A DNA stretch of 59,888 nt from a virus (lineage: Duplodnaviria > Caudoviricetes). How positions within the stretch are numbered: position 1 is the stretch's first letter; each line of letters begins with the position of its first letter. This document shows positions 1 to 59,888 of this stretch, piece after piece. The stretch lies in IMG/VR virus record IMGVR_UViG_3300032797_000052, positions 1 to 59,888 of that record, one strand, 5' to 3'. The translations under genes were made by a program, and so were the position numbers. The notes beneath the pieces are model-generated. The model did no database searches. It was not told the DNA's origin and was given only the letters and a program-made list of their open reading frames with translations.

Positions 1-108
1 AGCCGCCCAATCATCTACTGTATTATGAGTATCGAATTCACTTCCCCACAATGTATTTTGATAATCTCTTTCCTTGTTAATAGCCTCAAAAATTTGTTGT
101 CTATCCAT
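1..108 (-). CDS. partial ORF (runs off window), MazG-like nucleotide pyrophosphohydrolase N-terminus
   Basis: Manual translation MDRQQIFEAINKERDYQNTLWGSEFDTHNTVDDWAA resembles the phage MazG-like I..ER.RQ...WG....H....W pattern. Confidence 0.45.
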   Translation of the reverse strand, partial: MDRQQIFEAINKERDYQNTLWGSEFDTHNTVDDWAA

Positions 109-109
109 T

Positions 110-478
110 TTAAAACTCCGTTTCCTTTAGATTATATTGTTGTGCTCTCCAAACAGAAATCATATCTCTCATTACTTGGAATAAATTTTTAGATTTCTCA
201 AGTTCTCCAGTCTTTACAGCTATAGCTTCAAATAGTCTAGTAAGTCTATGTCTAGTATCATCATCATAACCAGTTTTATGATAAGTTGCCTCGATAAAAT
301 TAAATGCAGGTGGTTTATCTCCCTTAAAAAATGCAGAATCAGTTGTGACCTTAACAGTAATATCTGCTAGTAATACATCACGTTCATCCTTTAACATAAT
401 CAGACCTTTATTAAGATAACCTATTTCTTCCGCTAATTTAAACATATCATCAAAATCCGGCAAACGAATCGTATCCAT
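110..478 (-). CDS. hypothetical protein
   Basis: 122 aa ORF tightly coupled to neighbours, RBS AGGAG. Confidence 0.7.
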   Translation of the reverse strand: MDTIRLPDFDDMFKLAEEIGYLNKGLIMLKDERDVLLADITVKVTTDSAFFKGDKPPAFNFIEATYHKTGYDDDTRHRLTRLFEAIAVKTGELEKSKNLFQVMRDMISVWRAQQYNLKETEF

Positions 479-873
479 TATCTTTCTCCTTTCTTATGTG
501 GACAAACTCCACCAAATCGTATAGCATTATTGCAATTATAGCAAAGAATTCTATATAAATCAGGTCTATATTCCTTCATGGCTATTTGATAAGCCAGCCT
601 GCCAGTTTTTTTTATCCTGGTCCCTTTTTGTCCATTAATATGATCTATAGTTAAGAATTCAATAAATATTTCTCCGCAGCAATTACATTTATTTCCGTAC
701 ATTAATAAAAATTGTTCCCTTATTTTTTGATTACGTTCTTTATCATGATCTTTATTATATTGTCTTTTATGTACTCTACATTTATCAGGATTATTCTTCT
801 GCCATTTTTTAGAGCGAAGTATTATCTTGCTTCTATTATTCTTATAATATTTCTTCTGAGAGGCGCTACCCAT
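478..873 (-). CDS. HNH endonuclease
   Basis: CNCCGE...LTIDHING...RILCYNCN motif with basic N-terminus. Confidence 0.85.
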   Translation of the reverse strand: MGSASQKKYYKNNRSKIILRSKKWQKNNPDKCRVHKRQYNKDHDKERNQKIREQFLLMYGNKCNCCGEIFIEFLTIDHINGQKGTRIKKTGRLAYQIAMKEYRPDLYRILCYNCNNAIRFGGVCPHKKGER

Positions 874-1321
874 TTTTCTCCTCCCATTTATCTAGTAAAT
901 TTTTTATATTTATATATTTTTCTACATTATTAAAACATTTTTCCAATGAAAAAATTTCGGGACAAAAAGTAGTTACACCATTTAATTTAAGTTTCATATC
1001 CTGCACTGTCATGCCTTCTTTATAAATAACTAGAGGATCGAAATCTAATGTTGAATCCATACAATACATTCCCCATATCTTTGCTACTCTTCTGATCTCA
1101 TATGGAGAAATGTTTAAATATTGAGATATATATCCTACCTCATATCCTCTAGCAAGCATTTCTAACAGTTGAATATCAGAAAGAATCCAAATAACACAGG
1201 GTTCTATATTCCCTTTTGCAGACAAGTATGCAACAATAACATCCCATAAAGTAGCATCTTCATTAAGATTATAGATTCTTGTTGCTATTTCATTCAATTC
1301 TTTATCAGCTATTTTTAGCAT
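866..1321 (-). CDS. hypothetical protein with possible helix-turn-helix
   Basis: LEMLARGYEVGYISQYLNISPYEIRR is HTH-like; overlaps both neighbours. Confidence 0.55.
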   Translation of the reverse strand: MLKIADKELNEIATRIYNLNEDATLWDVIVAYLSAKGNIEPCVIWILSDIQLLEMLARGYEVGYISQYLNISPYEIRRVAKIWGMYCMDSTLDFDPLVIYKEGMTVQDMKLKLNGVTTFCPEIFSLEKCFNNVEKYINIKNLLDKWEEKNG

Positions 1322-1745
1322 TTTCTAATTTCTCCACCATTTCTACATTTTCATCATATAGTTTCTCTACATATTTTAATAAATCAAACCATGCTTGAAA
1401 ATCTAAAGCCATAAAATATCTCACACCTTCTCTAGCACCATCAAATTTTATAATTACACAAGGAATATTGCTAAAATTTTCCTCTGCCTCTTTTCTAATC
1501 TTATCAAACCATTCCTTGTGGATAGTCATATCTTTTCCACCATAACCTACTTTACACTCTCCCCTAAAAACGAAAGGAATAAATTCATATCTTCCTATCA
1601 AATCTCCAGTAAGATGCGGAATTTCTACAATCGTTCCTATAGCTCCAGACCCAGGTATTCGTTTCCAAGTATCAGGGAACATATTATTCAATTGATCTCT
1701 TGCATCATATTCCCATCTCTTACCCTTCTGTTTGCTGTTTGGCAT
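1305..1745 (-). CDS. Hjc-type (PD-(D/E)XK) Holliday junction resolvase
   Basis: SKQKGKRWE...RIPGSGA...GDL...ECK motifs; start moved to an ATG after GGAG. Confidence 0.75.
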   Translation of the reverse strand: MPNSKQKGKRWEYDARDQLNNMFPDTWKRIPGSGAIGTIVEIPHLTGDLIGRYEFIPFVFRGECKVGYGGKDMTIHKEWFDKIRKEAEENFSNIPCVIIKFDGAREGVRYFMALDFQAWFDLLKYVEKLYDENVEMVEKLENAKNS

Positions 1746-3066
1746 CATCATCTCCAAATTTAAAGATTTTATTTCTATCATCTACTATACTAACAATTTC
1801 TTTATTAAACATTAAATTATAAATACCAATAGGTCCATTTCTTTGTTTAAGTATGCAGAATTCAATCCTTCCATCTGATTCAGGATTTTTATTATATACT
1901 TCATCTCTATATAAACCTATTACTATGTCAGCATCCTCTTCCAGATTTCCACTTTGTCGTAAATCGGAGAGAATTGGATGTTTATCTTCTCTTGATTCTA
2001 ATAGTCTATTTAACTGAGATGCTACAATCGTAGTAAGATTCAGATCAACTGATAGAAGTTTAAACATTCTAGAAATCCTACCAAGTTCTGCCGTCTGATC
2101 TCCATCCCTTTCAGCCAAGAGTTGAACATAATCAACTCCAACTATTTTAATATCATGTAATCTTTTATATTTTCTTATGACTCCTGTTACATAATTAATA
2201 TCGCCAAAAATATTTGAGTCAATATAGAATGGTAATTTCTTTAGACGATTATATGAACGCTTTAATTTTCGTAATGCTGTATCATCAAGGCGACCATATC
2301 TTATATTTGAGTATGGTATTCTTGTATCCATAGCCAACAATCTTTCAATAAGGTCTTGGTTTGACATCTCTCTATTGATTAAAAGAGATGGTTGATCTGC
2401 CTCTGCTGATGATTTTAGCATAGATAACAGAGTTGTAGTCTTTCCCATTGATGGTCTGGAACCTATAATCCATTCTGTTCCAGGCGTCATTCCTCCTGTT
2501 GCCTCATCAAGCGTTGGCAAACCAGTTGTAATACCACTGATACCAGGAGTTTCTGTTCTTTTTTGAATCTTGTCAAATGTAACATTCAGGATTTCATCAA
2601 GAGAGTGAATTCCATTTTGTAATCCAGAACCGCTAAGATTATCTATCATCTGTTTCATATTTCCAATGATACTATCAATATCAGAAGTGTTCTGTACAGT
2701 AGCAGGAAGATTAGCTGCTAGATTAAGTAATGTTCTCCCCTTATAAGCATCTCCTAAAGCTTTCAAATATAAATCAAAAGACTTTTCTTCTGTCTCCATA
2801 TTGGAAAGCATATCAATATAATCGGGACCACCAGTTTTATCGTGTAATTTATGTTGTTCAATATAAATCTTTAAATTACTTGGACTAAGAGATACATTAT
2901 CTTTCACAAGTCCAGTCATAGAATTATAAATTGCTCCATGAATTGATGCACTAAACATTTCTCCTCGAATAGAATCCATTATACTAAAAATTCTATCGGG
3001 TGTTTTCAAAAGTAATGCAAGTATAGTTAATTCTGTGTCGTGATTAAATAATTGATTTTCTGGCAT
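1720..3066 (-). CDS. dnaB: replicative DNA helicase DnaB
   Basis: GSRPSMGKT Walker A, EMS, VDYVQL, SQLNR, LSDLRQSGNLEEDAD, KQRNGP. Confidence 0.95.
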   Translation of the reverse strand: MPENQLFNHDTELTILALLLKTPDRIFSIMDSIRGEMFSASIHGAIYNSMTGLVKDNVSLSPSNLKIYIEQHKLHDKTGGPDYIDMLSNMETEEKSFDLYLKALGDAYKGRTLLNLAANLPATVQNTSDIDSIIGNMKQMIDNLSGSGLQNGIHSLDEILNVTFDKIQKRTETPGISGITTGLPTLDEATGGMTPGTEWIIGSRPSMGKTTTLLSMLKSSAEADQPSLLINREMSNQDLIERLLAMDTRIPYSNIRYGRLDDTALRKLKRSYNRLKKLPFYIDSNIFGDINYVTGVIRKYKRLHDIKIVGVDYVQLLAERDGDQTAELGRISRMFKLLSVDLNLTTIVASQLNRLLESREDKHPILSDLRQSGNLEEDADIVIGLYRDEVYNKNPESDGRIEFCILKQRNGPIGIYNLMFNKEIVSIVDDRNKIFKFGDDDAKQQTEG

Positions 3067-3184
3067 TCTTTCTCCTAGCACGTTTATTTATAATATCTCT
3101 AATAGTAAATACAGACTTACCAGATACTCTCATCCGATTTCTTTTCTTTTCTAATTTATTCTCACGCCGTTCCCATCTACTCAT
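3044..3184 (-). CDS. small highly basic protein (46 aa)
   Basis: Manual ORF MSRWERRENKLEKKRNRMRVSGK... with GAGGAG RBS. Confidence 0.5.
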   Translation of the reverse strand: MSRWERRENKLEKKRNRMRVSGKSVFTIRDIINKRARRKNARKSII

Positions 3185-3302
3185 TTATCTCCTCGTTGAA
3201 TATAAGAATATAAAAAGGACCAAAACAAATTCTTGTCCAATATTCGTGTTCACTTATGGACCATTTCCATCCTAACCATACTCCAAACAAAATTCTTCTC
3301 AT
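3177..3302 (-). CDS. small hypothetical protein (41 aa)
   Basis: Manual ORF MRRILFGVWLGWKWSISEHEYW..., overlaps the next start. Confidence 0.4.
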   Translation of the reverse strand: MRRILFGVWLGWKWSISEHEYWTRICFGPFYILIFNEEINE

Positions 3303-3315
3303 TTTATTTCCTATA

Positions 3316-3393
3316 GAGTGGGGTAGGGATTTGCACCCATTTCCGCTGTAGGAGCCTCATAGAGGACTATAACGCCTGTTACGCTCCCACCCA
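3316..3393 (-). ncRNA. tRNA-like element (degenerate)
   Basis: 7-bp acceptor GGGTGGG/CCCACTC and T-loop GGG-TGCAAAT-CCC; non-canonical anticodon arm. Confidence 0.45.
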
Positions 3394-3395
3394 TT

Positions 3396-4274
3396 TTACT
3401 CTTCTGTTTCTGCTCCCTCAACACCCTCTATATCATCACCAAAGATTGCCTTCACTCTATCACTGACATCTGCTAACGAACCTTGTACTTCCTCAGCAAC
3501 TTCTGTTTCTGCCTCAGCCTTACGTTTCGCAAAGATGTCTGTAATAGATACTCCCTTGGTAACATCAATCATCTCATCTGCGGTTAATTGCATTCCTACA
3601 GATGATAGAACATATCTATCAAGGTTATTCTTCTCAATAATAGAAGTAACATCGTCATTGAATTGGGTCATAGGCATAGCCATAATAGTCATATCTTTTC
3701 CTGCTCCCTTGGTTGAAAGTTTAATATCAAAGGATGTTATTCCTCCTTTAACAACTTCGTTTCCAGTAGTAGGATCAATACTAAGATCAACAGTTTCACT
3801 ATGAATCATGGCTAATTGTTCAAACAATTCTCTACCACGTTCCAAAATTTTGATTGTATTAGATGGTTCAGGATCAATTCCCACTAGACATCTTTCACCA
3901 TCAGAAGTTGTAGTAGGGAATTTACCCTTAACTGCATAATACTCTTCTCCAGTTTCAGGGTCTTTAATGACTGGAGTTCTATCTAAAATATTTACCAAAT
4001 AGCGTCTGCTTCTATTGTAAAAACCTTTTGATTTCTTGTATGAATCTGGAAATTCTCTACGAAGCTCATCATTATGTAAACAGAGTGGACAAAGTTCTCC
4101 AATACATAACAGACTAGCATTAGCTTTTTGAATCCAGTGCTTTTCTACTGAATGAGCGGATTCATCTAGAATTCTAACTAAAACTGGACTACCTTCCTTG
4201 AAACGAAGATACTTTGGTCTAGTAAAATTAACATCTCCACTAGATTTATCTGGAAATTCTACAAATGGTTTCAT
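3396..4274 (-). CDS. single-stranded DNA-binding protein, T4 gp32-like
   Basis: VRIL...KHW...C...CPLC Zn site, acidic C-terminal tail, located next to RecA and DnaB. Confidence 0.75.
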   Translation of the reverse strand: MKPFVEFPDKSSGDVNFTRPKYLRFKEGSPVLVRILDESAHSVEKHWIQKANASLLCIGELCPLCLHNDELRREFPDSYKKSKGFYNRSRRYLVNILDRTPVIKDPETGEEYYAVKGKFPTTTSDGERCLVGIDPEPSNTIKILERGRELFEQLAMIHSETVDLSIDPTTGNEVVKGGITSFDIKLSTKGAGKDMTIMAMPMTQFNDDVTSIIEKNNLDRYVLSSVGMQLTADEMIDVTKGVSITDIFAKRKAEAETEVAEEVQGSLADVSDRVKAIFGDDIEGVEGAETEE

Positions 4275-4588
4275 TTTATTTCTCCTGTAGGCTTTTCATT
4301 TGCCATATTACTACTAATGAGTTCTTTAATGGACTTCATAGTTGAGCCTTTCATTTCTTCTAGAAGTGCTAAAGAATCTTCAAGTGATATTTCTCCCAAC
4401 TCTTTATTAATCTTTTGATATCTTCTATATTGAGATTCCACAGACAACAATAACATATAATAAATATTATTTATAACCTCCTCATTAAGAGCAAGATACT
4501 CTGGAATATCCTCTATCTCATCTGTTATCTTGATATTCTTAAACTGTCCCAAAAAAAATGTTCGTTCAACCTTAGCCAACCTATTCAT
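4271..4588 (-). CDS. hypothetical protein
   Basis: ORF from ATG 4588 with GGAGG RBS, overlaps both neighbours. Confidence 0.65.
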   Translation of the reverse strand: MNRLAKVERTFFLGQFKNIKITDEIEDIPEYLALNEEVINNIYYMLLLSVESQYRRYQKINKELGEISLEDSLALLEEMKGSTMKSIKELISSNMANEKPTGEIK

Positions 4589-5594
4589 CCACTTCCTCCT
4601 CCTCTGTAATTTTTGTCTTAATACCAACGATATTATAGCACTCTTTTACAATTTTGTCAAGTAGTTCTTTATCCTCCGCTAATCTAGCTAAAGCTTTTAC
4701 ATCTCCAAGTCCGAGTAATTCAGTACCAAAAGCTTTATAGGGACCTTTTGGTATTACTACCCCTAACATTGTAGAAAACTCTAGTAAATCTCTCGGATAA
4801 TCAATTCCTACTCCCCAAATAATAGGAAATCTTGCTTCCCTATGAGGAGGACCTATTTTATTCTTTTTGATTACAAATTTACTCCAATTACCAAATGCCG
4901 TACTCTTATCACTCTTCTTAGCTAATATATCTTCTGCATGAGTAAGCATAATCGTTAATGATGAGTAATGTTTTATTGCATATCCACCTGGAGTTTCCCA
5001 AGTCTTTATATATGCACCAATATTGGCTCTCACTTGATTCAGAAAGATAAATAAAATATTATTTGTTCTAACATCATATGCATTTCTACGCAAAAATTGT
5101 GTTGATAGTCTAGCAACTAAAGCAACATTAGAATCTCCAAAATCATCCTCTAATTCTTTCTCTGGTGCCAAAGCTCCTACTGAATCAAAAATTATAATTG
5201 AAAATTCATTACTATTAATTGCTTCTTCAGCAATATTAAATGCTTGTTCTGCTGTCTTTGGTTTTGCCACAACAAAATTATTATTAGATGCCAAATCTCC
5301 AAGAATTGATTGAATTAAACTATTATCCAAAGTTTGTTCAATATCTATAAATAGAACTCTTTTACCCTGTAGTAAAGCTTGTTTACTTACAGACAAAGAT
5401 AGAGTAGTTTTCCCACTTGAATCAGGACCAAAGATACTAATAAATCTACCAAGTGGGAAACCTCCAACTCCAGTAGATGCATCTAGAGATATGGAACCTG
5501 TACTGATAACATCAGTCACATCTGATGTTGATGTAAAAACTTTCTCTCCAAACTTTTCTCTAATAGCATCTAAAAATGATTTTTCTTTAGTCAT
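4581..5594 (-). CDS. recA: RecA recombinase
   Basis: STGSISLD, GPDSSGKTT, DSVGAL, NQVR, TPGG, KNK motifs. Confidence 0.95.
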   Translation of the reverse strand: MTKEKSFLDAIREKFGEKVFTSTSDVTDVISTGSISLDASTGVGGFPLGRFISIFGPDSSGKTTLSLSVSKQALLQGKRVLFIDIEQTLDNSLIQSILGDLASNNNFVVAKPKTAEQAFNIAEEAINSNEFSIIIFDSVGALAPEKELEDDFGDSNVALVARLSTQFLRRNAYDVRTNNILFIFLNQVRANIGAYIKTWETPGGYAIKHYSSLTIMLTHAEDILAKKSDKSTAFGNWSKFVIKKNKIGPPHREARFPIIWGVGIDYPRDLLEFSTMLGVVIPKGPYKAFGTELLGLGDVKALARLAEDKELLDKIVKECYNIVGIKTKITEEEEVDE

Positions 5595-5676
5595 TTATTA
5601 CTAGACCTCCCACTAAAATAACCAATAGCAGCGCAAATCACACAGGCTATAAAAGTTATAAACCATTCTGAGAATA

Positions 5677-5877
5677 TCATCTATTTGTCTCCTTAATAGT
5701 TTCCCACCAATTAGGTTTGCACTTACAAGTCGAATTCATTGATCTTTTGATCCACTCTTCTTCTGATATTAATTCCTTAAACCAAGAGTAATTAAAATTA
5801 AGACGATTCCAACCATCAGGATCAATAACTATTATTTCAGAATGCTCTCGTTGCCACTCTGCACTAGTTTTTAACAT
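5677..5877 (-). CDS. hypothetical protein
   Basis: 66 aa, IDPDGWNR, AAGGAG RBS. Confidence 0.6.
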   Translation of the reverse strand: MLKTSAEWQREHSEIIVIDPDGWNRLNFNYSWFKELISEEEWIKRSMNSTCKCKPNWWETIKETNR

Positions 5878-5879
5878 GT

Positions 5880-7814
5880 TTACTCCTTAGTCCAACATGA
5901 TGCTGTGGTTACTTTTACATCTACTGGAAGGGTTTTGATAAAAGTCTTTGCTGCTAAAATCATTTGATTTCTAACAAATTCTGCCGCATCTTTTGATATA
6001 TCCTTTTTTGCTAAAAGAATAATTTCATCATGAACTGTCATAATAAGTTTTAAAGATTTACCAAAAGGATTATCATAATAAATATTACACATTGCAAGTT
6101 TAGTTATATCAGCAGATGAACCTTGAATTACATGATTAAATCCTTCACGATATATTCTATATAAATATTTCCAATCTTTTTGTGTCCATTGAGCAGGAAT
6201 TATAAACCATCTTTTTCTTCCTAATAAAGTAGAAGAGTATCCTAGTTCTATAATTTTTTGATGCACAGCTTTCATAAATGTTGCCAAAATAGGATATGTA
6301 TTATTAAACGTCTCAATATATTTTTTAGCTTCGTCATCTGATACACTAAAATTATAAGCAATTCCTCTAGGAGAACTTCCATAAAGCATGGCAAAATTCA
6401 TACTCTTGCCTTTTGTATATTGTTCTACTGTTAATTGATCTACTGGAATACCACCATGAATACTGGATGCTGTGATTCCATGTAAACTAATGCCATCCCT
6501 CATAGCTCTAACCATAGTAGGGTCTTGACTTATTTCTGCTGCAAGAACCAATTCAATTTGAGTGTAATCGCCAGATAGCATATCCCAACCATCAGGAGCA
6601 ATGAAACAATTTCTATATTCAGAATTTTTTGGAATGTTTTGTAAATCAGGATTAAATGATGCATATCTTCCTGTTGCTGTTCCTCCCTGATGAAACTCTG
6701 AATGAAGTCTATGAGTTTTTTGGTTTATTTTATCAATAAAGTTTTTTCCAAAAGATGTAATTTTTTTAACCCATTCACGATATTCAGTCAGAAGTTTAGC
6801 AAAATCTATATCTTTGAAATCTTTCTTTAATTCTTTTGATGACGTTGTTTCAGATTGAATTCCTAGTTTATGAAGTAATCTTAGCATTTGTCTGTTACTG
6901 TCAGGATTAAAGTTTTTTTGAAATTCTACTAATATGTCATCTAAATTTTGAACAGATTCAAGATAGGCTATATTTTTTTTAGTTCCCTTATATGTAACAT
7001 AATAATAATCCAAAAGTTCTCTAGCATTTGAAAATTTCTTTTTATCCATTCTGGATTTTATTTCAATTACAACCACAGAATCAATTTCATTTTTGAGTTC
7101 ATTAGCATGTTGTTCAGCAACCTTAGATAAACTGTCCCATTTATTTACATCTAATAGAACTCCCTCGTGTTCCATTTCAACTGTGACCGGAAGTAGCTTC
7201 ATTTCTAGATTTATCACCGGAATTAATTTCCTTTTAGAAATCTTTTCCTCTTGAGCTTTATATAAAGGTTTTAGATATATAACATCTCTAATACAATAAT
7301 CAATTATATCAGGAGTAATTATAATATTAGGTTTGTTTATAAAATCTTTTCTTATTTCTTTGTCTATAGTAATGTTTAAATAATTTTTTAGTAAATCCTG
7401 ATATGAATAAAAAGCTTTATGCACTGACCTATTAGTAGTTTTACTAGTTTCCCCAATACCAGCATTAATAATGGTTTCAGCTAGCATAGTATCATAGATA
7501 TTCTTAAATATAATACCATATTTTTCAAGAATAAATTCTATATCAAATTTAATATTATGTCCTATAAGAAATTTATTTTCCAGTAGAGATAATATATAGA
7601 TAATATGATTTTTACTTATAGTTCTAACATCATACAGATAAACTATATTATCAAAACTAAACTGGATTAGAATAATATCATCTTTAAAATAATCAAGCCC
7701 ACTAGTTTCGATATCAAATTGGACTAATTTACCCAATTTTAATTTCAATATAGGTTCAATTGTTTTATAGAAAGAATCTTCGCTTGCTATGAATCTAATA
7801 TCAAGTTCATTCAT
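5880..7814 (-). CDS. family A DNA polymerase with 3'-5' exonuclease
   Basis: Exo DIET, GHNIKFD, YCIRD; TGR..S.NPDLQNIP; motif A DYTQIE; motif B KSMNFAMLYG; motif C VHDE; AGGAGG RBS before ATG 7814. Confidence 0.95.
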   Translation of the reverse strand: MNELDIRFIASEDSFYKTIEPILKLKLGKLVQFDIETSGLDYFKDDIILIQFSFDNIVYLYDVRTISKNHIIYILSLLENKFLIGHNIKFDIEFILEKYGIIFKNIYDTMLAETIINAGIGETSKTTNRSVHKAFYSYQDLLKNYLNITIDKEIRKDFINKPNIIITPDIIDYCIRDVIYLKPLYKAQEEKISKRKLIPVINLEMKLLPVTVEMEHEGVLLDVNKWDSLSKVAEQHANELKNEIDSVVVIEIKSRMDKKKFSNARELLDYYYVTYKGTKKNIAYLESVQNLDDILVEFQKNFNPDSNRQMLRLLHKLGIQSETTSSKELKKDFKDIDFAKLLTEYREWVKKITSFGKNFIDKINQKTHRLHSEFHQGGTATGRYASFNPDLQNIPKNSEYRNCFIAPDGWDMLSGDYTQIELVLAAEISQDPTMVRAMRDGISLHGITASSIHGGIPVDQLTVEQYTKGKSMNFAMLYGSSPRGIAYNFSVSDDEAKKYIETFNNTYPILATFMKAVHQKIIELGYSSTLLGRKRWFIIPAQWTQKDWKYLYRIYREGFNHVIQGSSADITKLAMCNIYYDNPFGKSLKLIMTVHDEIILLAKKDISKDAAEFVRNQMILAAKTFIKTLPVDVKVTTASCWTKE

Positions 7815-7840
7815 AGAACCTCCTATTTCCATTTTTAGAT

Positions 7841-7883
7841 ATTATACCATAGTTTTTCAGTTTGTCAATAGATCAAATGTTCT
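7841..7883 (-). promoter_or_regulatory. sigma70-type promoter for the replication operon with LexA-like box
   Basis: TTGACA-16-TATAAT with extended -10 TG; AGAACATTTGATCT immediately upstream of -35. Confidence 0.8.
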
Positions 7884-7970
7884 AATTTATCAAATTTAAA
7901 AAAAAATGTGAAGACCCCCTTTAAGATCTTTAACTCTTAAGAGTGTTAAAGAGGTAGATTCTAGATTAAA

Positions 7971-8037
7971 CGGCTTTATATAAAGCCTTATATAAAGCCG
8001 TATATAGGAGCTTTATATAAAGACATATATAAAGCCC
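7971..8037. repeat. iteron-like array, candidate replication origin
   Basis: TATATAAAG units at 7977, 7989, 8001 (degenerate), 8014 and 8026; perfect palindrome GGCTTTATATAAAGCC at 7972-7987. Confidence 0.7.
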
Positions 8038-8060
8038 ATAGAATCAGATAATATAGATAA

Positions 8061-8270
8061 TTAATCTCCCATAAATCTGTAATTATCTAAAGGTGTCCAT
8101 TCATCAGGATTAGTCTCAATCATACAACCACTCCAAAGACCCCAATGATGATCCATTCCTATATTAACTGTTTGAGCATTGCATGTAACTACGTCTAACG
8201 CAATAAAACCTCCAAAAAGACATGCCAAAACTAAAACAGTAACAAGAATCATAACTAAACTTTCGTCCAT
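8061..8270 (-). CDS. small membrane protein
   Basis: N-terminal hydrophobic helix, AAGGAGG RBS. Confidence 0.7.
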   Translation of the reverse strand: MDESLVMILVTVLVLACLFGGFIALDVVTCNAQTVNIGMDHHWGLWSGCMIETNPDEWTPLDNYRFMGD

Positions 8271-8289
8271 AGTATCCTCCTTAGATTTT

Positions 8290-8402
8290 AGGTTGGGCAG
8301 ACCAGCTTTCCTACTGGCTTGTTGTCGGCAGTTGCAGGCGGACGGACCACTATCTGTTATCTGCCCGTATCATAAGGGAGTATCTCACCTTCTGCCCAAC
8401 CT
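8290..8402 (-). ncRNA. structured RNA / 5' leader candidate
   Basis: 12-bp closing stem starting at the predicted TSS, three internal hairpins. Confidence 0.55.
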
Positions 8403-8409
8403 TGACCAA

Positions 8410-8482
8410 AGTATACTCCCATTTTGAAGTTTGTCAACTAGAACATCTGTGCTATTGACAAACCTTGAAACCATGCTATAAT
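8410..8482. promoter_or_regulatory. back-to-back sigma70 promoters flanking a LexA-like box
   Basis: Minus: TTGACA(8437-32)-16-TATACT. Plus: TTGACA(8455-60)-16-TATAAT. AGAACATCTGTGCT at 8440-8453 lies between them. Confidence 0.8.
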
Positions 8483-8503
8483 ACAACCAAAAGGAGGCCG
8501 ACG

Positions 8504-8929
8504 ATGACTGAGATGTTACTGTTGAGCAAACGTATCTTCTCCCTGATTGCGGAGTATAACGTCAACCCTCCGCCGCCGTTCTTCGTGGCGCACTCTGCTT
8601 GTCGGGCGCAGGCGTCGCGCTATCACGACGCGGCGATGGCGATTGTCCTGCCCATTGAGGACATGGAGAGGTGCATCGAGAACCTGGGGGACATATTGGA
8701 GACCTACGCTTACCGCTACGAAAAGATGGAAGATACCAAGGACGGCTACAAGGCGCTGTACGCAGATGCCCTCGCCCGCATCGAGGCGCTGGAGAAGGAT
8801 TATCACGAACTCATCTATGCCGTCGCCACAAAGTATGAGGGAGAGACAAGGCACCAAACAGCACTCCGCTACATCACAGAACGCGAGATGGGTGGCCTGA
8901 CTGCCGCCCTCGCAAAGGAGAAGCCATGA
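8504..8929 (+). CDS. hypothetical protein (GC-rich, coiled-coil C-terminus)
   Basis: AGGAGG RBS then ATG 8504; first gene after the promoter. Confidence 0.7.
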   Translation: MTEMLLLSKRIFSLIAEYNVNPPPPFFVAHSACRAQASRYHDAAMAIVLPIEDMERCIENLGDILETYAYRYEKMEDTKDGYKALYADALARIEALEKDYHELIYAVATKYEGETRHQTALRYITEREMGGLTAALAKEKP

Positions 8930-9027
8930 CTGAGACGGCGGTCGCCGTAATATTCTTTGTACTCGCCACTATCTTGATGATTGCGATGTTCATTGGATCA
9001 GACTGCGGTGGGGGGATGTGTCCATGA

Positions 9028-9369
9028 TTGATTTCATTGACGCAAAGAAGGATTGATGATATGATGGATAAATTTTTTGGCAAAAATGATATTAAAACAA
9101 GTGAACAAGGTATGTATTTAAAGCCAGTAGGCAAACCAGAGGATAATCCATTTCCTTCACCTTATCCAGAAACACCATTTGCAAATTGGGAGGAACTTCT
9201 TATTCCACAATGTAATTATGGAGTGCCAGCAAATACAGAAGAAGGTGTTATGGATTGTGGTGAACCTGCTTTATGGAGAGTTTGGTGGAAACCAGATGAA
9301 TCGGATTCAATGTTTGTCTGTGAGGAACATGCTAGAGTTATCGAAGAATCTGAGAGGAATAATAAATGA
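9028..9369 (+). CDS. hypothetical protein, possible Zn-binding
   Basis: C..C...CEEH; start uncertain. Confidence 0.55.
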   Translation: MISLTQRRIDDMMDKFFGKNDIKTSEQGMYLKPVGKPEDNPFPSPYPETPFANWEELLIPQCNYGVPANTEEGVMDCGEPALWRVWWKPDESDSMFVCEEHARVIEESERNNK

Positions 9370-9566
9370 AATGTCCATGTTGTGAAGGAAAAAAAGGATG
9401 GTCTGAGGATTATGGGGAGGGAACAATTTTATGGGATAAATGTCCAATATGTCATGCCACAGGTAAGGTTGGATTTATGATATGGTTTTGGGGTAAAGCT
9501 CCTGCTAGATGGGTTGAATTGGTTGGAGACTTTCTAGATTGGCGGCATAAAAATGAATCTGAATGA
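9366..9566 (+). CDS. small Zn-finger protein (DnaJ-type CxxCxGxG repeats)
   Basis: CPCCEGKKG...CPICHATG. Confidence 0.6.
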   Translation: MKCPCCEGKKGWSEDYGEGTILWDKCPICHATGKVGFMIWFWGKAPARWVELVGDFLDWRHKNESE

Positions 9567-9744
9567 TTATATTGAAAAAATACTCAAACCAAGACGGGAT
9601 TTGTATTTAAACTATGCAAGAGATGCTGAAGTTTATAAATTAGAAATGTCACAGATGGCATGGATAAGTATGGCTGATGATATAGATACAACTATACATG
9701 AACTTCAAGATTTGGTTTTAAATTTTCCCACTGAACCGGAGTAA
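9553..9744 (+). CDS. hypothetical protein
   Basis: Coupled small ORF. Confidence 0.5.
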   Translation: MNLNDYIEKILKPRRDLYLNYARDAEVYKLEMSQMAWISMADDIDTTIHELQDLVLNFPTEPE

Positions 9745-9747
9745 ATT

Positions 9748-9990
9748 ATGGCAATTAAAACAGAAGAAGGTAAGTATCAATGTTTCTATTGTTTAAAACG
9801 ATTTAATAAATCAGAAGATGCAGATGAATGTAGAGAGGCACATGATCTAATTTATGTACCAATTTCTAGGGTTGATTTAAATAGACTGATTAATTTTATC
9901 ATGTATCCAGACATGAAATTATTAAAAGGTACAAGAATTATGGATATGTTATTTGACTATGCCAAAAAACCGAAACCAATTGAAAAATAA
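9748..9990 (+). CDS. C2H2-like Zn-finger protein
   Basis: YQCFYCLKRF...CREAH. Confidence 0.55.
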   Translation: MAIKTEEGKYQCFYCLKRFNKSEDADECREAHDLIYVPISRVDLNRLINFIMYPDMKLLKGTRIMDMLFDYAKKPKPIEK

Positions 9991-10165
9991 GTGTATCGTC
10001 TGTGAAGAAAAAATTCTTCCAGATGAGTCCTTATTTATGCTTGCTAGTGATTATCCATATAAAAATATCTATGTACATAGGATTTGTTTTCATTTAAAAA
10101 GTGATGATGAAATACAGAAAATCATTGAAAACAATCTAAAAACATCATTAATTGGCTATTTATGA
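9953..10165 (+). CDS. small Zn-binding protein
   Basis: CIVC...HRIC. Confidence 0.5.
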   Translation: MTMPKNRNQLKNKCIVCEEKILPDESLFMLASDYPYKNIYVHRICFHLKSDDEIQKIIENNLKTSLIGYL

Positions 10166-10187
10166 TAGAATGATGATGGAGGTAACA

Positions 10188-10379
10188 ATGGATAAACAGT
10201 GGTGGAAAACAATTTATGGTCCTCCTGAAGGAACACCAGTAGATGAGAATGACATTGACCCATCTGAGTTACTTGATATGGGTGGAGAGATATGTCCTAT
10301 CTGTTGTAATTTAACTTTGTTTAGAAATGGTAGATGTGTGATATGCAAAGCCTGTGGGCATAGTATGTGTGAAATATGA
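10188..10379 (+). CDS. Zn-ribbon protein
   Basis: CPICC...GRCVICKACGHSMC, like the C-terminal ribbon of class II RNRs; GGAGG RBS. Confidence 0.55.
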   Translation: MDKQWWKTIYGPPEGTPVDENDIDPSELLDMGGEICPICCNLTLFRNGRCVICKACGHSMCEI

Positions 10380-11038
10380 AAAGAAAACTAGAACCGATGA
10401 CTTACAAAAAGTCTCTTAATTTAACTCAATTTAGAGATTTAGGTGATTTAGAAGAAAAAAGTGATGCTGAGATCATAGAAGAAAGCCAAGAGGAACAGAG
10501 ATATGATCAAGAGGCCGAAATTCAAAAACGAATAGATGAATTTGGGAATGATTATGATTTAAGTGACATGAAAGTAAATGATAAAATAGTTATGCGCCAA
10601 TTAATTCAGGCTATTATATCACTTGAAAGCTTAGAAGATACTTTTATGGCAGAACGCACAGATGTTTCAGAAAAAAATATTCTTATAATGGATAGAATTG
10701 CATCTATAATGAATAAATTAAGAGCGGATATTTCTAGTATGCAAAATGATTTAAAACTAACAAGGAAAATTCGTAAGGAAAGTGTTGAAGAAAATTTTAT
10801 AACTTGGCTAGATAATACAAAGAGAAAAGCTGATACTTATTATAAACAAAAACATCTATTTATTTTTTGTCCAAAGTGCAAAGAACTTATAGCTACAGTA
10901 TGGTTACTCTATCCTAATTCATTAAATATATTACATGCAGACTGTGCTAATGAATTTTGTGGAAATAAATTCGATGTAGAACTTTCCAAACTTTATGATA
11001 CAGATAATAAGAATCTAAGTGAAGCGATAATACCATAA
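10376..11038 (+). CDS. hypothetical helical protein with C-terminal Zn ribbon (possible terminase small subunit)
   Basis: 220 aa; CPKC...C...C; last gene before the sugar cluster/TerL operon. Confidence 0.5.
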   Translation: MKRKLEPMTYKKSLNLTQFRDLGDLEEKSDAEIIEESQEEQRYDQEAEIQKRIDEFGNDYDLSDMKVNDKIVMRQLIQAIISLESLEDTFMAERTDVSEKNILIMDRIASIMNKLRADISSMQNDLKLTRKIRKESVEENFITWLDNTKRKADTYYKQKHLFIFCPKCKELIATVWLLYPNSLNILHADCANEFCGNKFDVELSKLYDTDNKNLSEAIIP

Positions 11039-11061
11039 AAAGGAGATAGAAGGATAAAAAA

Positions 11062-11961
11062 ATGTTAAAGGATTTAGTTTTAGGCGCATCAGGGACAATA
11101 GGTAGATGGTTTATGGGAGATAATATTGTATCAGTAGATAAAGATATTCCAGAAAATCATATAGGTACTTATCTAATAACTGATCTCACTGATGAACATA
11201 AATTAATATCTATTTTTGAGAATCAATCTTATAATAAAGTTTTTCAATTTGCGGCTGATTCTGGAAAAATAGATTATCTTCTTTCCGCAGAACATTTTTA
11301 TGGCAATTCGACCCTTATTAATATCAATATACTAAAAGCACTCAAATGGGCCAAAAAAATCAATAAAGTTATTTGGCCTAGTTCTTTTTATAGATACGAT
11401 ATGTCTAGTCCATATGGATTAGAAAAAAAATATAATGAAGAATTATTTAAAAGAAATCTTTCTAAGGAAATAAAATTTATACTTCCTATTTTATGGCCTA
11501 CCTATGGACCATTATGTGATTTGACAATTAAAAATGAGAAAATAACAACTATGCTTTGTAGAAGAATTATAAAAGCCAATGATGGAGATATACTTGAATT
11601 AAAATTAAATCCACAGGAAGGTAGGTATTTTATCTATATTACGGATGCTATAAAAGCAATAAAATTAATGGCAGATTATGATGAGAATTTAATACTTGAT
11701 ATAGGAGGAGTTGAATTTATAACATTCGGAAATTTATTTAGAGAAATAGTAGAAATATCTAGAAAAGATATCTCAGTTTGTTATACCTCGAACATTGGTG
11801 AAAAAAGAATTACAAATAAATCTCCTGATCTAAAAACAACTTTATCAATTTTAGATTGGAATCCTGAGACATCTTTTCATAGGGGTATGGTAGCGACTTA
11901 TAGATTTATCGCAGAAACTTTGGAGGAATGGAATGCTTTATATAGAGCGGAACAATTGTAG
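11062..11961 (+). CDS. NAD-dependent epimerase/dehydratase (extended SDR)
   Basis: GASGTIG Rossmann motif, SS, YGLEK catalytic motif, YGP, LDWNP. Confidence 0.85.
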   Translation: MLKDLVLGASGTIGRWFMGDNIVSVDKDIPENHIGTYLITDLTDEHKLISIFENQSYNKVFQFAADSGKIDYLLSAEHFYGNSTLININILKALKWAKKINKVIWPSSFYRYDMSSPYGLEKKYNEELFKRNLSKEIKFILPILWPTYGPLCDLTIKNEKITTMLCRRIIKANDGDILELKLNPQEGRYFIYITDAIKAIKLMADYDENLILDIGGVEFITFGNLFREIVEISRKDISVCYTSNIGEKRITNKSPDLKTTLSILDWNPETSFHRGMVATYRFIAETLEEWNALYRAEQL

Positions 11962-13171
11962 AATTTCAGATTCAAAATTAGAAACAGTTTTAGATTTAGG
12001 TACAATTTATCCTTCTACCTTTGTTAAACCTGGAGAGGGATATGACTTTGAAAAAGTTCCACTTGAACTTTGTCGAGGAACGGAATCAAATCTTGTTCAG
12101 TTGAGACATACAGTTGATAGAGATTCACTTTATCGTCAATATTGGTATAAATCACAATTGAATAACACAATGGTTCACCATCTACAAGATATAGTAGATA
12201 ATATAACAGAAAGAATATCAATTCATCCTGGGGATGTTATTATTGATATTGGATGTAATGATGGTATAATGTTGTCAATGTTTCCAAAATATTGTTTTAA
12301 AATTGGAATTGATCCAGCTAATAATCTAAAAACCGTAGCATCTGGAAATTGTACTCTCTTTGTGAATGATTATTTTTCTAAAGAAGTTCTTCCACCAAAT
12401 CTACATGCTAAAATTATAACATCAATAGCCATGTTCTATGATCTTGATAATCCTAGAAAATTTATTGAGGATATTTTATCTGTAATGGATAGAGAGGGAA
12501 CATGGGTCATTCAAATGACCGATCTTTTTTGCATGTTAAGGGCTAATGCTTTTGATAATATTGTTCATGAGCATCTAGAATATTATTCTCTAGATGTTCT
12601 TATGAAACTATTATCAGAATATAATTTATTTATTTGGGATATTCAATATAATTTAGTAAATGGGGGAAGTGTCAGACTTTATATATCTCGCAGGGATTCC
12701 TCACATCGTCAATCAATAAATGTTCTAAGAGCATCATTTGTAGAGGATGAGTATTTAAGAGATGATCCATCACTAAAATTATTTAAAGATAGAATAGAAT
12801 CTATAAAATCAAAAGTCGTTAATTTTATCAGAAGAGAAAGAGATAGTTATAAATCAGTATATGGATTAGGAGCATCAACAAAAGGTAACACTCTACTTCA
12901 ATATTTTGGTCTTGACCATAATGATATCATTAAAATTGCTGAGATAAATCCTGATAAATATGGACTTGAAACCATAGGATCACGTATTCCAATAGTTCCA
13001 AATCTTTATGCCTTTGCTGAAAATCCTGATTATTTTCTAATTCTACCGTGGCATTTTGCACCTGATATTATTAGTAAATGCAAACTTTATATGAACAAAG
13101 GTATGAAATTTATTGTTCCTTGTCCAGAACCAATGATTATAGGGAGGTACGGATGCAAATTGATGGAGTAA
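11933..13171 (+). CDS. NDP-hexose C-methyltransferase
   Basis: DIGCNDG SAM motif, FDNIVHEHLEYYS, NGGSVR, YGLGASTKGNTLLQY, LILPWHF. Confidence 0.9.
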   Translation: MLYIERNNCRISDSKLETVLDLGTIYPSTFVKPGEGYDFEKVPLELCRGTESNLVQLRHTVDRDSLYRQYWYKSQLNNTMVHHLQDIVDNITERISIHPGDVIIDIGCNDGIMLSMFPKYCFKIGIDPANNLKTVASGNCTLFVNDYFSKEVLPPNLHAKIITSIAMFYDLDNPRKFIEDILSVMDREGTWVIQMTDLFCMLRANAFDNIVHEHLEYYSLDVLMKLLSEYNLFIWDIQYNLVNGGSVRLYISRRDSSHRQSINVLRASFVEDEYLRDDPSLKLFKDRIESIKSKVVNFIRRERDSYKSVYGLGASTKGNTLLQYFGLDHNDIIKIAEINPDKYGLETIGSRIPIVPNLYAFAENPDYFLILPWHFAPDIISKCKLYMNKGMKFIVPCPEPMIIGRYGCKLME

Positions 13172-13404
13172 ATTTAAAAAGTATTGGAACTTTAATTGAT
13201 GAGCTATCAATTATAAATATTAGAATTTGGATGATGATAGACATTATAATGGGAAAGGATACAAGAAATCATACACAAGAAGAAATTATTAATGTCGCTA
13301 AAGAAGTTCAGAAATTAAATGCAAAGAGAACTAAAATCATACGAGCAATAGATGAGCGATTAGGAGATAAAGATTCTACTCCAGCCGAGAAATTGTATGG
13401 CTAG
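13153..13404 (+). CDS. small helical protein (DUF4254/DUF6165-like)
   Basis: SIGTLIDELSIINIR...LNAKR...AID pattern typical of glycan loci. Confidence 0.55.
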   Translation: MQIDGVNLKSIGTLIDELSIINIRIWMMIDIIMGKDTRNHTQEEIINVAKEVQKLNAKRTKIIRAIDERLGDKDSTPAEKLYG

Positions 13405-14239
13405 TTATGGAGCAGTTATTATATCAAGAAATGATAATTATGGTGGAAATCTAGTAGAACGAGCTTCTTATTGTTTAAATTCATGTATTATTACTTTTGA
13501 TGAAATATTTTATATAGATTGGAACTCACCAGAGAAATGTCTTATAGAAGAAATAGAACCTAATCTATTAAAAACTGGAAAATTAAAATGGATACAAGTA
13601 ACACCAGAAGAACACAAACTTTTTACTAATAATGATGAAAGTGTACAAGTATGTTGCGAGGTTTTAGGAAGAAACATTGGAGTTCGTAGGCTTTCTACTG
13701 ATTTCATAGTCAGTACTAATATTGATGAAATATCTCCACCAAGACCACAACTTGAAACTCTCACATCTAAAACAACTTTTTATACAATCGCTAGACACGG
13801 TATTCAAGATATGAATATATTGCGTGGTGCTGGAAATTATCAGGAGATTGATAAAATAAGGGGAATTTTATTAGGAATGGGACTTCCTCAAGCATGGCCC
13901 GTAAAAATGTCATTGGAGGATGATTGGTCTTTAGTAGGATGGTGTGGAGATTTTCAGGTTGCTCATAGAAATGTCTGGTATAAGATTAGGGGATTTGAGG
14001 AGGTAATGTTAGGAAGAGGATTAGCAGATACATTTATTCAGAGAAAAGCAAAAGAGGAAGGATTTGAATTAAAACTTGTCTATGATGTACCTATATGGCA
14101 TATGGATCATGGGGCAGGTAGCGGTGGAATTGGGAGGAATAACAATCCTGAGACCTGGATTTATAAAGATTATAAAGGTACAACAAATTCTGAGGATTGG
14201 GGAAAACCAAATTATCCATTCGAGGTTCATACACTATGA
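13397..14239 (+). CDS. GT-A fold glycosyltransferase
   Basis: SRNDNYGG, RNIGVRR, STNID, GDFQ..HR..W..IRGFEE, WHMDH. Confidence 0.75.
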   Translation: MASYGAVIISRNDNYGGNLVERASYCLNSCIITFDEIFYIDWNSPEKCLIEEIEPNLLKTGKLKWIQVTPEEHKLFTNNDESVQVCCEVLGRNIGVRRLSTDFIVSTNIDEISPPRPQLETLTSKTTFYTIARHGIQDMNILRGAGNYQEIDKIRGILLGMGLPQAWPVKMSLEDDWSLVGWCGDFQVAHRNVWYKIRGFEEVMLGRGLADTFIQRKAKEEGFELKLVYDVPIWHMDHGAGSGGIGRNNNPETWIYKDYKGTTNSEDWGKPNYPFEVHTL

Positions 14240-15162
14240 ACAAATATATTGTAACTACAACAATACAACCTCCAACAGAAGCTACTTATAAATTCTCTGA
14301 AATGAAAGATTGGACTCTGATAATTGTTGGAGATATAAGAACTCCTCAAGAACAGTATAAATATGGTAACTGGATTTATTTATCTCCTGATTATCAGAAT
14401 CAACATTATCACAATGTAAGTGAGGCTATTGGTTGGAATTGTATTATGAGAAGAAATATAGGTTTTTTAGAAGCATATAAACTTGGAGCGGATATTGTTG
14501 CTAGCATAGATGATGATAATATTCCTTATGAAGATTGGGGAAAAGATTTAATAGTTGGAAAAGATATTGAGGTAGGACTTTATAATTGCGATGTTGGTAT
14601 TTTAGACCCAATGCAATTAACAAATCATCCTGAGTTATGGCATAGAGGTTATCCTATTGATAGACTTTATGAAAGAAAAAAAGTAAATTATCTTGAAAAA
14701 GTAATTAGGAAAGTTTTATTTCAAGTTAGTTTATGGAAAGGTGATCCAGATGTTGATGCTCTTTGTAGACTAATGTATAAACCTACAGATTTACAGTTAA
14801 CAGTTCGTGAGAAATTTTCATCTAATAATTTTATCCCATTTAACAGCCAGAATACATTTATTGACCGAAGTGCTTTATCTAGTTATATGGTTCTTCCATA
14901 TGTAGGTAGATCAGATGATATTTGGGGAGGATATATAGCTCAACATTTATTGAATACTCGCCCTGTATTTACTCATCCAACTGTTTATCAAAAAAGAAAT
15001 GACCAATCTATTTATAAAAATTTAGATGATGAGTTATTTGGTTATATGTGGACCAATAAATTTGTAGAAAATATAGAATATTTTGAGTATCGTCTTCCTA
15101 CAAAAACATTAAAAGCTTTTGATCTTTACAGGAAAGAATATGAAACCTTTAAAAATATTTAG
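14236..15162 (+). CDS. STELLO/DUF288-like (GT75-related) glycosyltransferase
   Basis: IVTTTI.PPT, IIVGD..TP, RRNIGFL.A...GA.I...DDDN, DPDVDA, FNSQNT, R.DDIW. Confidence 0.8.
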   Translation: MNKYIVTTTIQPPTEATYKFSEMKDWTLIIVGDIRTPQEQYKYGNWIYLSPDYQNQHYHNVSEAIGWNCIMRRNIGFLEAYKLGADIVASIDDDNIPYEDWGKDLIVGKDIEVGLYNCDVGILDPMQLTNHPELWHRGYPIDRLYERKKVNYLEKVIRKVLFQVSLWKGDPDVDALCRLMYKPTDLQLTVREKFSSNNFIPFNSQNTFIDRSALSSYMVLPYVGRSDDIWGGYIAQHLLNTRPVFTHPTVYQKRNDQSIYKNLDDELFGYMWTNKFVENIEYFEYRLPTKTLKAFDLYRKEYETFKNI

Positions 15163-15793
15163 AGATATAGATCGTCTTGTATATACTCAATTTATAGAAT
15201 ACTCATTTTGGATAGACACATTAAATTTTTTAAAAAAGAGAAATATAAGAACTATTGTAGATATAGGAGCATCATCTGGATTGTCTACTCTAATGTTTCT
15301 AGAACTGCCTGATTTAGAAAAGATATACTGTTTTGAACCAGACGAGATAAATTATGAAATGCTAATTGCGAATATGGAAGATTATAGAAATATAGTTGAA
15401 TTACATAATGTTGGAATATATTATGGAATAACAGAATCAAATGTAGTTGGAACAGGAGATAAAAGTCCTTTAGGATATATGGTAGAAGATGCTACCAAAG
15501 AACATAATTTTATATTTGGTACTATCAGATATGAAGGAAAAAAATTTAAACTGACAACATTAGAAAATATTATAAAAACTCCAGTAGATTTAATAAAAAT
15601 AGATGCTGAAGGTTCTGAATATAATATTATAGAAAATTCTAAGTTATTAAAAGAATCAAAAATTTTAATTATTAGTTTTCACAATCACCTAGAGAATTAT
15701 GTGAAAGATTTTATTTATAGAAATTTACCAAAATATGTACCAATAATAGTAGTAAGTTCTGGAGGGTACTCTGATGTTTTGTTGGAAAAATAA
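15140..15793 (+). CDS. FkbM-family methyltransferase
   Basis: VDIGASSG, FEP...NY..L..N, IKIDAEGSE. Confidence 0.85.
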   Translation: MKPLKIFRDIDRLVYTQFIEYSFWIDTLNFLKKRNIRTIVDIGASSGLSTLMFLELPDLEKIYCFEPDEINYEMLIANMEDYRNIVELHNVGIYYGITESNVVGTGDKSPLGYMVEDATKEHNFIFGTIRYEGKKFKLTTLENIIKTPVDLIKIDAEGSEYNIIENSKLLKESKILIISFHNHLENYVKDFIYRNLPKYVPIIVVSSGGYSDVLLEK

Positions 15794-17095
15794 ATGAAAA
15801 TATTATTTATAGAAAAGAAACTAAGAACTGATAAATTAGGAATCCTTTATCTTTCCAGTATACTAAAAATGGCTGGACATGATGTTAATCTCCTACAATT
15901 TGATGTTGATAATATTCTTCTAAGATTAAAAGAGGATAAGCCAGATTTTATAATGTACTCAGTAATGTCTAGTGAGTATGAATGGTTTTTAGAATACAAT
16001 AGATTCTTAAAACTCAATTTTGATTTTATATCCGTAATGGGAGGACCACATTTTACTTTCTTTCCAGAACAAGGACTAGAGGATACTTATGTAGATTTTG
16101 TGATTCAAGGACCAGGAGAAGATATTATTTTAGGCATTGTTGAGGGAGAGTTAAAAGATAAATTAGTTGTGGGACATCTTCCAGATATCAATAAATTACC
16201 TCATCCAGACCGTTCTATTCTTTATAAATATGACGAGTTTGGTAAAGCTCGAATGAAAAGATTTATAGCAGGAAGATATTGTTTATATAGTTGCAAATAT
16301 TGTTTCAATCATTTATTTAAAAAGATTTATCAAACAGAGAAGAATCTGTTCTTTCAAAGAGTATGTCCTGACAAAATGATTGAAGAGATTGGAGAAGTAA
16401 AACATCAATATGGCCTAGAATTAGTGTATTTCAATGATGATGATTTGGCAGCAAATAAGGAATGGTTAATTGAGTTTTGTGATAAATACAAAGAAAGAAT
16501 TGGTCTTGATTTCTGTGGTTCTATTCGAGCATCTAGTGTTGATTATAATATATTAAAAATAATGAGGAATGCTGGATGTACTTTTCTGAATATAGCTCTA
16601 GAATCAGCTAATCCTGAAACTCAGAAATTTCTTCGCAGAGGATTTATTACTAATGACCAAATCAAATCAGCCTGTGATATTTGTAAGGAACTTGGAATTA
16701 AAGTTAGATTACAAAATATGATAGGTTTACCAGTTGATAACCCTCTTGAGGATGCTTTACAAACTCTTAAGATGAATCGAGAGATAAATCCAACAGATTC
16801 CTGGGCTGCTATTTTTCAACCTTATCCTAAAACAGATTTATGGAAATACTGTATTGATAAAGGTTTAATACAACCAGATACTCAAGCTGGAACTTTTTAT
16901 GAACATACTGTGTTAAATATAAAAGATGCTGATAAAATAAATAATTTACATAAATGGTGGTTCTTTGCAGTAAAATATCAATGGCCTATAGAGTTAGTAA
17001 GAATATTACTAGATACTACTTTGACAAAAGAACAAGGAATGAAACTTCAAGAGTATAGATGGGATGTAGCTAAAAATTTACTTTATGGGATGTGA
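15794..17095 (+). CDS. cobalamin-binding radical SAM enzyme (class B)
   Basis: LGILYLSS..K.AGH and GGPH.T B12 domain; CLYSCKYC; FNDD; ALESA; MIGLP; FQPYPKT. Confidence 0.9.
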   Translation: MKILFIEKKLRTDKLGILYLSSILKMAGHDVNLLQFDVDNILLRLKEDKPDFIMYSVMSSEYEWFLEYNRFLKLNFDFISVMGGPHFTFFPEQGLEDTYVDFVIQGPGEDIILGIVEGELKDKLVVGHLPDINKLPHPDRSILYKYDEFGKARMKRFIAGRYCLYSCKYCFNHLFKKIYQTEKNLFFQRVCPDKMIEEIGEVKHQYGLELVYFNDDDLAANKEWLIEFCDKYKERIGLDFCGSIRASSVDYNILKIMRNAGCTFLNIALESANPETQKFLRRGFITNDQIKSACDICKELGIKVRLQNMIGLPVDNPLEDALQTLKMNREINPTDSWAAIFQPYPKTDLWKYCIDKGLIQPDTQAGTFYEHTVLNIKDADKINNLHKWWFFAVKYQWPIELVRILLDTTLTKEQGMKLQEYRWDVAKNLLYGM

Positions 17096-18069
17096 AAATG
17101 AATGCTTTAGTATGTGGGGCTGGTGGATTTATAGGAAATCATTTGGTTAATAAATTAAAGCAAGAAGATTTTTATGTTGTAGGAGCAGATTTAGTTTATC
17201 CTGCATATAATAAAACAAATGCTAATGAATATCATTTATGTGATTTACGAGAACCAGATTGGTGTGATACTTTATTTGATAATTATTATGATGAAATATA
17301 CCAATTAGCTGCCGATATGGGTGGAGCAGAATATATTTTTACTGGACTGCATGATGCAGATATCATACATAACTCTGCACTTATAAATTTAAATATAATT
17401 AAAAGATGCGTTGATAATAAAGTTGGAAAAATTTTCTTTTCATCCAGTGCTTGTGTATATAATCAATATAATCAAATGTTTCCTAACAATCCATTGTGTA
17501 GAGAAGATTCAGCCCTTCCAGCATTTCCAGATAGTGACTATGGTTGGGAGAAATTATTTAGCGAGATACTCTACTTAGCATATAATAGAAATTATAAAAT
17601 TCCAATAGCAATTGCTAGATTTCATAATATTTTTGGACCTTATGGGGCATGGAATAACGGTAAAGAGAAAGCCCCTGCTGCTATCTGTAGAAAAGTTGCA
17701 TATGCTAAAGCAAAAGAACTTGATTCGATAGATATTTTTGGATATGGAAAACAAACCAGAAGTTTTCTTTATATTGATGAATGTTTAATAGGAGTTAGAA
17801 AGCTAATGGATTCTAATTTTACTGGACCAGTAAATATAGGTTCAGATGAGATGGTTTCTATAGATACTTTGGCTAAAATGATTATGAAAATTGCAGGAAT
17901 TAATTTAAGAATAAATCATATTGTAGGACCTACCGGAGTAAGAGGAAGAACATCAGATAATACTTTAATTGAACAAGAATTAAACTGGAGACCAACAACA
18001 AAACTTTATGATGGTTTAGTTTTATTATATAAATGGATAGAGGAGAAGGTCAATGAAACTATTCAATAA
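17092..18069 (+). CDS. GDP-mannose 3,5-epimerase-like
   Basis: GAGGFIG, LAADMGG, SSACVY, YGWEK, RFHNIFGP, EKAPAA.CRK, QTRSF, GVRGR.SDN. Confidence 0.9.
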   Translation: MKMNALVCGAGGFIGNHLVNKLKQEDFYVVGADLVYPAYNKTNANEYHLCDLREPDWCDTLFDNYYDEIYQLAADMGGAEYIFTGLHDADIIHNSALINLNIIKRCVDNKVGKIFFSSSACVYNQYNQMFPNNPLCREDSALPAFPDSDYGWEKLFSEILYLAYNRNYKIPIAIARFHNIFGPYGAWNNGKEKAPAAICRKVAYAKAKELDSIDIFGYGKQTRSFLYIDECLIGVRKLMDSNFTGPVNIGSDEMVSIDTLAKMIMKIAGINLRINHIVGPTGVRGRTSDNTLIEQELNWRPTTKLYDGLVLLYKWIEEKVNETIQ

Positions 18070-18928
18070 TATTATATTTTATAATCATTACGGAGCGGGC
18101 GATTTATTAGAATCAAAAGAGTTTGTTAAGGCATATATAGAAAGATTACCTGCTGAAATTTATTCTTATGCTCATGGTAAAAATCCAAGAATGTTTGCTG
18201 ATATTCCAAATCTTCAAGCAATCAAAGTCGAAGATTGGATGCCAATGCGAACAGATACAGCGTATGTGAATGATAGAAATTTAATTATCAATACTTGGAT
18301 TGGAAGAGATTCTAAATATGTTCTTCCAGGGATAGGATGTACTATAGAGAAACTTTGTGAAATGCACAATGATATACTTTTTAAACTTAAAGTTTCTCCT
18401 TTGGAAAAATCAATAATTGATTATGCTCCACAAACCGACTGGAAATTTTTTAGAATTCAACCAGTTAAAAGTTGGTTGGAACAACATCCAGAAAGAAAAA
18501 TTCTAATCTCCAATGGTCCTGTTCAATCAAACCAAGCTGAAAATTTTGATATGACTTATGCTATAAAAATGTTAGCAGACCATTATAGACATATAACTTT
18601 TATAATTACACAACCTATAGATACGGATGCTGAAAATATTATTCTTTCTACAAATATAACAAATCCAAGTGACGGATTTGATTTGAACGAGATAGCATAT
18701 CTGAGTTTATCTTGTGATACCTTTATAGGACGAAATTCTGGACCTCATGTTTTTGCACAAAATTATTATAATTGGATAGACCCAAAAAAGGCAAGTTTAT
18801 CTTTTACTTATGAATCAATCGCATCACATAATTTCTATACTTCAGTTGTTCAAATGAAAAGATATTGGTGTAAAAAGACAGATACAAATAAAGTCTTTGA
18901 AGCATGTTGTAAGGTTATCGAGAGATAA
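18053..18928 (+). CDS. GT9-like glycosyltransferase
   Basis: G.GD near N-terminus; L.E...L...CD.FIG.NSGP. Confidence 0.6.
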   Translation: MKLFNNIIFYNHYGAGDLLESKEFVKAYIERLPAEIYSYAHGKNPRMFADIPNLQAIKVEDWMPMRTDTAYVNDRNLIINTWIGRDSKYVLPGIGCTIEKLCEMHNDILFKLKVSPLEKSIIDYAPQTDWKFFRIQPVKSWLEQHPERKILISNGPVQSNQAENFDMTYAIKMLADHYRHITFIITQPIDTDAENIILSTNITNPSDGFDLNEIAYLSLSCDTFIGRNSGPHVFAQNYYNWIDPKKASLSFTYESIASHNFYTSVVQMKRYWCKKTDTNKVFEACCKVIER

Positions 18929-18937
18929 GGAGATATA

Positions 18938-19840
18938 ATGAGTAAAACATTAATAGGTATGGTAACGTTTGGAAATTATCATTTTACAGAAATGACAATA
19001 AATTCAATTAAAAGAACTGCAAAAAATCCGGTTGATATATTAGTTATTGTCGGTAAACCATATGATGAACTTACTAAGTTACTTTGTGAAAGTAAGAATA
19101 TACATTATATATCACATGATCAAAATTATGGTTTTCCTTACTCTTGTAACGATATCTATGATTTTGCTTGGAAAGAACATGATTATGATAATTTAATTTT
19201 CATCGGAAATGATGTAGTTGTTTATCCTAATGCAATAGATATTTTAATAAAACAAGCAGAAACAACTGACTTTGAATGGATTGCAGGAGCACAATTTGAT
19301 TCTAGAAGTCTAATAAGAATGTATCCAGAAACAGAAACTTGGTTTCATGGAGATACTTTAAAATTTGATGCCTTTGATAAAAAACCTTGGGAGGCACACA
19401 AAGGATGGCCTAATAACCTGGATTTTGTACCTGATAGAATTCCTGATCTTCATAATTTCTGTCTACTCAAGAAATCAGTATTTGATAAGATAGGATATAA
19501 TGATGTGAGTTTTTATCCAGCATATTTTGAGGATAATGATTATGTGACAAGGGGTGTGAATGTAGGAGTTAATGCTTGTTATATGATTAATGCAGTTTTC
19601 TTTCATTTCTGGAGCAGAACAATCCATCAAGGAACTGGTGGTTCTGATCCTCATTTCTTTGAAAACAATAGACAATACTTTATTAGAAAATGGGGCGCAA
19701 CTCCTCCAACTACTCCATATAAAATTCCATTTAACGGAATTCCCTATAATTTAACAGAAGATATTATATTACCAGCAACTTTAAAAATAGATACAAGAGA
19801 AAATGAGAAAAAAATTATTGCTTATTGGAGAATGAAATAG
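18938..19840 (+). CDS. GT2 glycosyltransferase
   Basis: NYGFPYSCN, GNDV, FDKIGYND..FYPAYFEDNDY. Confidence 0.85.
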   Translation: MSKTLIGMVTFGNYHFTEMTINSIKRTAKNPVDILVIVGKPYDELTKLLCESKNIHYISHDQNYGFPYSCNDIYDFAWKEHDYDNLIFIGNDVVVYPNAIDILIKQAETTDFEWIAGAQFDSRSLIRMYPETETWFHGDTLKFDAFDKKPWEAHKGWPNNLDFVPDRIPDLHNFCLLKKSVFDKIGYNDVSFYPAYFEDNDYVTRGVNVGVNACYMINAVFFHFWSRTIHQGTGGSDPHFFENNRQYFIRKWGATPPTTPYKIPFNGIPYNLTEDIILPATLKIDTRENEKKIIAYWRMK

Positions 19841-21421
19841 ATGCCTTTAGTAGAGAAAATATCTAAAGCTGATTTTTATCTTTTTGAGATAATCCGAAAT
19901 CCAGCATTATTTGGTGAGTTTGTTGCAAACTTTGATAAGACAGAGAGAGATGATGTCTGGAAATACTCAGATTATCAAATGGAATTCCTTTGTGATTATC
20001 AAACAAATGTATCAATTTGTTGTGGTCGTTCTGTGGGTAAAACTGTTTCATTATCAGATTTAATTATTTGGAATTTAATAAATAAAATTTTTCCTACAGA
20101 TTATTTGATATATACAGTCCCAAATAAAGCACATTTAGAACCAGTATTTACTAATCTTACAAGAATGTTTAGAGCTAATACATTCTTAAAACAGTTTATT
20201 GATCCAAAGAAAGGAATAAACTCAAGTGACCATACTATTAAACTTCTCAATCATACTAGTTTATTGTGCCGTATTGCTGGAACTACTGGCACTGGAGTTA
20301 ATGTTGTTGGCCTACATAGTCCTTTTGAAATTGTAGATGAGGCAGGATTATATCCGTGGGGAACGTGGGTAGAATTGCAACCCACTCTAAATACTTGGGA
20401 AAGAGGTCATAAAAGAATAGTATCAGGTGTTCCAACTGGACTTCGAGAAAAAAATGTTTTATTTTATGCAGACCAACAAGATGATAACTATAGTAAACAT
20501 AGAATTACAGCACATAGAAATCCAAGATACACAGATGCAGATGAAAAAGAGAACATAGAGAAATATGGTGGTACGGACAGTGAAGATTACATTCATTTAG
20601 TATTAGGATTACATGGAACTCCAGTCTTTGCTGTATTTGATAGAAACTTAATGGAAATTGAATCCTATCCAGTCTGGAAAGTCAAAGTGGATGGAATAAC
20701 CACAGCAGATGTTAGTCAGATTTATATGAAACTTGGGGCTTTACCAGCTATTACAGAAAGTTATGACTATACAGTTGTTGGCATTGATCTTGGATATACA
20801 GAGCCTACGGCAATTCATATACTATATTCTAAACATGGATTATTAAGATATCATGCTAGAATAGAACTTATCAAGGTTCCATATCCACTACAAAAGAAAT
20901 TATTTGATTTCCTTGATGATAAATTTAATAAATTTGACATTATAGGAGTTGACTTTGGTGGACCAGGAAAACCAGTAGTCCAAGATTGGCTAGAAGCAGA
21001 TGAGTATATTCATAAAGATTATAAGAAACGAATGATCCCAATTGATTTTTCAAGTTGGATAGTCTTAGGGGTTAATTCTGATGGGGAAGAGATAAAAACT
21101 AAAATGAAACCATTTGCAGTTTCATTAACTCAGGAATATACTAACTCACATAAAATTATTTATACAACAACTGATTATGATCTAATTGCAGAACTTGAAA
21201 GAACTACTTATACAAAAACTCCATCTGGAGAAGTTGTGTATAGAACATTGACTCCTAGAGGCGGAGAAAGAGGTGATGATCATAACACATCTGCACTGTT
21301 GATGGCTATGGTTGCTCATTATATTACAAAAGATGCCTCAATGAATAAACCAAAATCAAAAAGATTATATACACCAAGATGGTTAATCAGAGATCAAATT
21401 TCTGATTTAGGAGGAATGTAA
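19841..21421 (+). CDS. terminase large subunit
   Basis: GRSVGKT Walker A, IVDEA Walker B, GIDLG nuclease, C-terminal DDH. Confidence 0.9.
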   Translation: MPLVEKISKADFYLFEIIRNPALFGEFVANFDKTERDDVWKYSDYQMEFLCDYQTNVSICCGRSVGKTVSLSDLIIWNLINKIFPTDYLIYTVPNKAHLEPVFTNLTRMFRANTFLKQFIDPKKGINSSDHTIKLLNHTSLLCRIAGTTGTGVNVVGLHSPFEIVDEAGLYPWGTWVELQPTLNTWERGHKRIVSGVPTGLREKNVLFYADQQDDNYSKHRITAHRNPRYTDADEKENIEKYGGTDSEDYIHLVLGLHGTPVFAVFDRNLMEIESYPVWKVKVDGITTADVSQIYMKLGALPAITESYDYTVVGIDLGYTEPTAIHILYSKHGLLRYHARIELIKVPYPLQKKLFDFLDDKFNKFDIIGVDFGGPGKPVVQDWLEADEYIHKDYKKRMIPIDFSSWIVLGVNSDGEEIKTKMKPFAVSLTQEYTNSHKIIYTTTDYDLIAELERTTYTKTPSGEVVYRTLTPRGGERGDDHNTSALLMAMVAHYITKDASMNKPKSKRLYTPRWLIRDQISDLGGM

Positions 21422-22974
21422 TGTCTAAGAAATCTACCACAAAAGCGGTAGTACAAAAAGAAACTGGATTAGCTAAAGCTTCTTATAGTGTTTGGGATAC
21501 ACCAGGATCAACTCATGGATCAGTTCCTTGGGCACCAAGCGATATTGATAAGTTTGAATTAAAACAAGATAAGTGGGAATTTATTGTAAACGATTGTCGT
21601 TATTATTATAAACGTGATCCCATTGCATCTATTGTTGTTAATAAAATAGTAGACTTAGCTATCAACGATATTCATTTAAGAGTTAAAACCGGAAGAAAAG
21701 TTTTTGAGAATATTTTTGAATCTATTAAACCAAATCTATTGCAATTTCTTAGAAGTTGTGGTTTGGAATTTCTAATCTCTGGACTTGTTGTTCCAGAGAT
21801 CGAATTTACAAAAGTTGGTAAAGATGATTTGGATATACTTGGTATTAAAAGATTTTCATCATTACTTCTTCCGACAGAAATGTGGCTTCGTGATCCGTCA
21901 CTTATCACAATTAATGATCCTTTAATTGGTGGGAAAGTATCATATTTCACAAAAATACCAGATAAGTTAAGATATTTTATTAATAATAATGGAGTATATG
22001 AAGATAATACAGAGGATAAACAATTATATACTAAATTAGTACAAGAACTGCCAGAATTTGTGGCACAAGTTAAAGAAGGAAAAGAAACAATTTTATTAGA
22101 TAATCCTCTTATAATAAGACATAACGTTATAACCGGAAGTCCTTATCCAGTTCCTTATTTATATCCAGCCTTGGAATCACTTAAGCATAAGAGAAATCTA
22201 CGTAGAATGGATTACTCTGTTGCATCAAGAGTCATTACAGCAATTCAGAAATTTACTATGGGCGATAAGGATTTCCCACTAACTGAAGATAATGAGGATC
22301 AATTACAAGAATTAAAGACACAAATGATGTGGAGAGAATCAACAGATAGTAGAAATGCAGAACGAATTTTTCAACTATTTGGAAATCATACTCTTCAAAT
22401 TGAGTGGATTGTTCCTCCAGTAGAAGCTTTATTAGATGATACTAAATACAAAAACGTCAATGGTGATATTGCAATGGCTCTTGGATTTCCTAGAATTTTA
22501 GTTACAGGAGAAACTGAACGCTCATTTACGTCTGATCCTGAGATTGCAACCCTTTCTCCTGCCCAAACAATGAAAAGAATGCAAGAAGTATTTTTACCTA
22601 TTGTAAGGCGGATTATTGATATAATAATAGTAGATAATAACTTAGGTGCTACAGATATATCTGTTCGTTTCCAACCAATCAATATGATTGGTGTTACTGC
22701 ATTTATGCAAGGATTACAAAGTCTATATGATACTGGTAATCTATCAAGAGAGGATTATGCTGCTGCCTTTGGTTTTGATGTCTATGACCAATTGGAGAAG
22801 CGTTCTGACGAAAAGGACATTTTGAAGGATTATGATTTGGAGGAATTTGCTCCAGTTCCACATAGTAATGTACCAAATGTCCCAGGAAAAACTACTCAAA
22901 AACCTACAAAACCAGTTGTAAAACCAACCGGAAAATCTAAGGCAGGAGGTAATGAAGATGCCGAGGGAATATGA
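21421..22974 (+). CDS. portal protein
   Basis: 517 aa directly after TerL; Y..DPI...VV motif, ALGFP. Confidence 0.75.
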   Translation: MSKKSTTKAVVQKETGLAKASYSVWDTPGSTHGSVPWAPSDIDKFELKQDKWEFIVNDCRYYYKRDPIASIVVNKIVDLAINDIHLRVKTGRKVFENIFESIKPNLLQFLRSCGLEFLISGLVVPEIEFTKVGKDDLDILGIKRFSSLLLPTEMWLRDPSLITINDPLIGGKVSYFTKIPDKLRYFINNNGVYEDNTEDKQLYTKLVQELPEFVAQVKEGKETILLDNPLIIRHNVITGSPYPVPYLYPALESLKHKRNLRRMDYSVASRVITAIQKFTMGDKDFPLTEDNEDQLQELKTQMMWRESTDSRNAERIFQLFGNHTLQIEWIVPPVEALLDDTKYKNVNGDIAMALGFPRILVTGETERSFTSDPEIATLSPAQTMKRMQEVFLPIVRRIIDIIIVDNNLGATDISVRFQPINMIGVTAFMQGLQSLYDTGNLSREDYAAAFGFDVYDQLEKRSDEKDILKDYDLEEFAPVPHSNVPNVPGKTTQKPTKPVVKPTGKSKAGGNEDAEGI

Positions 22975-23452
22975 ACATTGTAAACAAAGTGAATTAGATA
23001 GTGGAAAAAGTCTAAAAGATGCTAAAAGGATTTGTGCCATTAGATATTATAAGATACATGGACAAACTCCAATGCAAGCAGATAAAGAAGGAAAAGCAGC
23101 CGAAAAATCACAATATGATGATGATGAAATCAAGTTTTTTGAAATGCTTGAATTAATTGCTCCAATTGTTGATGCAGAGGCCGCAGTTTGGACTACAGCT
23201 TATATTAATGATCTGCCAGATTCATGTTTTTTATATGTTGAACCTGGAGAAAAGAAAGATGGAAAAACCAATCCTTTATCAAAGAGACATTTTCCATATA
23301 AAGATAAGAGTGGAAAAATTGATCTTCCTCATCTTCGCAATGCTATTGCAAGAATTCCACAAAGTAATGCTCCTGGTTTAAGTCCTGAGAAAAAGAAATC
23401 ATTACAAGAACGTGCCAGAAGATTACTTGGTGGTCAAAAAGACGAGGAATAA
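22958..23452 (+). CDS. head morphogenesis-associated protein (DUF6582-like)
   Basis: INDLPDSCF...RHFPYKD..G.ID.PHLRNAIAR. Confidence 0.6.
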   Translation: MPREYEHCKQSELDSGKSLKDAKRICAIRYYKIHGQTPMQADKEGKAAEKSQYDDDEIKFFEMLELIAPIVDAEAAVWTTAYINDLPDSCFLYVEPGEKKDGKTNPLSKRHFPYKDKSGKIDLPHLRNAIARIPQSNAPGLSPEKKKSLQERARRLLGGQKDEE

Positions 23453-23464
23453 TAGGAAATTGAT

Positions 23465-24475
23465 ATGAAAATACACAATGTTATCTCAAATATTGTACAA
23501 TTAACATTAGAGGATAACGAGCAATATAAGGAACAAATGGCATCATTGTCTTTAAATAAGACAATCAAATGGGTTAAGTTTATCCTCACAGATGATCAAC
23601 CAAATATAAATAAACAACGAATTCCCAAGGGAGAGTTTCCAAATCTTGTAAAGTCAGGTATTTATATGCCAATCAAGATGGCCCAAGGATATATTCGAGA
23701 AGGGCATGAGTATTCTGTTCCTATTGGTACAATAACAAACCTAATAGAACGTGAACATAGTGTCGAGGGCATCGCCGCTTTGTGGTCAAAAGAATACCCT
23801 GATGAAGTTAAACTTCTCGAAGGAATGAGTTCTGCGGGTGAAAAGCCGCAAATCTCTTGGGAAATTATGTACTTGGACTCTGAGAAGAAGGATGAAATCG
23901 AAGAGTTTAAAGACGTTCAATTGGCCGCTGCCACAGTTGTTAGTTTACCAGCTTATAGTGGCAGAACTCCAATATTAGTGGTTGCATCAAAACAAACAGG
24001 AGGAATTACATCAATGGATGAGAAAGAGTTACAAGCACTCAAGGATTCCGTTGCAGCCCTTACTACAGACAAAAATACTTTAACAGAAAATGTTGCTACT
24101 TTAACTAAGCAAGTTGCAGATTTAACAAAAGAACGTGATGAACTTGCTACCTTTAAAGCCGAGGCTGATGCCAAAACTGAAAAGGAAACAAAACTTGCGG
24201 CAATTAAAAAAGTATTTGCTGATAACGAAGTTGAAATTCCAGAAGAGTATTTTGCTGATGAAGCTAAAGCTGCTAAACTTCTATCCATGAGTATTGAACA
24301 GATAGATTATATGATTAAAGAACTTGGAATTTTTGCTAAGAAAGAGGAAAGCACTGAAAAAGCATCAAAGCATATTGGTGCAAAAAATATTCCAAACCTA
24401 AAAGGTGAAAAACCAGTTCTTATGACTCCGCGAGAAATTGCAGAGAAGCTTCGTGAAGAAGCTAAAAAGAAATAA
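23465..24475 (+). CDS. prohead protease/scaffold fusion
   Basis: N.NKQ, H..S.PIG, ISWE, V..PAY, followed by a coiled coil; located before MCP. Confidence 0.7.
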   Translation: MKIHNVISNIVQLTLEDNEQYKEQMASLSLNKTIKWVKFILTDDQPNINKQRIPKGEFPNLVKSGIYMPIKMAQGYIREGHEYSVPIGTITNLIEREHSVEGIAALWSKEYPDEVKLLEGMSSAGEKPQISWEIMYLDSEKKDEIEEFKDVQLAAATVVSLPAYSGRTPILVVASKQTGGITSMDEKELQALKDSVAALTTDKNTLTENVATLTKQVADLTKERDELATFKAEADAKTEKETKLAAIKKVFADNEVEIPEEYFADEAKAAKLLSMSIEQIDYMIKELGIFAKKEESTEKASKHIGAKNIPNLKGEKPVLMTPREIAEKLREEAKKK

Positions 24476-24493
24476 TTAGGAGGATTTTTTACA

Positions 24494-25090
24494 ATGGAAA
24501 TCAATAAGTATAGTGATATCCTTGGGGTTGTGTGTTGTGAAGATATTGTCGAAGGTCGCTTCTGTCTCTTAACAACTAACCTTCCAGGGTCTTTTGATTT
24601 CGGCACTAGAACAGACCTTCCAGGGGTTATTAGACCTAAGACAGCCGCTCAGGGCTATCAAGCTAAATACCTTGTAACATGGATTGTTCCTAATCAAACA
24701 ACGCCAATGTATATACCTACACCTTCATTGGCCTATTCTTTGAGACATGGTGGATTTGATCAAGTTGGAAATCTACCTATGACTGGAACTACAATCCATC
24801 TAACTTGGCCTGGACAAAAACAAGCTGTCACTATTCCATCCGGCTATCTTGCTTTAGCATTTGCTGGAGGAGTATACACAATTCCGTCTGGTCAATTCAT
24901 TTATAACGTTGGATTGAGAACCCCAGGAACATATGTTATTGCCGCAGATGACGGTACTGATGGTGCTGGAAATGGTGGAATGGCTAAGATTTCTGCTGCT
25001 CCATTCACTCCAAGCGCAAACAATGTCGGTCTCGTTGAAAGATTTGATGTTGCTAACTGGGCATTACAAGTTAGAACATTTGCTCCATAA
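24494..25090 (+). CDS. capsid decoration/cement protein
   Basis: Position between scaffold and MCP, strong RBS. Confidence 0.5.
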   Translation: MEINKYSDILGVVCCEDIVEGRFCLLTTNLPGSFDFGTRTDLPGVIRPKTAAQGYQAKYLVTWIVPNQTTPMYIPTPSLAYSLRHGGFDQVGNLPMTGTTIHLTWPGQKQAVTIPSGYLALAFAGGVYTIPSGQFIYNVGLRTPGTYVIAADDGTDGAGNGGMAKISAAPFTPSANNVGLVERFDVANWALQVRTFAP

Positions 25091-25122
25091 GAGTAAGATA
25101 AACTAGGAGGATTTTTATTACC

Positions 25123-26031
25123 ATGAGCGAAAAAGATTATAAGGAAGCTTTGGCAGGAATGATGCGTGATCCCGATCAAAGAGAAGCATTTGCTCAGGTA
25201 TTGGTGGAATTTTTGCAACCAGGACATCTTACTACAGATATTATAAGTACACTTCTTGATACTCGTGCATTAGAAGCTGGTGACGTTCTTGTGAAGAAAG
25301 TTCGCAAGGGCATTCAAGTTAGATCATTAGTTCCTGGTGCCGTACACCTATCAAGTGAACTTACAATTGCTGATCGTATTAACTTCATACTCGACGGTGC
25401 TGATGTTAAAGTCACATACAATGAGTGGGAGTTAGAACGTGGTGAGATTGGTACAGTTGCATCCATCTCTGCCGAGATGAAAGCCAAACTTCGTGACTGG
25501 TTTGTATCTAAAGTTTTTACAGCCCTTTCTACAATTTGGACAGCCGGAAATACGCCGCTTAACTATACTGCGATGGGCGGAAATATTACAGCGGCAGCAT
25601 TAATAAATGCTATCAATAGAATCAATCTGTCAACAAGTGGAGCCAAAGTTATTATTGGTTCTAAAGCAGCCGTAACTCCAATCACCAGCTTTGCCGCTTT
25701 CTGGACAAGCGGAGCAAATGTTGGATATGATCCAGCATTGATCCGTGAAATTTGGCAAAACGGTTGGCTTGGACGCTTCTACGGTGTTCCAGTAGTTGCT
25801 ATTGATCAAGTTTACGACTATCCTGATACCTATGTTCCCCTAATCCCAACAGATAAAATTCTTGTCATTGGAGATAAAGTTGGAGAGTTTATTACCTATG
25901 GCGATGTTAAGACAAAGCAATGGGTAGATAATAACCCAACTCCTCCTCAATGGATGTTAGAACTTTATCAACAATTCGGAATGATTATAGATAATGCTTG
26001 GGGAATCTATGTTATTGGGCAAGTTTCATAA
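25123..26031 (+). CDS. major capsid protein (HK97 fold)
   Basis: 302 aa, G.LG.FYG.PVV, strong RBS, followed by a terminator. Confidence 0.75.
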   Translation: MSEKDYKEALAGMMRDPDQREAFAQVLVEFLQPGHLTTDIISTLLDTRALEAGDVLVKKVRKGIQVRSLVPGAVHLSSELTIADRINFILDGADVKVTYNEWELERGEIGTVASISAEMKAKLRDWFVSKVFTALSTIWTAGNTPLNYTAMGGNITAAALINAINRINLSTSGAKVIIGSKAAVTPITSFAAFWTSGANVGYDPALIREIWQNGWLGRFYGVPVVAIDQVYDYPDTYVPLIPTDKILVIGDKVGEFITYGDVKTKQWVDNNPTPPQWMLELYQQFGMIIDNAWGIYVIGQVS

Positions 26032-26040
26032 TGATTTATA

Positions 26041-26075
26041 TTGAGGGGGAGATTAAGTTCTCCCCCTCAACTTTT
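26041..26075 (+). terminator. rho-independent terminator
   Basis: TTGAGGGGGAGA/TCTCCCCCTCAA stem plus T tract. Confidence 0.85.
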
Positions 26076-26092
26076 ACAATTTGGAGGTTACA

Positions 26093-26653
26093 ATGACGGA
26101 AAAGGTTAATCCAATGGTGTTTGATCCTATGAATGCTGCTACTTATTCAGCTATGCAAACGGGTTTACCATATAAGATTTATCAAAAGACAACTTTAGGA
26201 AAGGTTGCTGTAACAATTCTTAATCCTTTCTCTGGAGAACCAGAAGGGGTTATAATTGAGGGAGACCCATCACTTCCTCAAGATCAAGATAAAATAACAA
26301 TTAATATTTGGAACGCAAAAGAAGATGTATTCTTCAAAAGATTAAATAAAGCACATTTTGATGCTGGAAATTTAAGAGAAATCCCCGTTCCAAGACCAGA
26401 ACAAATAGCAGCAATTCCTCGTTCAATTAATGATATAACTGATGAGGAAATTTATGAGCTTCTTAGTAAGCCATTTTTAGCATTAAAAAATAAGCTCAAT
26501 AAATTCACCGCGCCTGCTCCAGTTATTCAAATCTTGAGAAAGGCTGAGGAAATGGAAAAATCAGAAAAAATTCTAAATGCATGTCGAGCTAGAATTAGTG
26601 AATTAGAGTTCTCAAATATTCCTAAAACAGAAAGTGGAGATAAAAAGGAATAA
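26093..26653 (+). CDS. hypothetical protein
   Basis: GGAGG RBS, located after MCP. Confidence 0.7.
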   Translation: MTEKVNPMVFDPMNAATYSAMQTGLPYKIYQKTTLGKVAVTILNPFSGEPEGVIIEGDPSLPQDQDKITINIWNAKEDVFFKRLNKAHFDAGNLREIPVPRPEQIAAIPRSINDITDEEIYELLSKPFLALKNKLNKFTAPAPVIQILRKAEEMEKSEKILNACRARISELEFSNIPKTESGDKKE

Positions 26654-26656
26654 TAA

Positions 26657-27151
26657 ATGTCTTATTCAAATTTAGCGGAATACATCGAGCGTTTAAGACT
26701 TCACCTAGGAGATACAGATTCAACTGCTTATCGGTATATTGATATCTGGTTAAGTACAGCTTTATATGCTGCTATAGAAGTTCTTATGCCTAGATGGAAT
26801 TATAAATATTTAATAACAGAAGCTACTAACTTAGTTTATAGAAATCCTGCATCAACTTTCCTATTTCCAGAGCCTCCTATTATTGAAAGAGGAGATATTT
26901 GGCCTATAATCCTTCAAGCATCTATCATAATAAAAGAAGGTTCATTGGAAAATTCATCTTGGAATTTTGCCTCATGGCGTGATGCAGAGATATCATACTC
27001 AAATCTAGAATCCTCTCGCTCAAAGGATGCCTCGCTCTTGAGAGATATAGAAATGTTAGATACTATGTTGCCGTGGAGAGCGAAACGGCTAGCGGGCCCA
27101 ATAAAAGGGCATTTACCTGGATATCTTAGAAATGAGTATGAACATGACTAA
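26657..27151 (+). CDS. head-tail adaptor
   Basis: IERLRLHLGDTD motif and position. Confidence 0.6.
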   Translation: MSYSNLAEYIERLRLHLGDTDSTAYRYIDIWLSTALYAAIEVLMPRWNYKYLITEATNLVYRNPASTFLFPEPPIIERGDIWPIILQASIIIKEGSLENSSWNFASWRDAEISYSNLESSRSKDASLLRDIEMLDTMLPWRAKRLAGPIKGHLPGYLRNEYEHD

Positions 27152-27229
27152 TAGGGACACTTATCCAAAAGGCTTACTAGGGCGATAGCGGTTTATGTCT
27201 CTATTAATCTTATTATATGGAGAGAATAA

Positions 27230-27802
27230 ATGTTAAGAAGCAAACCATTAAATTTTAGATCAAAAATTAAAGGTAAATTAACAGTAACAGTTTTTGGTCC
27301 CGATGGACAGATCAAAAGACGAGAACCCAATTTCTTCCAAAGATTGTTAGGATTGCCTGGAAGTAGAATGATTTCAGTTAATCACAATATTGTCACCGAT
27401 GAAGGTGATGCTATGATTGCTGATATTATGGCCCAAACACCTGCTAGAGTCAAAGTAGATAACACTAATGGTTATATTCAAGTAGGTACTGGTTGGACAG
27501 GTACTACTCCTAAAGCAAACACAGTATTAAATACTCCTACAGGTACACCAGAAGTAATGGATGCAACTTATCCTAAATTAAAGGGAGCCTTTGGTGCTGC
27601 CAATGATAATGTAACTCAATATAGATCGACTTTTGAGGCAGGAGATTTAAATATTACAGGAATTGATGAAGCAGGATTAGCAAATAATATTACTCCTGCA
27701 TCATGGGATTTACTTGCTTATGGTCAGATCACTCCAGAAGTTAATGTTACTACATCCGATACTTTACAGGTTGATTGGGAACTAACATTCTTAGGCGCAT
27801 AA
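27230..27802 (+). CDS. virion structural protein
   Basis: HNIVTDEG...IQVGTG...ITGIDEAGL...DTLQV.W pattern common in fibre-anchoring proteins. Confidence 0.6.
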   Translation: MLRSKPLNFRSKIKGKLTVTVFGPDGQIKRREPNFFQRLLGLPGSRMISVNHNIVTDEGDAMIADIMAQTPARVKVDNTNGYIQVGTGWTGTTPKANTVLNTPTGTPEVMDATYPKLKGAFGAANDNVTQYRSTFEAGDLNITGIDEAGLANNITPASWDLLAYGQITPEVNVTTSDTLQVDWELTFLGA

Positions 27803-27803
27803 T

Positions 27804-28121
27804 ATGACTGATACTTACAAGACTTTATACCAAGGTCAAGTTCCGGCCTCTGGTACTATACTTTATATAGTGGGTGCTGGAAAGTCAACTATTATTAAAC
27901 ATTGGACCGCAGTTAATCTTCTTCCAGCAGGATGTTCAATTAGAATGTGGAAGAATGGAGTAACTGATCCTTATGCTATTATGCCTACAATAACAATTCC
28001 GATGTCAGGATATGCTGAATGGGATGGAACTATGGCTATGGCAGCAGGAGAATGGATTGCAGCCCAAGCTGGAACAATAAATGCAATAACAGTTACACTT
28101 GACGGCGATGAGGTAACATAA
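27804..28121 (+). CDS. small beta-sandwich virion protein
   Basis: T.LY.V......IK....VN pattern; similar to 48115..48456. Confidence 0.6.
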   Translation: MTDTYKTLYQGQVPASGTILYIVGAGKSTIIKHWTAVNLLPAGCSIRMWKNGVTDPYAIMPTITIPMSGYAEWDGTMAMAAGEWIAAQAGTINAITVTLDGDEVT

Positions 28122-29926
28122 TGCTAACCGTATATGATAGCACTGGTAATATTAGAAACAGTAATGTTCCTGCTACTGGACTTCAAACAATTCTTAATGT
28201 TAAAGATTATGGAGCCGTAGGTGATGGTGTTACTAATGATACTACAGCAATTCAAAATGCCATTAATGCAGCACAAAGTCTTGGTACTGGTGGAAGAGGA
28301 ATAGATGTTTATTTCCCTGCCGGTGTTTATTATATAAATGCTACACTTACAGTATTACAAGATAATGTTAGATTAATTGGGGCTGGTAGAGGAAGCACAG
28401 TCATCTATCCTAACTTTGCATCTGGAGATATTATCCAATTTGGTAATGGGACAACTGCCAGAGCACAGCAAGGATTTTTGCACATGCAAATCTTTGCTCC
28501 GGCTGCAAGAACAACCGGAGTTGGAATTAATATTCAGTACTCTGCTGATTTCTTACTTGAAGATTTTGCAATGAATAATATGGTTATTGGAGTACAAATA
28601 GGTACTGCTGCTAATCCGTCATTAAAAGTTCATATTCGTAATGGAACTATTAATGCTTTATTAGTAACAACCGGAGTAGGAATTTATGTTCTAAATGGTC
28701 TAGGTGGAGATACTTATATAGAAGATATTGTTATGAGTAATGCCCCTGCCTCTAAACCAGCAGCAGGAATTCGTGTGACTCAAAGTGGTCACTGTTCTAT
28801 TCTTCGTACTAATGTTACAAGTTGTTTAATTGGATTGGATGTAAATCCTGGTGCTGCCCAAGATGTTTCTTATATGTTTATTGATCACAGTTTATTTGAC
28901 TCTTGTGGAACACATGGGGCTAGATTTTCTCCAACAGCCGCTACTGGTCGTATTCGTAATGTAATGTCTGTAAATTGTTGGTATTCAGGTTCATCAACTA
29001 ATTATGGTATTGAATTTGGTGGATCATCAGGAACACTTAATGCATTAAGTTTTATTGGTTGTCGTATTCTAAATAATTATAATCATGGTGTTTATATTTC
29101 ATATGCATCAGCAAGAAATATTAGTTTCACTGATTGTACTATTTCTGGTAATGGCACACAAACAACTAATACTTATGATGGTATTAATATAGTTGCAAAT
29201 GTTAGTGGATTATCAGTAGTAAACTGTAAAATTGGACAGGCAGGAACAGCAACAAGTATTCAAAGATATGCTATTAATATTGCAGCGGGAACAAGTGAAG
29301 ATATTCAACTTATTGGTAATGACTGTCAACCAAATGGAACAGTAGGAACACATGGATGTATTAATATTGGTACACTTACAGGCGGTGGGAATCAAATAAT
29401 TTTAAATAATCCAGCCGTTCCAGCAGGTAGTGGAGCATGTACTATTGCCGCATCTTCTGCTATTAACACAACTGAAACAGTTATTTCTTCCCCACTTCGT
29501 CTTGCAGCAAGTGGAATACGTGCTCAAACATTTTTTAGATTTGACATTACAGGTACATGCACTTCTACAGCACCAAATGTTTCAACATTTAGAGTTAGAC
29601 TAGGGACAGCAGGAACTACTAGCGATACAGCAATTGCTACCTTTGCAACTTTGGGAGCATCATCATCTGGAACAGCAATTCCATTCTCAATTGATATAGA
29701 AGTAGTTTCCAGAGTACCAGGAGCAGCAGGTACATTCTATGGTTCTTTGACTGTAACAAATCATGGAACTGCTGGTATTTCTCCTATACCAGTACAAGTT
29801 ATATTAGGATCAATGGCTACTGCAAGTACTCTAACTGCTGATTATATTACTTGTACTTATCAAAGTGCCGCAGCAACAACTACATCAACTTTCCAAATGG
29901 TTGCTACAGAAGTTAGTGTTGGATAA
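28121..29926 (+). CDS. right-handed beta-helix spike (pectate lyase-like depolymerase/RBP)
   Basis: NVKDYGAVGDGVTNDTTAIQNAI, VYFPAGVY, Asn-ladder repeats. Confidence 0.85.
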   Translation: MLTVYDSTGNIRNSNVPATGLQTILNVKDYGAVGDGVTNDTTAIQNAINAAQSLGTGGRGIDVYFPAGVYYINATLTVLQDNVRLIGAGRGSTVIYPNFASGDIIQFGNGTTARAQQGFLHMQIFAPAARTTGVGINIQYSADFLLEDFAMNNMVIGVQIGTAANPSLKVHIRNGTINALLVTTGVGIYVLNGLGGDTYIEDIVMSNAPASKPAAGIRVTQSGHCSILRTNVTSCLIGLDVNPGAAQDVSYMFIDHSLFDSCGTHGARFSPTAATGRIRNVMSVNCWYSGSSTNYGIEFGGSSGTLNALSFIGCRILNNYNHGVYISYASARNISFTDCTISGNGTQTTNTYDGINIVANVSGLSVVNCKIGQAGTATSIQRYAINIAAGTSEDIQLIGNDCQPNGTVGTHGCINIGTLTGGGNQIILNNPAVPAGSGACTIAASSAINTTETVISSPLRLAASGIRAQTFFRFDITGTCTSTAPNVSTFRVRLGTAGTTSDTAIATFATLGASSSGTAIPFSIDIEVVSRVPGAAGTFYGSLTVTNHGTAGISPIPVQVILGSMATASTLTADYITCTYQSAAATTTSTFQMVATEVSVG

Positions 29927-29929
29927 TGA

Positions 29930-31099
29930 ATGCCTAGAAATGGATATGATTTTGCATCAGGTGCTCTCGGTAGTTTTGAAACCTTTGGCAAATTCCAAGG
30001 AGATAATTATCAAAGAACCTCTGGCGGAATTGCTGGATTTATCAGATCAATTACTGATTCAATAGGTATTACTACTACCTTATCAAAAATATATACAGGA
30101 ATTAGAAGTCTTACAAATATAGAAGGAATTACTACAACTTTAACAAAAATAGGAACCTTTTTCAAAAGTTTAACAAGTACAGAAGGTATCACAACAACTC
30201 TTACAAAAGTAGAAGGATTTTTCAAGAGTTTAACAAGCACAGTTGGAGTTACTACTACAACAACTAAGATTGTTAATTTCCTTAGAAGTTCAACAGCTAC
30301 AGTTGGTGTAACTACAACTTTAAATAAAATTGGAACTTATATAAGAAGTTTATCAGTTACAATAGGAATTACTACAACTCTTACTAAAATTGGAACTTTC
30401 TTTAAAAGTTTGATAAGCACAATAGGCATAACAACTACTGTGTCTAAGATAGGAACCTTTGTCAAGAGTTTAACTTCTACAGAAGGGATAACAGATGCTT
30501 TAACAAAAATAGGAACTTATATACGCTCTCTCGCCAGTACAACTGGAATAACTGATGTTCTTAGTTATATAAAGACTGGTTATGGCGCTGTTTATGCTTT
30601 CTTAACAGATACAGAGGCTATAACAGACAGCCTAACAAAAGTTGGAACTTACATAAGAAATCTTACATCTACAGAAAATGTCACAGATATTCTTTCTGAA
30701 GTAGGAACATTTATAAAGAGTTTATCAAATACAATTGGTATTACTTCAATCTTAACAAAAGCAGAAGGTTTTGTAATAAGTCTTTCAAACACAGTTGGTA
30801 TAACAACAGTCCTCTCTAAGATTGGAACCTTCTTTAAAACTATAACTGATATAGAAGGAATAACAACTGTACTTTCTGAGATAGGAACTTTCATAAGAAG
30901 TATTTCTACAATTGAAGGGATAACAACTAGTTTAGGGGCAATAAAATTAATACTGGTATCTCTTATGAGTACAGTTGGAATAACAGATTTCTTATCTGCA
31001 TTTAAATCAATATTTTTTGATACTACAAGTAAGATTATTACTTATGTAAGATTAACTGGTGGAAAGATTGTTACATATATATTTGGTAGAGATGATTAA
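29930..31099 (+). CDS. Thr-rich 20-aa repeat fibre protein
   Basis: About 16 repeats of FIKSLTSTEGITTTLTKIGT. Confidence 0.8.
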   Translation: MPRNGYDFASGALGSFETFGKFQGDNYQRTSGGIAGFIRSITDSIGITTTLSKIYTGIRSLTNIEGITTTLTKIGTFFKSLTSTEGITTTLTKVEGFFKSLTSTVGVTTTTTKIVNFLRSSTATVGVTTTLNKIGTYIRSLSVTIGITTTLTKIGTFFKSLISTIGITTTVSKIGTFVKSLTSTEGITDALTKIGTYIRSLASTTGITDVLSYIKTGYGAVYAFLTDTEAITDSLTKVGTYIRNLTSTENVTDILSEVGTFIKSLSNTIGITSILTKAEGFVISLSNTVGITTVLSKIGTFFKTITDIEGITTVLSEIGTFIRSISTIEGITTSLGAIKLILVSLMSTVGITDFLSAFKSIFFDTTSKIITYVRLTGGKIVTYIFGRDD

Positions 31100-31846
31100 A
31101 TGAGAAGAATCAAACATAAGAAAACAGCTACCATTAATCCTAGTATTAATTATACTGATTGGAATGATTGGCTTGTTGATGAAAACAATAATATTATTGA
31201 TTTGGATCAAGTAACTGATGATTTTCTAAGTGGTGGAACAACAGCAGCCCTAAATGGATTACTTGGAACCTTAAGTTGGTCAATAACTCCTGGTACAGTA
31301 GCATCAAAAGCAGGAGAATTAAATCATCCAGGTATTGTATTGTTGGCAAGTGGCGCTACACAATATAATATTACTCGTTTATATCTTGCAACCAGTGCAA
31401 TAAATCCTTCAATGATGTTAGATAATATGACTTACATTGCATTTATTATTAGACCCTCTCTTGGAACAACTGTAATGTCGGTTAGAGCTGGATTTACCCA
31501 AAGTTTAACCACAACAGATGATGGAGCACAAGGAGCATATTGGTCTTTTAATACTCTTGTAGATAATTATTGGGGAAGTGTTACTAGAGATGCTGGTGGA
31601 ATTACACGAAATCCAACTAATATTCCATATGAACTATCAAAATGGTATTTATTAGAAATTAAACGTAATGGAAACAATTTAGAGTTTTGGTTAAATAATT
31701 CTTTAAAATTTAATCATTCAACAAATATTACTACATTAGGGTTATTTCCATTTATAGCAGTTCAAACAAATGAAACATCAAATAAAACTATTGATATAGA
31801 TTATTTTGCTATGAACACAATAATTAATGCGCAAAGATGGACATAA
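31100..31846 (+). CDS. concanavalin A/lectin-like domain protein
   Basis: HPGI...WYLLEIKRNG..LEFW.N......H.TNI...DIDY. Confidence 0.55.
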   Translation: MRRIKHKKTATINPSINYTDWNDWLVDENNNIIDLDQVTDDFLSGGTTAALNGLLGTLSWSITPGTVASKAGELNHPGIVLLASGATQYNITRLYLATSAINPSMMLDNMTYIAFIIRPSLGTTVMSVRAGFTQSLTTTDDGAQGAYWSFNTLVDNYWGSVTRDAGGITRNPTNIPYELSKWYLLEIKRNGNNLEFWLNNSLKFNHSTNITTLGLFPFIAVQTNETSNKTIDIDYFAMNTIINAQRWT

Positions 31847-31849
31847 GAT

Positions 31850-32038
31850 ATGGGATGGCCTGATGGAGATTGGCCCGATGGAAATTGGGCAGGCTGGAAA
31901 GATTTAGTTTTTGAAGAAATTCTTACTGAAGTCTATTTAGCTGATGGAAAAATTAACACATATTCTACTGAAAAAACTATTACTGAAACAACTAATGAAA
32001 ATGAATCAGGAATAGATACTTATACAGATATGGGATAA
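31850..32038 (+). CDS. small hypothetical protein
   Basis: W-rich N-terminus, coupled ORF. Confidence 0.5.
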   Translation: MGWPDGDWPDGNWAGWKDLVFEEILTEVYLADGKINTYSTEKTITETTNENESGIDTYTDMG

Positions 32039-32040
32039 AT

Positions 32041-32328
32041 ATGGAAACATCATTTGATCTAGGAGATTATGTTAAGATAGTAGGAGAATTTTATAGTAAT
32101 GATATTTATACAGACCCCGCGACTGTAGAAATAACTATAACATCTCCTACTGGAATAGTGTATTATTATATATATGGAGTAGGTACAGATATAAAAAAGG
32201 AAGGAATTGGAATTTATTACATAGAACTTGAAGGAACTGAATCTGGACTTTGGTATTATTATTGGAAAGCCACTGGAAATGTAAAAGGCACGGAGCCAGG
32301 AAAATTTTTCATAAGATATCTGGCATAA
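32041..32328 (+). CDS. small Ig-like virion protein
   Basis: DPATV.I.I.SP.G...GIYY....G.W.Y.W.ATG. Confidence 0.55.
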   Translation: METSFDLGDYVKIVGEFYSNDIYTDPATVEITITSPTGIVYYYIYGVGTDIKKEGIGIYYIELEGTESGLWYYYWKATGNVKGTEPGKFFIRYLA

Positions 32329-32350
32329 TATCACATAAGGAGATATTGAT

Positions 32351-33634
32351 ATGGTAAAATCAAAAGGAAAGGATAAAACAATTTTAGTTATTGGAGATGC
32401 TGTAACTCCAACAGGATTTGCAAGGGTACTTCATAGTTTATTTGTACCTTTATCAAAGAAATATAATATTCATCAGATTGGAGTAAACTATGCTGGCGAT
32501 CCACATAGTTTTCCTTACTCTATTTATCCAGCAATGCTTAGATATGATATCTATGGAGTAAATAGAATTGCGGAATTGGTTGATAGACTAAAGCCAGATT
32601 TAATTTTTATTCTTAATGATTTATGGATACATGCCGAGTATATGAAAGTCTTGAAGGACTATCTTAATAAAATAAAGATAGTCATGTACTCCCCGATAGA
32701 CGCAGGACCGATAGATTATAGATGGTTAAAAGAAATAAAAGATATTAATAGATTTATAGTATATACAGATTTTGCAAAAGATGTAATAGAAGATAGTTTA
32801 AGAACTTGGATTAAAAAAGAAGGGATTGATAAAGTTAGATTTCCTCCAATAAATATTCTACCTCATGGAATTGACACTAAGACTTTCTATCCATTTCCAG
32901 ATATAGAGGGAGTTAGCGGGAAGATTATAGCTAAGAAAGAATTACTTCCAAACAGGTCTGATTTCTTGGATTCATTTATTGTTTTGAATGCTAATAGAAA
33001 TCAACCAAGAAAAAGATTAGATACCACAATTAAGGGTTTTAAACTTTTTGCAGATAATAAACCAATAAATGTAAAACTTTATATGCATACTGGCATAGAG
33101 GATATGGGTTGGAATATTGTTAATTTATGTAATAGATATGATATAGATGATAGACTAATTGTATCAAGTATAAATCCTGGTGTTCAAACTGTTCCAGATA
33201 ATAGATTAAATCTTATTTATAATGCCTGTGATATAGGAATAAATACATCTGTTGGGGAGGGTTGGGGATTGTGCAATTGGGAACATGCAGCTACTAAAGC
33301 AGCACAAATTGTTCCTAATCACTCATCAAATACAGAATTATGGAGTAACAAAAGAGGAATATTAATGGAACCCTCTTTTAGTTTGACAAATGAAAGAGTT
33401 TTAACAGAAGGAAGATTTGTTACTCCAGAAACAGTAGCAGAATCTCTAGAATTACTTTATCAAGATAAGCAACTTAGAGATAAATTAGCTAATAATGCAT
33501 ATAAATATATTACTAAACCAAAATTTAATTGGAAAAATATATCTAAACTTTTAGATGATATATTAATAGAAGTTCTAGAAGAAGAGTTGCCAAAAGTCGA
33601 GGAACAAACAGATGGTAATATCGTGGCCCTCTAA
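32351..33634 (+). CDS. GT4 glycosyltransferase
   Basis: TGFARV, PHGID...FYP, NRNQPRKR, YNACD.GINTS.GEGWGL. Confidence 0.9.
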   Translation: MVKSKGKDKTILVIGDAVTPTGFARVLHSLFVPLSKKYNIHQIGVNYAGDPHSFPYSIYPAMLRYDIYGVNRIAELVDRLKPDLIFILNDLWIHAEYMKVLKDYLNKIKIVMYSPIDAGPIDYRWLKEIKDINRFIVYTDFAKDVIEDSLRTWIKKEGIDKVRFPPINILPHGIDTKTFYPFPDIEGVSGKIIAKKELLPNRSDFLDSFIVLNANRNQPRKRLDTTIKGFKLFADNKPINVKLYMHTGIEDMGWNIVNLCNRYDIDDRLIVSSINPGVQTVPDNRLNLIYNACDIGINTSVGEGWGLCNWEHAATKAAQIVPNHSSNTELWSNKRGILMEPSFSLTNERVLTEGRFVTPETVAESLELLYQDKQLRDKLANNAYKYITKPKFNWKNISKLLDDILIEVLEEELPKVEEQTDGNIVAL

Positions 33635-34055
33635 TACAGTAAATGTTATAGACGAGATTAGAGATGCTATAGGAAGAAATGTCATAATTAATATTCCTAT
33701 TACTGGAATTGCATGTACTAATCCATCTGACCATTTAGACCCTGTTACCAATCTATCTACTAATCAATTTTGTCCAACTTGTCACGGTGCGTATTGGCTA
33801 AATTCTATTTCTGGAGTTACTGTAATTGCTCATGTTACATGGAAACCAGCAGAAATTCCAATGTGGTATCCTGGTGGGCAGATTGTTGAAGGAGATTGTT
33901 TAGTTCAAATCAAATATACTGCATCAGCATATACTTATGTAACTGACGCAGAAAGTTTTATTGTAGATGGGAAAACACTAACAAAGAGAAATATTATTCT
34001 AAGAGGAGTACCACAGACAAATAGAATTCTTGTTGCGTTAGATCAACAAGAATAG
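33612..34055 (+). CDS. head closure/neck protein
   Basis: Position; C...CPTCHG insert. Confidence 0.5.
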   Translation: MVISWPSNTVNVIDEIRDAIGRNVIINIPITGIACTNPSDHLDPVTNLSTNQFCPTCHGAYWLNSISGVTVIAHVTWKPAEIPMWYPGGQIVEGDCLVQIKYTASAYTYVTDAESFIVDGKTLTKRNIILRGVPQTNRILVALDQQE

Positions 34056-34066
34056 GAGAGGAAACT

Positions 34067-34303
34067 ATGGTTAAGAGAGAAGGTCAAGTCGTTATTGATG
34101 GACTAGATATGTTTGATATAATCACCTGGATTAGTAAAAAAAATCGAAGATATATAGCAAATGGATTACGAGATTTGGAAGAAATTTTGGGTAAAGATAC
34201 AGAAGCATATGTAAGAGCAAGAAAATTATATCTAGATAGTTTCAATGATTATACTCGTTCTATTTTGATTACATTATTTGGAAACATAGAGGGATTATTC
34301 TAG
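34067..34303 (+). CDS. hypothetical protein
   Basis: AGGAGAGG RBS. Confidence 0.6.
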   Translation: MVKREGQVVIDGLDMFDIITWISKKNRRYIANGLRDLEEILGKDTEAYVRARKLYLDSFNDYTRSILITLFGNIEGLF

Positions 34304-35199
34304 TGGCAAAGGATATAACTTCTGAGTATCTAATGGAACTTTCCAGAAATGCTGGAAAACTTGCTAGAGCGGCTGGAAAGGAAGGTATGACAGCAGATGA
34401 TATAGCAACAGCAGCGGCAGCGGCAATTCATGGCAACGCTAAAATGAAATTATTAGAACTTCTTGATGAGGCTATATCTGCCACTGAAGAATTTAATATA
34501 GGAGAATTTACAGGACCTTTACATAAATGTTTTAATGCAAAAGATATAATAACATATACTAGAAATGGTGCTCTTATAAATGCAAAAGAATTTGCAGGTA
34601 GTTATGAAGATTTAAGAGCAGGAATAGACGCAGCTAGAGCAGAATTAGGTATTGGAAAAACTCTATCTATAATAGATGCTTCAAGATTTTGGAAATGGAG
34701 AATTTATAAACCAGCAAGAGAAGGAGAAATTCCAAAAACATTTTCTGTATATAAATATAAAACTAAACTTTCTAGAGAAAAGACTAAAGAGAGAAAAGAA
34801 AATCAAACAGAAAAATTACTAGCATATGCAAAAGAAAAATATAAACTGACTATTACAGCTAGAAAAAGAGGATGGCAATTGGCTCCTTATTGGTTACTTA
34901 TAGATAATGGTAATAAAATAAATAATATGACGGGAGGACATCCATATCCAGAAGTTAAACCTCAAAGATTTACTTATAAAGCAAAACAAGCAATTAATAT
35001 ACTTTATAGAGATGCAATGGTAGCAGAGATAGAAAAATATGCAAAGGATTTATCTGAGGAAGTTCTTGAGTTTCTCTATAATCCAAAATCAGCAAGACCT
35101 GGAACGGCTTTAGGAAAAGTAAAAGCTAGAGGTAACAGAGTAAGAGATTTATTTGTAACACGCGCAGGATTATTAGGTTATAGAACTGTAGAGGAATAA
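34303..35199 (+). CDS. putative neck/tail completion protein
   Basis: APYW...DNG motif; located before the tail terminator. Confidence 0.45.
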   Translation: MAKDITSEYLMELSRNAGKLARAAGKEGMTADDIATAAAAAIHGNAKMKLLELLDEAISATEEFNIGEFTGPLHKCFNAKDIITYTRNGALINAKEFAGSYEDLRAGIDAARAELGIGKTLSIIDASRFWKWRIYKPAREGEIPKTFSVYKYKTKLSREKTKERKENQTEKLLAYAKEKYKLTITARKRGWQLAPYWLLIDNGNKINNMTGGHPYPEVKPQRFTYKAKQAINILYRDAMVAEIEKYAKDLSEEVLEFLYNPKSARPGTALGKVKARGNRVRDLFVTRAGLLGYRTVEE

Positions 35200-35648
35200 T
35201 GCATCTTTTAAGAAAACAAGATTTAAGCATATATTATTGGCTCCAAAGTCTATTGTCGGCATATTCATTTGTGTCGGTAGAAGATGGATATCCAGATAAA
35301 ATTCTGGTTAATCCAACTGTCTCGATTGATGCGATGGATTTTCCTATCGTACCTTTCGAGTTAGGTAATAGAGTAGGACAAAGAAGGAGACCTTGGGCTA
35401 TAGATATATTTGCATTAAATAAGGCTCAGAGAGACGAGTTAGCTTATCTTATCATGGATGCCCTCGAAAACAGTATATCTGTCTACGACTATGATATAAA
35501 TTTCCCGCCTCCAACACCACCGCAAATTGGTGCATTAGAGCCGAGCGATATTGAGGTTAGAATAATTATGTCTTTTCCTAGTGGTTCAGAGGAAAAGTTA
35601 TTCTGGCGTTCCTCAATTCTGTTTATAACTACGTACCACCCAAATTAA
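35199..35648 (+). CDS. tail terminator protein
   Basis: PTVSID...IDIFA.NK.QRDEL; located before the tail tube. Confidence 0.6.
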   Translation: MHLLRKQDLSIYYWLQSLLSAYSFVSVEDGYPDKILVNPTVSIDAMDFPIVPFELGNRVGQRRRPWAIDIFALNKAQRDELAYLIMDALENSISVYDYDINFPPPTPPQIGALEPSDIEVRIIMSFPSGSEEKLFWRSSILFITTYHPN

Positions 35649-35666
35649 TTTAGGAGGAAATTTTAA

Positions 35667-36860
35667 ATGGCAACAAGACGAGTTTCAATTCCATCTAAGC
35701 ATGTCGAGCTTAAGTTAGTTGGCCCTCGTGATGCTTTACTTGTGCCTCGCGTTCAAAGATTAACTGCAAATGCTGATATTCCATCAACTTCAGTTGATGA
35801 ACTTGGAAATTCTCAGCACGTTGGAACTTCTAGAGATATGCCAAATGTTACTTTGACATTTCAAGCTATGGATGTTGGACATAAAATTGTATCTATTCTA
35901 ACTGGTACAAGTATGTCAGGATATCCTGGTGCTGGAATAAATATAACAGCATTGGCTAAAACATTTGACGCCGTTGGTCTAATTAAAGATGAGACGGTTG
36001 CTGATTATATTAAGACGATGCACTTAAGAAAATTGACTCTCCAAACAATAGCCTTAAATTACACTGTTGATGGTGATTCTACAGAAGAATACACAGCAAT
36101 TGGTTCTGCAAAGCGTTGGTTTACAAATGATGTTGTAGTTGAGAAATTTGCATCAGGTTCTACTGTTTTCACGCTTGCATACACACCTGTTGCCCTTAAA
36201 GATGGAAGTAAAGCTATATCAGTTATTAGAGATACTAACTACGATACAGAAGTATCTGGTGCACCTGGAGCCGGAGAATATAGAATTGTTACTACAACTC
36301 TTACTCTTGGAACCGCTATTACTTCCCAAGTTATCGTAGTCTACCAAGCTAACCCTGGTGGAAATAACTGGACAGATGTTAGTGATTTGACTCTTCCGTC
36401 ATCCATTAAGGGTAAAGATGTTCCATTGCTTATTCAAGCAAATAATATGGAAAGAGTGCAGTCATTAACAATTAATGCTGCGTTCAATCCTACTGCCGTT
36501 AGAGAAATGGGTAATAGAAATATAGTTGGATATACTTATCCAGTTCCAGATGTTACTGGTACTATTACAGTATTGGATACAGATACTCAACTTATTAGAT
36601 TATTCACTAGTGGTGGATTAGGCGATACAGAGTTCCAAAGTGGATTCTGTGCAGCTACAGGAATTTCATTGATTGTTAAATTGCTTGATCCTGCTTCATG
36701 CACTCCTCCATACAGTGTTCTTAAGACAGTTTACCTTGATAAGATTACAATTACAAGCGATGGATTTACATCTAATGTAAATGATAATGCTTCTCAAACA
36801 TTTGATTGGAGATCAGAGACAGGTAATCTAATTGTCTACTCAGGTGCAATGCCTGGATAA
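35667..36860 (+). CDS. major tail (tube) protein
   Basis: RVQ.L...V.E.GN motif duplicated internally, strong RBS, located before chaperone/TMP. Confidence 0.7.
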   Translation: MATRRVSIPSKHVELKLVGPRDALLVPRVQRLTANADIPSTSVDELGNSQHVGTSRDMPNVTLTFQAMDVGHKIVSILTGTSMSGYPGAGINITALAKTFDAVGLIKDETVADYIKTMHLRKLTLQTIALNYTVDGDSTEEYTAIGSAKRWFTNDVVVEKFASGSTVFTLAYTPVALKDGSKAISVIRDTNYDTEVSGAPGAGEYRIVTTTLTLGTAITSQVIVVYQANPGGNNWTDVSDLTLPSSIKGKDVPLLIQANNMERVQSLTINAAFNPTAVREMGNRNIVGYTYPVPDVTGTITVLDTDTQLIRLFTSGGLGDTEFQSGFCAATGISLIVKLLDPASCTPPYSVLKTVYLDKITITSDGFTSNVNDNASQTFDWRSETGNLIVYSGAMPG

Positions 36861-36896
36861 TTATAACTAAATAATTTTGACAAAAGGGAGTATATT

Positions 36897-36957
36897 GAGG
36901 GGTCATACATAAAATTCTGGATTAATTTTAGAATTATGTAATTATGTATGACCCCTC
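36897..36957 (+). other. long hairpin after the tail tube gene (terminator or processing site)
   Basis: Perfect 16-bp stem GAGGGGTCATACATAA/TTATGTATGACCCCTC. Confidence 0.7.
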
Positions 36958-37010
36958 GGTTTCTTAAAGGAGGCTAACATGAACAAGCCGGGGAGTACCA
37001 AGTAGTTCAA

Positions 37011-37124
37011 GTGTACTGTGAATTTTGTGGCCGTTATATAAGAGTAGAACATGGAGATGATTGGTTAATTTGTCCAAACTGCGGTCAATTATTAATGTGG
37101 CATGTAGTTATGGATATAGGATAG
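37011..37124 (+). CDS. tiny Zn-ribbon protein (37 aa)
   Basis: GTG start; YCEFCG...ICPNCGQ; absent from the ORF track. Confidence 0.5.
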   Translation: MYCEFCGRYIRVEHGDDWLICPNCGQLLMWHVVMDIG

Positions 37125-37133
37125 GAGAGGAAA

Positions 37134-37898
37134 ATGGATATCGAAAAAAATGATGTAAATCTTTCTAGTTTATTTAAATGGCAAACTAAAATAACAATTA
37201 AGGATGCTAATGGAAATGATGCAGCTTATGCTTTTATGAGATTGGTAGGAGATGCTGATTTAAATAGAGCTAGAGTTTTTGCATTAAGAGAAAGTTCTAA
37301 ATTGAGAAAGGCATTAAAAACACCTGGAACAGATGAGTATGAGGGATATATTGCTCAAATTAAAGAACAAGAAAAAGATATTTTAACAAGAGCAATCCTA
37401 TTGTTTGAGATAAATGAACTTTCTGAATCTGCTAGAAAAGATGTGGATTTAAAGTTTCCTATAGAACCAAAATCTGATGCCTCTCAAGAGGAACATGAGG
37501 AATACCAAAAAGAACTTGATGATTTTCCTAAAAACTTTGCAGATGCATCCGAAAAAATTTTGCGTAAAAGAATTAAACAAGAGGAGAAACGTCTGGAAGC
37601 AATGGAGGAACAAGATTTAAAAAAGGAGTATATTGCGGGATTTATAAATTATCTCTGCCAAGAAGAAATGACAAGAAAATTTATAGATTTTTGTGTGTAT
37701 CTTGGAACATTTAAAGATAAAAGATATAAGAATAAAGCATTTGAAAATTTTGAAGATTTTAATAACTCTGCTCCAGAATTAAAAGAACAATTGAAGAAAG
37801 AGTATAATGAACTTGAAATGAAGATACCAGACCTAAAAAAATTGCCAGAAGCAACGCAGTCTCAACCGCTTGGAGCGTTGCCCAAGGACAATGGATAA
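37134..37898 (+). CDS. tail assembly chaperone (G)
   Basis: Between tail tube and TMP; slippery A AAA AAA near the end. Confidence 0.7.
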   Translation: MDIEKNDVNLSSLFKWQTKITIKDANGNDAAYAFMRLVGDADLNRARVFALRESSKLRKALKTPGTDEYEGYIAQIKEQEKDILTRAILLFEINELSESARKDVDLKFPIEPKSDASQEEHEEYQKELDDFPKNFADASEKILRKRIKQEEKRLEAMEEQDLKKEYIAGFINYLCQEEMTRKFIDFCVYLGTFKDKRYKNKAFENFEDFNNSAPELKEQLKKEYNELEMKIPDLKKLPEATQSQPLGALPKDNG

Positions 37899-38143
37899 AA
37901 TTATTTCCAGAATTTAAATCACCACTCGATATGCCTTGGCCTTACAGTTTTATAATAAGAAAAAGACAGCAAATAGATTCATTTAATGAGTTACCAAAAG
38001 AAAAAAGACCTCCCGAAAAAATGATTTGGTGGGGAACTCCAGAAAATATTGAAGAGTGGATGGAAAAAGTTTATCCTACAAGTGGTAAAAAAGAAGAACT
38101 TGATGGAATTAATATGATTATTGAGGATAATGAGATAGAATAA
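37835..38143 (+). CDS. tail assembly chaperone frameshift extension (GT)
   Basis: The -1 frame is open from 37835 through the 37931..38143 ORF. Confidence 0.7.
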   Translation, partial: KKIARSNAVSTAWSVAQGQWIKLFPEFKSPLDMPWPYSFIIRKRQQIDSFNELPKEKRPPEKMIWWGTPENIEEWMEKVYPTSGKKEELDGINMIIEDNEIE

Positions 38144-38145
38144 AA

Positions 38146-41100
38146 ATGCCATCTTTTAGTGAAATGTCTGCCAATATAACAATAGTAGAGAATGCAATAC
38201 GTGATCTTGCTGGTCAACTTAAACAATTAAGTTCAGCAGATATCAATAAACTTGCTATTCTTCGTGATACATTAAACTCTCTTAGTTCAGGAAAATTTAC
38301 AGCGGGTGGACCGACTCAAATGATTCAAACTTGGAGAGATATTGTAACTCAATTAAATTTAACTGAAGAAGCAGCTATAAGAGTTGAGGCAGCTTTACGA
38401 AGAGTTGGAAATCTAGGAATATCTAGTGGTAGGTTTACAGGAGTAACTAGTCCGGCCAGAGATTATGAATTAAATAATCAATTACGCGCTGATATTGAAA
38501 GATCAATAATGCAAAGATCAGTAACTACAGGACAAACAGGAACACCAGGATTAGAGAATGAATGGCAAAGTGTTATTAATCGAAGATTAAGACAAGTTAC
38601 TCGTGCCGGTATAAATGTTCCTATGGATGCAGAGCAAATAGCTGCTATGGAAGGTAGAGTCACAGAGGCACAACAAGCTACTGCTGATAGTCTAGCGAGA
38701 CAGATCGCTGACAGAGAGGCTAATTTAGCCTTAATGCAAAGGGAAGTAACAACAGCAGGACAATTAGCGGATGTAGAAAATAGAGGAGATCAGACAGGAA
38801 GAGGTGCAAATTTAACTCCTGCACAACAAAGAAATGCTAATAGATTAGAAGAAATTAGAACCTTGTTTACTACGGAGGCTCCTAAAGAACAAGTAGCTGT
38901 AATTCCTGGCGGTCAAGTTGCTATAGAGAATGTAAGAAAAAGTTTGCAAAATCTTGGTATGTCTTATGAGAATTTAAATAGAGTTCAAGTTGAAGCCTCG
39001 ACAAGCACAACTAGATGGTCTGCTAGTTTGACTGATCAAAACGGTCTTATCGTAAATGCTACTCTTACAACTGATAAATATGGTAATGTTCTTAAAGATA
39101 TGGGGACTAGATTTAGAGGATTCTGGTCTACGGTTAGCAGGGATATTGCAAAAGTTGCAGAATGGGGAATTGCTGTTTCTGTTATATATGGAACAATGCG
39201 AAAATTTAATGAACTTATTAAAGAAGCCATCGAGATTCAATCTAAATTAGCAGATGTTGAAATAGCATTAGCATCTAGTACGACAAATATAAATACCATC
39301 TTTGATACCGCTAACAGAGTTGCTAGAGAGTTTGGTACAAGTGTTACTGGTGTTATAGATGGTTATTTATTAGCATATAGAGCTACAGGAGAATATAGAT
39401 CAGAGGCAGAAAGAACAAGAGTAGCAACCATATTACTAAGTGATTCTATGATGTTGGCTAAACTATCTGGAATGGATCAAGCTGTTGCAATGGATACTTT
39501 AGTTGCTGCACTTAAACAAATGGGATGGGGATTAGATCGTGGGGGAGAATTACTTGATAAATGGGTGGCAGTTACAAGAGTTGCAAATGTTGATCTTAGA
39601 ACTCTTGCAACATCTTTCTCTATTGTGTCATCAGCCGCAGAAGGTGTTGGCATAGATGTTGATAAATTAAATGGTATTATTGCAGCTTTTGCTGAAGTAA
39701 CTCCATACAGTGCTGAGGAAGTTGCTAATGCTATTAGAGGTTTTGTTGCCGGATTCCAAAGTAGAGAAACCGAAGATGCTCTTGCAAGATATGGAATTTC
39801 TGTAAGAAATACGACAGGAGAATTAAGAGCTTTTGAAGAGGTTCTTACCGAGATTGCTTCTAGACGAGCACAAAATATTATATCAGAAGAGCAACTTTCT
39901 GCTATATCAAACATTATGGGTGGTGGTTGGAGACGTGGTGCTCAATTGAAAGCTATGCTTGAAAATTGGTCCAGAGTTAGTGCAATAACTGCTGTAAGTG
40001 CGGCTGCTAATGGAGAGGCACAAAGAGCTTTAGCTATTAAGATGGATACAGTTAAGACAGCTCTAACTAATCTAGCTAATGCATTTTCTAATTTAGCAAG
40101 AACACTTGGATATGAGGGAGGTTTTCTTGAGATAATTCAAAAAGGTGCAGAATTTTTAACTCGTCTTATTGATGGAATTACATCTCTAACTAGAGTTCTA
40201 GGAAGAGCCACTCCAGTTCTTATTGCTTTTGGAGCAGCTATGGCGTTTGTTAAATCAGAAATGTGGCAACAACAATTAACAATAATGTCTGGAGTAATGG
40301 GACAACAATCTTTAGCAACAAATCTTGATCCAACATTCCAACTTGGAAGACGTATTCAAGGACTTATACAAAAAATATCCTTACCCGTTCAAGGACTTTT
40401 GGGTGGAATTTTAGCTACTACATTAACAGGTGATCTCCAAAGAGCATTTAGAAGTGGTACTTCTGGAATTGAAAGAAGTCAGTCTTTTGCTAGAATTGGA
40501 GTTACAATAGCAGGAACATTATTTGGAACTATGTTAACAAAAAGTCCAATAATGGGATCAATGATAGGTACTGCTGCAAGTCAAGCATTAATACAGGAAC
40601 TTGGACAAAATATTGGTGGACTCCAAAATTTATTCGCTGGCCTTATTGCAAGTTCAATAGAAGAAGTTACTGGAAATCGTCCAATAGGTCCTAATGAACC
40701 AACTCCAGAAGAGGATTTAAGAACAAGAGGAAGAGCATTAATTGAAAATATTCCAATTATTTCACCTGTAATTGGTACTTTACTTACTCTTAATGCAGGA
40801 AGAGCTAGACGAGCTATAGCAAATGAAAGGGGAGTTCTGCCTGGAGAAGTTTCAGAACAAGATGTGCAAGAAGCTCAAACAATGGGAATTCTAGGTGTTC
40901 TTTCTGGAAGAACATCTAGAGCAGATGCACAAGCAATGTTTGGATATATGTTAGGGAATGCTTTATCAAATCTTCCTCAACAACCTGGAACTAGAGCATT
41001 AGCTGCCGCTATATTAGATGAAAGTACAGCTTTAGCCGCACAAACAATGTCAGAACAAGGGGCGTATCTACCAACAAGTCCATTCGGTAGAAGAATGCAA

Positions 41101-42702
41101 GCTACTGGTGGAATGGAAGGAATTGCTACTCAAAGAATTGAAGAAGAACGTCGTACTAGATTTTTACAAGCAACAAGAGGACAAATAACCACCGCTGATT
41201 ATCAAAGATTTTTAGATAATGCACCAACTATGATAGAAAGTATTAATGTAATGTATGCTGCTTTAGGAGATAGTGCCCAAGCAATTATGGGAGCAGATAG
41301 TGCAGCGGATGCTTATGGTAAACTAGTTGACGTTGTTATGGATATGCCAGCAGAACAATTAACCCAAATAGAAAGTGCTGCAAATGGAGTTGGAAGAGCA
41401 TTAGATACTTGGTCAACTGCACCTACCGCTGAAAATCAACAATTACTAAATGATGCATTAAGACAATACCAGGATTTAATGACAGCAACAGTACAAGGAC
41501 AGAGATATGCAGCATTTACTGCTCCACAAGCTGTTCTCGTTTCACCAGAGGCTACTCAGGCACAAATTGCAGCAGCAATTGCACAGGCTAGAGCACTTAC
41601 AGATGCTTGGGTGGAAGCTATGGCTCCAAATGATCCTGTAGCACTAAGAGATGGTTTTGAGGAACTGGCAATTTTAAATTCAGATACATATGCAAGAGCA
41701 TATTTGGAAAATATAAAAGATGTTATGCCAGATGCTTTGAATCAAATATTAGAAGAAATGAATATCGCAGGTCAGACAGGACCAATACCTATTAATTGGG
41801 AACAACCAGGAATACCATCCGCACAAATGCCAACTCAACAACAAGCAAATGCATTAACTGCATGGTTACAACGACAAGCACAAGCTCAGGGAGTGACTTG
41901 GACTCCTCATCCTGAGACTACCTTACTACTTGGAACAGATAAAATTGTTCGTGCTATTGATACAGATAGACTTGTTTTATCTATGCTCTTACAAGATATA
42001 AAGAACTTGGAGGAACAACAATTAGAAGGTGTATTCAATCTTCCAGCAGATATGGCTGCACTTGTTCCAATGACAGGTCGTTTATATTTCTCCACATCTC
42101 CAATTAATCAACAAGGAGGAGTGGGAGGATTTGATTGGGGAGATATATTAAATGAACCAGCAAATAATCTTGATAATGCTGGAGATAATTTAAATCTTGC
42201 TGCTGCGGCATTAATTAGAAATGCCCGTGGGTATTTATATCCAGAACAAGAAACAACTCGAAATCTGCGTGGATATAGATATCCAACTCAACAAATAGGT
42301 ATGGGAGCAGAGGAGGATTATGGAATAAGACATAGTAGAAGAGGGACAACAAGTATTGGACAAAGAGAGGATTTTGGAGTAAGACATCCAACTTTAGAAT
42401 CTTTATATCCTGCTGAAAGCATTTTGGATAGACTTCTAAAAGCTTTAAGTATAGTTTTAGGTAATATGGGTGGGATGATTTACAATCCCAATCCAATGCC
42501 TGAAACTGGAGGTAGAGGTCCTGGGTTACAAAATATAATGCCAGCCTCAATACCAATTACTAATAGAATTACTTTTGAAAATCAAAGCATTGTATATGTT
42601 GACGGACAGAAGATCGTTGATGTACTTTTGAAGAGAAACTTAATAGACTTTAAGACTGCTAAAAGAAGAACTGGAACAGTCGCTTACGATGTGAGTGCAT
42701 AA
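38146..42702 (+). CDS. tape measure protein
   Basis: 1518 aa, Ala-rich helical, TP901-type core, C-terminal VYVDG..I. Confidence 0.9.
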   Translation: MPSFSEMSANITIVENAIRDLAGQLKQLSSADINKLAILRDTLNSLSSGKFTAGGPTQMIQTWRDIVTQLNLTEEAAIRVEAALRRVGNLGISSGRFTGVTSPARDYELNNQLRADIERSIMQRSVTTGQTGTPGLENEWQSVINRRLRQVTRAGINVPMDAEQIAAMEGRVTEAQQATADSLARQIADREANLALMQREVTTAGQLADVENRGDQTGRGANLTPAQQRNANRLEEIRTLFTTEAPKEQVAVIPGGQVAIENVRKSLQNLGMSYENLNRVQVEASTSTTRWSASLTDQNGLIVNATLTTDKYGNVLKDMGTRFRGFWSTVSRDIAKVAEWGIAVSVIYGTMRKFNELIKEAIEIQSKLADVEIALASSTTNINTIFDTANRVAREFGTSVTGVIDGYLLAYRATGEYRSEAERTRVATILLSDSMMLAKLSGMDQAVAMDTLVAALKQMGWGLDRGGELLDKWVAVTRVANVDLRTLATSFSIVSSAAEGVGIDVDKLNGIIAAFAEVTPYSAEEVANAIRGFVAGFQSRETEDALARYGISVRNTTGELRAFEEVLTEIASRRAQNIISEEQLSAISNIMGGGWRRGAQLKAMLENWSRVSAITAVSAAANGEAQRALAIKMDTVKTALTNLANAFSNLARTLGYEGGFLEIIQKGAEFLTRLIDGITSLTRVLGRATPVLIAFGAAMAFVKSEMWQQQLTIMSGVMGQQSLATNLDPTFQLGRRIQGLIQKISLPVQGLLGGILATTLTGDLQRAFRSGTSGIERSQSFARIGVTIAGTLFGTMLTKSPIMGSMIGTAASQALIQELGQNIGGLQNLFAGLIASSIEEVTGNRPIGPNEPTPEEDLRTRGRALIENIPIISPVIGTLLTLNAGRARRAIANERGVLPGEVSEQDVQEAQTMGILGVLSGRTSRADAQAMFGYMLGNALSNLPQQPGTRALAAAILDESTALAAQTMSEQGAYLPTSPFGRRMQATGGMEGIATQRIEEERRTRFLQATRGQITTADYQRFLDNAPTMIESINVMYAALGDSAQAIMGADSAADAYGKLVDVVMDMPAEQLTQIESAANGVGRALDTWSTAPTAENQQLLNDALRQYQDLMTATVQGQRYAAFTAPQAVLVSPEATQAQIAAAIAQARALTDAWVEAMAPNDPVALRDGFEELAILNSDTYARAYLENIKDVMPDALNQILEEMNIAGQTGPIPINWEQPGIPSAQMPTQQQANALTAWLQRQAQAQGVTWTPHPETTLLLGTDKIVRAIDTDRLVLSMLLQDIKNLEEQQLEGVFNLPADMAALVPMTGRLYFSTSPINQQGGVGGFDWGDILNEPANNLDNAGDNLNLAAAALIRNARGYLYPEQETTRNLRGYRYPTQQIGMGAEEDYGIRHSRRGTTSIGQREDFGVRHPTLESLYPAESILDRLLKALSIVLGNMGGMIYNPNPMPETGGRGPGLQNIMPASIPITNRITFENQSIVYVDGQKIVDVLLKRNLIDFKTAKRRTGTVAYDVSA

Positions 42703-42705
42703 AAT

Positions 42706-43062
42706 ATGGCATCTATATGGAAACTTAATGGAATTGATATTTATGTAGATCAGTATGGAATAGCAGAATCTCCAACCATTGCTGAAATAAATCCAATCAA
42801 TTCTACCGATACAATCTTTCATTATATTAATACACCAGACAGTAAGGTAGAAATCCAAGGAATAGTTGTTGGGAGTGGAAACCTTGCATTAATAAGGGGA
42901 ACTGTAGCATCAGTTGTAACTTTAATTACTGATCTCGATAATGTTACAGTCTTAGTTTCAGATATAAAAGCTGAAAGACAATTAATTGTATGTCAACATA
43001 TTGATGAACTTCAATCAACAACCGCTCCAATTTATAGAGTAACAATAGCATTGAGACAATAA
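42706..43062 (+). CDS. distal tail protein-like
   Basis: Position right after TMP. Confidence 0.5.
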   Translation: MASIWKLNGIDIYVDQYGIAESPTIAEINPINSTDTIFHYINTPDSKVEIQGIVVGSGNLALIRGTVASVVTLITDLDNVTVLVSDIKAERQLIVCQHIDELQSTTAPIYRVTIALRQ

Positions 43063-43063
43063 A

Positions 43064-44047
43064 ATGGTAGCAACTCCAAAGATTCTAACCAATACTGTTT
43101 CTAGTTGTACTGGATTAAAGTCAATTAGAGTAACAGAATCTTATAATGCTGCTCTTGCACAGACACAGATAGCCTGTTATGATACAACATTAAATCTAGG
43201 CGATGCAATAAATTTCGATATAGGTTATGTTGGGGATAGTGGAAAAGCCTTTCAAGGATATGTCAAACATATCGAGAAAAATCTTCCTGATTTAACTACT
43301 ACTGTTGTTTGTGAGGATGAACTAACAAAAGCTGTAGATTATTATATGGCATCTGATACTCCAGATAATCCATTCAGTAGATCAGATATACTTACTGAAG
43401 ATTTGGTTAGAGATATTCTTGCTGAGGCACAAATATCATCCTTTACATCAAGTATTCCTCTTGTAGTTTATTGGGGAACTCATGGAACAAGAGTTGAATT
43501 CAATCTTACAAATGCTTGGCAAGCAGCCAAATCTATTGTAGATGCTCTAGCTTGGCATCTTTACTGTGATAGAAATGGATTAGTTCATTTAACAGACGAT
43601 CATCCATATAAAGAGATTGGAGAGATTATTACACCAGATTTTACTTGGACCGATGCAACTCATAATTTAATAGCTCTCACTTCTTCAATTTCTGCTGAGG
43701 AATTAAGAAATAGAGTTGTAGTTTATGGAATAAATAATTTATCTGCTACAGCGTCAGCATCAAGTCCATATCTTCCACCAGGATTTTATAAAACAGCAGT
43801 AGTTGCAACTCCTATTATTACGAATACTGGACAGGCACAACAAGTCGCAGATTTGAACTTAGCTAGATTTAATAGACTAACTGAATCATTAAATATTGTT
43901 GTTGAGGGAGACTACGAGATTACTCCAAGAAAATGGGCTAATATAACTAATACATATCTAGGAATAAGTGGGGATTGGTTTATTTATCAAGTAGAACATA
44001 CATTTGATGATAGCGGTTATAAGTGTAATGTCATGGTAACGAGGTAA
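43064..44047 (+). CDS. baseplate hub/Tal-like protein
   Basis: FQGYV, LYCD.NG.V, RNRVVVYG, W.I..VEH. Confidence 0.6.
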   Translation: MVATPKILTNTVSSCTGLKSIRVTESYNAALAQTQIACYDTTLNLGDAINFDIGYVGDSGKAFQGYVKHIEKNLPDLTTTVVCEDELTKAVDYYMASDTPDNPFSRSDILTEDLVRDILAEAQISSFTSSIPLVVYWGTHGTRVEFNLTNAWQAAKSIVDALAWHLYCDRNGLVHLTDDHPYKEIGEIITPDFTWTDATHNLIALTSSISAEELRNRVVVYGINNLSATASASSPYLPPGFYKTAVVATPIITNTGQAQQVADLNLARFNRLTESLNIVVEGDYEITPRKWANITNTYLGISGDWFIYQVEHTFDDSGYKCNVMVTR

Positions 44048-44054
44048 GGATAAA

Positions 44055-46601
44055 ATGGATTTTCATATTCCAGACTATGTAAGGATTACAATAGCAGGAA
44101 ATAGTGTAACTCCTTACATTATAAGTTATAGTAGAAAAGATGACTTATGTGAATTAAGTGAATCTTTTGAACTTCAACTTAGTCTTACATGCCCATACAC
44201 TATCAATCCATATAATGATGTTTTGATTGAGGAATTATATAATGGTTCAACTGGTTATGTATTAAGAGGATATATAGTAGAAACTGATAAAAATTATGAA
44301 GAGGGAATACTTACAATTAGAGGATTAGATAAATCAGTATTATTAGATGATTATTTCATACCACAAAATTTAACTTCAACAGGACAAACAGTAGATTATT
44401 GGATTAATTATCTTATCAGTTTAACTGGATTATCGACTCACTTTGATGTTAGTAGTGTGTATATTGTCGAAAATGAAACTCCATTAGGATTTCAAACAGT
44501 CGCAGATGCAGTTATGAAACTAGAACGTCAAGCTGCATATTATATTAAGTATGATTCACAAAACGATTATATAAAAATTTTTAGATTAGGAAATAGTCAA
44601 ACAGTCTTAACAATCACTACAAATGATGTGGTTGATGCAAAAAGAAGCACTGGAACTGAGAATACTAGAAATGTAGTAAAAGTTTTTGGTGGATATAAAT
44701 ATAATATCCTAGATGGAAGTTCTACACAGGTTTTTGCAAAAGCAAGGAGCGGTATGCCAGAACTGCTTGTGGATAAAACTGCGGCTATAGTTTCTCCAGT
44801 TCTTAGAAGTCAAACATATGCTTATATTGTGGCTAATCGTATTCTAAGTGTTGTAAATGGTCTAGATGATGAACAACTTTATATGCTAGCAGGATTTTAT
44901 CCAACTGTTCATGTTGGAGAATGTGTTTATATTGATGTTAACTTTGCCAATTTAGAATTTCATGGAAATAGAATGATAACATCAATAGAAACTAATGTAA
45001 GTAGTGATGGTGCTTTTACGACTATTGGAGTGGGAAAGAAATGTCCTAGAATATCTATAAATCTTCCTGATCCTCCAGTTTTCGTAACTGATTCTGTAAA
45101 TGGAGTTGGTGTATCTTGGAATGGTGGAGATTCATTTTTACCCTCAAATACAGGATTAACAGGAGATGCTTTAGATGCTTATGGTATCGCTGTGAATCAA
45201 TGGGGACAATCTATGGTTCTTACCAAGGATGGATTATATAGAAGGTATGGAACAGGAGGAACTTGGTCAAAACTTTCAGAATTACCAGACCCAGTTAATA
45301 CAGCGGGGGATTATCCTACTCCAACAGTAGCATCTGGAATTACTTTCTTAAAAGTTGTAGATGAACCAACAGGATATGGAAAATTTCATGTTCTAGCTAG
45401 AGAAGATGCAGGACCATTAAGATCATGGATTTATACAACTAAAAATTTTGGTATGTCGTGGGATTCAGAGGAACTTTGGATTAATAAAACTCCTAGCGGA
45501 TATCTATGGAATATATATCCAATTGATATCGAAGTATCCCCAACTAATAATGTTTATACTTTAGTTAATGCTTCTCAACCTAAATCTGGAATTTATTATA
45601 CCCATCAAACATCTCCATACTCATTTGACTTGTGTACTTGGTCTAGTGAAACTGATCCAACGGTTAAACATACGATCTATGATTATGATGTATCTACAAG
45701 AAATTGTAGAATATACTCAATACCATATAATCGCAGAATAGCTTATGCAATTCAGGTTTTACTATTTCCAGCAGGATATTCTTGTGCTCGTATTAATATT
45801 CATAAAACAACTGATTTTGGAGATACTTGGACTGAGATATATAATCAAGTACCATCTTTACCTCTCCCAATCGAACCTGATACTTTTGTATACTATTATT
45901 CATGGCAACTACTTTTTGATACGTCATCCACCACAAATGAAATTAGATTTACACAACCTTTCAGTAGTAGTCATATAACTTCAATAAAACATACTAATGG
46001 AACAGTTTATTATACACATACACAATATTTCTACGATGGAGGATATACTTTTACTATAGATAGTTCTGGAAATGTAATTGAGGGTAGTTATGGTCCAACT
46101 TATAGTGGAAGTGAGACCTGGGAAACTTTAGATCAATGGGGAGCGGGTTCTGGTTATTTCGGACCAGGACCAGGACCTTATGGAACTTGGCCTATAAATA
46201 AATATTCTCCTACAGTGGGAGTAAGTTATGATTGGACTGATCCTTATTCTGGATATGAATATCCTCCAGGCGAAGATTATAGTTATATGCCTGATCCTAG
46301 AATTACTACTTATGATGTATATAGTGAGAATAATGCTAATTATATAAATAAAAACGATGGAACATTTAGTTATTTATCTGGAATGTCTGGTCTTAATATA
46401 AATTATGCATATGATGATGGTTATGCTTATAGAATATATTATGATACTGATGAATGGTGGTATTTTGGTTATGGTGATCCAGCAATTCCTATTACAGCAA
46501 TAGATGAACAAGTAGCTGGACCTTCTGATATTCCACTTGATCCTATACCTCCTTATGGACCTTATTCTGTTTGGGATATGGAAGTTGGAGACCCTGATTA
46601 A
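44055..46601 (+). CDS. hub-like tail protein with C-terminal BNR/propeller region
   Basis: N-terminal hub-like region; SWNGGDSF, TKNFGMSW and TTDFGDTW Asp-box motifs. Confidence 0.65.
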   Translation: MDFHIPDYVRITIAGNSVTPYIISYSRKDDLCELSESFELQLSLTCPYTINPYNDVLIEELYNGSTGYVLRGYIVETDKNYEEGILTIRGLDKSVLLDDYFIPQNLTSTGQTVDYWINYLISLTGLSTHFDVSSVYIVENETPLGFQTVADAVMKLERQAAYYIKYDSQNDYIKIFRLGNSQTVLTITTNDVVDAKRSTGTENTRNVVKVFGGYKYNILDGSSTQVFAKARSGMPELLVDKTAAIVSPVLRSQTYAYIVANRILSVVNGLDDEQLYMLAGFYPTVHVGECVYIDVNFANLEFHGNRMITSIETNVSSDGAFTTIGVGKKCPRISINLPDPPVFVTDSVNGVGVSWNGGDSFLPSNTGLTGDALDAYGIAVNQWGQSMVLTKDGLYRRYGTGGTWSKLSELPDPVNTAGDYPTPTVASGITFLKVVDEPTGYGKFHVLAREDAGPLRSWIYTTKNFGMSWDSEELWINKTPSGYLWNIYPIDIEVSPTNNVYTLVNASQPKSGIYYTHQTSPYSFDLCTWSSETDPTVKHTIYDYDVSTRNCRIYSIPYNRRIAYAIQVLLFPAGYSCARINIHKTTDFGDTWTEIYNQVPSLPLPIEPDTFVYYYSWQLLFDTSSTTNEIRFTQPFSSSHITSIKHTNGTVYYTHTQYFYDGGYTFTIDSSGNVIEGSYGPTYSGSETWETLDQWGAGSGYFGPGPGPYGTWPINKYSPTVGVSYDWTDPYSGYEYPPGEDYSYMPDPRITTYDVYSENNANYINKNDGTFSYLSGMSGLNINYAYDDGYAYRIYYDTDEWWYFGYGDPAIPITAIDEQVAGPSDIPLDPIPPYGPYSVWDMEVGDPD

Positions 46602-47176
46602 TGTCACTGGTAGTGTTGGAAAGTAGAGATTCTGTTGATAGTATTTCTCCAATATGGTCTGGAGCAACTCCATTTATTCTAAGTTACTTAAAATTATATG
46701 CAAATACTTTTGATACTTATATCTGTGGACCATATACACCTTTTGGTGGATATTTACTTAGAATAAATACATATAATGGTCTTTATACTGCAACAGAAGT
46801 TAGACCTCCAGTTGCATCAGGATTAGCAAGAGGACTCAGTGTATCACATTATTGGGGAGAAAATGGATATGCTGTTTATTCCGCAGCAGTTGAAACTTCT
46901 GGAAATAAGACTATGTTTTCTACAGCATATCCAGAAATATTGGGAGGCTGGACAACTTGTGCGCCTATATCTGGAATAGGAAATCCAATTGATATAGTAT
47001 TTCCAGATACACCAAATAGTCCTAGATTTTTAGTTGGAATAAGTACTCCAAATAGTCAGCATGTAGAAGTTGTTTTAGCAGATGATCCAGAATTAGTAAA
47101 TAGATATCCTACAGATTGGTCAGCTTTAGATAACACTGGTTCAGTCACCGATCTTGAATGTATGAGGTTTATATAG
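46601..47176 (+). CDS. tail-associated hypothetical protein
   Basis: Coupled (TAATG) to the previous gene. Confidence 0.55.
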   Translation: MSLVVLESRDSVDSISPIWSGATPFILSYLKLYANTFDTYICGPYTPFGGYLLRINTYNGLYTATEVRPPVASGLARGLSVSHYWGENGYAVYSAAVETSGNKTMFSTAYPEILGGWTTCAPISGIGNPIDIVFPDTPNSPRFLVGISTPNSQHVEVVLADDPELVNRYPTDWSALDNTGSVTDLECMRFI

Positions 47177-48106
47177 ATGCCTACTATTACAAATGATTAT
47201 CATAGTGAACTTTTAAATACTATGAGAGACCTTGCAAGAGGTTCTAAGTGGTGGTCAGCACCTATTAATCTAGGAGGTGCTCCTGGTCCTGGCGGAGGAT
47301 CAGGTGTTCCTGTTGGCGGCATCTATGGACAATTAATTCAAACAAAAGTTGCTTATGATTCAAGTGAAGCCACTTATTCTGGTATTATAACTAATCCTCC
47401 TAGTGGAACTTTAGTTGATAATCTTGCACATCTCAGACAAAGACTTTATAATTTAGAAACGGGAAGTGGAACTTACAGTGGTAGCGGAATATCATCAATA
47501 GAAGTTAGAGATGATGGTGTATACAAAGGTAAAGTTACTGTTCTAGATTTTACTACAAATACAAATATTACGGTAACTGGTGATGTAGGTTATGTATCAT
47601 CAGAAGGTGGTGGTTATGGTATTTTAGGAACTTTAACATATGAAAATTTAACTCCTCAAATATCAGGCGTTACTCATTTTACTATTACTTATACAGCTAT
47701 TACTGGTTACTTTGGTGTATATCTAAATGGAGTTCGTCAAACAAATGACAGATATACAGTTGATCCAGGTAATCAAGGATTTGTAACTACATTTACTCCT
47801 GTAAGCGGTATTGATGTACTTTATGCTCAATATCTAACAATGTATGGGACTGTACAAGGTCCTACAGGTCCAACAGGACCTAGTGGGATAGGAAGTACAG
47901 GACCTACCGGAGCAACGGGTCCAATAGGGCCATCGGGGTCTCCTGGTGGAGCAACTGGACCTACTGGCCCTAGTGGGGCAAGCGGAGCAGTTGGAGCAAC
48001 TGGACCATCGGGAGCAGCAGGCGGACAAGGTAATACTGGAGCCACAGGTCCAACAGGACCTACTGGCCCAATAATTGATATTCTTAATCTTTTAATCTTT
48101 GTGTAG
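47177..48106 (+). CDS. collagen-like fibre protein
   Basis: VYLNGVRQ domain plus G-X-T/S triplet run. Confidence 0.8.
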
Positions 48107-48114
48107 GTGAAATT

Positions 48115-48456
48115 ATGACTGTTTATACAAAAGAGTTCTTAAGTGGATCAACTAATGGTAAAGCAATTCAACTTCTAACAGTGACTTCACCAGGAACTTT
48201 GATTCATACAGCAGCTTCCACATCCAAAGATGAAATTTGGATTTATGCTGTTAATGATGATACTTTAACTCGTAAATTAACAATCGAGTGGGGAGGTACA
48301 ACTGTTGCAGATAGACTCGAAGTTGGAGTTGATGCAGAGGCAGGATTTGCACTAATTATCCCAGGCTTAATTTTAATAAGCGGATTAATAGTTAGAGCAT
48401 TTGCTGATGTAGCGAGTGGTGTTCTAATTGGTGGATTCGTTAATAGGATTACATAA
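48115..48456 (+). CDS. small beta-sandwich virion protein
   Basis: LSGSTNGK.I...GTLIHTA...DEIWIYAVN...GFVNRIT. Confidence 0.6.
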   Translation: MTVYTKEFLSGSTNGKAIQLLTVTSPGTLIHTAASTSKDEIWIYAVNDDTLTRKLTIEWGGTTVADRLEVGVDAEAGFALIIPGLILISGLIVRAFADVASGVLIGGFVNRIT

Positions 48457-49223
48457 TGCCTCAATCCATTACTAATGCTCAACCTGCAAGATTTAGAAGC
48501 CGTCACCCAGGAAAAATTGATGCTGGAAACAGGAATCCCTATGATCCTGCTAGTTGGGGAACTTTATACTCCTGGTATAATGCTGACTATGGAGTTACCC
48601 TAGATGGAAGTAATAATGTTACAACGTGGGTTGATAAATCTGTAAATCATCATATAATGAATTCTTTAACCTCTGGTGACAGACCTGCATTTTTATCAAA
48701 TCAATTTGGTATACTAAATGAATTTTCAGGAATACAATTTGCTGATCCTGAATATTTATATGGCACTGATATTCCAGCTACAGGCAGTAGTAATAGAGCA
48801 ATTATTATTATTATAAAGGATGTTACTGAAAATGGGTCTGATCCTATGAATCATATATGTCATTGGGGAACCAATGCTAATGATCAATCATGGGGATTAG
48901 TTTCTAAAACTGGTGGTTCATTTGAATATGGAAATCACTATTGGGCCGATCATAGTCATAGTTTAATAACTCCTGTATCCTCTATAAAATGTATTATAGA
49001 GAACAAAATTGGAGATTATGAATATTGGTATCAAAATGGAGTTTTATCAACCTCAGTATATAAAGTTTGTAATACTGGAAGTACATATGGAATGCTCATA
49101 GGTTCTCGTATTGAGTCTCCCGCAGAAGGTGCCAATTTTTGTATTTGTGAACTTATGACTTATTCAAATGACATAGATGTTAATTCAGTTTGGCCGGTTA
49201 TTAAAGCACAATATGGTTTGTAA
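48456..49223 (+). CDS. LamG/lectin-like domain protein
   Basis: WYNAD...V..W.DKS.N...RP, I.E...Y. Confidence 0.6.
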   Translation: MPQSITNAQPARFRSRHPGKIDAGNRNPYDPASWGTLYSWYNADYGVTLDGSNNVTTWVDKSVNHHIMNSLTSGDRPAFLSNQFGILNEFSGIQFADPEYLYGTDIPATGSSNRAIIIIIKDVTENGSDPMNHICHWGTNANDQSWGLVSKTGGSFEYGNHYWADHSHSLITPVSSIKCIIENKIGDYEYWYQNGVLSTSVYKVCNTGSTYGMLIGSRIESPAEGANFCICELMTYSNDIDVNSVWPVIKAQYGL

Positions 49224-49238
49224 TAAGGAGAGGATAAA

Positions 49239-50342
49239 ATGAGGTTTCATTTATTAGGACTTGCACATACTAAAACAAATAAAGATTTTATTTTGTGTGC
49301 ATATACTCAAAAAGTATATAAATTGGCAAGGATGCTCACAAAGTTAGGACATGAAGTTATTCATTATGGAGCAGACGGAAGTGATGTACCATGCGAGCAT
49401 GTGACTGTAATAACTGATGATGTCTGGAAACAATGTTATGGGGATTATGACTGGAGAAAAGAATTCTTTAAACATGATCCAAATGATTCAGCATATACTA
49501 CTTTTAATACAAATGCTATCAGAGAAATAAATACTAGGAAAAGAGATAAAGATTTTTTACTCGTTTCCTTTGGAAATTATCAAAAATCTATAGTAGATGC
49601 AGTAAATATTCCCCTCACAGTTGAAATGGGAATTGGGTATTCTGGAGTATTTTGTAAATATAAGATTTTTGAAAGTTATGCTTGGATGCATTATATTTAT
49701 GGACTTATAAAGCAAGATGATGGAATTTGGTATGATGCTGTAATTCCTAATTATTTTGATCCACATGATTTTATTTTCAAAGACAAAAAAGAGGATTATT
49801 TTGCCTATCTTGGAAGAATAATCTCAAGAAAAGGAATACAAGTAGCTGTGGATACAACAAAAGTTATAGGTGCAGAACTAAGAGTTGCTGGACAAGGTTC
49901 TTTGAAAGATTTAGGAATAACAGATAATCATGTAAATCATATCGGTTCTGTAAATACAGAAGAAAGAAAAGAATTTTTAAGTAACGCAAAAGCATTATTT
50001 GTTCCAACATATTACCTAGAACCTTTTGGTGGAGTTGCTGTAGAAGCAATGTTAAGTGGAACTCCTGTTATAACAACTGATTGGGGAGTATTTAGTGATA
50101 TAATAGATCATGGAGTGAATGGTTTTAGATGTAGAACTCTAGATGATTTTGTATTTGCTGCTAGACATATTGATGATTTAGATAAAAAATTGATTAGAAG
50201 ATGCGCTAAAAAGAATTATTCTATGAAACGAGTTTCAAAAATGTATGAGGAATACTTCACAAAATTGAGTGATTTATATAAAAAAGGGTGGTATGAAATT
50301 CATGATGATAGGCAAAATCTTGATTGGTTGAGGAAATACTAA
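49239..50342 (+). CDS. GT4 glycosyltransferase
   Basis: [33 protein letters not shown]. Confidence 0.9.
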
Positions 50343-51181
50343 TGACTGATAGAACTAGAGTAACTAATCTCGATATAAGTCCTTTGGGTGGTAATCAAGG
50401 AGATGTCCCAACTATTAGTGGATTATCTGTCTATTGGAAACCACCAACAGCAGCATCCGGTATTGCAGGAGCTACAGGACCAACTGGACCTACAGGAGAA
50501 AGTGGACCAAGTGGTTCTAGTGGTCCTACAGGGTCTAGTGGTCCTAGTGGAGCTACAGGACCAACTGGACCTTCTGGAGGGGGAAGTGGAAGTACATTAT
50601 ATGATACTAACTGGCCTAAAAGAACTGGTGCAACTGCTGACAGATGGTATTATGGAACTGCAAGTCCAAACGTAGCAGCAGCAGGAGGAAGTTTTACTTC
50701 AAATACATTATATGCTCATCCATTAATAGTTCCTGTAACTAGAACAATAGATAGACTATGTTTTACAATTACAACATCACAACCTAATTCTTTTGCACAA
50801 ATGGGAATTTATATAGATAATGGTTCTGGATATCCTGACGCTTTAGTTTATCAATCTGCACAATTTGATTGCACAACTGTTGTTAATAAAGTAGATACTC
50901 CAGGAACTCCTGTTACTGTTAGTGGAGGTTATTTATATTGGTTAGTTTACGGATGCAATAATGGTTCGGTCGGAATTAGACGTTTGCTTGGAACTAGTAT
51001 GGGAGATATTGGTATTTTGGGAATGGTCGCAGGTGGTGGGGTACCACAACCAGGATTCGGTTGGTATAAATCTTTTACCCTAATTAGTGGCGGAGCTTTA
51101 CCAAGTCCATATACAGTAGGAGGTACAATTGTAGGTACAGCATCTTATTTACCTTGTATATGGGTTAGATATGCAACATAA
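50342..51181 (+). CDS. collagen-like fibre protein with C-terminal head domain
   Basis: [15 protein letters not shown] run; GIY.D..G.P..L...YWL. Confidence 0.8.
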
Positions 51182-51209
51182 AATATTACATTTTGGAGAA
51201 TATATATTT

Positions 51210-51443
51210 ATGACAAAATTTTGGGAATTATTAGAAGAAAGTGTTATTGTGCAAGGACTTATGACTGTTGGAGTTTGGGCAGCGATTATCTATATGGCAA
51301 TATGTGGAAAACCTGTTCCAGATATTTTAACAGCGGGTGGAATGGGCATTTTAGGTTTTTGGTTTGGCAGTAAATCACAGATGGCTGCGGCAAGTGCTGC
51401 TAAAGCTGTAGTAACTGCCGCTGCAAAAAAACAAATAAATTAG
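51210..51443 (+). CDS. putative holin
   Basis: Two hydrophobic helices, LGFWFG, basic C-terminus. Confidence 0.55.
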   Translation: MTKFWELLEESVIVQGLMTVGVWAAIIYMAICGKPVPDILTAGGMGILGFWFGSKSQMAAASAAKAVVTAAAKKQIN

Positions 51444-51454
51444 GAGAGGACAAA

Positions 51455-51688
51455 ATGAGTAAGTCACATGAACATGATTATTGTGGTTGTAGTCATATAG
51501 TTGCATACTGTAAGCATTGTGATGTTTGTTATTGTACTTTATGTGGAAGAGAGTGGGGTTTTAGAACTTATAGAACTATATCTCCGTGGTATCCTAATAC
51601 TACTACACCATATTGGGGAACAATTACTTATAATTCACCTACCAATACAAGTGGATCAGTAGCAATCAATCACAACCATAATGAATAA
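51455..51688 (+). CDS. Cys/His-rich small protein
   Basis: C.CSH...YCKHCDVCYCTLCG. Confidence 0.55.
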   Translation: MSKSHEHDYCGCSHIVAYCKHCDVCYCTLCGREWGFRTYRTISPWYPNTTTPYWGTITYNSPTNTSGSVAINHNHNE

Positions 51689-51734
51689 AATTCATTATAA
51701 TTATACTAAAGTAACCAAAATTTAAGGAGATTCT

Positions 51735-52280
51735 ATGACTAAATACTATGTCGAAGTTTGGAATGATGACACTAAAAAGTTTGAAGTAATAGAGTTACCA
51801 ACTTCTTCAGAAACATCTATTGTAATGCCCACATCTACATGGCAAGATGTGACAAGTAAAGTTCTATTTGGGTTCAATGGTTTAAGACAATGGCCGAATT
51901 TAGGGGTGGGAGGAGAGTTTACAGCAGAAGCCTTCATCCAAAATAAAAAAGTTGATTTAAGAATATTTGGAAAAATTGGTACAGGGACTACATTCCCAAG
52001 TAATAGTGCATGGTACTTCTATATGTTAGCACCAGAATTACAGGCAAAGGATAGAGCAATAGGAACTTTGGCTATGTATCTAGATAACGGGGGATCATTG
52101 TTTGGGGATTGTCGTTTCTTGTACAAAGGTGATGCTAATCCTCCATATTATCCTTTGTGTCTATATTATGCTTCCACACTTCCAGCCGGTGCTGGCTATC
52201 TTACAAGTATCTATCCTTGGACTTGGGCCGAAAGACCTAACTCTTGGTTTTTGGCACAAATTACTTATAGAACAGTATGA
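51735..52280 (+). CDS. hypothetical protein, fibre-head-like beta domain
   Basis: AAGGAG RBS; aromatic beta-rich sequence. Confidence 0.5.
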   Translation: MTKYYVEVWNDDTKKFEVIELPTSSETSIVMPTSTWQDVTSKVLFGFNGLRQWPNLGVGGEFTAEAFIQNKKVDLRIFGKIGTGTTFPSNSAWYFYMLAPELQAKDRAIGTLAMYLDNGGSLFGDCRFLYKGDANPPYYPLCLYYASTLPAGAGYLTSIYPWTWAERPNSWFLAQITYRTV

Positions 52281-52474
52281 AGTCAGTTCAATTAATGTCT
52301 GGTGAAGAATGGATTGAACCATTAAACCGCGGAAAAGTTTGTGTTAGAATACAGTGTTGTGATTGTGGGTTAAATCACGATATTGAGTTTGAAGTAAAGG
52401 ATGATAAACTAAAAATGCGTTGGCATGAGAACCGAAAGGCTACAAGTGCAGCAAGAAGAAAACACTTGACTTAA
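52277..52474 (+). CDS. small Zn-binding protein
   Basis: CCDCGL.H. Confidence 0.55.
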   Translation: MKSVQLMSGEEWIEPLNRGKVCVRIQCCDCGLNHDIEFEVKDDKLKMRWHENRKATSAARRKHLT

Positions 52475-52494
52475 TCCCTTAAACATGATATAAT
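52466..52494 (+). promoter_or_regulatory. sigma70 promoter for tRNA-Tyr
   Basis: TTGACT-17-TATAAT with extended TG. Confidence 0.75.
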
Positions 52495-52503
52495 AGGGTA
52501 AAT

Positions 52504-52591
52504 GGGTGCATTGAGCAATCCGGTGTGCTCGCCTGACTGTAGATCAGGTTCCCAAAAAGACATGGTGGTTCAAATCCATCTGCACCCACCA
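52504..52591 (+). tRNA. tRNA-Tyr(GUA)
   Basis: Acceptor GGGTGCA/TGCACCC, anticodon CCTGA-CTGTAGA-TCAGG, TTCAAAT loop, encoded CCA. Confidence 0.9.
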
Positions 52592-52597
52592 ATAAAT

Positions 52598-52627
52598 AAT
52601 AGGACCTTAATGGTCCTATTTCTTTTT
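52598..52627 (+). terminator. terminator after tRNA-Tyr
   Basis: AATAGGACC/GGTCCTATT stem plus T-rich tail. Confidence 0.7.
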
Positions 52628-52687
52628 CCGATACCGATTTCATTTTTTTGGTTAGTTTCTTTGATGTATACAGGGGGGTGGCGGCGT

Positions 52688-52722
52688 AAAAAAAACCCCT
52701 CCCTTTTATTAAGGGAGGGGGG
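52688..52722 (-). terminator. rho-independent terminator
   Basis: CCCCTCCCTT/AAGGGAGGGG stem plus T8 on minus. Confidence 0.85.
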
Positions 52723-52738
52723 TACTACTTTACAAAGT

Positions 52739-53455
52739 CTAGTATCCTCTCAAATTCGCCTCCTTCTTTCCCTTGACAACCTGGTACTGCCCACTCGCAA
52801 CAGCCTGGTTCACGATTGACTCCAGCTTCGCGACCTTCGAGATTACGGTATCGCGATTGTAGGAAACATCCCCTACATGTGCTGATTCCACTTTCCAGCC
52901 CGACCGTTCTAGCGTAGTGAGCGCAGCACCCTTAATGTTTCCCTCGTGTGGCATACTTTGACGCGCCTTGATTACTCCCAAGACACAGTATGCCGCGACC
53001 TCGAGGAGTGCGACTAGGGGAGGCGTGTGTACAAACAATCCGTTAATCCACGCGTCAAGCATGCCCGCTTGTCCGTTTTTGCAGAAGGCGCGGTGATTCT
53101 TTGCATCGCCTACAGCTTCATAGCATGGCCAGTAGTCCTCTAGCTTGACTACTGCCTTCTTGCCTTCGGGATTCTTGAAGGTGACTTCCCCCGTGACCCT
53201 GCTATTCGAGGCGAATTGTGCAACGGCATTTTGCACAAAGCGGTATGCTTTGACTCCTCTCCCCGTATCGCCCATACAATCCTTGGCAAGATTAGTATAG
53301 GCAAGCGTTTGCTTCTGTGACATTGCGGGGAGCGTGACTCCCTCTCCGATCACCTGGTAGTGCGTGGAGAGGGAAACATTCGCGCTTGCCAGCTTACTCT
53401 CAGCCTTGGGCGATGCTTCCTTGATTCGTTTTTGTAGCGCAACGCGTGTAGCCAT
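52739..53455 (-). CDS. hypothetical protein (GC-rich, basic)
   Basis: AAGGAG RBS before ATG 53455; own promoter and terminator. Confidence 0.75.
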   Translation of the reverse strand: MATRVALQKRIKEASPKAESKLASANVSLSTHYQVIGEGVTLPAMSQKQTLAYTNLAKDCMGDTGRGVKAYRFVQNAVAQFASNSRVTGEVTFKNPEGKKAVVKLEDYWPCYEAVGDAKNHRAFCKNGQAGMLDAWINGLFVHTPPLVALLEVAAYCVLGVIKARQSMPHEGNIKGAALTTLERSGWKVESAHVGDVSYNRDTVISKVAKLESIVNQAVASGQYQVVKGKKEANLRGY

Positions 53456-53543
53456 TACAAGACTCCTTATGAAACGCAAAACGTAGCATATAGGCGCGAG
53501 CGTATGCCCACAATAGAGAATCCTCCTTCCTGCCCGCACGCGA

Positions 53544-53674
53544 TAGACTCACTTGACCTAACCCAAGCCAGCGGAGGGAATTGCCACACGGAGGACTATA
53601 TGCGGGCTGATTCCGCCGGAGCGCCGCGTACGGATTCCACAACGCTAGCCTGGGAGGGCTGGAGGGTGAGTCTA
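53544..53674 (-). ncRNA. extended-hairpin RNA candidate
   Basis: Nested stems of 9, 12, 5 and 7 bp with G-U pairs valid on minus; downstream of TATAAT at 53698-53693. Confidence 0.55.
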
Positions 53675-53799
53675 CTGTAAAGGTACAAGAGCATTATAAC
53701 CCGGATTCTAGTATTCCAGCTTTACATAATAAAATTTAGGACTCTGTTCTATTTGTAGAACAAAACCTTAAATAATAGGGTTTCGCATAGCCAACTTCG

Positions 53800-54423
53800 G
53801 GTTTAGTACTCAGTACTCTGTACTCAAGGAGGCTATAGTAACAGGAACTTAAAACTAATTCGGAATCTGAGTAAGCGTAGAGTAAACTAAAAAAGGCGAG
53901 TACTTAGTACTCATTACTAATTTGGATAGAAAACATAACAGTTGCCCCCAAGTAATGCGGATTCTATCCAGTTGAGTACTCAGTATATAGTAATTAGTAC
54001 TCATTGTCGAGTAAACAAATCAGACTAATCTGGCCTAATTACTATATGCTACATACTCAATAGAAAGTAGAATAATAGAAAATTTATTAGTTTATTGAGT
54101 ATTTTAGGTTCTGAGGTAACGGAATTTGAATAGAAATCGGGTTTTCTGAGTACTCAATACTGATTGACTGGCGATTGAGTAAATTGTTGTCTTTTGAGTA
54201 GATAAATAGTGTGTTTGTACTGTACAAATTATATTTTTGAGGTTAAAGTGCTATTATACTGTATTGTGAGTAATACAGCCTTATAACAGCATCTAATAGG
54301 ATAATCAACAAATACTAAGATTTCTTTCAGTCAAAATCTTTAAGGTGCGATTCGGAGGGTCATGGTACAATCAAGGTGGCAGCCGCACGTCTAGACAAAG
54401 CTGAGTAATAGAAAAGGAGTACT
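53800..54423. repeat. dense GAGTA/TACTC (GAGTACTC) motif array in a non-coding block
   Basis: About 20 half-sites counted by eye. Confidence 0.75.
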
Positions 54424-54426
54424 GAA

Positions 54427-54942
54427 ATGGCTACAAATAAGAAAATCTCCTTTACACTGGAAAGTTCACCAAATAAGAATTATCGAGTAGGAAAATCTCT
54501 CCGATTTACATGGGCAGACTTGTTTTTAGCATTAGATACAGTAAAACCTCTTTGTTCGAGTAAAATCCTACGGGCGGTTATTCAATCTTTGCTGAATAGT
54601 GGCAAAGATTTTACTCATCAATATTTGTGGAAAGTAGTAGAAATGCTATACAAAGAGAAACTGTTAAAAACAAGCGATACAATGAAAGTATGCGTTTGGA
54701 TTATAGCAGCTTATGGGTACATGCACGGCTGTTCTACTGATGAATATGGTATAGGAACTTTCCCTCATCCATCGGGGCCGAGTAGAATCAAGAAAGTGAG
54801 GTTCACTGACTGGCGTGATAATCTAGTCTGTCCACTTTGTAGTAGAATCTACCATCCTAGAAAGGGCAGAGTAAATAAGGAGGTGATTGTAAAAGAATTT
54901 GGAGTATGGTTAGAAAATCATCTTACACGCGAACCACACTAG
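54427..54942 (+). CDS. hypothetical protein with C-terminal C2H2-like finger
   Basis: CPLC...HLTREPH; AAGGAG RBS. Confidence 0.65.
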   Translation: MATNKKISFTLESSPNKNYRVGKSLRFTWADLFLALDTVKPLCSSKILRAVIQSLLNSGKDFTHQYLWKVVEMLYKEKLLKTSDTMKVCVWIIAAYGYMHGCSTDEYGIGTFPHPSGPSRIKKVRFTDWRDNLVCPLCSRIYHPRKGRVNKEVIVKEFGVWLENHLTREPH

Positions 54943-54959
54943 ACAAGGAGAATAGTAAA

Positions 54960-55214
54960 ATGCCAAAGAATCCAATTACCTCAAATGGAATACTTACTCC
55001 GCCAACAGAGATTAGTTGTGTATCTGAATCACGTGACTTCTTGAAAGTAACCAAATCCTTCTATAATGGAAAGGAGCGAATAGATATTCGTTTCTGGTAC
55101 GTTGCAGCCGACGATGAAACTCTACTTCCTGGTAAAAGAGGAATCTCACTATCTCCTGAATCTGCTTTAGATGTGGCAAAGGCAATTCAGACAATCTTAG
55201 GGAGGAAAAAGTAA
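54960..55214 (+). CDS. PC4/YdbC-family ssDNA-binding protein
   Basis: V.KS.YNGK.RIDIR.WY......PGKRGISL. Confidence 0.85.
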   Translation: MPKNPITSNGILTPPTEISCVSESRDFLKVTKSFYNGKERIDIRFWYVAADDETLLPGKRGISLSPESALDVAKAIQTILGRKK

Positions 55215-55229
55215 AAATAGTATAATACT

Positions 55230-55257
55230 AGAGGCCTCATTAGAGGCCTCTTTTTTT
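55230..55257 (+). terminator. rho-independent terminator
   Basis: AGAGGCCTC/GAGGCCTCT plus T tract. Confidence 0.8.
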
Positions 55258-55299
55258 ATTTAAAGAAACTATCAATCTACTCAAAAGGAGAGTAAAACA

Positions 55300-55788
55300 A
55301 TGCTATCAAATAGAGAGGCACAGAATTTAGATAATTGGATCACTGGTCATCATGGAGAGGATCAATTTAGAGGATTATCTGATGTATTCTGTGCTGATTG
55401 TCCTCATGAAAGCGAGTGTGGTAGAGATGCCTATTGTAATAGTGAAGAAGAGAAAAAGGTATACTTGAGAAGTATTCAAGAAGTTGATTTTAGTGACGAT
55501 AAGTTTCAAAAAGAACTTTCTGAGGAAGTTAGGAAACTAGGTAAATATATTTATGAATGTCCTACACACGGCAGATTCTTTTTTGACAAACAAGGAGAAG
55601 AATTAGGTTGTGATTATTGTGGAATGATTCTTAGTGAACTTATTTGTTTTTGTGAGGATTGTGATACTAGAACCTCTGTTAAACCTATTGTCCTTTATTT
55701 TCCTAGATGTATAAATTGTGGAAAAGAAGTAAAAGTCTATAAAGAAGAGGAGATTGTTAGTTTACCATGCGACCCACATCCAGAATAA
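55300..55788 (+). CDS. Cys-rich multi-Zn-finger protein
   Basis: Several CxxC pairs; AAGGAG RBS. Confidence 0.65.
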   Translation: MLSNREAQNLDNWITGHHGEDQFRGLSDVFCADCPHESECGRDAYCNSEEEKKVYLRSIQEVDFSDDKFQKELSEEVRKLGKYIYECPTHGRFFFDKQGEELGCDYCGMILSELICFCEDCDTRTSVKPIVLYFPRCINCGKEVKVYKEEEIVSLPCDPHPE

Positions 55789-56039
55789 AGCCATTACTTA
55801 AAAAGATAGAGGCTATTTGGATAAAACATCCTGATTTAAGATTGCTACAAATACTCCTAAATCTAACTGAAGATGATGTAGCATACTATATGGAGGATGA
55901 TGAACTAAGCAGACGATTAGATGAATTGTATAATAATATAAAGATGATCCCTGCTGATAAAGTAGTTTTGAGGAGAGCAGAGAAAAGTCTTAATCGCCCT
56001 GATTCAGTAAAGAAAAACAAGGATTATATATCACTGTGA
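55767..56039 (+). CDS. YihD/DUF1040-like protein
   Basis: MR...RI..LL..I...W..HPDLRL.Q.L...YY.EDD. Confidence 0.65.
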   Translation: MRPTSRIKPLLKKIEAIWIKHPDLRLLQILLNLTEDDVAYYMEDDELSRRLDELYNNIKMIPADKVVLRRAEKSLNRPDSVKKNKDYISL

Positions 56040-56048
56040 AAGGATAAA

Positions 56049-56270
56049 ATGATTAGCAAAAACTTAATTAAAATAATTTTAGACTCTTTAGTGAAAGATA
56101 TAGTATTAATCACAGAAAACGGTATGTGTTTTAGTGATTACTTATTTTATATCCCCTGTAAGAATTCTTATTGTGTATATGATACTTACTTTAAAATTGA
56201 GGATGTTAGACTAATCGAAATAGGTGTTGAAAGGAGAGCTTGTATAATGCTCAAGGATAGAAGAATGTGA
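56049..56270 (+). CDS. hypothetical protein
   Basis: Coupled small ORF. Confidence 0.5.
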   Translation: MISKNLIKIILDSLVKDIVLITENGMCFSDYLFYIPCKNSYCVYDTYFKIEDVRLIEIGVERRACIMLKDRRM

Positions 56271-56521
56271 ACATTCACTTTAAATGCCCTGTTTGTCATA
56301 AAAGAGATAAGAATAAAGTATATTACGATCCTCTCTATGAACTTGGTGATGTTGATTATCATAAATGCCCTAATTGCGGCTCTATGATAAATATCCAAGA
56401 ATATATGAAACTTGATATTTGGGATAAAGTATTGTTAGGTTTTTTTGTGTTATATTTAGTAATAGGTTGTTGTTATCTTATGTACCTGGCTACTCAGCAT
56501 ATTAATATTGTGATACATTAA
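56267..56521 (+). CDS. Zn-ribbon membrane protein
   Basis: CPVC...CPNCG plus C-terminal TM helix. Confidence 0.55.
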   Translation: MNIHFKCPVCHKRDKNKVYYDPLYELGDVDYHKCPNCGSMINIQEYMKLDIWDKVLLGFFVLYLVIGCCYLMYLATQHINIVIH

Positions 56522-56621
56522 TGATAGAAAATATATTTAGAATAGTTCAGATATTTCCTCTAATTGTTTTAATTGCTGCAATAATTATGCTCATTACTCA
56601 AATCAGAATGTGGAGGATAAA

Positions 56622-57032
56622 ATGAAATATTATAGTAGTTGGTTTTTGATTAGATATTACCACATTAAATATCGAATCAAGAGTCGATTTGCTAGTTTTC
56701 TTTTGAAAATAGCTTCTATTCTGCATAATATAGCATATATTATAGGCAGGATAGAGAACTCTATACTAAAACTTGGTAGAAAGTTTATGGATAAATCTAG
56801 TGAAATATCAATTAATGCCTTTGATATGTCTAATAGAGAATATGATGAGTTTATTAAGAAAATGGATTTAGATGTAAATAAGCATAAAATACTAGAAGAT
56901 ACAATAGAAGACTTAGAAGATATTTTAGACATAGTAGATGCAAATAAAACATTAGATGAATTATTACATCTACCGCCTACAATAGATAAAGATGAATCTC
57001 CTTTAACAATGGGTAACTGCCGTATAACCTAA
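56622..57032 (+). CDS. hypothetical protein
   Basis: GGAGG RBS before ATG 56622. Confidence 0.6.
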   Translation: MKYYSSWFLIRYYHIKYRIKSRFASFLLKIASILHNIAYIIGRIENSILKLGRKFMDKSSEISINAFDMSNREYDEFIKKMDLDVNKHKILEDTIEDLEDILDIVDANKTLDELLHLPPTIDKDESPLTMGNCRIT

Positions 57033-57041
57033 CAAAACTAC

Positions 57042-57073
57042 AAGCAGAGAGGCCAAAAACCTCTCTGCTTTTT
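57042..57073 (+). terminator. rho-independent terminator
   Basis: AAGCAGAGAGG/CCTCTCTGCTT plus T tract. Confidence 0.85.
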
Positions 57074-57197
57074 CTATTTAATCTATCAGTACTCAGATTT
57101 GGGTACTCAGATGATGAGTAGGCCAAGAGTAGAGAAAAAACTTGAGTACCGAGCAGCAGTTTGAGTACTCAGTAATTAATACTCATTGTAGACAAAC

Positions 57198-57233
57198 AAA
57201 AAAATTAGGAGAGGAGGATTATCCTCCTCTCCT
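57198..57233 (-). terminator. rho-independent terminator
   Basis: AGGAGAGGAGGA/TCCTCCTCTCCT plus T7 on minus. Confidence 0.8.
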
Positions 57234-57262
57234 CTTGCCGTGACTAAATACAACGGCAAGTA

Positions 57263-57868
57263 TTACAATGCAACACTGACTTCTGCCTCAGTAATTTTAC
57301 TATTGCGAGCCTTGGGTTCATTTGCTTGTCGAGGATAACGCTTGAATGATTCTCTAGCAGCATTTGTCTTAATGCCACACATTGTAATCAAATCCTTAAC
57401 ATTGAATATCATCATGCCACCGCGTGCAGCATAATTAACTATTACATTATAATCAGCAGGTTCTTTACTAAATCCTAATTGTTTGAATTTTGACGCAACT
57501 TCATTCACCCAAGCAGCAAATCCTAATTGTCTAGCACCACGCGCTGTACCACTACCACCGACAATTGCATTGAAAAGGAATTCTGCTTGATTAGGATTTA
57601 ATCCATTAATGAACTGAGATTCAGCATAGATTAAAAGTGGATTACCCTTACCGGCCACTTCTACTGAAATCTCATTAATCTGACCTTTTTCAACACTTGT
57701 GGCAATAGGTAATGTACTGCCAAAAGCTTTTAGACTAGGAAGAGTCAGTAAAGTAACTTTCTTTGTATTAGAAGTAGGCTTACTAATAGGTTTCTGAGGA
57801 ACTTTACTATTAGCTATTCTATTGTGCAGTTCCTTTTTACCAGTCACTTTATTTTCCTCGTTACTCAC
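57263..57868 (-). CDS. hypothetical basic protein
   Basis: 201 aa, isolated transcription unit with terminator. Confidence 0.7.
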   Translation of the reverse strand: MSNEENKVTGKKELHNRIANSKVPQKPISKPTSNTKKVTLLTLPSLKAFGSTLPIATSVEKGQINEISVEVAGKGNPLLIYAESQFINGLNPNQAEFLFNAIVGGSGTARGARQLGFAAWVNEVASKFKQLGFSKEPADYNVIVNYAARGGMMIFNVKDLITMCGIKTNAARESFKRYPRQANEPKARNSKITEAEVSVAL

Positions 57869-58025
57869 ATACTTGCTTTAAGACTTTAACAGGAATTCTA
57901 ATCTTATCCGGGTTTCTAATAATTCTATCTTTACGCTTAGTTATCACTTTAACAGATTCATTACTAATATGGAACCTAATTCTTATATCATATGTTCGCA
58001 TTGTAGGCTCCTTGACTATGCTATT

Positions 58026-58157
58026 AAAATGAAAAATGCTACTCAGATAAGAGTAGTAGAGGGTTTAAGAGGTAACGGCGAGACCTCTCATATTATAATG
58101 GCCGTTTCGATAATGATAAAAGTCTCTACTACTCATATCCGAGTAGCATTTCATTTA
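58026..58157 (-). ncRNA. three-way-junction RNA with complementary loops
   Basis: 26-bp basal stem, two apical hairpins, loops AACGGC/GCCGTT. Confidence 0.6.
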
Positions 58158-58163
58158 TTTTAG

Positions 58164-58235
58164 TACGCCTACGAGGAATTGAACCTCGATCAATAGATTA
58201 AAAGTCTACTGCACTATCCTTTGTGCTATAGGCGC
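58164..58235 (-). tRNA. tRNA-Lys(UUU)
   Basis: GCGCCTA/TAGGCGT, GTAGA-CTTTTAA-TCTAT, CGAGG-TTCAATT-CCTCG. Confidence 0.9.
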
Positions 58236-58246
58236 ATGATTCTGAG

Positions 58247-58319
58247 TGGACTAGGGTAGACTCGAACTACCAGCCGACCGCTTATAAGACGGTTGCACGT
58301 ACCATCGTGCTGCTAGTCC
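58247..58319 (-). tRNA. tRNA-Ile(UAU)
   Basis: GGACTAG/CTAGTCC, ACCGT-CTTATAA-GCGGT, GGTAG-TTCGAGT-CTACC. Confidence 0.88.
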
Positions 58320-58324
58320 AAAGA

Positions 58325-58440
58325 TGCTGTAGTTTATTGGCTTTTATCCTACAGCGTATCCTGCCTGTAACTACTAACAGGTTGTCTTTTGGTGCCCACC
58401 TATTAGGTGCTCACCGCAGAGTAGTTTTAAGCCACAGGAT
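58325..58440 (-). ncRNA. double-pseudoknot RNA candidate between tRNAs
   Basis: Four stems plus two loop-strand complementarities (7 and 6 bp). Confidence 0.6.
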
Positions 58441-58442
58441 AG

Positions 58443-58526
58443 TCCCACCACCGAGATTTGCACTCGGACGCCATTACTGGCTGTGGATTTTAAGTCCACT
58501 ATGTCTGCTAGTTTCATCATGGTGGG
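58443..58526 (-). tRNA. tRNA-Leu(UAA)
   Basis: CCCACCA/TGGTGGG, GTGGA-CTTAAAA-TCCAC, long variable arm, CCGAG-TGCAAAT-CTCGG. Confidence 0.9.
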
Positions 58527-58617
58527 AGTAGTGGATTATACTGTATAGATGCGAATACTCAGGCGGATACTCACTGGCGAGTACTCCGAACCACTTTACA
58601 TCGTACTCTCAGTATAA

Positions 58618-58682
58618 CCCACTGTTCTGAGTATAAATGGAAGTTTCTCTTACTTCAGTACATTTATACTCAGAACAGTGGG
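58618..58682. repeat. perfect 22-bp inverted repeat
   Basis: CCCACTGTTCTGAGTATAAATG (58618-39) / CATTTATACTCAGAACAGTGGG (58661-82). Confidence 0.8.
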
Positions 58683-58713
58683 GGAGAGGGCGAACCCGAT
58701 AGACTAGACTAGT

Positions 58714-59097
58714 CTAGGATACTGTGGGAACGGGTAGAAGAATACTGATCTGTTTAACGGATTCAACATCCGTTATAACAGGCAATTCTACCACGTTCTC
58801 CACTATCTTTTCGGGCTGCATCAAAAGGGCGAGAGCCATTTGCCTCAGATCACCCTGATGCTGGTATCCGCGTAGATTTGTCTTTACTGGTACTATATTC
58901 CCATCATACGGGAGGAGGATAATCCAACGATCATCCTCAGTACCCTTCTCCCATCCAGTATTCAAGAACATGAGGGGAATATGGCGAAGTCCCTTACACA
59001 TCGCCCGAATTTCTGTACCAGATTTTCCGTATCTACTCGGACGTTGAGGCTCACCGGCTGAACCAGATGTATCAGGCTTCCCTGTTTTAGGGGTCAT
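58714..59097 (-). CDS. hypothetical protein (GC-rich)
   Basis: AAGGAG RBS; own promoter at 59163-59199. Confidence 0.65.
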   Translation of the reverse strand: MTPKTGKPDTSGSAGEPQRPSRYGKSGTEIRAMCKGLRHIPLMFLNTGWEKGTEDDRWIILLPYDGNIVPVKTNLRGYQHQGDLRQMALALLMQPEKIVENVVELPVITDVESVKQISILLPVPTVS

Positions 59098-59429
59098 GGA
59101 GTATTACTCCTTTTTGGGTACTATGTACCAGCCTGCCCATCAGGCGCGCCCTCTCCAGCCTTATTGTCCCACAGATTCCGAAAACGCACCTTAAAGATTC
59201 CGAATGAAAATAATTTTATTATTTGATGGAATTTAGGTACTCAAGTGTTGAGTAAGCGGAGAGTAAAAGAGAAATCTTGAGTAGACAAAGAGTAAAATTG
59301 AAGAATTTAGTAGTTAAAACTTTTGAGTACTCAGTAAAAAGTAAAGGAATTTGGAGTAAAAAAAATTATATTTAGTCCTAATATTCTATTATATATATTT
59401 ATTCTACCATAATTTGTTACTTTAAACAG

Positions 59430-59464
59430 AAAAAAGGGATAACCGCTTTTTTACGGTTATCCCT
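59430..59464 (-). terminator. rho-independent terminator
   Basis: AGGGATAACCG/CGGTTATCCCT plus T tract on minus. Confidence 0.75.
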
Positions 59465-59888
59465 CTCTTCTTTAGAATAGAAACTTTAGCAATTTACAAC
59501 TATTTTTAGTTCATGTTTATCCTCCTAGATATATCATTTTGTTATAAGTTAGAATTTAGAGTAATTATTATACTTATATGCTCTCCGAGGTAACGGAAAA
59601 TTTTTAGAAATCGGAAATTTTTATTACTTTATCAATATCCAAAATACTATAATAATTGTTAAACAAATTATAGTAGCCATTATAATACCTGTAATTTGTT
59701 CTCCGTTTAAAAGACACATAGGATATCCAAATTATTTGCCTACTTTCTTTACAATCATCTTTGGACGAAACTTATCAATCTCTTTCCTAATAGCATTAAA
59801 TGTATCCCAATCAATTAAATAAGCATTGTTAAGAGCATCATCAACATCAACATAATCCTCACCGCTAGGAGAATAAATAACACCACTA

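Follow-up and report, generated by a model that had tools for sequence, protein, structure and literature searches.

A Long Hairpin beside the Last tRNA Gene of a Phage tRNA Cluster: A Possible RNA Boundary Element

Introduction

Phage tRNA clusters are commonly annotated as tRNAs and "spacers". What, then, is a spacer that consists of a 132-nt inverted repeat (58026-58157) adjoining a tRNA-Lys gene? The repeat is found in the tailed-phage record IMGVR_UViG_3300032797_000052, a linear sequence of 59,888 nt with an estimated completeness of 61%, the whole of which was analysed and is called the window in what follows. An earlier note had described the element as a long helix capped by two hairpins with complementary loops, and had likened its topology to that of the pRNA of phage phi29. 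Below, the pairing, the genomic setting and the relatives of the element are considered in turn, and the functions that it may have are weighed against each other.

Results

Pairing and stability of the element

The main stem is made up of 26 positions, where 58036-58061 is opposed to 58124-58149 (i + j = 116185). When the letters are read directly, 24 of the positions are Watson-Crick pairs, and the two exceptions are those that the earlier note had given: A.C at 58045/58140, which becomes G.U in minus-strand RNA, and an A.A mismatch at 58050/58135. In the minus-strand RNA, 25 of the 26 stem positions are paired (24 Watson-Crick and one G.U), and beyond a 2-nt bulge (58034-58035) the stem is prolonged by seven outer pairs, 58027-58033 with 58150-58156; an extension had also been given in the earlier note. 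The distance to the tRNA-Lys gene (58163-58235, minus strand), put at about 6 nt, is a gap of 6 nt. The parts of the stem are the following.

58027-58033, minus strand: left strand of the outer stem extension (mean pair probability 0.75)
58036-58061, minus strand: left arm of the main stem, 3' arm in minus-strand RNA (main-stem pair probability 0.985, a minus-strand mean computed without the two non-Watson-Crick positions)
58124-58149, minus strand: right arm of the main stem, 5' arm in minus-strand RNA (inverted-repeat search)
58024-58036, minus strand: U-rich tract, U5-C-A-U4, at and after the 3' side of the stem (minus-strand RNA sequence)

The repeat search delimits the arms as 58034-58066 and 58119-58151 (33 nt, 88% complementary), and the element is the longest of the 15 inverted pairs that the whole window contains when a length of 18 nt or more and a distance of up to 200 nt are required. 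The fold energy of the minus strand is -51.1 kcal/mol (z = -8.1) and that of the plus strand -52.1 kcal/mol (z = -7.1), and in neither case is the energy equalled by any of 200 shuffles. The inverted repeat and its very stable fold into a long hairpin are confirmed as real. Over 58026-58157 the stem has no strand preference (-51.1 for minus versus -51.1 for plus), and a reading at the RNA level on the tRNA strand is reasonable. A 64-aa open reading frame on the plus strand (57969-58163) runs across the element; it has no ribosome-binding site by inspection, spans the palindrome and was judged spurious.

The apical domain

The stem is closed by a 62-nt top, in which the following features are recognized.

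58068-58088, minus strand: hairpin B, AGAGGT (58068-58073) with ACCTCT (58083-58088), 6-bp stem and 9-nt loop (pair probability 0.84)
58092-58114, minus strand: hairpin A, ATTAT (58092-58096) with ATAAT (58110-58114), five A-U pairs and 13-nt loop (pair probability 0.10)
58092-58119, minus strand: sigma-70-like match TTATCA-16-TATAAT directed toward ORF46 and overlapping hairpin A (10 of 12 positions)

The loop of hairpin B holds AACGGC (58074-58079) and that of hairpin A holds GCCGTT (58101-58106), so that the perfect, GC-rich match of 6 bp between the loops is as the earlier note had it. The two capping hairpins are likewise both in the sequence, but they differ in strength: hairpin B is well supported by its pair probability, while hairpin A is marginal.

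How often would such a layout arise by chance? Let it be defined as a pair of Watson-Crick hairpins that do not overlap, each with 5 bp or more and a loop of 4-15 nt, and whose loops are perfectly complementary over 6 nt or more. Any 6-mer complement alone occurs in 5,374 of 20,000 dinucleotide shuffles of 58062-58123, but the full kissing layout is reproduced by only 4 of the 20,000, and from this follows that the two-hairpin layout is not a chance product. Which fold it adopts is another matter. In pseudoknot-free folding, to which all the energies given here refer, the forced three-way junction with both hairpins has -50.3 kcal/mol, the fold with hairpin B alone -51.1 kcal/mol, and a nested helix of AACGGC with GCCGTT -50.7 kcal/mol (mean pair probability of the nested helix 0.12 on the minus strand), which makes the three folds near isoenergetic. 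The hexamer duplex on its own amounts to -7.6 kcal/mol. The three-way junction is therefore not secure, since the AU-only hairpin is weak and the nested rod equally stable; kissing hairpins, a loop-to-strand pseudoknot and an ordinary extended rod are all possible.

Matches of the sigma-70 type are not enriched in the region, with 12 found versus 8.4 expected (sd 3.1). The string GAGGTAACGG, which includes one half of hairpin B together with part of a hexamer, has exact copies at 54113 and 59587, both of them in spacers and both without the partner hexamer. A module of some 32 nt (GAGGTAACGGAA, 7-9 nt, TAGAAATCGG) is present twice, at 54108-54142 and at 59584-59617, and hairpin B has just the first 10 nt of it in common.

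The probable transcription unit around the element

The surroundings of the element, in the order in which they are met along the minus strand, are listed here.

59471-59428, minus strand: compact terminator before ORF127, stem-loop 59435-59464 (terminator scan)
59097-58714, minus strand: ORF127 (list of open reading frames)
58618-58682, minus strand: hairpin H1, 22 perfect pairs (inverted-repeat search and folding)
About 58530-58617, minus strand: hairpin H2, with a GAGTA-rich top (folding)
58526-58442, minus strand: tRNA-Leu(UAA) (tRNA search and Rfam)
58320-58441, minus strand: hairpin H3, which starts at the base after tRNA-Leu (folding)
58319-58246, minus strand: tRNA-Ile(UAU) (tRNA search and Rfam)
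58163-58235, minus strand: tRNA-Lys(UUU), last of the cluster (tRNA search and Rfam)
57861-58001, minus strand: ORF46, the first gene past the element, with AAGGAG at 58008-58013 (list of open reading frames)
57263-57868, minus strand: ORF201, overlapping ORF46 by 8 nt (list of open reading frames)
57233-57207, minus strand: compact terminator after ORF201 (terminator scan)

On the minus strand the order is thus terminator, ORF127, H1, H2, tRNA-Leu, H3, tRNA-Ile, tRNA-Lys, the element, ORF46, ORF201 and terminator. Because compact terminators bracket the stretch from ORF127 to ORF201 on this strand, the element is likely to be an internal feature of one transcription unit. The three nearby tRNAs are all on the minus strand, none of them has an encoded CCA, and CU follows each. 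The AAGGAG of ORF46 is located 13 nt beyond the stem.

The phage encodes a family A DNA polymerase (PolA), DnaB, a RecA-like and a gp32-like protein, and it has PHROG matches to the large terminase and the tape measure. ORF127, ORF46, ORF201 and the other neighbours, on the other hand, belong to no Pfam or PHROG family. For a structure model of ORF127 (pLDDT 71.5), Foldseek yields nothing at E <= 0.001 and the highest VIA Z is 4.0, the model of ORF201 (pLDDT 47) is too poor for use, and PDB sequence searches for neighbouring proteins are empty or weak. The assignment of ORF127 to an Arm-type DNA-binding domain was dropped, as the Atlas similarity has a TM of 0.35, below the bar. Among the neighbouring ORFs there is no match to a DNA-binding family except for a PC4-like single-stranded-DNA-binding domain (E 1.9e-11) in a 102-aa ORF at 54906-55214, which is situated among small early-type ORFs.

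Some further features of the 53-60 kb region were observed. The leaders 54325-54432 (plus strand, gene at 54427) and 59092-59210 (minus strand, ORF127) share a 15-nt block, AATCTTTAAGGTGCG; in both, a GC-rich stretch of about 70-85 nt is followed by an identical AAAAGGAGTA ribosome-binding region, and the two may be paralogous regulatory leaders. On the minus strand, promoter-like hexamers (ATTACA-17-TATAAT) at 59634-59695 precede the 59471-59428 terminator by about 200 nt without an intervening ORF, and the stretch from there to 59428 could be a small RNA gene, which would hold the complement of the GAGGTAACGG module. A GC-rich patch (52739-53700, 0.46 versus about 0.33 for the window) adjoins tRNA-Tyr (52504-52591) and contains a 266-aa minus-strand ORF that matches no family in Pfam or PHROG, together with some 160 nt of non-coding sequence that is also rich in GC; the patch may have been acquired, may be mobile, or may represent a structured RNA.

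A dyad motif shared with other spacers

Each arm of the stem contains a dyad, TACTC-N6-GAGTA, which had escaped the earlier note, as had its recurrence in the regulatory spacers of the phage.

58040-58055, no strand assigned: TACTC-N6-GAGTA dyad in the left arm (motif count)
58130-58145, no strand assigned: TACTC-N6-GAGTA dyad in the right arm (motif count)

In the window the dyad occurs four times exactly and 14 times with at most one mismatch, versus 1.66 expected, a number reached by none of 100 shuffles. The hexamer TGAGTA occurs 33 times in the 2,463 nt of four spacers (53540-54426, 57033-57262, 58002-58713 and 59098-59731) versus 41 times in the remaining 57,425 nt, an enrichment of about 19-fold, and seven further spacers have no such enrichment. 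The copies are found in both orientations, often 11 bp apart. One cluster (57090-57180), which includes a string much like the arm of the element, lies between convergent terminators; this spacer is probably untranscribed, which points to recognition of the motif in DNA. A recurring dyad-symmetric motif that is concentrated in regulatory spacers is what is expected of operator sites, and the pattern points to a putative protein that would recognize it in double-stranded DNA. Through the motif the element itself may have a role at the DNA level.

The TGAGTA/TACTCA forms comprise 10-bp palindromes (TGAGTACTCA), dyads with N6-N7 and direct repeats 7 or 11 bp apart, and the sites at 53800-54420, 57090-57180, 58040-58667 and 59238-59354 look like protein sites or iterons. 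TTGAGT was considered as a -35 element and rejected, there being no -10 at 16-18 nt by inspection. Elsewhere, at 7967-8036, a nested palindrome of GCTTTATATAAAGC units occupies a divergent spacer beside the DNA polymerase gene and could be an origin or an operator.

A syntenic relative

Direct sequence searches are largely silent on the element. Megablast of 57000-59888 against phages gives no match, distant blastn of 57850-58720 gives 32 records in which the matches listed span tRNA genes only, and an exact 21-mer of hairpin B has no match in viral contigs. Two matches to the arm pattern, one in a viral contig and one in a MAG, are single-arm with no tRNA near and were judged to be chance. 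ORF201, ORF127 and their two-sequence alignments have no relatives in viral contigs or genome contigs; in a set of 5.8 billion proteins, ORF201 has four homologues and ORF127 has five rows, two of which are the window's own protein or a fragment of it. Four relatives of the terminase come from contigs whose length, 5-23 kb, does not suffice to take in the tRNA region.

A scan of metagenomes, in which one of 128 pattern matches was confirmed, provided the sole syntenic relative found, contig L007. Its order is terminator, ORF127 homologue (34% identity), two long hairpins, tRNA-Leu(UAA), two hairpins, a small ORF, ORF201 homologue (45% identity) and terminator, where the small ORF overlaps the ORF201 homologue by 8 nt and the compact terminators (153-180 and 2303-2330) bracket the unit. 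The hairpin after tRNA-Leu begins at the next base. In the last hairpin (1407-1520; z = -5.8), arms of 29 nt carry a top of 56 nt, and U9 comes next. Its energy is -47.9 kcal/mol on the tRNA strand versus -41.5 kcal/mol on the opposite one, a difference of 6.4 kcal/mol in favour of the tRNA strand. For the L007 hairpins H1 and H2 the tRNA strand is favoured by 6.1 and 4.0 kcal/mol (-53.6 versus -47.5 and -70.8 versus -66.8), and one hairpin is a tie between the strands (-60.8 versus -60.6). Such a strand preference is a signature of RNA helices that contain G.U pairs.

The last hairpin of L007 has no sequence that can be aligned with the element, and the analogy between the two is therefore positional. 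Nor does its top have a kissing layout; there is just a 7-nt helix that prolongs the rod. Judged from this single relative, the shape and the place of the hairpin appear to be conserved and its sequence not. As side observations on L007, four long hairpins (arms 20-39 nt) are packed on one tRNA-Leu in 886-1520 with gaps of 0-1 nt, and within the 5' arm of the last one 1404-1417 form a perfect palindrome of 14 nt, reminiscent of the arms in the window, which are self-complementary too.

Variants and cassette edges in sediment populations

Six freshwater-sediment runs, none of them recorded as RNA, contain parts of the region, and contigs, all of them DNA, were compared from four of these (X1-X4). 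A contig of X4 covers 58036-58186 with four differences, among them C>T at 58140, by which the G.U of the stem becomes A-U, and C>T at 58108, which falls in loop A but not in its hexamer. From 58090 to 58158 the element is matched by a second X4 contig, which lacks one nucleotide of the linker (58119) and continues past 58158 in unlike sequence, so that the right half of the element is carried in another context. Among the best-supported differences, beyond which there are 56 more, the three of X4 are structure-neutral, and both hexamers are retained.

In X1 and X3, contigs with a near-identical tRNA-Lys switch to other sequence at 58160/58161, and in this other sequence the window's left flank does not reappear as an "empty site". 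Since tRNA-Lys in X1 and X3 continues into other sequence, the element is dispensable for the tRNA cluster, and the comparison shows it to be a separable cassette whose edge is a mosaic junction. Other contigs break at 58441/58442, 58541 and 58620, which are tRNA or hairpin edges, and one has a different tRNA in place of tRNA-Leu. At the base of H1, runs X1 and X4 have G>A at 58681, where the unaligned flank has T opposite, a possible compensatory change; for G>A at 58680 in H1 no partner change is listed.

Discussion

A proposed boundary hairpin in the operon

Consider a minus-strand transcript in which the hairpin separates the tRNA cluster from ORF46-ORF201 inside the operon. Excision of the CCA-less tRNA-Lys would free the 5' end of the hairpin. 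The long helix could halt some of the transcription at the U-tract, it could present a two-turn double-stranded target to an enzyme of the RNase III type, and its base-paired end could shield the downstream mRNA or a released RNA of about 140 nt. By doing one or more of these things (partial termination, processing of the RNase III type, protection of mRNA ends) the element would act as a boundary hairpin at the RNA level, the most likely of the explanations considered here, to which we give slightly less than an even chance. For the apical domain, with hairpin B and the GC-rich 6-nt complement, a pseudoknot, a kissing contact and an alternative helix are all conceivable.

The proposal draws on a fold (z = -8.1) that 0 of 200 shuffles equal, on the terminators (59471-59428 and 57233-57207) that flank a unit with all tRNAs on the minus strand, and on the AAGGAG of ORF46 13 nt past the stem. 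It is also favoured by L007, which in the same order has a hairpin at the same place with U9 and a preference for the tRNA strand, by the structure-neutrality of the three listed X4 differences and by phage T4, where two small RNAs, whose role is given as unknown in PMC3014915, are found directly past the last tRNA. Against it stand the equal stability on the two strands (-51.1 and -51.1), the clustering of the arm dyad in the probably untranscribed spacer 57090-57180, the short and GC-rich form of the phage's own clear terminators, which the element does not resemble, the positional analogy to a single relative with no alignable sequence, and the dispensability for the tRNA cluster that is seen in X1 and X3.

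Alternative explanations

The dyads invite an account in terms of DNA instead of RNA. The two dyads would then be operators for a DNA-binding protein of the phage or its host and would flank a junction promoter for ORF46-ORF201, and the RNA hairpin would be a by-product. The recurrence of the dyad (14 versus 1.66, 0 of 100 shuffles), the roughly 19-fold concentration of TGAGTA in four spacers and not in seven others, the two orientations with the frequent 11-bp distance, the arm-like cluster between convergent terminators and the TTATCA-16-TATAAT in the apical region all agree with this. An operator pair, however, needs no pairing between its arms outside the motif, but the arms here agree in 29 of 33 positions, in 19 of 22 outside the GAGTA/TACTC pentamers, and in seven pairs more; between the dyad centres there are 90 bp, which at about 8.6 helical turns would put them out of phase for looping; no excess of promoter-like matches is seen (12 versus 8.4, sd 3.1); no DNA-binding protein was found, with ORF127 lacking a Pfam, PHROG or fold match (best Z 4.0); and the L007 hairpins favour one strand, as RNA does. 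We regard the DNA account as rather unlikely. Should a protein bind the dyad, the region would mark out the regulon of a putative phage regulator.

The element could also be a stable non-coding RNA in its own right, some 140 nt long, which is set free from the tRNA transcript and acts in trans through a loop-loop knot, dimers or rings, pRNA-like without being pRNA. The two-hairpin layout with complementary loops, seen in 4 of 20,000 shuffles, the -7.6 kcal/mol of the hexamer duplex and the retention of both hexamers among the differences listed for the X4 variant speak for such an RNA, and the paired 5' and 3' ends together with the place right after a CCA-less tRNA would favour its release and stability; T4 RNAC and RNAD are extra small RNAs in tRNA clusters (PMC3014915; PMC9697503). 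But the pair probability of hairpin A is as low as 0.10, the hexamers can form a nested helix at equal energy, the counterpart in L007 extends its rod by just 7 nt and lacks a kissing pair, and GAGGTAACGG recurs at two spacer sites without its partner, so that the free RNA is distinctly improbable. It is more doubtful still that the tRNA operon releases a stable, self-assembling RNA of about 140 nt, with dimers, rings or a pseudoknotted head, which would have arisen, independently of phi29 pRNA, in a tailed phage that uses a terminase and could act either as scaffold or as decoy of a host factor directed at double-stranded RNA or tRNA; were this very improbable case to be true, it would be of wider interest, and its present support is a sequence pattern. 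Somewhere between these two in probability, and clearly improbable as well, is a selfish or neutral palindromic module, MITE-like or a recombination scar, which is exchanged between phages and has no dedicated function. The size of 132 nt and the 33-nt terminal inverted repeats fit such a module. Its edges would be mosaic breakpoints, because the contigs of X4 (58090-58158, then unlike sequence), X1 and X3 (tRNA-Lys joined to other sequence at 58160/58161) diverge at 58158-58161. Yet there is one copy in the record, the two single-arm pattern matches with no tRNA near were judged to be chance, no target-site duplication is seen, X1 and X3 do not have an "empty site", and a different long hairpin at the same place in L007 argues for function.

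A boundary hairpin would have implications beyond this one element. In the window and in one distant syntenic relative the spacers of the tRNA cluster are serial, very long and tightly abutting hairpins, and mosaic breakpoints that separate related phages fall on the edges of hairpins in the tRNA cluster. Should the hairpins be modules for RNA processing or termination, they would show how the phage splits one transcript into mRNAs and tRNAs and how such modules are swapped as cassettes.

Comparison with known systems

The loop complement of pRNA is about 4 nt, while that of the element is 6 nt; moreover, one of the hairpins of the element is marginal and the whole is placed after a tRNA inside an operon. 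What the two have in common in outline is a long end-to-end helix, a three-way junction, which in the element is a candidate one, and two complementary hairpin loops (PMC5066667). The pRNA-like topology seen in the earlier note is present in the sequence, but kinship to pRNA finds no backing from Rfam or from the genome. Rfam at gathering thresholds reports only tRNAs in the whole window, and cmscan of 57800-59500 at E up to 10 gives 25 matches, none of them a pRNA family; those of the element itself are to models of the microRNA-precursor type, far below threshold (e.g., 29.8 bits versus a gathering score of 85). A phi29-like host genome, small, with protein-primed replication and a packaging ATPase that depends on the RNA, was considered and rejected, in view of a contig of at least 59.9 kb with PolA, DnaB, RecA-like, gp32-like, conventional large terminase and tape-measure genes; pRNA is known only from phi29-like phages and viewed as standing in for part of a terminase (PMC5066667). 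With the topology as the one point in its favour, it is almost inconceivable that the element is a true member of the phi29 prohead or packaging RNA family; membership is rejected, and the resemblance is topological only.

Bacterial palindromic repeats of the ERIC/Correia type, which are intergenic, are about 100-150 nt, have long terminal inverted repeats and are co-transcribed with adjoining genes as long hairpins. The element, with its 132 nt and long terminal inverted repeats, is similar, but it is single-copy in the record, no target duplication is seen and no family was found. PeSLs, in turn, are short and form many repeats with common sequence. The element shares with them a small stem-loop with a promoter-like module in a variable region, with breakpoints at 58158-58161, but it repeats only the TGAGTA-type motif, has a far longer stem and holds the promoter-like hexamers within a loop. 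The PeSL cassettes of T4-like phages are composite terminator/promoter modules at points of genetic exchange (PMC4122927; PMC2839356).

Closer in position are RNAC and RNAD of T4, which were compared with the element by fold and not by alignment. They are non-tRNA RNAs of 119-139 nt directly past the last tRNA on the same strand; rnaD begins 2 nt past tRNA-Arg, and the element 6 nt past tRNA-Lys. However, rnaC has a tRNA-like T-arm, rnaD has no exceptional stability (z = -0.83), and neither has a terminal helix of 26-33 bp. The role of the two (species 1 and 2) is given as unknown in PMC3014915 and PMC9697503.

With intrinsic terminators the element shares a stable stem followed by a U-rich tract (U5-C-A-U4, and U9 in L007), and the terminator scan flagged an arm-local hairpin with its tail. 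Its stem, however, is not compact and GC-rich but an AU-rich one of 33 bp with a 62-nt top, whereas the clear terminators of the phage (59435-59464 and 57207-57233) are short and GC-rich, with stems of 11-12 bp and loops of 3-8 nt. In the early region of T7, RNase III hairpins occur between the genes of polycistronic transcripts. The element differs from these in its branched 62-nt top and its U-tract. It resembles them in having a long, near-continuous double-stranded stem of about two helical turns between cistrons; its sequence would provide the near-continuous double-stranded RNA of about 20 bp or more that an RNase III substrate requires, and cleavage would leave structured mRNA ends.

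What the first reader, a model, noticed from the sequence alone, without database searches (positions are those of the whole stretch)
58026..58700. RNA operon: tRNAs interleaved with unrecognised, tertiary-structured ncRNAs
Seen (minus strand order): 22-bp hairpin, repeat-bearing inverted repeat, tRNA-Leu, double-pseudoknot element, tRNA-Ile, tRNA-Lys, kissing-loop element. Almost all ~670 nt is structured and non-coding. Established: tRNA processing can release flanking RNAs, and phage tRNA clusters host orphan ncRNAs (T4 species I/II, GOLLD, theta ribozymes). Inference: tRNA punctuation produces at least two new ncRNA classes.
Basis: partly seen in the sequence, partly recalled or inferred. 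Interest (0 to 1): 0.75.

Follow-up and report, generated by a model that had tools for sequence, protein, structure and literature searches.

The report
Phage tRNA cluster with regulatory hairpins
This is a real three-tRNA gene cluster in an orphan tailed phage, bracketed by strong hairpins and a phage-wide repeated DNA motif, and the evidence points mostly to ordinary promoter, operator, terminator or processing signals rather than two new classes of non-coding RNA.

Summary
The linear features are real. There are three tRNAs on the minus strand (Leu-UAA, Ile-UAU, Lys-UUU), a perfect 22-bp hairpin (58618-58682) and a 33-nt-arm hairpin after tRNA-Lys (58034-58151, z -8.1).

The tertiary claims are weaker:
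- A nested double pseudoknot as good as the best one in the Leu-Ile spacer turns up in 59 of 300 shuffles.
- The "repeat-bearing inverted repeat" folds no better than chance (z -1.4). It looks like a promoter/operator: a TATAAT sits 8 nt before tRNA-Leu, the same layout as tRNA-Tyr.
- The loop complementarity inside the post-Lys element is beyond chance (3 of 5000 shuffles) and is kept in the one relative I could fetch.

Much of the inverted symmetry comes from a TGAGTA/TACTCA motif. It occurs 74 times against 39 expected and clusters in four intergenic regions, including one with no tRNA. That suggests DNA-level protein binding.

In the relative (L005), the tRNAs are 99-100% identical and the post-Lys hairpin 88%, against 73-76% for the coding DNA. 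The 65 nt before tRNA-Ile are unrelated to the window's Leu-Ile spacer. No Rfam family matches, and no expression data were found.

Verdict: an ordinary phage tRNA unit with lineage-specific cis elements. Only the post-Lys element remains a credible candidate for a structured RNA.

The parts
58618..58682 (-). Perfect 22-bp hairpin with a 21-nt loop, 32 nt after the stop of ORF127. Each arm carries TGAGTA/TACTCA. No U-tract follows.
   Evidence: inverted repeat I2, 100% complementary. (z -6.55); contigs of runs X1 and X4 cover it with changes in the loop, at the top of the stem and at 58680-58681.
58527..58617 (-). Promoter/operator-like segment. It holds TATAAT at 58535-58540 (8 nt before tRNA-Leu), TGAGTA at 58556-58561 and 58568-58573, the palindrome TACTC-N6-GAGTA at 58568-58583, and GAGTACTC at 58579-58586.
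   Evidence: Read. (motifs). (z -1.39); contigs run on unlike the window beyond 58535-58541. One search shows the parallel at tRNA-Tyr.
58442..58526 (-). tRNA-Leu, anticodon UAA, long variable arm, no encoded CCA.
   Evidence: (46.1 bits, E 3.8e-08).
58320..58441 (-). 122-nt Leu-Ile spacer made of local helices. No known family matches. Relatives do not carry it as one unit.
   Evidence: z -3.10. (no Rfam hit at E<=10). (59 of 300 shuffles equal it). (replaced in relatives).
58246..58319 (-). tRNA-Ile, anticodon UAU.
   Evidence: (54.3 bits). 74 of 74 identical in L005.
58163..58235 (-). tRNA-Lys, anticodon UUU, 10 nt after tRNA-Ile.
   Evidence: (69.9 bits). 72 of 73 identical in L005.
58034..58151 (-). 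Long hairpin with 33-nt arms. Each arm holds a TACTC-N6-GAGTA palindrome (58040-58055, 58130-58145). Inside are an inner hairpin GAGAGGU/ACCUCUU (58067-58089) and the segment AACGGC (58101-58106), which is complementary to that hairpin's loop (58074-58079).
   Evidence: (z -8.10). 99 of 113 aligned positions are identical in L005.
58020..58033 (-). U-rich tract directly after the long hairpin (UUUUUCAUUUU). The RBS and the 46-aa ORF (57861-58001) follow.
   Evidence: Read. One search lists a terminator-like site at 58056-58039 (-). The U-tract is kept in L005.
58683..59156 (-). Context outside the given coordinates: ORF127 (58714-59097) enclosed by a 10+11-bp long-range helix (59135-59156 with 58683-58704). 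The stretch is GC-rich and unusually structured.
   Evidence: z -6.93. (ORF alone, z -6.21). (helix pair probabilities 1.00 and 0.93). (no homologues).

Best explanation
The segment is a transcription unit for three phage tRNAs that read the A-ending codons the AT-rich phage uses most (UUA, AUA, AAA). What surrounds the tRNAs is mainly cis-acting signal, not free-standing ncRNA genes.

1. The 22-bp perfect hairpin closes the upstream ORF127 message. It is a plausible 3' stabiliser or RNase III site.
2. 58527-58617 is a promoter with a TATAAT 8 nt before tRNA-Leu. It is overlaid by TGAGTA-type sites for an unidentified phage DNA-binding protein.
3. The 122-nt Leu-Ile spacer is a lineage-specific, exchangeable filler.
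4. The long hairpin after tRNA-Lys is a terminator, insulator or processing stem. It ends in a U-tract and separates the tRNA precursor from the downstream 46-aa and 201-aa genes. Its two arms are also two copies of the phage's palindromic operator.

Shown: the tRNAs, the hairpins, the motif enrichment and clustering, and the conservation pattern.
Inferred: promoter use, termination, RNase III cleavage and protein binding.
For: tRNAs and codon use:
- tRNAs.
- Over 50 ORFs and 15,957 codons, TTA is 43% of Leu, ATA 38% of Ile and AAA 77% of Lys. GC3 is 0.18.

Promoter:
- tRNA-Tyr has TTGACT-17-TATAAT ending 9 nt before the tRNA.
- tRNA-Leu has TATAAT ending 8 nt before it.

Motif:
- TGAGTA occurs 74 times against 38.7 +/- 5.9 expected; 0 of 100 shuffles reach that.
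- GAGTAC occurs 37 times against 15.8.
- GAGTA density is 8-11 per 500 nt at 53.5-54.5, 57.0-57.5, 58.5-59.0 and 59.0-59.5 kb, against a mean of 1.65. Both orientations occur, often 11 nt apart.
- TACTC-N6-GAGTA occurs 4 times against 0.02 expected: at 53998, 58040, 58130 and 58568.
- Comparable long inverted repeats carrying the motif lie at 53901-54060, where there is no tRNA.

Folding and termination:
- Folding energies of the long hairpin, the spacer and the 22-bp hairpin are the same on both strands.
- Terminator-like sites and the U-tract.

Relatives:
- All three arm differences from relatives fall in the N6 of the palindromes: two in L005 and G>A at 58140 in X4 contigs. The half-sites are unchanged.
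- In L005 the hairpin stays with the downstream ORF, behind a 190-nt insert.

RNase III precedent:
- An idealised E. coli RNase III substrate is 22 bp, two helical turns.
- T7 early RNA carries five processing signals (passages of PMC3867540).
Against: - The 3' 60 nt of the long hairpin is about 95% identical in L005, against 73-76% for the coding DNA. That is more than a plain terminator needs.
- The CGGC island is conserved inside an otherwise variable stretch. It pairs with the conserved loop (3 of 5000 shuffles) and carries an A>G change in L005 that keeps pairing. A DNA operator model does not explain this, so it argues for RNA-level constraint.
- The -35 of the proposed tRNA-Leu promoter is poor (3 of 6), and the consensus scan did not list it.
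- The 22-bp hairpin has no U-tract.
- No binding protein is identified.
- No transcript data exist, so every functional step is inferred.
Confidence: 0.55

Rival explanations
1. The post-Lys element (58034-58151) is a real structured RNA. It is a conserved, bistable or pseudoknotted cis-regulatory RNA in the leader of the 46-aa/201-aa genes, or a stable RNA left behind when tRNA-Lys is cut out. This would be new. The tRNA cluster would act only as its upstream boundary.
For: - z -8.10.
- 87.6% identity in L005, against 73-76% for the coding DNA.
- The inner hairpin and the 3' arm are about 95% identical.
- AACGGC/GCCGUU complementarity is reached by 3 of 5000 shuffles, and L005 keeps it as AGCGGCG/CGCCGUU.
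- The two alternative pairings are isoenergetic, -6.5 against -6.7 kcal/mol.
- Two of the three arm-region changes in L005 improve pairing, and the X4 contigs change G.U to A-U at 58140.
- No Rfam match.
Against: - Only two full sequences plus short contigs are available, and there is no true compensatory double change.
- There is no strand asymmetry: -47.9 against -47.4 kcal/mol in the window, and the opposite strand is the more stable one in L005.
- The arms are copies of a palindrome found elsewhere without tRNAs.
- The geometry forbids a full H-type pseudoknot, because no nucleotides separate GCCGUU from ACCUCUU (sequence).
- No expression data.
Confidence: 0.22
2. The structured spacers are small exchangeable modules, built from the TGAGTA motif, that recombine in and out of intergenic and tRNA-flanking sites. 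They would resemble the promoter-stem-loop repeats that mediate shuffling in T4-type phages (recalled). The 'structure' would then be a by-product of inverted motif copies and quasi-palindrome correction.
For: - Relatives are mosaic. X3 and X4 contigs match 58419-58535 with 0 to 1 differences and then run on unlike the window on both sides. An X2 contig keeps 58196-58441, then runs on unlike the window where tRNA-Leu lies. L005 has a different 65 nt before tRNA-Ile and an extra 190-nt insert rich in TACTC.
- The L005 gene order is inverted relative to the window at a motif cluster.
- In the X1/X4 contigs the apical helix of the 22-bp hairpin is rebuilt from different positions (my reading of the listed changes).
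Against: - None of the window's elements is repeated elsewhere in the record.
- No transposase or homing endonuclease was found beside them.
- The L005 insert folds much better on the tRNA strand (-64.8 against -51.7 kcal/mol, 6 G.U pairs against 0). That looks like selection on RNA, not a by-product.
Confidence: 0.13
3. The Leu-Ile spacer is a self-cleaving HDV-like (theta-type) ribozyme that trims the 3' end of tRNA-Leu.
For: - It lies directly 3' of a phage tRNA that lacks an encoded CCA, which is the context described for theta ribozymes (PMC10879173, section 7).
- By hand, helices in the HDV order can be drawn: UAUCCUG/CAGGAUA, CCUGU/ACAGG, AAAGA/UCUUU, GCUGUAG/CUACAGC.
Against: - No HDV-like or other ribozyme family of Rfam matches at E<=10.
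- There is no G in the five nucleotides that follow the discriminator base (C, U, A, U, C).
- In the hand model the junction that must start with the catalytic C is a single A.
- No 2-bp P1.1 can be drawn.
- Equally good nested double pseudoknots occur in 59 of 300 shuffles.
- X3 and X4 contigs diverge from the window after the first 23 nt of the spacer.
Confidence: 0.03

Closest known systems
Phage tRNA gene clusters that compensate codon usage, e.g. the T4 tRNA cluster with its co-transcribed stable RNAs species 1 and 2 (recalled, not checked in a paper here)
   Same: Several tRNAs are packed head to tail in an early or regulatory region. Their anticodons match the phage's preferred A-ending codons. 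Structured non-tRNA RNA lies at the end of the cluster.
   Different: No sequence or family link to the T4 stable RNAs could be tested. Here the extra elements carry a DNA motif found phage-wide, and one of them stays with the downstream ORF rather than the tRNAs.
RNase III processing hairpins of polycistronic phage RNA (T7 early region) and of rRNA operons (PMC3867540, passages read)
   Same: Long, near-perfect dsRNA stems of 22 bp or more sit between functional units of one transcript: ORF127 | tRNAs | downstream ORFs. A 21-bp long-range stem encloses ORF127.
   Different: Cleavage is untested. T7 sites have characteristic internal loops, whereas the 22-bp stem here is perfect. The host and its RNase III are unknown.
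Theta / minimal HDV-like ribozymes 3' of phage tRNAs (PMC10879173; abstract, sections 7 and 13, and passages read)
   Same: The position is the same: immediately 3' of a phage tRNA with no encoded CCA. A nested pseudoknot can be drawn.
   Different: It fails the features I could test: no G1, no catalytic C at the start of J4/2, no Rfam hit, and a topology that is not beyond chance. Theta ribozymes lack P4 and are much shorter than 122 nt. The published descriptor is in a supplementary figure that I could not see.
Intrinsic (bidirectional) transcription terminators
   Same: A stem flanked by an A-tract and a U-tract lies at 58020-58160. Terminator-like sites were scored on both strands.
   Different: It is 118 nt long, with a 52-nt structured interior and about 95% conservation of its 3' half. 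That is far more than a terminator needs.
Operator arrays of phage repressors or activators, and the promoter-stem-loop repeats of T4-type phages (recalled)
   Same: A short half-site (TGAGTA) recurs as palindromes and as 11-nt-spaced repeats. It is confined to intergenic regulatory regions and lies at points where genome order differs between relatives.
   Different: The binding protein is unknown. The motif also sits in the arms of very stable hairpins within a transcribed tRNA unit.
GOLLD and ROOL large RNAs next to phage tRNAs
   Same: A GC-rich, strongly structured stretch of about 470 nt (58683-59156) lies directly upstream of the tRNAs.
   Different: No Rfam hit at gathering score in the window or at E<=10 in 57800-59888. 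The stretch carries a 127-codon ORF with a Shine-Dalgarno sequence, and 6 of the 8 listed variants are synonymous.

Membership tests
tRNA (Rfam RF00005) | Cloverleaf covariance-model score at or above the gathering score of 29 bits, with an anticodon assigned. | tested here: met
   69.9, 54.3 and 46.1 bits. ARAGORN assigns Lys-UUU, Ile-UAU and Leu-UAA.
HDV-like / theta ribozyme | Match to a curated HDV-like covariance model. | tested here: not met
   No hit in 58320-58441 among 28 matches listed at E<=10.
HDV-like / theta ribozyme | Cleavage-site G1 within +/-5 nt of the tRNA 3' end (PMC10879173, section 7). | tested here: not met
   The five nucleotides after the discriminator A are C, U, A, U, C. 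The only G residues within 5 nt belong to the acceptor stem.
HDV-like / theta ribozyme | Catalytic C at the first position of J4/2 (PMC10879173, section 7). | tested here: not met
   In the only HDV-ordered model I could draw, the junction between CUACAGC and UCUUU is a single A (sequence, printout).
HDV-like / theta ribozyme | Nested double pseudoknot beyond chance. | tested here: not met
   The best generic topology has 17 bp. 59 of 300 dinucleotide shuffles reach it. The descriptor was my own relaxed one; the published descriptor was not seen.
Intrinsic terminator | G+C-containing stem followed directly by a run of U. | tested here: met
   One search lists 58056-58039 (-) with tail CATTTTTCAT. 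The long stem ends one nucleotide before UUUUU. The U-tract is kept in L005. Termination itself is untested.
RNase III substrate | About 22 bp (two helical turns) of uninterrupted dsRNA. | tested here: met
   A 22-bp perfect stem, and a long hairpin of 38 predicted pairs in all. The length criterion comes from PMC3867540.
RNase III substrate | Cleavage by RNase III in vivo or in vitro. | not testable with these tools
   No RNA run holds the region.
GOLLD / ROOL / other large Rfam RNAs | Covariance-model match. | tested here: not met
   Only three tRNAs reach gathering score in the whole window.
Trans-acting ncRNA released by tRNA processing (T4 species 1/2 type) | A discrete, stable RNA species with ends set by tRNA processing. 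| not testable with these tools
   No RNA holder was listed. No family model exists to compare against.
Protein-binding operator array | A short motif that is statistically enriched, found in both orientations, helically phased and confined to intergenic regions. | tested here: met
Protein-binding operator array | An identified protein that binds the motif. | not testable with these tools
   The neighbouring small proteins have no Pfam or PHROG family. The Atlas model of ORF127 gives only sub-threshold likeness (TM 0.35) to Arm DNA-binding domains.

The most novel reading that the evidence does not exclude
The tRNA cluster of this orphan phage lineage is a docking site for interchangeable structured RNA modules. 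Three candidates fit this picture:
- the post-Lys element, a conserved RNA of about 118 nt with a long closing stem and two isoenergetic, mutually exclusive inner pairings (a possible switch in front of the downstream genes);
- the 190-nt, strand-asymmetric insert in the relative L005;
- the upstream ORF127 message, locked into a 21-bp 5'-3' panhandle.

Together they would be new phage RNA elements, cut out or set apart by tRNA processing and RNase III.
Probability: 0.2. Interest if true: 0.55.

Novelty: new member of a known kind. Interest (0 to 1): 0.32.

Why it matters
If the ordinary reading holds, this is a tidy example of a phage tRNA unit wired into a lineage-specific operator system. 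It helps annotation but is not surprising.

If the post-Lys element is a functional RNA, it would add a new structured element to the short list of non-tRNA RNAs housed in phage tRNA clusters. The same holds for the modules that replace one another in relatives. It would also show such clusters acting as exchange sites for RNA modules.

The TGAGTA motif system and the very strongly folded ORF127 message are independent leads into the regulation of a phage group with almost no sequenced relatives.

Tried and rejected
Searches for relatives:
- All 8 scans of viral contigs were used. They gave only one distant DNA-polymerase locus (L004, 21% identity).
- The single metagenome-contig scan gave one 1662-nt contig (L005).
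- Two genome-contig scans found nothing.
- GenBank phages gave little. The DNA search matched only tRNA-Lys, at 78.5%, to crAss-like Bacteroides phages. The 201-aa protein had no match. TerL had one hit at 31% identity.
- As a result, no covariation analysis was possible.

Expression:
- No RNA holder was listed.

Families:
- Rfam at E<=10 gave only tRNAs plus sub-threshold miRNA-type hairpin hits.
- PHROG and Pfam found nothing for ORF127, the 46-aa, 201-aa and 171-aa proteins. ORF266 got only a sub-threshold DUF2111 hit.
- ORF127 has no homologue among 5.8 billion proteins apart from itself and an 85-aa fragment.
- The Atlas search by features gave no usable hit, and its structural rows are all under the bar.

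Ideas dropped:
- HDV-like ribozyme: see the rival explanations.
- TGAGTA as a general -35 element. I looked by eye for a -10 at 16-18 nt after several TTGAGT copies and found none.
- ORF127 as a non-coding large RNA. I judged this less likely because 6 of the 8 listed variants are synonymous and there is a Shine-Dalgarno sequence.

Tools and files not available:
- Paper supplements are closed, so the theta-ribozyme descriptor (Supplementary Fig. 6 of PMC10879173) was not seen.
- The T4 stable-RNA literature search found no relevant paper.
Full report
**What the window is.** The window is one whole IMG/VR virus record of 59,888 nt, estimated 61% complete. It encodes a tape-measure protein, large terminase, portal, DnaB-type helicase and family A DNA polymerase, so it is a tailed phage. 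It has almost no sequenced relatives:
- Eight scans of viral contigs gave only a polymerase at 21% identity.
- GenBank phages gave only a 78.5% match of tRNA-Lys to crAss-like phages and a terminase at 31% identity.

**Checking the observation.** They score 46.1, 54.3 and 69.9 bits.

- The 22-bp hairpin (58618-58639/58661-58682) is perfect, with z -6.55.
- The post-Lys element has 33-nt arms at 88% complementarity. It folds at -51.1 kcal/mol, z -8.10.
- Among 37 inverted repeats in the whole record, these two rank first and fifth.
- The Leu-Ile spacer is only moderately stable: z -3.10, reached by 1 of 200 shuffles.
- The 'repeat-bearing inverted repeat' 58527-58615 is at chance level: z -1.39, reached by 19 of 200 shuffles.
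- No Rfam family other than tRNA reaches its gathering score in the window. At E<=10 the spacers draw only sub-threshold miRNA-type hairpin matches, and 58320-58441 draws nothing.

**The tertiary claims.** I scanned the spacer for any nested double pseudoknot in the HDV order, requiring P1 of at least 6 bp, P2 of at least 4, P3 of at least 3, and P3 abutting P1. The best score is 17 bp, and 59 of 300 dinucleotide shuffles reach it. The 'double pseudoknot' is therefore not beyond chance.

The loop complementarity in the post-Lys element is different. AACGGC (58101-58106) matches the loop GCCGUU of the inner hairpin GAGAGGU/ACCUCUU, and only 3 of 5000 shuffles of the 5' part do as well. The two pairings are isoenergetic at -6.5 and -6.7 kcal/mol. 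They cannot both form fully, because no nucleotide separates GCCGUU from ACCUCUU. They are alternatives rather than a kissing complex or a classical pseudoknot.

**A phage-wide DNA motif explains much of the symmetry.**
- TGAGTA occurs 74 times against 38.7 +/- 5.9 expected. GAGTAC occurs 37 times against 15.8.
- The copies pile up in four intergenic stretches: 53.8-54.4, 57.09-57.19, 58.04-58.67 and 59.24-59.33 kb. Density there is 8-11 GAGTA per 500 nt against a mean of 1.65.
- Copies occur in both orientations, as the palindrome TGAGTACTCA and as repeats 11 nt apart.
- The palindrome TACTC-N6-GAGTA occurs four times against 0.02 expected. One copy lies in each arm of the post-Lys hairpin (58040, 58130), one upstream of tRNA-Leu (58568) and one at 53998, far from any tRNA.
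- Long inverted repeats carrying the motif also lie at 53901-54060.
- The long hairpin, the spacer and the 22-bp hairpin fold equally well on either strand.

This is the signature of binding sites for a DNA-binding protein in regulatory regions.

**The promoter reading of 58527-58617.** tRNA-Tyr (52504-52591) has TTGACT, 17 nt, then TATAAT ending 9 nt before the tRNA, and a terminator after it. tRNA-Leu has TATAAT at 58535-58540, ending 8 nt before the tRNA. Its -35 is weak, and three motif copies and a palindrome lie just upstream. The consensus scan did not list this promoter, so it remains an inference.

**Relatives.** One metagenome contig (L005, 1662 nt) carries tRNA-Ile, tRNA-Lys, the long hairpin and orthologues of the 46-aa and 201-aa ORFs.

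| Segment | Identity to the window |
|---|---|
| tRNA-Ile | 74 of 74 |
| tRNA-Lys | 72 of 73 |
| Long hairpin | 99 of 113 (87.6%) |
| 46-aa and 201-aa ORF DNA | 75.7% and 72.9% |
| 65 nt before tRNA-Ile | 56.7% (unrelated) |

- The hairpin's 5' arm and 3' half are nearly invariant, while its central 30 nt diverged.
- The two arm changes fall in the N6 of the palindromes. One breaks a pair and one repairs a mismatch. A third change, at the top of the stem, turns A.C into G-C.
- In L005 a 190-nt insert separates tRNA-Lys from the hairpin, so the hairpin stays next to the downstream ORF. That insert is itself well folded (z -4.89). It is the only element with clear strand asymmetry: -64.8 against -51.7 kcal/mol, with 6 G.U pairs against 0.

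Short contigs of four runs labelled freshwater sediment metagenome lie on the region at about 90-99% likeness.
- Pieces in X3 and X4 match 58419-58535 with 0 to 1 differences, then run on unlike the window at both ends.
- An X2 piece keeps 58196-58441 (22 other letters), then continues unlike the window. I read the continuation as another tRNA's 3' part, based on 30 letters only.
- An X1 piece keeps 58291-58541 (15 other letters, 3 gaps).
- X1 and X4 pieces cover the 22-bp hairpin with changes in its loop, top and base. The X4 piece runs on unlike the window before 58620.

These are short metagenomic contigs and may be chimeric. Taken at face value, the units between the tRNAs are exchanged among relatives.

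**Why the phage carries these tRNAs.** Over 50 ORFs and 15,957 codons, GC3 is 0.18. TTA is 43% of Leu codons, ATA 38% of Ile and AAA 77% of Lys. The three anticodons read exactly these codons. This is the usual rationale for phage tRNAs.

**Upstream context.** ORF127 (58714-59097) has a Shine-Dalgarno sequence and a leader paralogous to that of the 171-aa ORF at 54427.
- It has no family and no homologue.
- Its GC3 is 0.43.
- It folds very strongly: z -6.21 for the ORF alone and z -6.93 for 58683-59200, against -5.47 on the other strand.
- By comparison, 36 control windows of 500 nt ranged from -4.01 to +2.29 (which covered only positions 1-17,500).
- A 10+11-bp helix pairs 59135-59156 with 58683-58704, with pair probabilities 1.00 and 0.93.
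- Of the 8 variants listed inside the ORF, 6 are synonymous (the tool did not show 74 further differences across the laid stretch).

I read it as a real gene whose message is closed into a panhandle that abuts the 22-bp hairpin.

**How it most likely works (confidence 0.55).** This is a tRNA unit with its own promoter under control of the TGAGTA-binding factor. The 22-bp stem ends or stabilises the ORF127 message. The long A/U-flanked stem ends the tRNA transcript or separates it from the downstream genes, by termination, by RNase III cleavage, or both. The 22-bp length equals the idealised RNase III substrate, and T7 early RNA offers the precedent of inter-unit processing hairpins (PMC3867540, passages). 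Every functional step here is inferred.

**Rival explanations.**
- The post-Lys element is a genuine structured or regulatory RNA (0.22).
- The spacers are exchangeable motif-built modules (0.13).
- The spacer is a theta-type ribozyme (0.03). This fails on G1, the catalytic C, Rfam and the shuffle test. The comparison uses PMC10879173 sections 7 and 13, and its descriptor in a supplement was not visible.

**Verdict.** The cluster and the hairpins are real. The claim of two new ncRNA classes is not established: one candidate is not conserved, and the other can be explained at least as well by cis-acting DNA and RNA signals. Novelty: a new member of a known kind. Interest: 0.32.

Noticed in passing
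window 58683-59200 (minus strand): ORF127 and its leader fold at -207.5 kcal/mol (z -6.93), far outside the 36 control windows. A 21-bp helix joins the 5' leader to the region just after the stop codon. The ORF is GC-rich (GC3 0.43 against 0.18 for the phage) and has no homologue in 5.8 billion proteins, yet 6 of the 8 listed variants are synonymous.
   Followed up: partly
window 53800-54420, 57090-57185, 59238-59333: Dense clusters of TGAGTA/GAGTAC sit in intergenic regions. They include four copies of a roughly 14-bp unit, TTGAGTACTCAGTA (or close to it), at 53972, 54146, 57161 and 59323. This is probably the operator set of an unidentified phage regulator.
   Followed up: partly
window 59160-59200 (minus) and 54335-54385 (plus); L005 1480-1530: About 50 nt of leader (ATCTTTAAGGTGCG..TTCGGA..GG.ACAAT) is paralogous before ORF127 and the 171-aa ORF. 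It aligns with a canonical TTGACG/TAGAAT promoter in L005. The window copies have 4 extra nucleotides in the spacer.
   Followed up: partly
L005 223-412: A 190-nt insert lies between tRNA-Lys and the long hairpin in the relative. It has z -4.89, folds 13 kcal/mol better on the tRNA strand with 6 G.U pairs, has no Rfam match, and carries several TACTC copies. It is the best candidate for a true structured RNA in this lineage.
   Followed up: partly
L005 1553-1662 vs window 54403-54512: In L005 the orthologue of the window's 171-aa ORF follows the 201-aa orthologue on the same strand. In the window the two are about 2.3 kb apart on opposite strands. The rearrangement borders on motif clusters.
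   Followed up: no
window 52739-53539 (minus), next to tRNA-Tyr 52504-52591: This is a second GC-rich island (GC about 0.52, GC3 0.58) with a 266-aa ORF of no known family. It folds at z -3.17. Like ORF127, it lies beside a tRNA gene.
   Followed up: partly
window 7967-8040: An array of GCTTTATATAAAGC-type palindromes lies in the gap between the divergent gene blocks. The 8001-8500 window folds at z -3.7 and -4.0 on the two strands. It may be a replication origin or another operator array.
   Followed up: no
window 58246-58319: The tRNA-Ile carries a UAU anticodon. By recall, most bacteria read AUA with a lysidine-modified CAU tRNA instead. The gene is 100% identical in L005.
   Followed up: no
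window 36897-36957: A perfect 16-bp inverted repeat with a 29-nt loop lies between structural genes.
   Followed up: no

What the first reader, a model, noticed from the sequence alone, without database searches (positions are those of the whole stretch)
58325..58440. Compact ~116-nt RNA with two potential pseudoknots filling the Leu-Ile spacer
Seen (minus): ATCCTG/CAGGAT encloses GGTG-CACCT/AGGTG-CACC and CCTGT-TAGTAGTT-ACAGG, followed by GCTGTAG/CTACAGC. The 5' single strand holds TGGCTT, complementary to AAGCCA in the last loop, and AACTACT, complementary to AGTAGTT in the inner loop. It starts 2 nt after the tRNA-Leu discriminator. The topology does not fit HDV/theta ribozymes as I read it. 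Inference: a new ribozyme or ligand/protein-binding RNA.
Basis: partly seen in the sequence, partly recalled or inferred. Interest (0 to 1): 0.7.

Follow-up and report, generated by a model that had tools for sequence, protein, structure and literature searches.

The report
Pseudoknotted RNA inside phage tRNA arrays
A compact, knotted RNA of about 115 bases sits directly behind a transfer-RNA gene in two related environmental phages and matches no described RNA family, so it may be a new RNA-processing element, though its function is untested.

Summary

It is more than chance. I found a homolog in a related IMG/VR phage (terminase 58% identical), also filling a tRNA-to-tRNA spacer (Trp to Gln). 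It shares a 19-nt core and the same architecture. Compensatory changes occur in the closing helix P1, in the TGGCTT/AAGCCA pseudoknot and in the 3' hairpin.

The second pseudoknot (AACTACT/AGTAGTT) is absent from the homolog, so it is lineage-specific at best.

No Rfam family matches, even at E<=10. The helix order resembles HDV/theta ribozymes. However, P1.1 cannot form in the homolog, the would-be catalytic C is a U in the window copy, and an extra conserved hairpin encloses the P2-like strand. I do not file it as HDV-like.

The element begins at the same short U-rich linker that separates neighbouring tRNAs in these arrays.

Best reading (0.42): a new structured RNA module excised like a tRNA, with RNase P cutting at a stacked P1-P3 mimic, which also sets the upstream tRNA's 3' trailer. 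Main rival (0.22): a new self-cleaving ribozyme.

Only two members are known, and there is no RNA data.

The parts
58443..58526 (-). tRNA-Leu(UAA), upstream neighbour; discriminator A at 58443
   Evidence: ARAGORN; Rfam tRNA 46.1 bits
58441..58442 (-). linker C-U between the discriminator and P1, with U at -1 of P1. It is the same kind of C(C)-U-rich linker found between neighbouring tRNAs of these arrays.
58434..58440 (-). P1 5' strand AUCCUGU (i3-9). The inner CCUGU is identical in the homolog.
   Evidence: a metagenome relative loses similarity exactly at 58441/58442
58429..58434 (-). pseudoknot PK-A 5' strand (U)GGCUU (i9-14)
   Evidence: pairs with i100-105; covaries with ACCCCUU/AAGGGGU in L083
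58420..58426 (-). AACUACU (i17-23), complement of the P3 loop (PK-B); seen only in this lineage
   Evidence: no counterpart in L083
58391..58415 (-). variable hairpin hpV (i28-52)
   Evidence: The homolog has a hairpin of different sequence. Indels at 58406, 58411 and 58418, and a divergence point at 58419, occur in metagenome relatives.
58384..58389 (-). conserved single-stranded AAAGAC (i54-59)
   Evidence: identical in L083:777-782
58364..58381 (-). P3 hairpin (C)CUGU-UAGUAGUU-ACAG(G), i62-79, abutting the P1 3' strand
   Evidence: the CUGU/ACAG stem is identical in L083
58358..58364 (-). P1 3' strand GCAGGAU (i79-85)
   Evidence: pair table; the two outer pairs change compensatorily in L083
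58326..58355 (-). 3' hairpin hp4 (i88-117). Its 16-nt loop carries the PK-A 3' strand AAGCCA at 58338-58343.
   Evidence: In L083 the stem has a different sequence but still pairs (8 bp), and the loop shares AAAAG.
58320..58325 (-). linker AUCUUU to tRNA-Ile
58247..58319 (-). tRNA-Ile(UAU), downstream neighbour; tRNA-Lys(UUU) follows at 58164-58235

Best explanation
The spacer encodes a member of a new family of autonomously folding, pseudoknotted RNAs (called F1 here, about 100-116 nt). These RNAs are embedded as modules in the tRNA arrays of a clade of uncultured freshwater-sediment siphophages.

Shown by the calls:
- A 7-bp closing helix P1 begins 2-5 nt after the upstream tRNA's discriminator.
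- P1's 5' strand runs straight into a 5-7-nt strand that pairs with the loop of a 3' hairpin (pseudoknot PK-A).
- P1 encloses a variable hairpin, a conserved AAAGAC linker, and a short hairpin P3 that abuts P1's 3' strand.

Inferred, not shown:
- F1 sits where a tRNA would sit and behind the same C(C)-U-rich linker. I therefore propose it is cut out of the polycistronic transcript like a tRNA.
- RNase P (host or phage) would read the contiguous P1+P3 stack (11-12 bp) as an acceptor/T-arm mimic and cut at its 5' edge.
- That cut would leave the upstream tRNA with a 2-5-nt trailer for trimming and CCA completion.
- The cut at the next tRNA's 5' end would release F1 as a compact RNA.
- Whether the released RNA has a function of its own is open.
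For: Fold and position:
- Searches show the fold and its place between tRNA-Leu and tRNA-Ile.

Homolog:
- It lies at L083:738-834 in record G014, between tRNA-Trp and tRNA-Gln.
- Its unconstrained MFE fold gives P1, hpV, P3 and hp4 directly.
- Five blocks are identical: CCUGU, AAAGAC, CUGU, ACAGGCAGG and AAAAG.

Compensatory changes:
- 2 of 7 pairs in P1.
- 3 of 6 aligned pairs in PK-A.
- 5 of 7 aligned pairs in hp4 change on both sides and a sixth becomes a U-G wobble. The register of that stem alignment is my choice.
- The PK-A complement recurs in 0.7% (window copy) and 1.3% (homolog) of loop shuffles.

Specificity of the core pattern:
- Across IMG/VR it hit 6 loci, and only the G014 one lies beside tRNAs.
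- In 596 Gb of prokaryote contigs it hit 55 loci, and 0 of 55 lie beside a tRNA.

Strain variants in sediment metagenomes:
- One contig carries the element behind a different tRNA, with similarity ending exactly at 58441.
- Indels fall only in the 5' linker and hpV.

Junction rule:
- Most of the 96 array tRNAs listed are followed by C or CC and then a U-rich 2-4 nt, by my reading of the listing.
- U is at -1 of 68 of the 96 tRNAs.
- F1 starts after C-U in the window and after CC-UAU in G014. CC-UAU is the same string seen at several tRNA-to-tRNA junctions.
- The RNase P RNA-like gene of G014 and three copies of a second spacer family start at the same offset.
- G014 carries an RNase P RNA-like gene inside the array.
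Against: - There is no RNA data and no cleavage data of any kind.
- A shape mimic for RNase P does not explain why the inner P1, P3 and AAAGAC are sequence-identical while all other parts diverged. It also does not explain why a pseudoknot and an extra hairpin are kept.
- The P3 loop (8 nt here, 4 nt in G014) is not a T-loop.
- No RCCA follows P1.
- The Rfam tRNA model and ARAGORN do not see a tRNA. Only ARAGORN's permissive mitochondrial mode makes a weak call, and on a different helix.
- Only two family members were found. F1 is absent from 10 of the 11 related records whose tRNA arrays I examined.
- No RNase P RNA-like gene was found in the window. The record is estimated 61% complete.
Confidence: 0.42

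Rival explanations
1. F1 is a new class of self-cleaving ribozyme. It cuts at its own 5' edge, between U(-1) and the first P1 nucleotide. This would release the upstream tRNA as theta ribozymes do, but with a different active site.
For: - The position matches that of tRNA-associated theta ribozymes, whose cleavage site lies within +/-5 nt of a tRNA 3' end (PMC10879173, section 7 read).
- P1 sits at the 5' edge, as needed for scarless 3' processing.
- The pseudoknotted multi-helix fold has a short list of invariant nucleotides (CCUGU, AAAGAC, CUGU/ACAG, AAAAG). That is the pattern expected of a catalytic core, and mere shape mimicry does not explain it.
- U is at -1 in the three contexts seen.
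Against: - There is no biochemical evidence.
- No known ribozyme model matches.
- Neither a CCA-adding enzyme (PF01743) nor an RNA ligase (PF09414) was found in 0 of 5 tRNA-rich records of the clade, all of them incomplete. Such genes are enriched in theta-carrying phages.
- With only two sequences, 'invariant' is weak.
- Ten conserved candidate motifs tested by others did not cleave (PMC10085705, section 17 read). The prior for any one motif is therefore low.
Confidence: 0.22
2. F1 is a divergent HDV-like (theta-type) ribozyme. In this reading P1 = i3-9/79-85, P2 = PK-A and P3 = CUG/CAG, with a large insertion between P2 and P3.
For: - The helix order P1, P2 5', P3, P1', P2 3' is the HDV order.
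- P1 is 7 bp.
- P3 abuts P1'.
- In G014 a C followed by AA lies directly before the P2-like 3' strand.
- G is at +1 in G014.
Against: - The C in G014 (L083:812) aligns with U (i97) in the window copy. C-to-U inactivates HDV-like ribozymes (PMC10879173, sections 7 and 8 read).
- With a 3-bp P3, the L3 of G014 is UUUGAA, which holds no C. No G-C P1.1 of the canonical kind (a kind I recall rather than tested) can form with the G-rich junction after P1.
- The strand that would be J4/2 is base-paired in hp4, a helix kept in both copies with different sequence.
- The Rfam HDV models give nothing at E<=10.
- The length is twice that of theta ribozymes (56 nt).
Confidence: 0.04
3. F1 is a decayed tRNA gene or a spacer without function, and its complementarities are chance or leftovers.
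For: - The distance from the start to the end of the closing helix (85 nt) is that of a class II tRNA.
- ARAGORN's mitochondrial mode calls a 60-nt D-loop 'mtRNA-Ile(aat)' inside it.
- Phage tRNA arrays turn over quickly. L002 has another sequence upstream of the same tRNA-Ile.
Against: - Two phages with 58% identical terminases keep the architecture while the sequences of hpV, hp4, PK-A and the outer part of P1 differ, with pairing preserved.
- The D-stem-position strand has its partner only in the 3' hairpin loop in both copies.
- The descriptor background is 19 hits per 1.59 Mb, yet both elements start within 5 nt of a tRNA end.
Confidence: 0.1
4. F1 is a trans-acting small RNA, for example a decoy or binding partner for a tRNA-directed host or phage protein. 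The tRNA array would serve only as its expression and processing platform.
For: - Sequence-invariant patches lie in an otherwise freely varying scaffold.
- Other non-tRNA RNAs are housed in the same arrays: an RNase P RNA-like gene and a second family with 7 covarying pairs.
- From recall, not from any call: phage T4 also keeps two stable RNAs of unknown role in its tRNA cluster.
Against: - No partner is known.
- No candidate protein was found next to it.
- This reading overlaps with the best explanation and does not exclude it.
Confidence: 0.15

Closest known systems
Theta ribozymes (minimal HDV-like ribozymes next to phage tRNAs; PMC10879173, sections 4, 6-8, 10 and 13 read)
   Same: It lies directly 3' of a phage tRNA that lacks an encoded CCA. 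P1 is at the very 5' edge. The P1 and P2-type strands are nested, with P3 abutting P1's 3' strand.
   Different: - It is about twice as long.
- A 32-47-nt insertion (a hairpin plus AAAGAC) lies between the P2-like strand and P3.
- P1.1 is not possible in the homolog.
- The would-be catalytic C is not conserved.
- A conserved extra hairpin encloses the P2-like 3' strand.
- It comes from freshwater-sediment phages, not gut phages.
- The theta descriptor is in a supplement I could not see.
Hatchet ribozyme (PMC6561176, passages read)
   Same: [quoted passage not shown] That is the property a tRNA 3'-processing ribozyme needs.
   Different: - Hatchet's P1 is a local hairpin followed by a P2-P3-P4 rod with internal loops.
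- F1's P1 closes a three-way junction, and a pseudoknot reaches a 3' hairpin.
- The Rfam hatchet model gives no match.
tRNA-like RNase P substrates such as mascRNA/MEN-beta (Rfam RF01684; the biology is recalled)
   Same: A stacked acceptor-like and T-like helix lies right after another RNA, so that one RNase P cut makes the upstream 3' end.
   Different: - F1 has no cloverleaf.
- The D-stem position is filled by a pseudoknot with a downstream hairpin loop.
- There is no T-loop motif.
- No Rfam match falls in the element.
Stable RNAs 'species 1 and 2' of the phage T4 tRNA cluster (recalled; no call)
   Same: They are non-tRNA RNAs housed in a phage tRNA cluster and matured with the tRNAs, with function unknown.
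   Different: blastn against 50,697 phage records found nothing for either copy.

Membership tests
HDV-like / theta ribozyme | 7-bp P1 at the 5' edge, P2 strand after it, P3 abutting P1' (nested pseudoknot) | tested here: met
   pair table
HDV-like / theta ribozyme | P1.1 between L3 and the junction after P1' | tested here: not met
   The L3 of the homolog is 4 nt (6 nt if P3 is taken as 3 bp) and holds no C, so no G-C P1.1 of the kind I recall as canonical can form. The feature itself is recalled.
HDV-like / theta ribozyme | catalytic C at the first position of J4/2 | tested here: not met
   C at L083:812 aligns with U at i97 (58346) in the window. That strand is paired in hp4 in both copies. 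The role of the C is taken from PMC10879173.
HDV-like / theta ribozyme | match to the Rfam HDV-type covariance models | tested here: not met
   no hit at E<=10 in 57900-58900 or at E<=5 in L083
HDV-like / theta ribozyme | Mg2+-dependent self-scission | not testable with these tools
   bench assay needed
Hatchet ribozyme | P1 hairpin, then a P2-P3-P4 rod with 13 conserved nucleotides | tested here: not met
   The topology differs (PMC6561176 passages), and there is no Rfam hit.
Hammerhead, twister, twister-sister, pistol, glmS | family covariance model | tested here: not met
   No hit at E<=10. By eye I also saw no CUGANGA hammerhead core in either copy, judged against a motif I recall.
tRNA | cloverleaf recognised by ARAGORN or Rfam RF00005 | tested here: not met
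   Only the mitochondrial mode gives a weak 60-nt call with mismatched stems.
tRNA-like RNase P substrate | contiguous acceptor-like (7 bp) plus T-like (4-5 bp) stack with the cut site at its 5' base | tested here: met
   P1 and P3 share a continuous 3' strand in both copies
tRNA-like RNase P substrate | cleavage by RNase P | not testable with these tools
   bench assay needed

The most novel reading that the evidence does not exclude
F1 is a third class of self-cleaving ribozyme that cuts at its own 5' edge, after the HDV family and hatchet. Environmental phages would use it to mature tRNA 3' ends. Together with the other structured spacers and the reduced RNase P RNA-like gene in the same arrays, it would form a largely RNA-based tRNA-processing kit carried by the phage.
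Probability: 0.2. Interest if true: 0.9.

Novelty: new variant of a known kind. Interest (0 to 1): 0.6.

Why it matters
Phage tRNA arrays are usually annotated as tRNAs separated by junk. Here the junk holds at least one, and probably several, conserved structured RNAs that start exactly where a tRNA would start. One array also holds a reduced RNase P RNA-like gene.

If F1 is a processing handle, phages build punctuation marks out of tRNA mimics. If it self-cleaves, it is a new ribozyme class and a second, independent solution to the problem that theta ribozymes solve.

Either way it gives a small, testable RNA of about 115 nt, with a covariation-supported pseudoknot, for structural and biochemical work.

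Tried and rejected
Exact-word scans:
- IMG/VR scans with three stretches of the window (25, 23 and 22 nt) gave 0 hits each.
- The one metagenome scan, with the tRNA-Ile 5' half, gave 1 contig (L002). It has the same Ile-Lys pair but another sequence in the 65 nt held upstream.

Searches by similarity:
- The two flanking ORFs have no relatives in IMG/VR and no PHROG family.
- blastn of both copies against 50,697 phage records found only tRNA-Lys for the window and nothing for the homolog.
- tblastn of the terminase against the same records found nothing.
- The antisense ORF 58307-58531 has no protein relatives.

Covariance model:
- A single-sequence model (R1) found nothing in 50 related records.
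- In 45 kb of arrays it gave only E>=0.9 noise.
- It scores the true homolog at only 6.6 bits, so these blanks mean little.
- MAFFT misaligned the two copies, and the model-based alignment carried antisense junk rows. I therefore made the pair table by script, not with the count of structure pairs.

Pattern and array searches:
- The core pattern on 50 records also hit G041, which has no tRNAs. I did not follow it up.
- A genome-contig scan gave 55 chance hits.
- Two further arrays (G042, G038) were read by eye only. I saw no F1 there.

Sequencing runs:
- No RNA holder was listed. Six DNA runs hold at most 0.26 of the sampled words.
- Read laying cut 36 variant rows from its table, so the base changes inside the element in relatives could not be read.

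Other points:
- A terminator-like match on the plus strand at 58363-58382 is the antisense of P3 plus AAAGAC. I rejected it as the explanation because the stems are 4-5 bp and no plus-strand gene ends there.
- The search of earlier findings was not open.
- I could not see the supplements of the theta paper (the descriptor and the sequence lists). I cannot exclude that a relative of F1 is listed there, though its size and the U at the catalytic position make that unlikely.

Full report
WHAT IS THERE

The window is an IMG/VR virus record of 59,888 bp, estimated 61% complete. It is a siphovirus-like phage with a terminase, a portal and a tape-measure protein.

On the minus strand lies a small tRNA unit:
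- tRNA-Leu(UAA) at 58526-58443
- a 123-nt spacer at 58442-58320
- tRNA-Ile(UAU) at 58319-58247
- 11 nt of spacer
- tRNA-Lys(UUU) at 58235-58164

I number the spacer i = 58443 - position.
- P1: AUCCUG(U), i3-9, pairs with (G)CAGGAU, i79-85.
- hpV: a variable hairpin at i28-52.
- P3: a hairpin at i62-79 that abuts the P1 3' strand.
- hp4: a 3' hairpin at i88-117.
- UGGCUU (i9-14) is complementary to AAGCCA in the hp4 loop. I call this PK-A.
- AACUACU (i17-23) is complementary to AGUAGUU in the P3 loop. I call this PK-B.

IS IT MORE THAN CHANCE?

Evidence from the window alone:
- The spacer folds better than all but 1 of 200 shuffles (z = -3.1).
- Each loop complement recurs in 0.7% of loop shuffles.

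The stronger evidence is comparative. The terminase has hundreds of relatives in environmental data. Of these, 293 are in IMG/VR and the best 80 were kept. Of the 80 records, 11 held tRNA matches (9 of 26 and 2 of 54).

I read their inter-tRNA spacers. In record G014 (terminase 58% identical), the 104-nt spacer between tRNA-Trp and tRNA-Gln (L083:735-838) has the same build:
- P1 is GCCCUGU/GCAGGGC.
- It is followed at once by ACCCCUU, which pairs with AAGGGGU in the loop of a 3' hairpin.
- A hairpin of unrelated sequence stands in the hpV position.
- The linker AAAGAC is present.
- P3 is CUGU-UUGA-ACAG and abuts P1'.

Its unconstrained MFE fold gives exactly these helices.

Five blocks are identical in the two copies: CCUGU, AAAGAC, CUGU, ACAGGCAGG and AAAAG in the hp4 loop. 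Everything else differs, yet pairing is kept:
- 2 of 7 P1 pairs changed on both sides.
- 3 of 6 aligned PK-A pairs changed on both sides.
- 5 of 7 aligned hp4 pairs changed on both sides, and a sixth became a U-G wobble. The register of that stem alignment is my choice.

Controls:
- The 19-nt core pattern matches 6 loci in all of IMG/VR. Only the G014 one lies beside tRNAs.
- In 596 Gb of prokaryote contigs it matches 55 loci. None lies beside a tRNA.
- A structure-only descriptor hits 21 places in 1.59 Mb counting both strands, and two of them are these elements.

Results against the family being widespread:
- Only these two members were found.
- My single-sequence covariance model found nothing in 50 related records or in 45 kb of arrays. 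It scores the true homolog at only 6.6 bits, so it was too weak to judge absence.
- The other arrays I read hold other spacers, not F1.

STRAIN VARIANTS

Contigs from four freshwater-sediment metagenome runs were laid on 57200-59200. They show relatives that differ from the window at about 6-9% of the covered positions:
- One contig (X2, record 10) covers 58196-58441 with 22 differences. It then continues into the 3' end of a different tRNA, so the element is a module whose 5' border is P1.
- Two contigs (X3, X4) match tRNA-Leu and i1-24 without a single difference and then diverge at 58419.
- The indels listed between 58320 and 58442 are at 58406, 58411 and 58418, in the 5' linker and hpV.

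The table of base changes was cut (36 rows were not shown), so I could not read covariation from these contigs.

THE TWO PSEUDOKNOTS

PK-A is supported by its position directly after P1, its partner in the hp4 loop, and compensatory change.

PK-B is not conserved. In G014 the P3 loop is 4 nt, the 5' linker is 5 nt, and the two are not complementary. In the window both partner segments are longer, which would fit a lineage-specific extra contact. But the same 7 bp also forms a nested helix that competes with P3 in the MFE fold. I rate PK-B as unproven.

WHAT IT IS NOT

Rfam 15:
- It gives no match in the element at E<=10.
- It gives no match in the homolog at E<=5.

HDV-like or theta:
- The order of P1, the P2-like strand, P3 and P1' is that of HDV-like ribozymes. 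P1 is 7 bp at the 5' edge next to a tRNA, as in theta ribozymes (PMC10879173, sections read).
- Three features fail. P1.1 cannot form in G014. The C that would be catalytic in G014 (L083:812) is U in the window copy, and C-to-U inactivates these ribozymes. That strand is also paired in hp4, a helix both copies keep.
- I therefore do not file it as HDV-like.

Hatchet: it has another topology.

tRNA: ARAGORN and the tRNA model see no tRNA. The mitochondrial mode gives one weak call on the PK-B helix.

CONTEXT THAT BEARS ON MECHANISM

In the arrays of this clade, most of the 96 tRNAs listed are followed by C or CC and then 2-4 U-rich nt, by my reading of the listing. U stands at -1 of 68 of the 96 tRNAs.

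- F1 begins behind the same linker: A-C-U|AUCCUGU in the window and G-CC-UAU|GCCCUGU in G014. CC-UAU is the very string found at several tRNA-to-tRNA junctions.
- A second spacer family has three copies in G014, with 7 of 16 predicted pairs compensatory. It starts at the same offset.
- So does an RNase P RNA-like gene (L083:1712-2008). It scores 47.3 bits, below Rfam's cut-off of 100, but GAGGAAA, AGCAA and AACAGAA..GGUUAC are aligned with the model's conserved blocks, and the middle of the model is largely deleted.

F1 thus occupies a tRNA slot.

Its P1 and P3 share one continuous 3' strand of 11-12 bp, like an acceptor stem stacked on a T stem. PK-A lies where a D stem would lie, hpV where the anticodon arm would lie, and AAAGAC where the variable region would lie.

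MOST LIKELY MECHANISM

Inferred, confidence 0.42. The unit is transcribed as one precursor. A TATAAT lies at 58540-58535. A terminator-like hairpin lies at 58056-58039.

- RNase P cuts at the 5' base of P1 as it does at a tRNA.
- That cut gives the upstream tRNA a 2-5-nt trailer ending in 3'-OH, for trimming and CCA completion.
- The cut at the next tRNA's 5' end frees F1 as a compact RNA.

What this leaves unexplained is the sequence identity of the core.

That gap keeps two rivals alive: a new self-cleaving ribozyme (0.22) and a trans-acting RNA that binds some partner (0.15). A decayed tRNA or chance (0.10) is disfavoured by the compensatory changes.

Gene content gives no support for the ribozyme reading. 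Neither a CCA-adding enzyme nor an RNA ligase was found in 5 incomplete records. Twenty window ORFs scanned against Pfam gave replication and sugar-modification genes only.

NOVELTY AND VERDICT

The kind, a cis element at phage tRNA 3' ends, is known from theta ribozymes. The fold is new.

My literature searches for a description turned up only the theta papers and general ribozyme work. None describes this motif, as far as listings and the sections I read show.

Interest is 0.6. It would be high if the element is catalytic, and solid but modest if it is a processing handle. Confidence is limited by n = 2 and the lack of any RNA data.

Noticed in passing
L083:1712-2008 (= G014:C1:57211-57507): An RNase P RNA-like gene lies inside a phage tRNA array, right after tRNA-Cys. 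It matches Rfam RF00010 at 47.3 bits (cut-off 100), E about 1e-13. GAGGAAA, AGCAA and AACAGAA..GGUUAC blocks are aligned, and the middle of the model is mostly deleted. It was found in 1 of the 5 tRNA-rich records searched, and not in the window.
   Followed up: partly
L083:2956-3041, 3116-3193, 3693-3784: A second family of structured spacers has three copies in one array, after tRNA-Leu(tag), tRNA-Phe and tRNA-Leu(taa). The copies share GGGGCUGGAU, GAUUACAUAGC and AGCUUUUGCC. RNAalifold predicts 16 pairs, 7 with compensatory changes. There is no Rfam match.
   Followed up: partly
L084:8605-8794 (-) and L085:810-990 (-): Two spacers of about 180-190 nt, in two other related phages, are closed by long helices. 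They share a block GCGU(C/U)ACUAAGACGU. This is possibly a third spacer RNA family.
   Followed up: partly
L159:209-304 (-) and L158:1993-2080 (+): Two more helix-closed spacers were seen. One is a 96-nt RNA closed by a 12-bp helix in the MFE fold, whose strands begin ACAGGUGGU and end ACCACCUGU. The other is an 88-nt four-arm cloverleaf with anticodon-loop-like CUGUAAA, which looks like a tRNA-Tyr(GUA) that ARAGORN and Rfam missed.
   Followed up: no
arrays in L001, L002, L083-L092: There is a junction rule in these arrays: discriminator, then C or CC, then 2-4 U-rich nt, then the next RNA. U is at -1 of 68 of 96 tRNAs. A full CCA is rarely encoded.
   Followed up: partly
window 58601-58693 and 58024-58153: Two long inverted repeats flank the three-tRNA unit. 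The upstream one shows clustered substitutions and small insertions in metagenome relatives (58637-58662). The downstream one is replaced in some relatives, with similarity lost at 58161.
   Followed up: no
window 11062-19840: A block of sugar-modifying genes sits just upstream of the terminase. It holds two NAD-dependent epimerase/dehydratases, a C-methyltransferase, an FkbM methyltransferase, a B12-binding radical SAM enzyme and a family 2 glycosyltransferase. Further glycosyltransferases lie at 32351-33634 and 49239-50342.
   Followed up: no
terminase relatives P0014, P0022, P0025, P0098, P0107: Some terminase homologs are 860-916 aa long and carry domain families PF14528, PF14890 or PF03161, which the 526-aa form lacks. 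From recall, PF14528 and PF03161 are LAGLIDADG homing-endonuclease families and PF14890 is an intein splicing domain.
   Followed up: no
window 58363-58382 (+): A terminator-like match on the plus strand is the antisense of P3 followed by the antisense of AAAGAC. I judged it incidental.
   Followed up: partly
L091:2733-2806 (-): ARAGORN calls a tRNA with anticodon AUA, labelled Tyr, in record G023.
   Followed up: no
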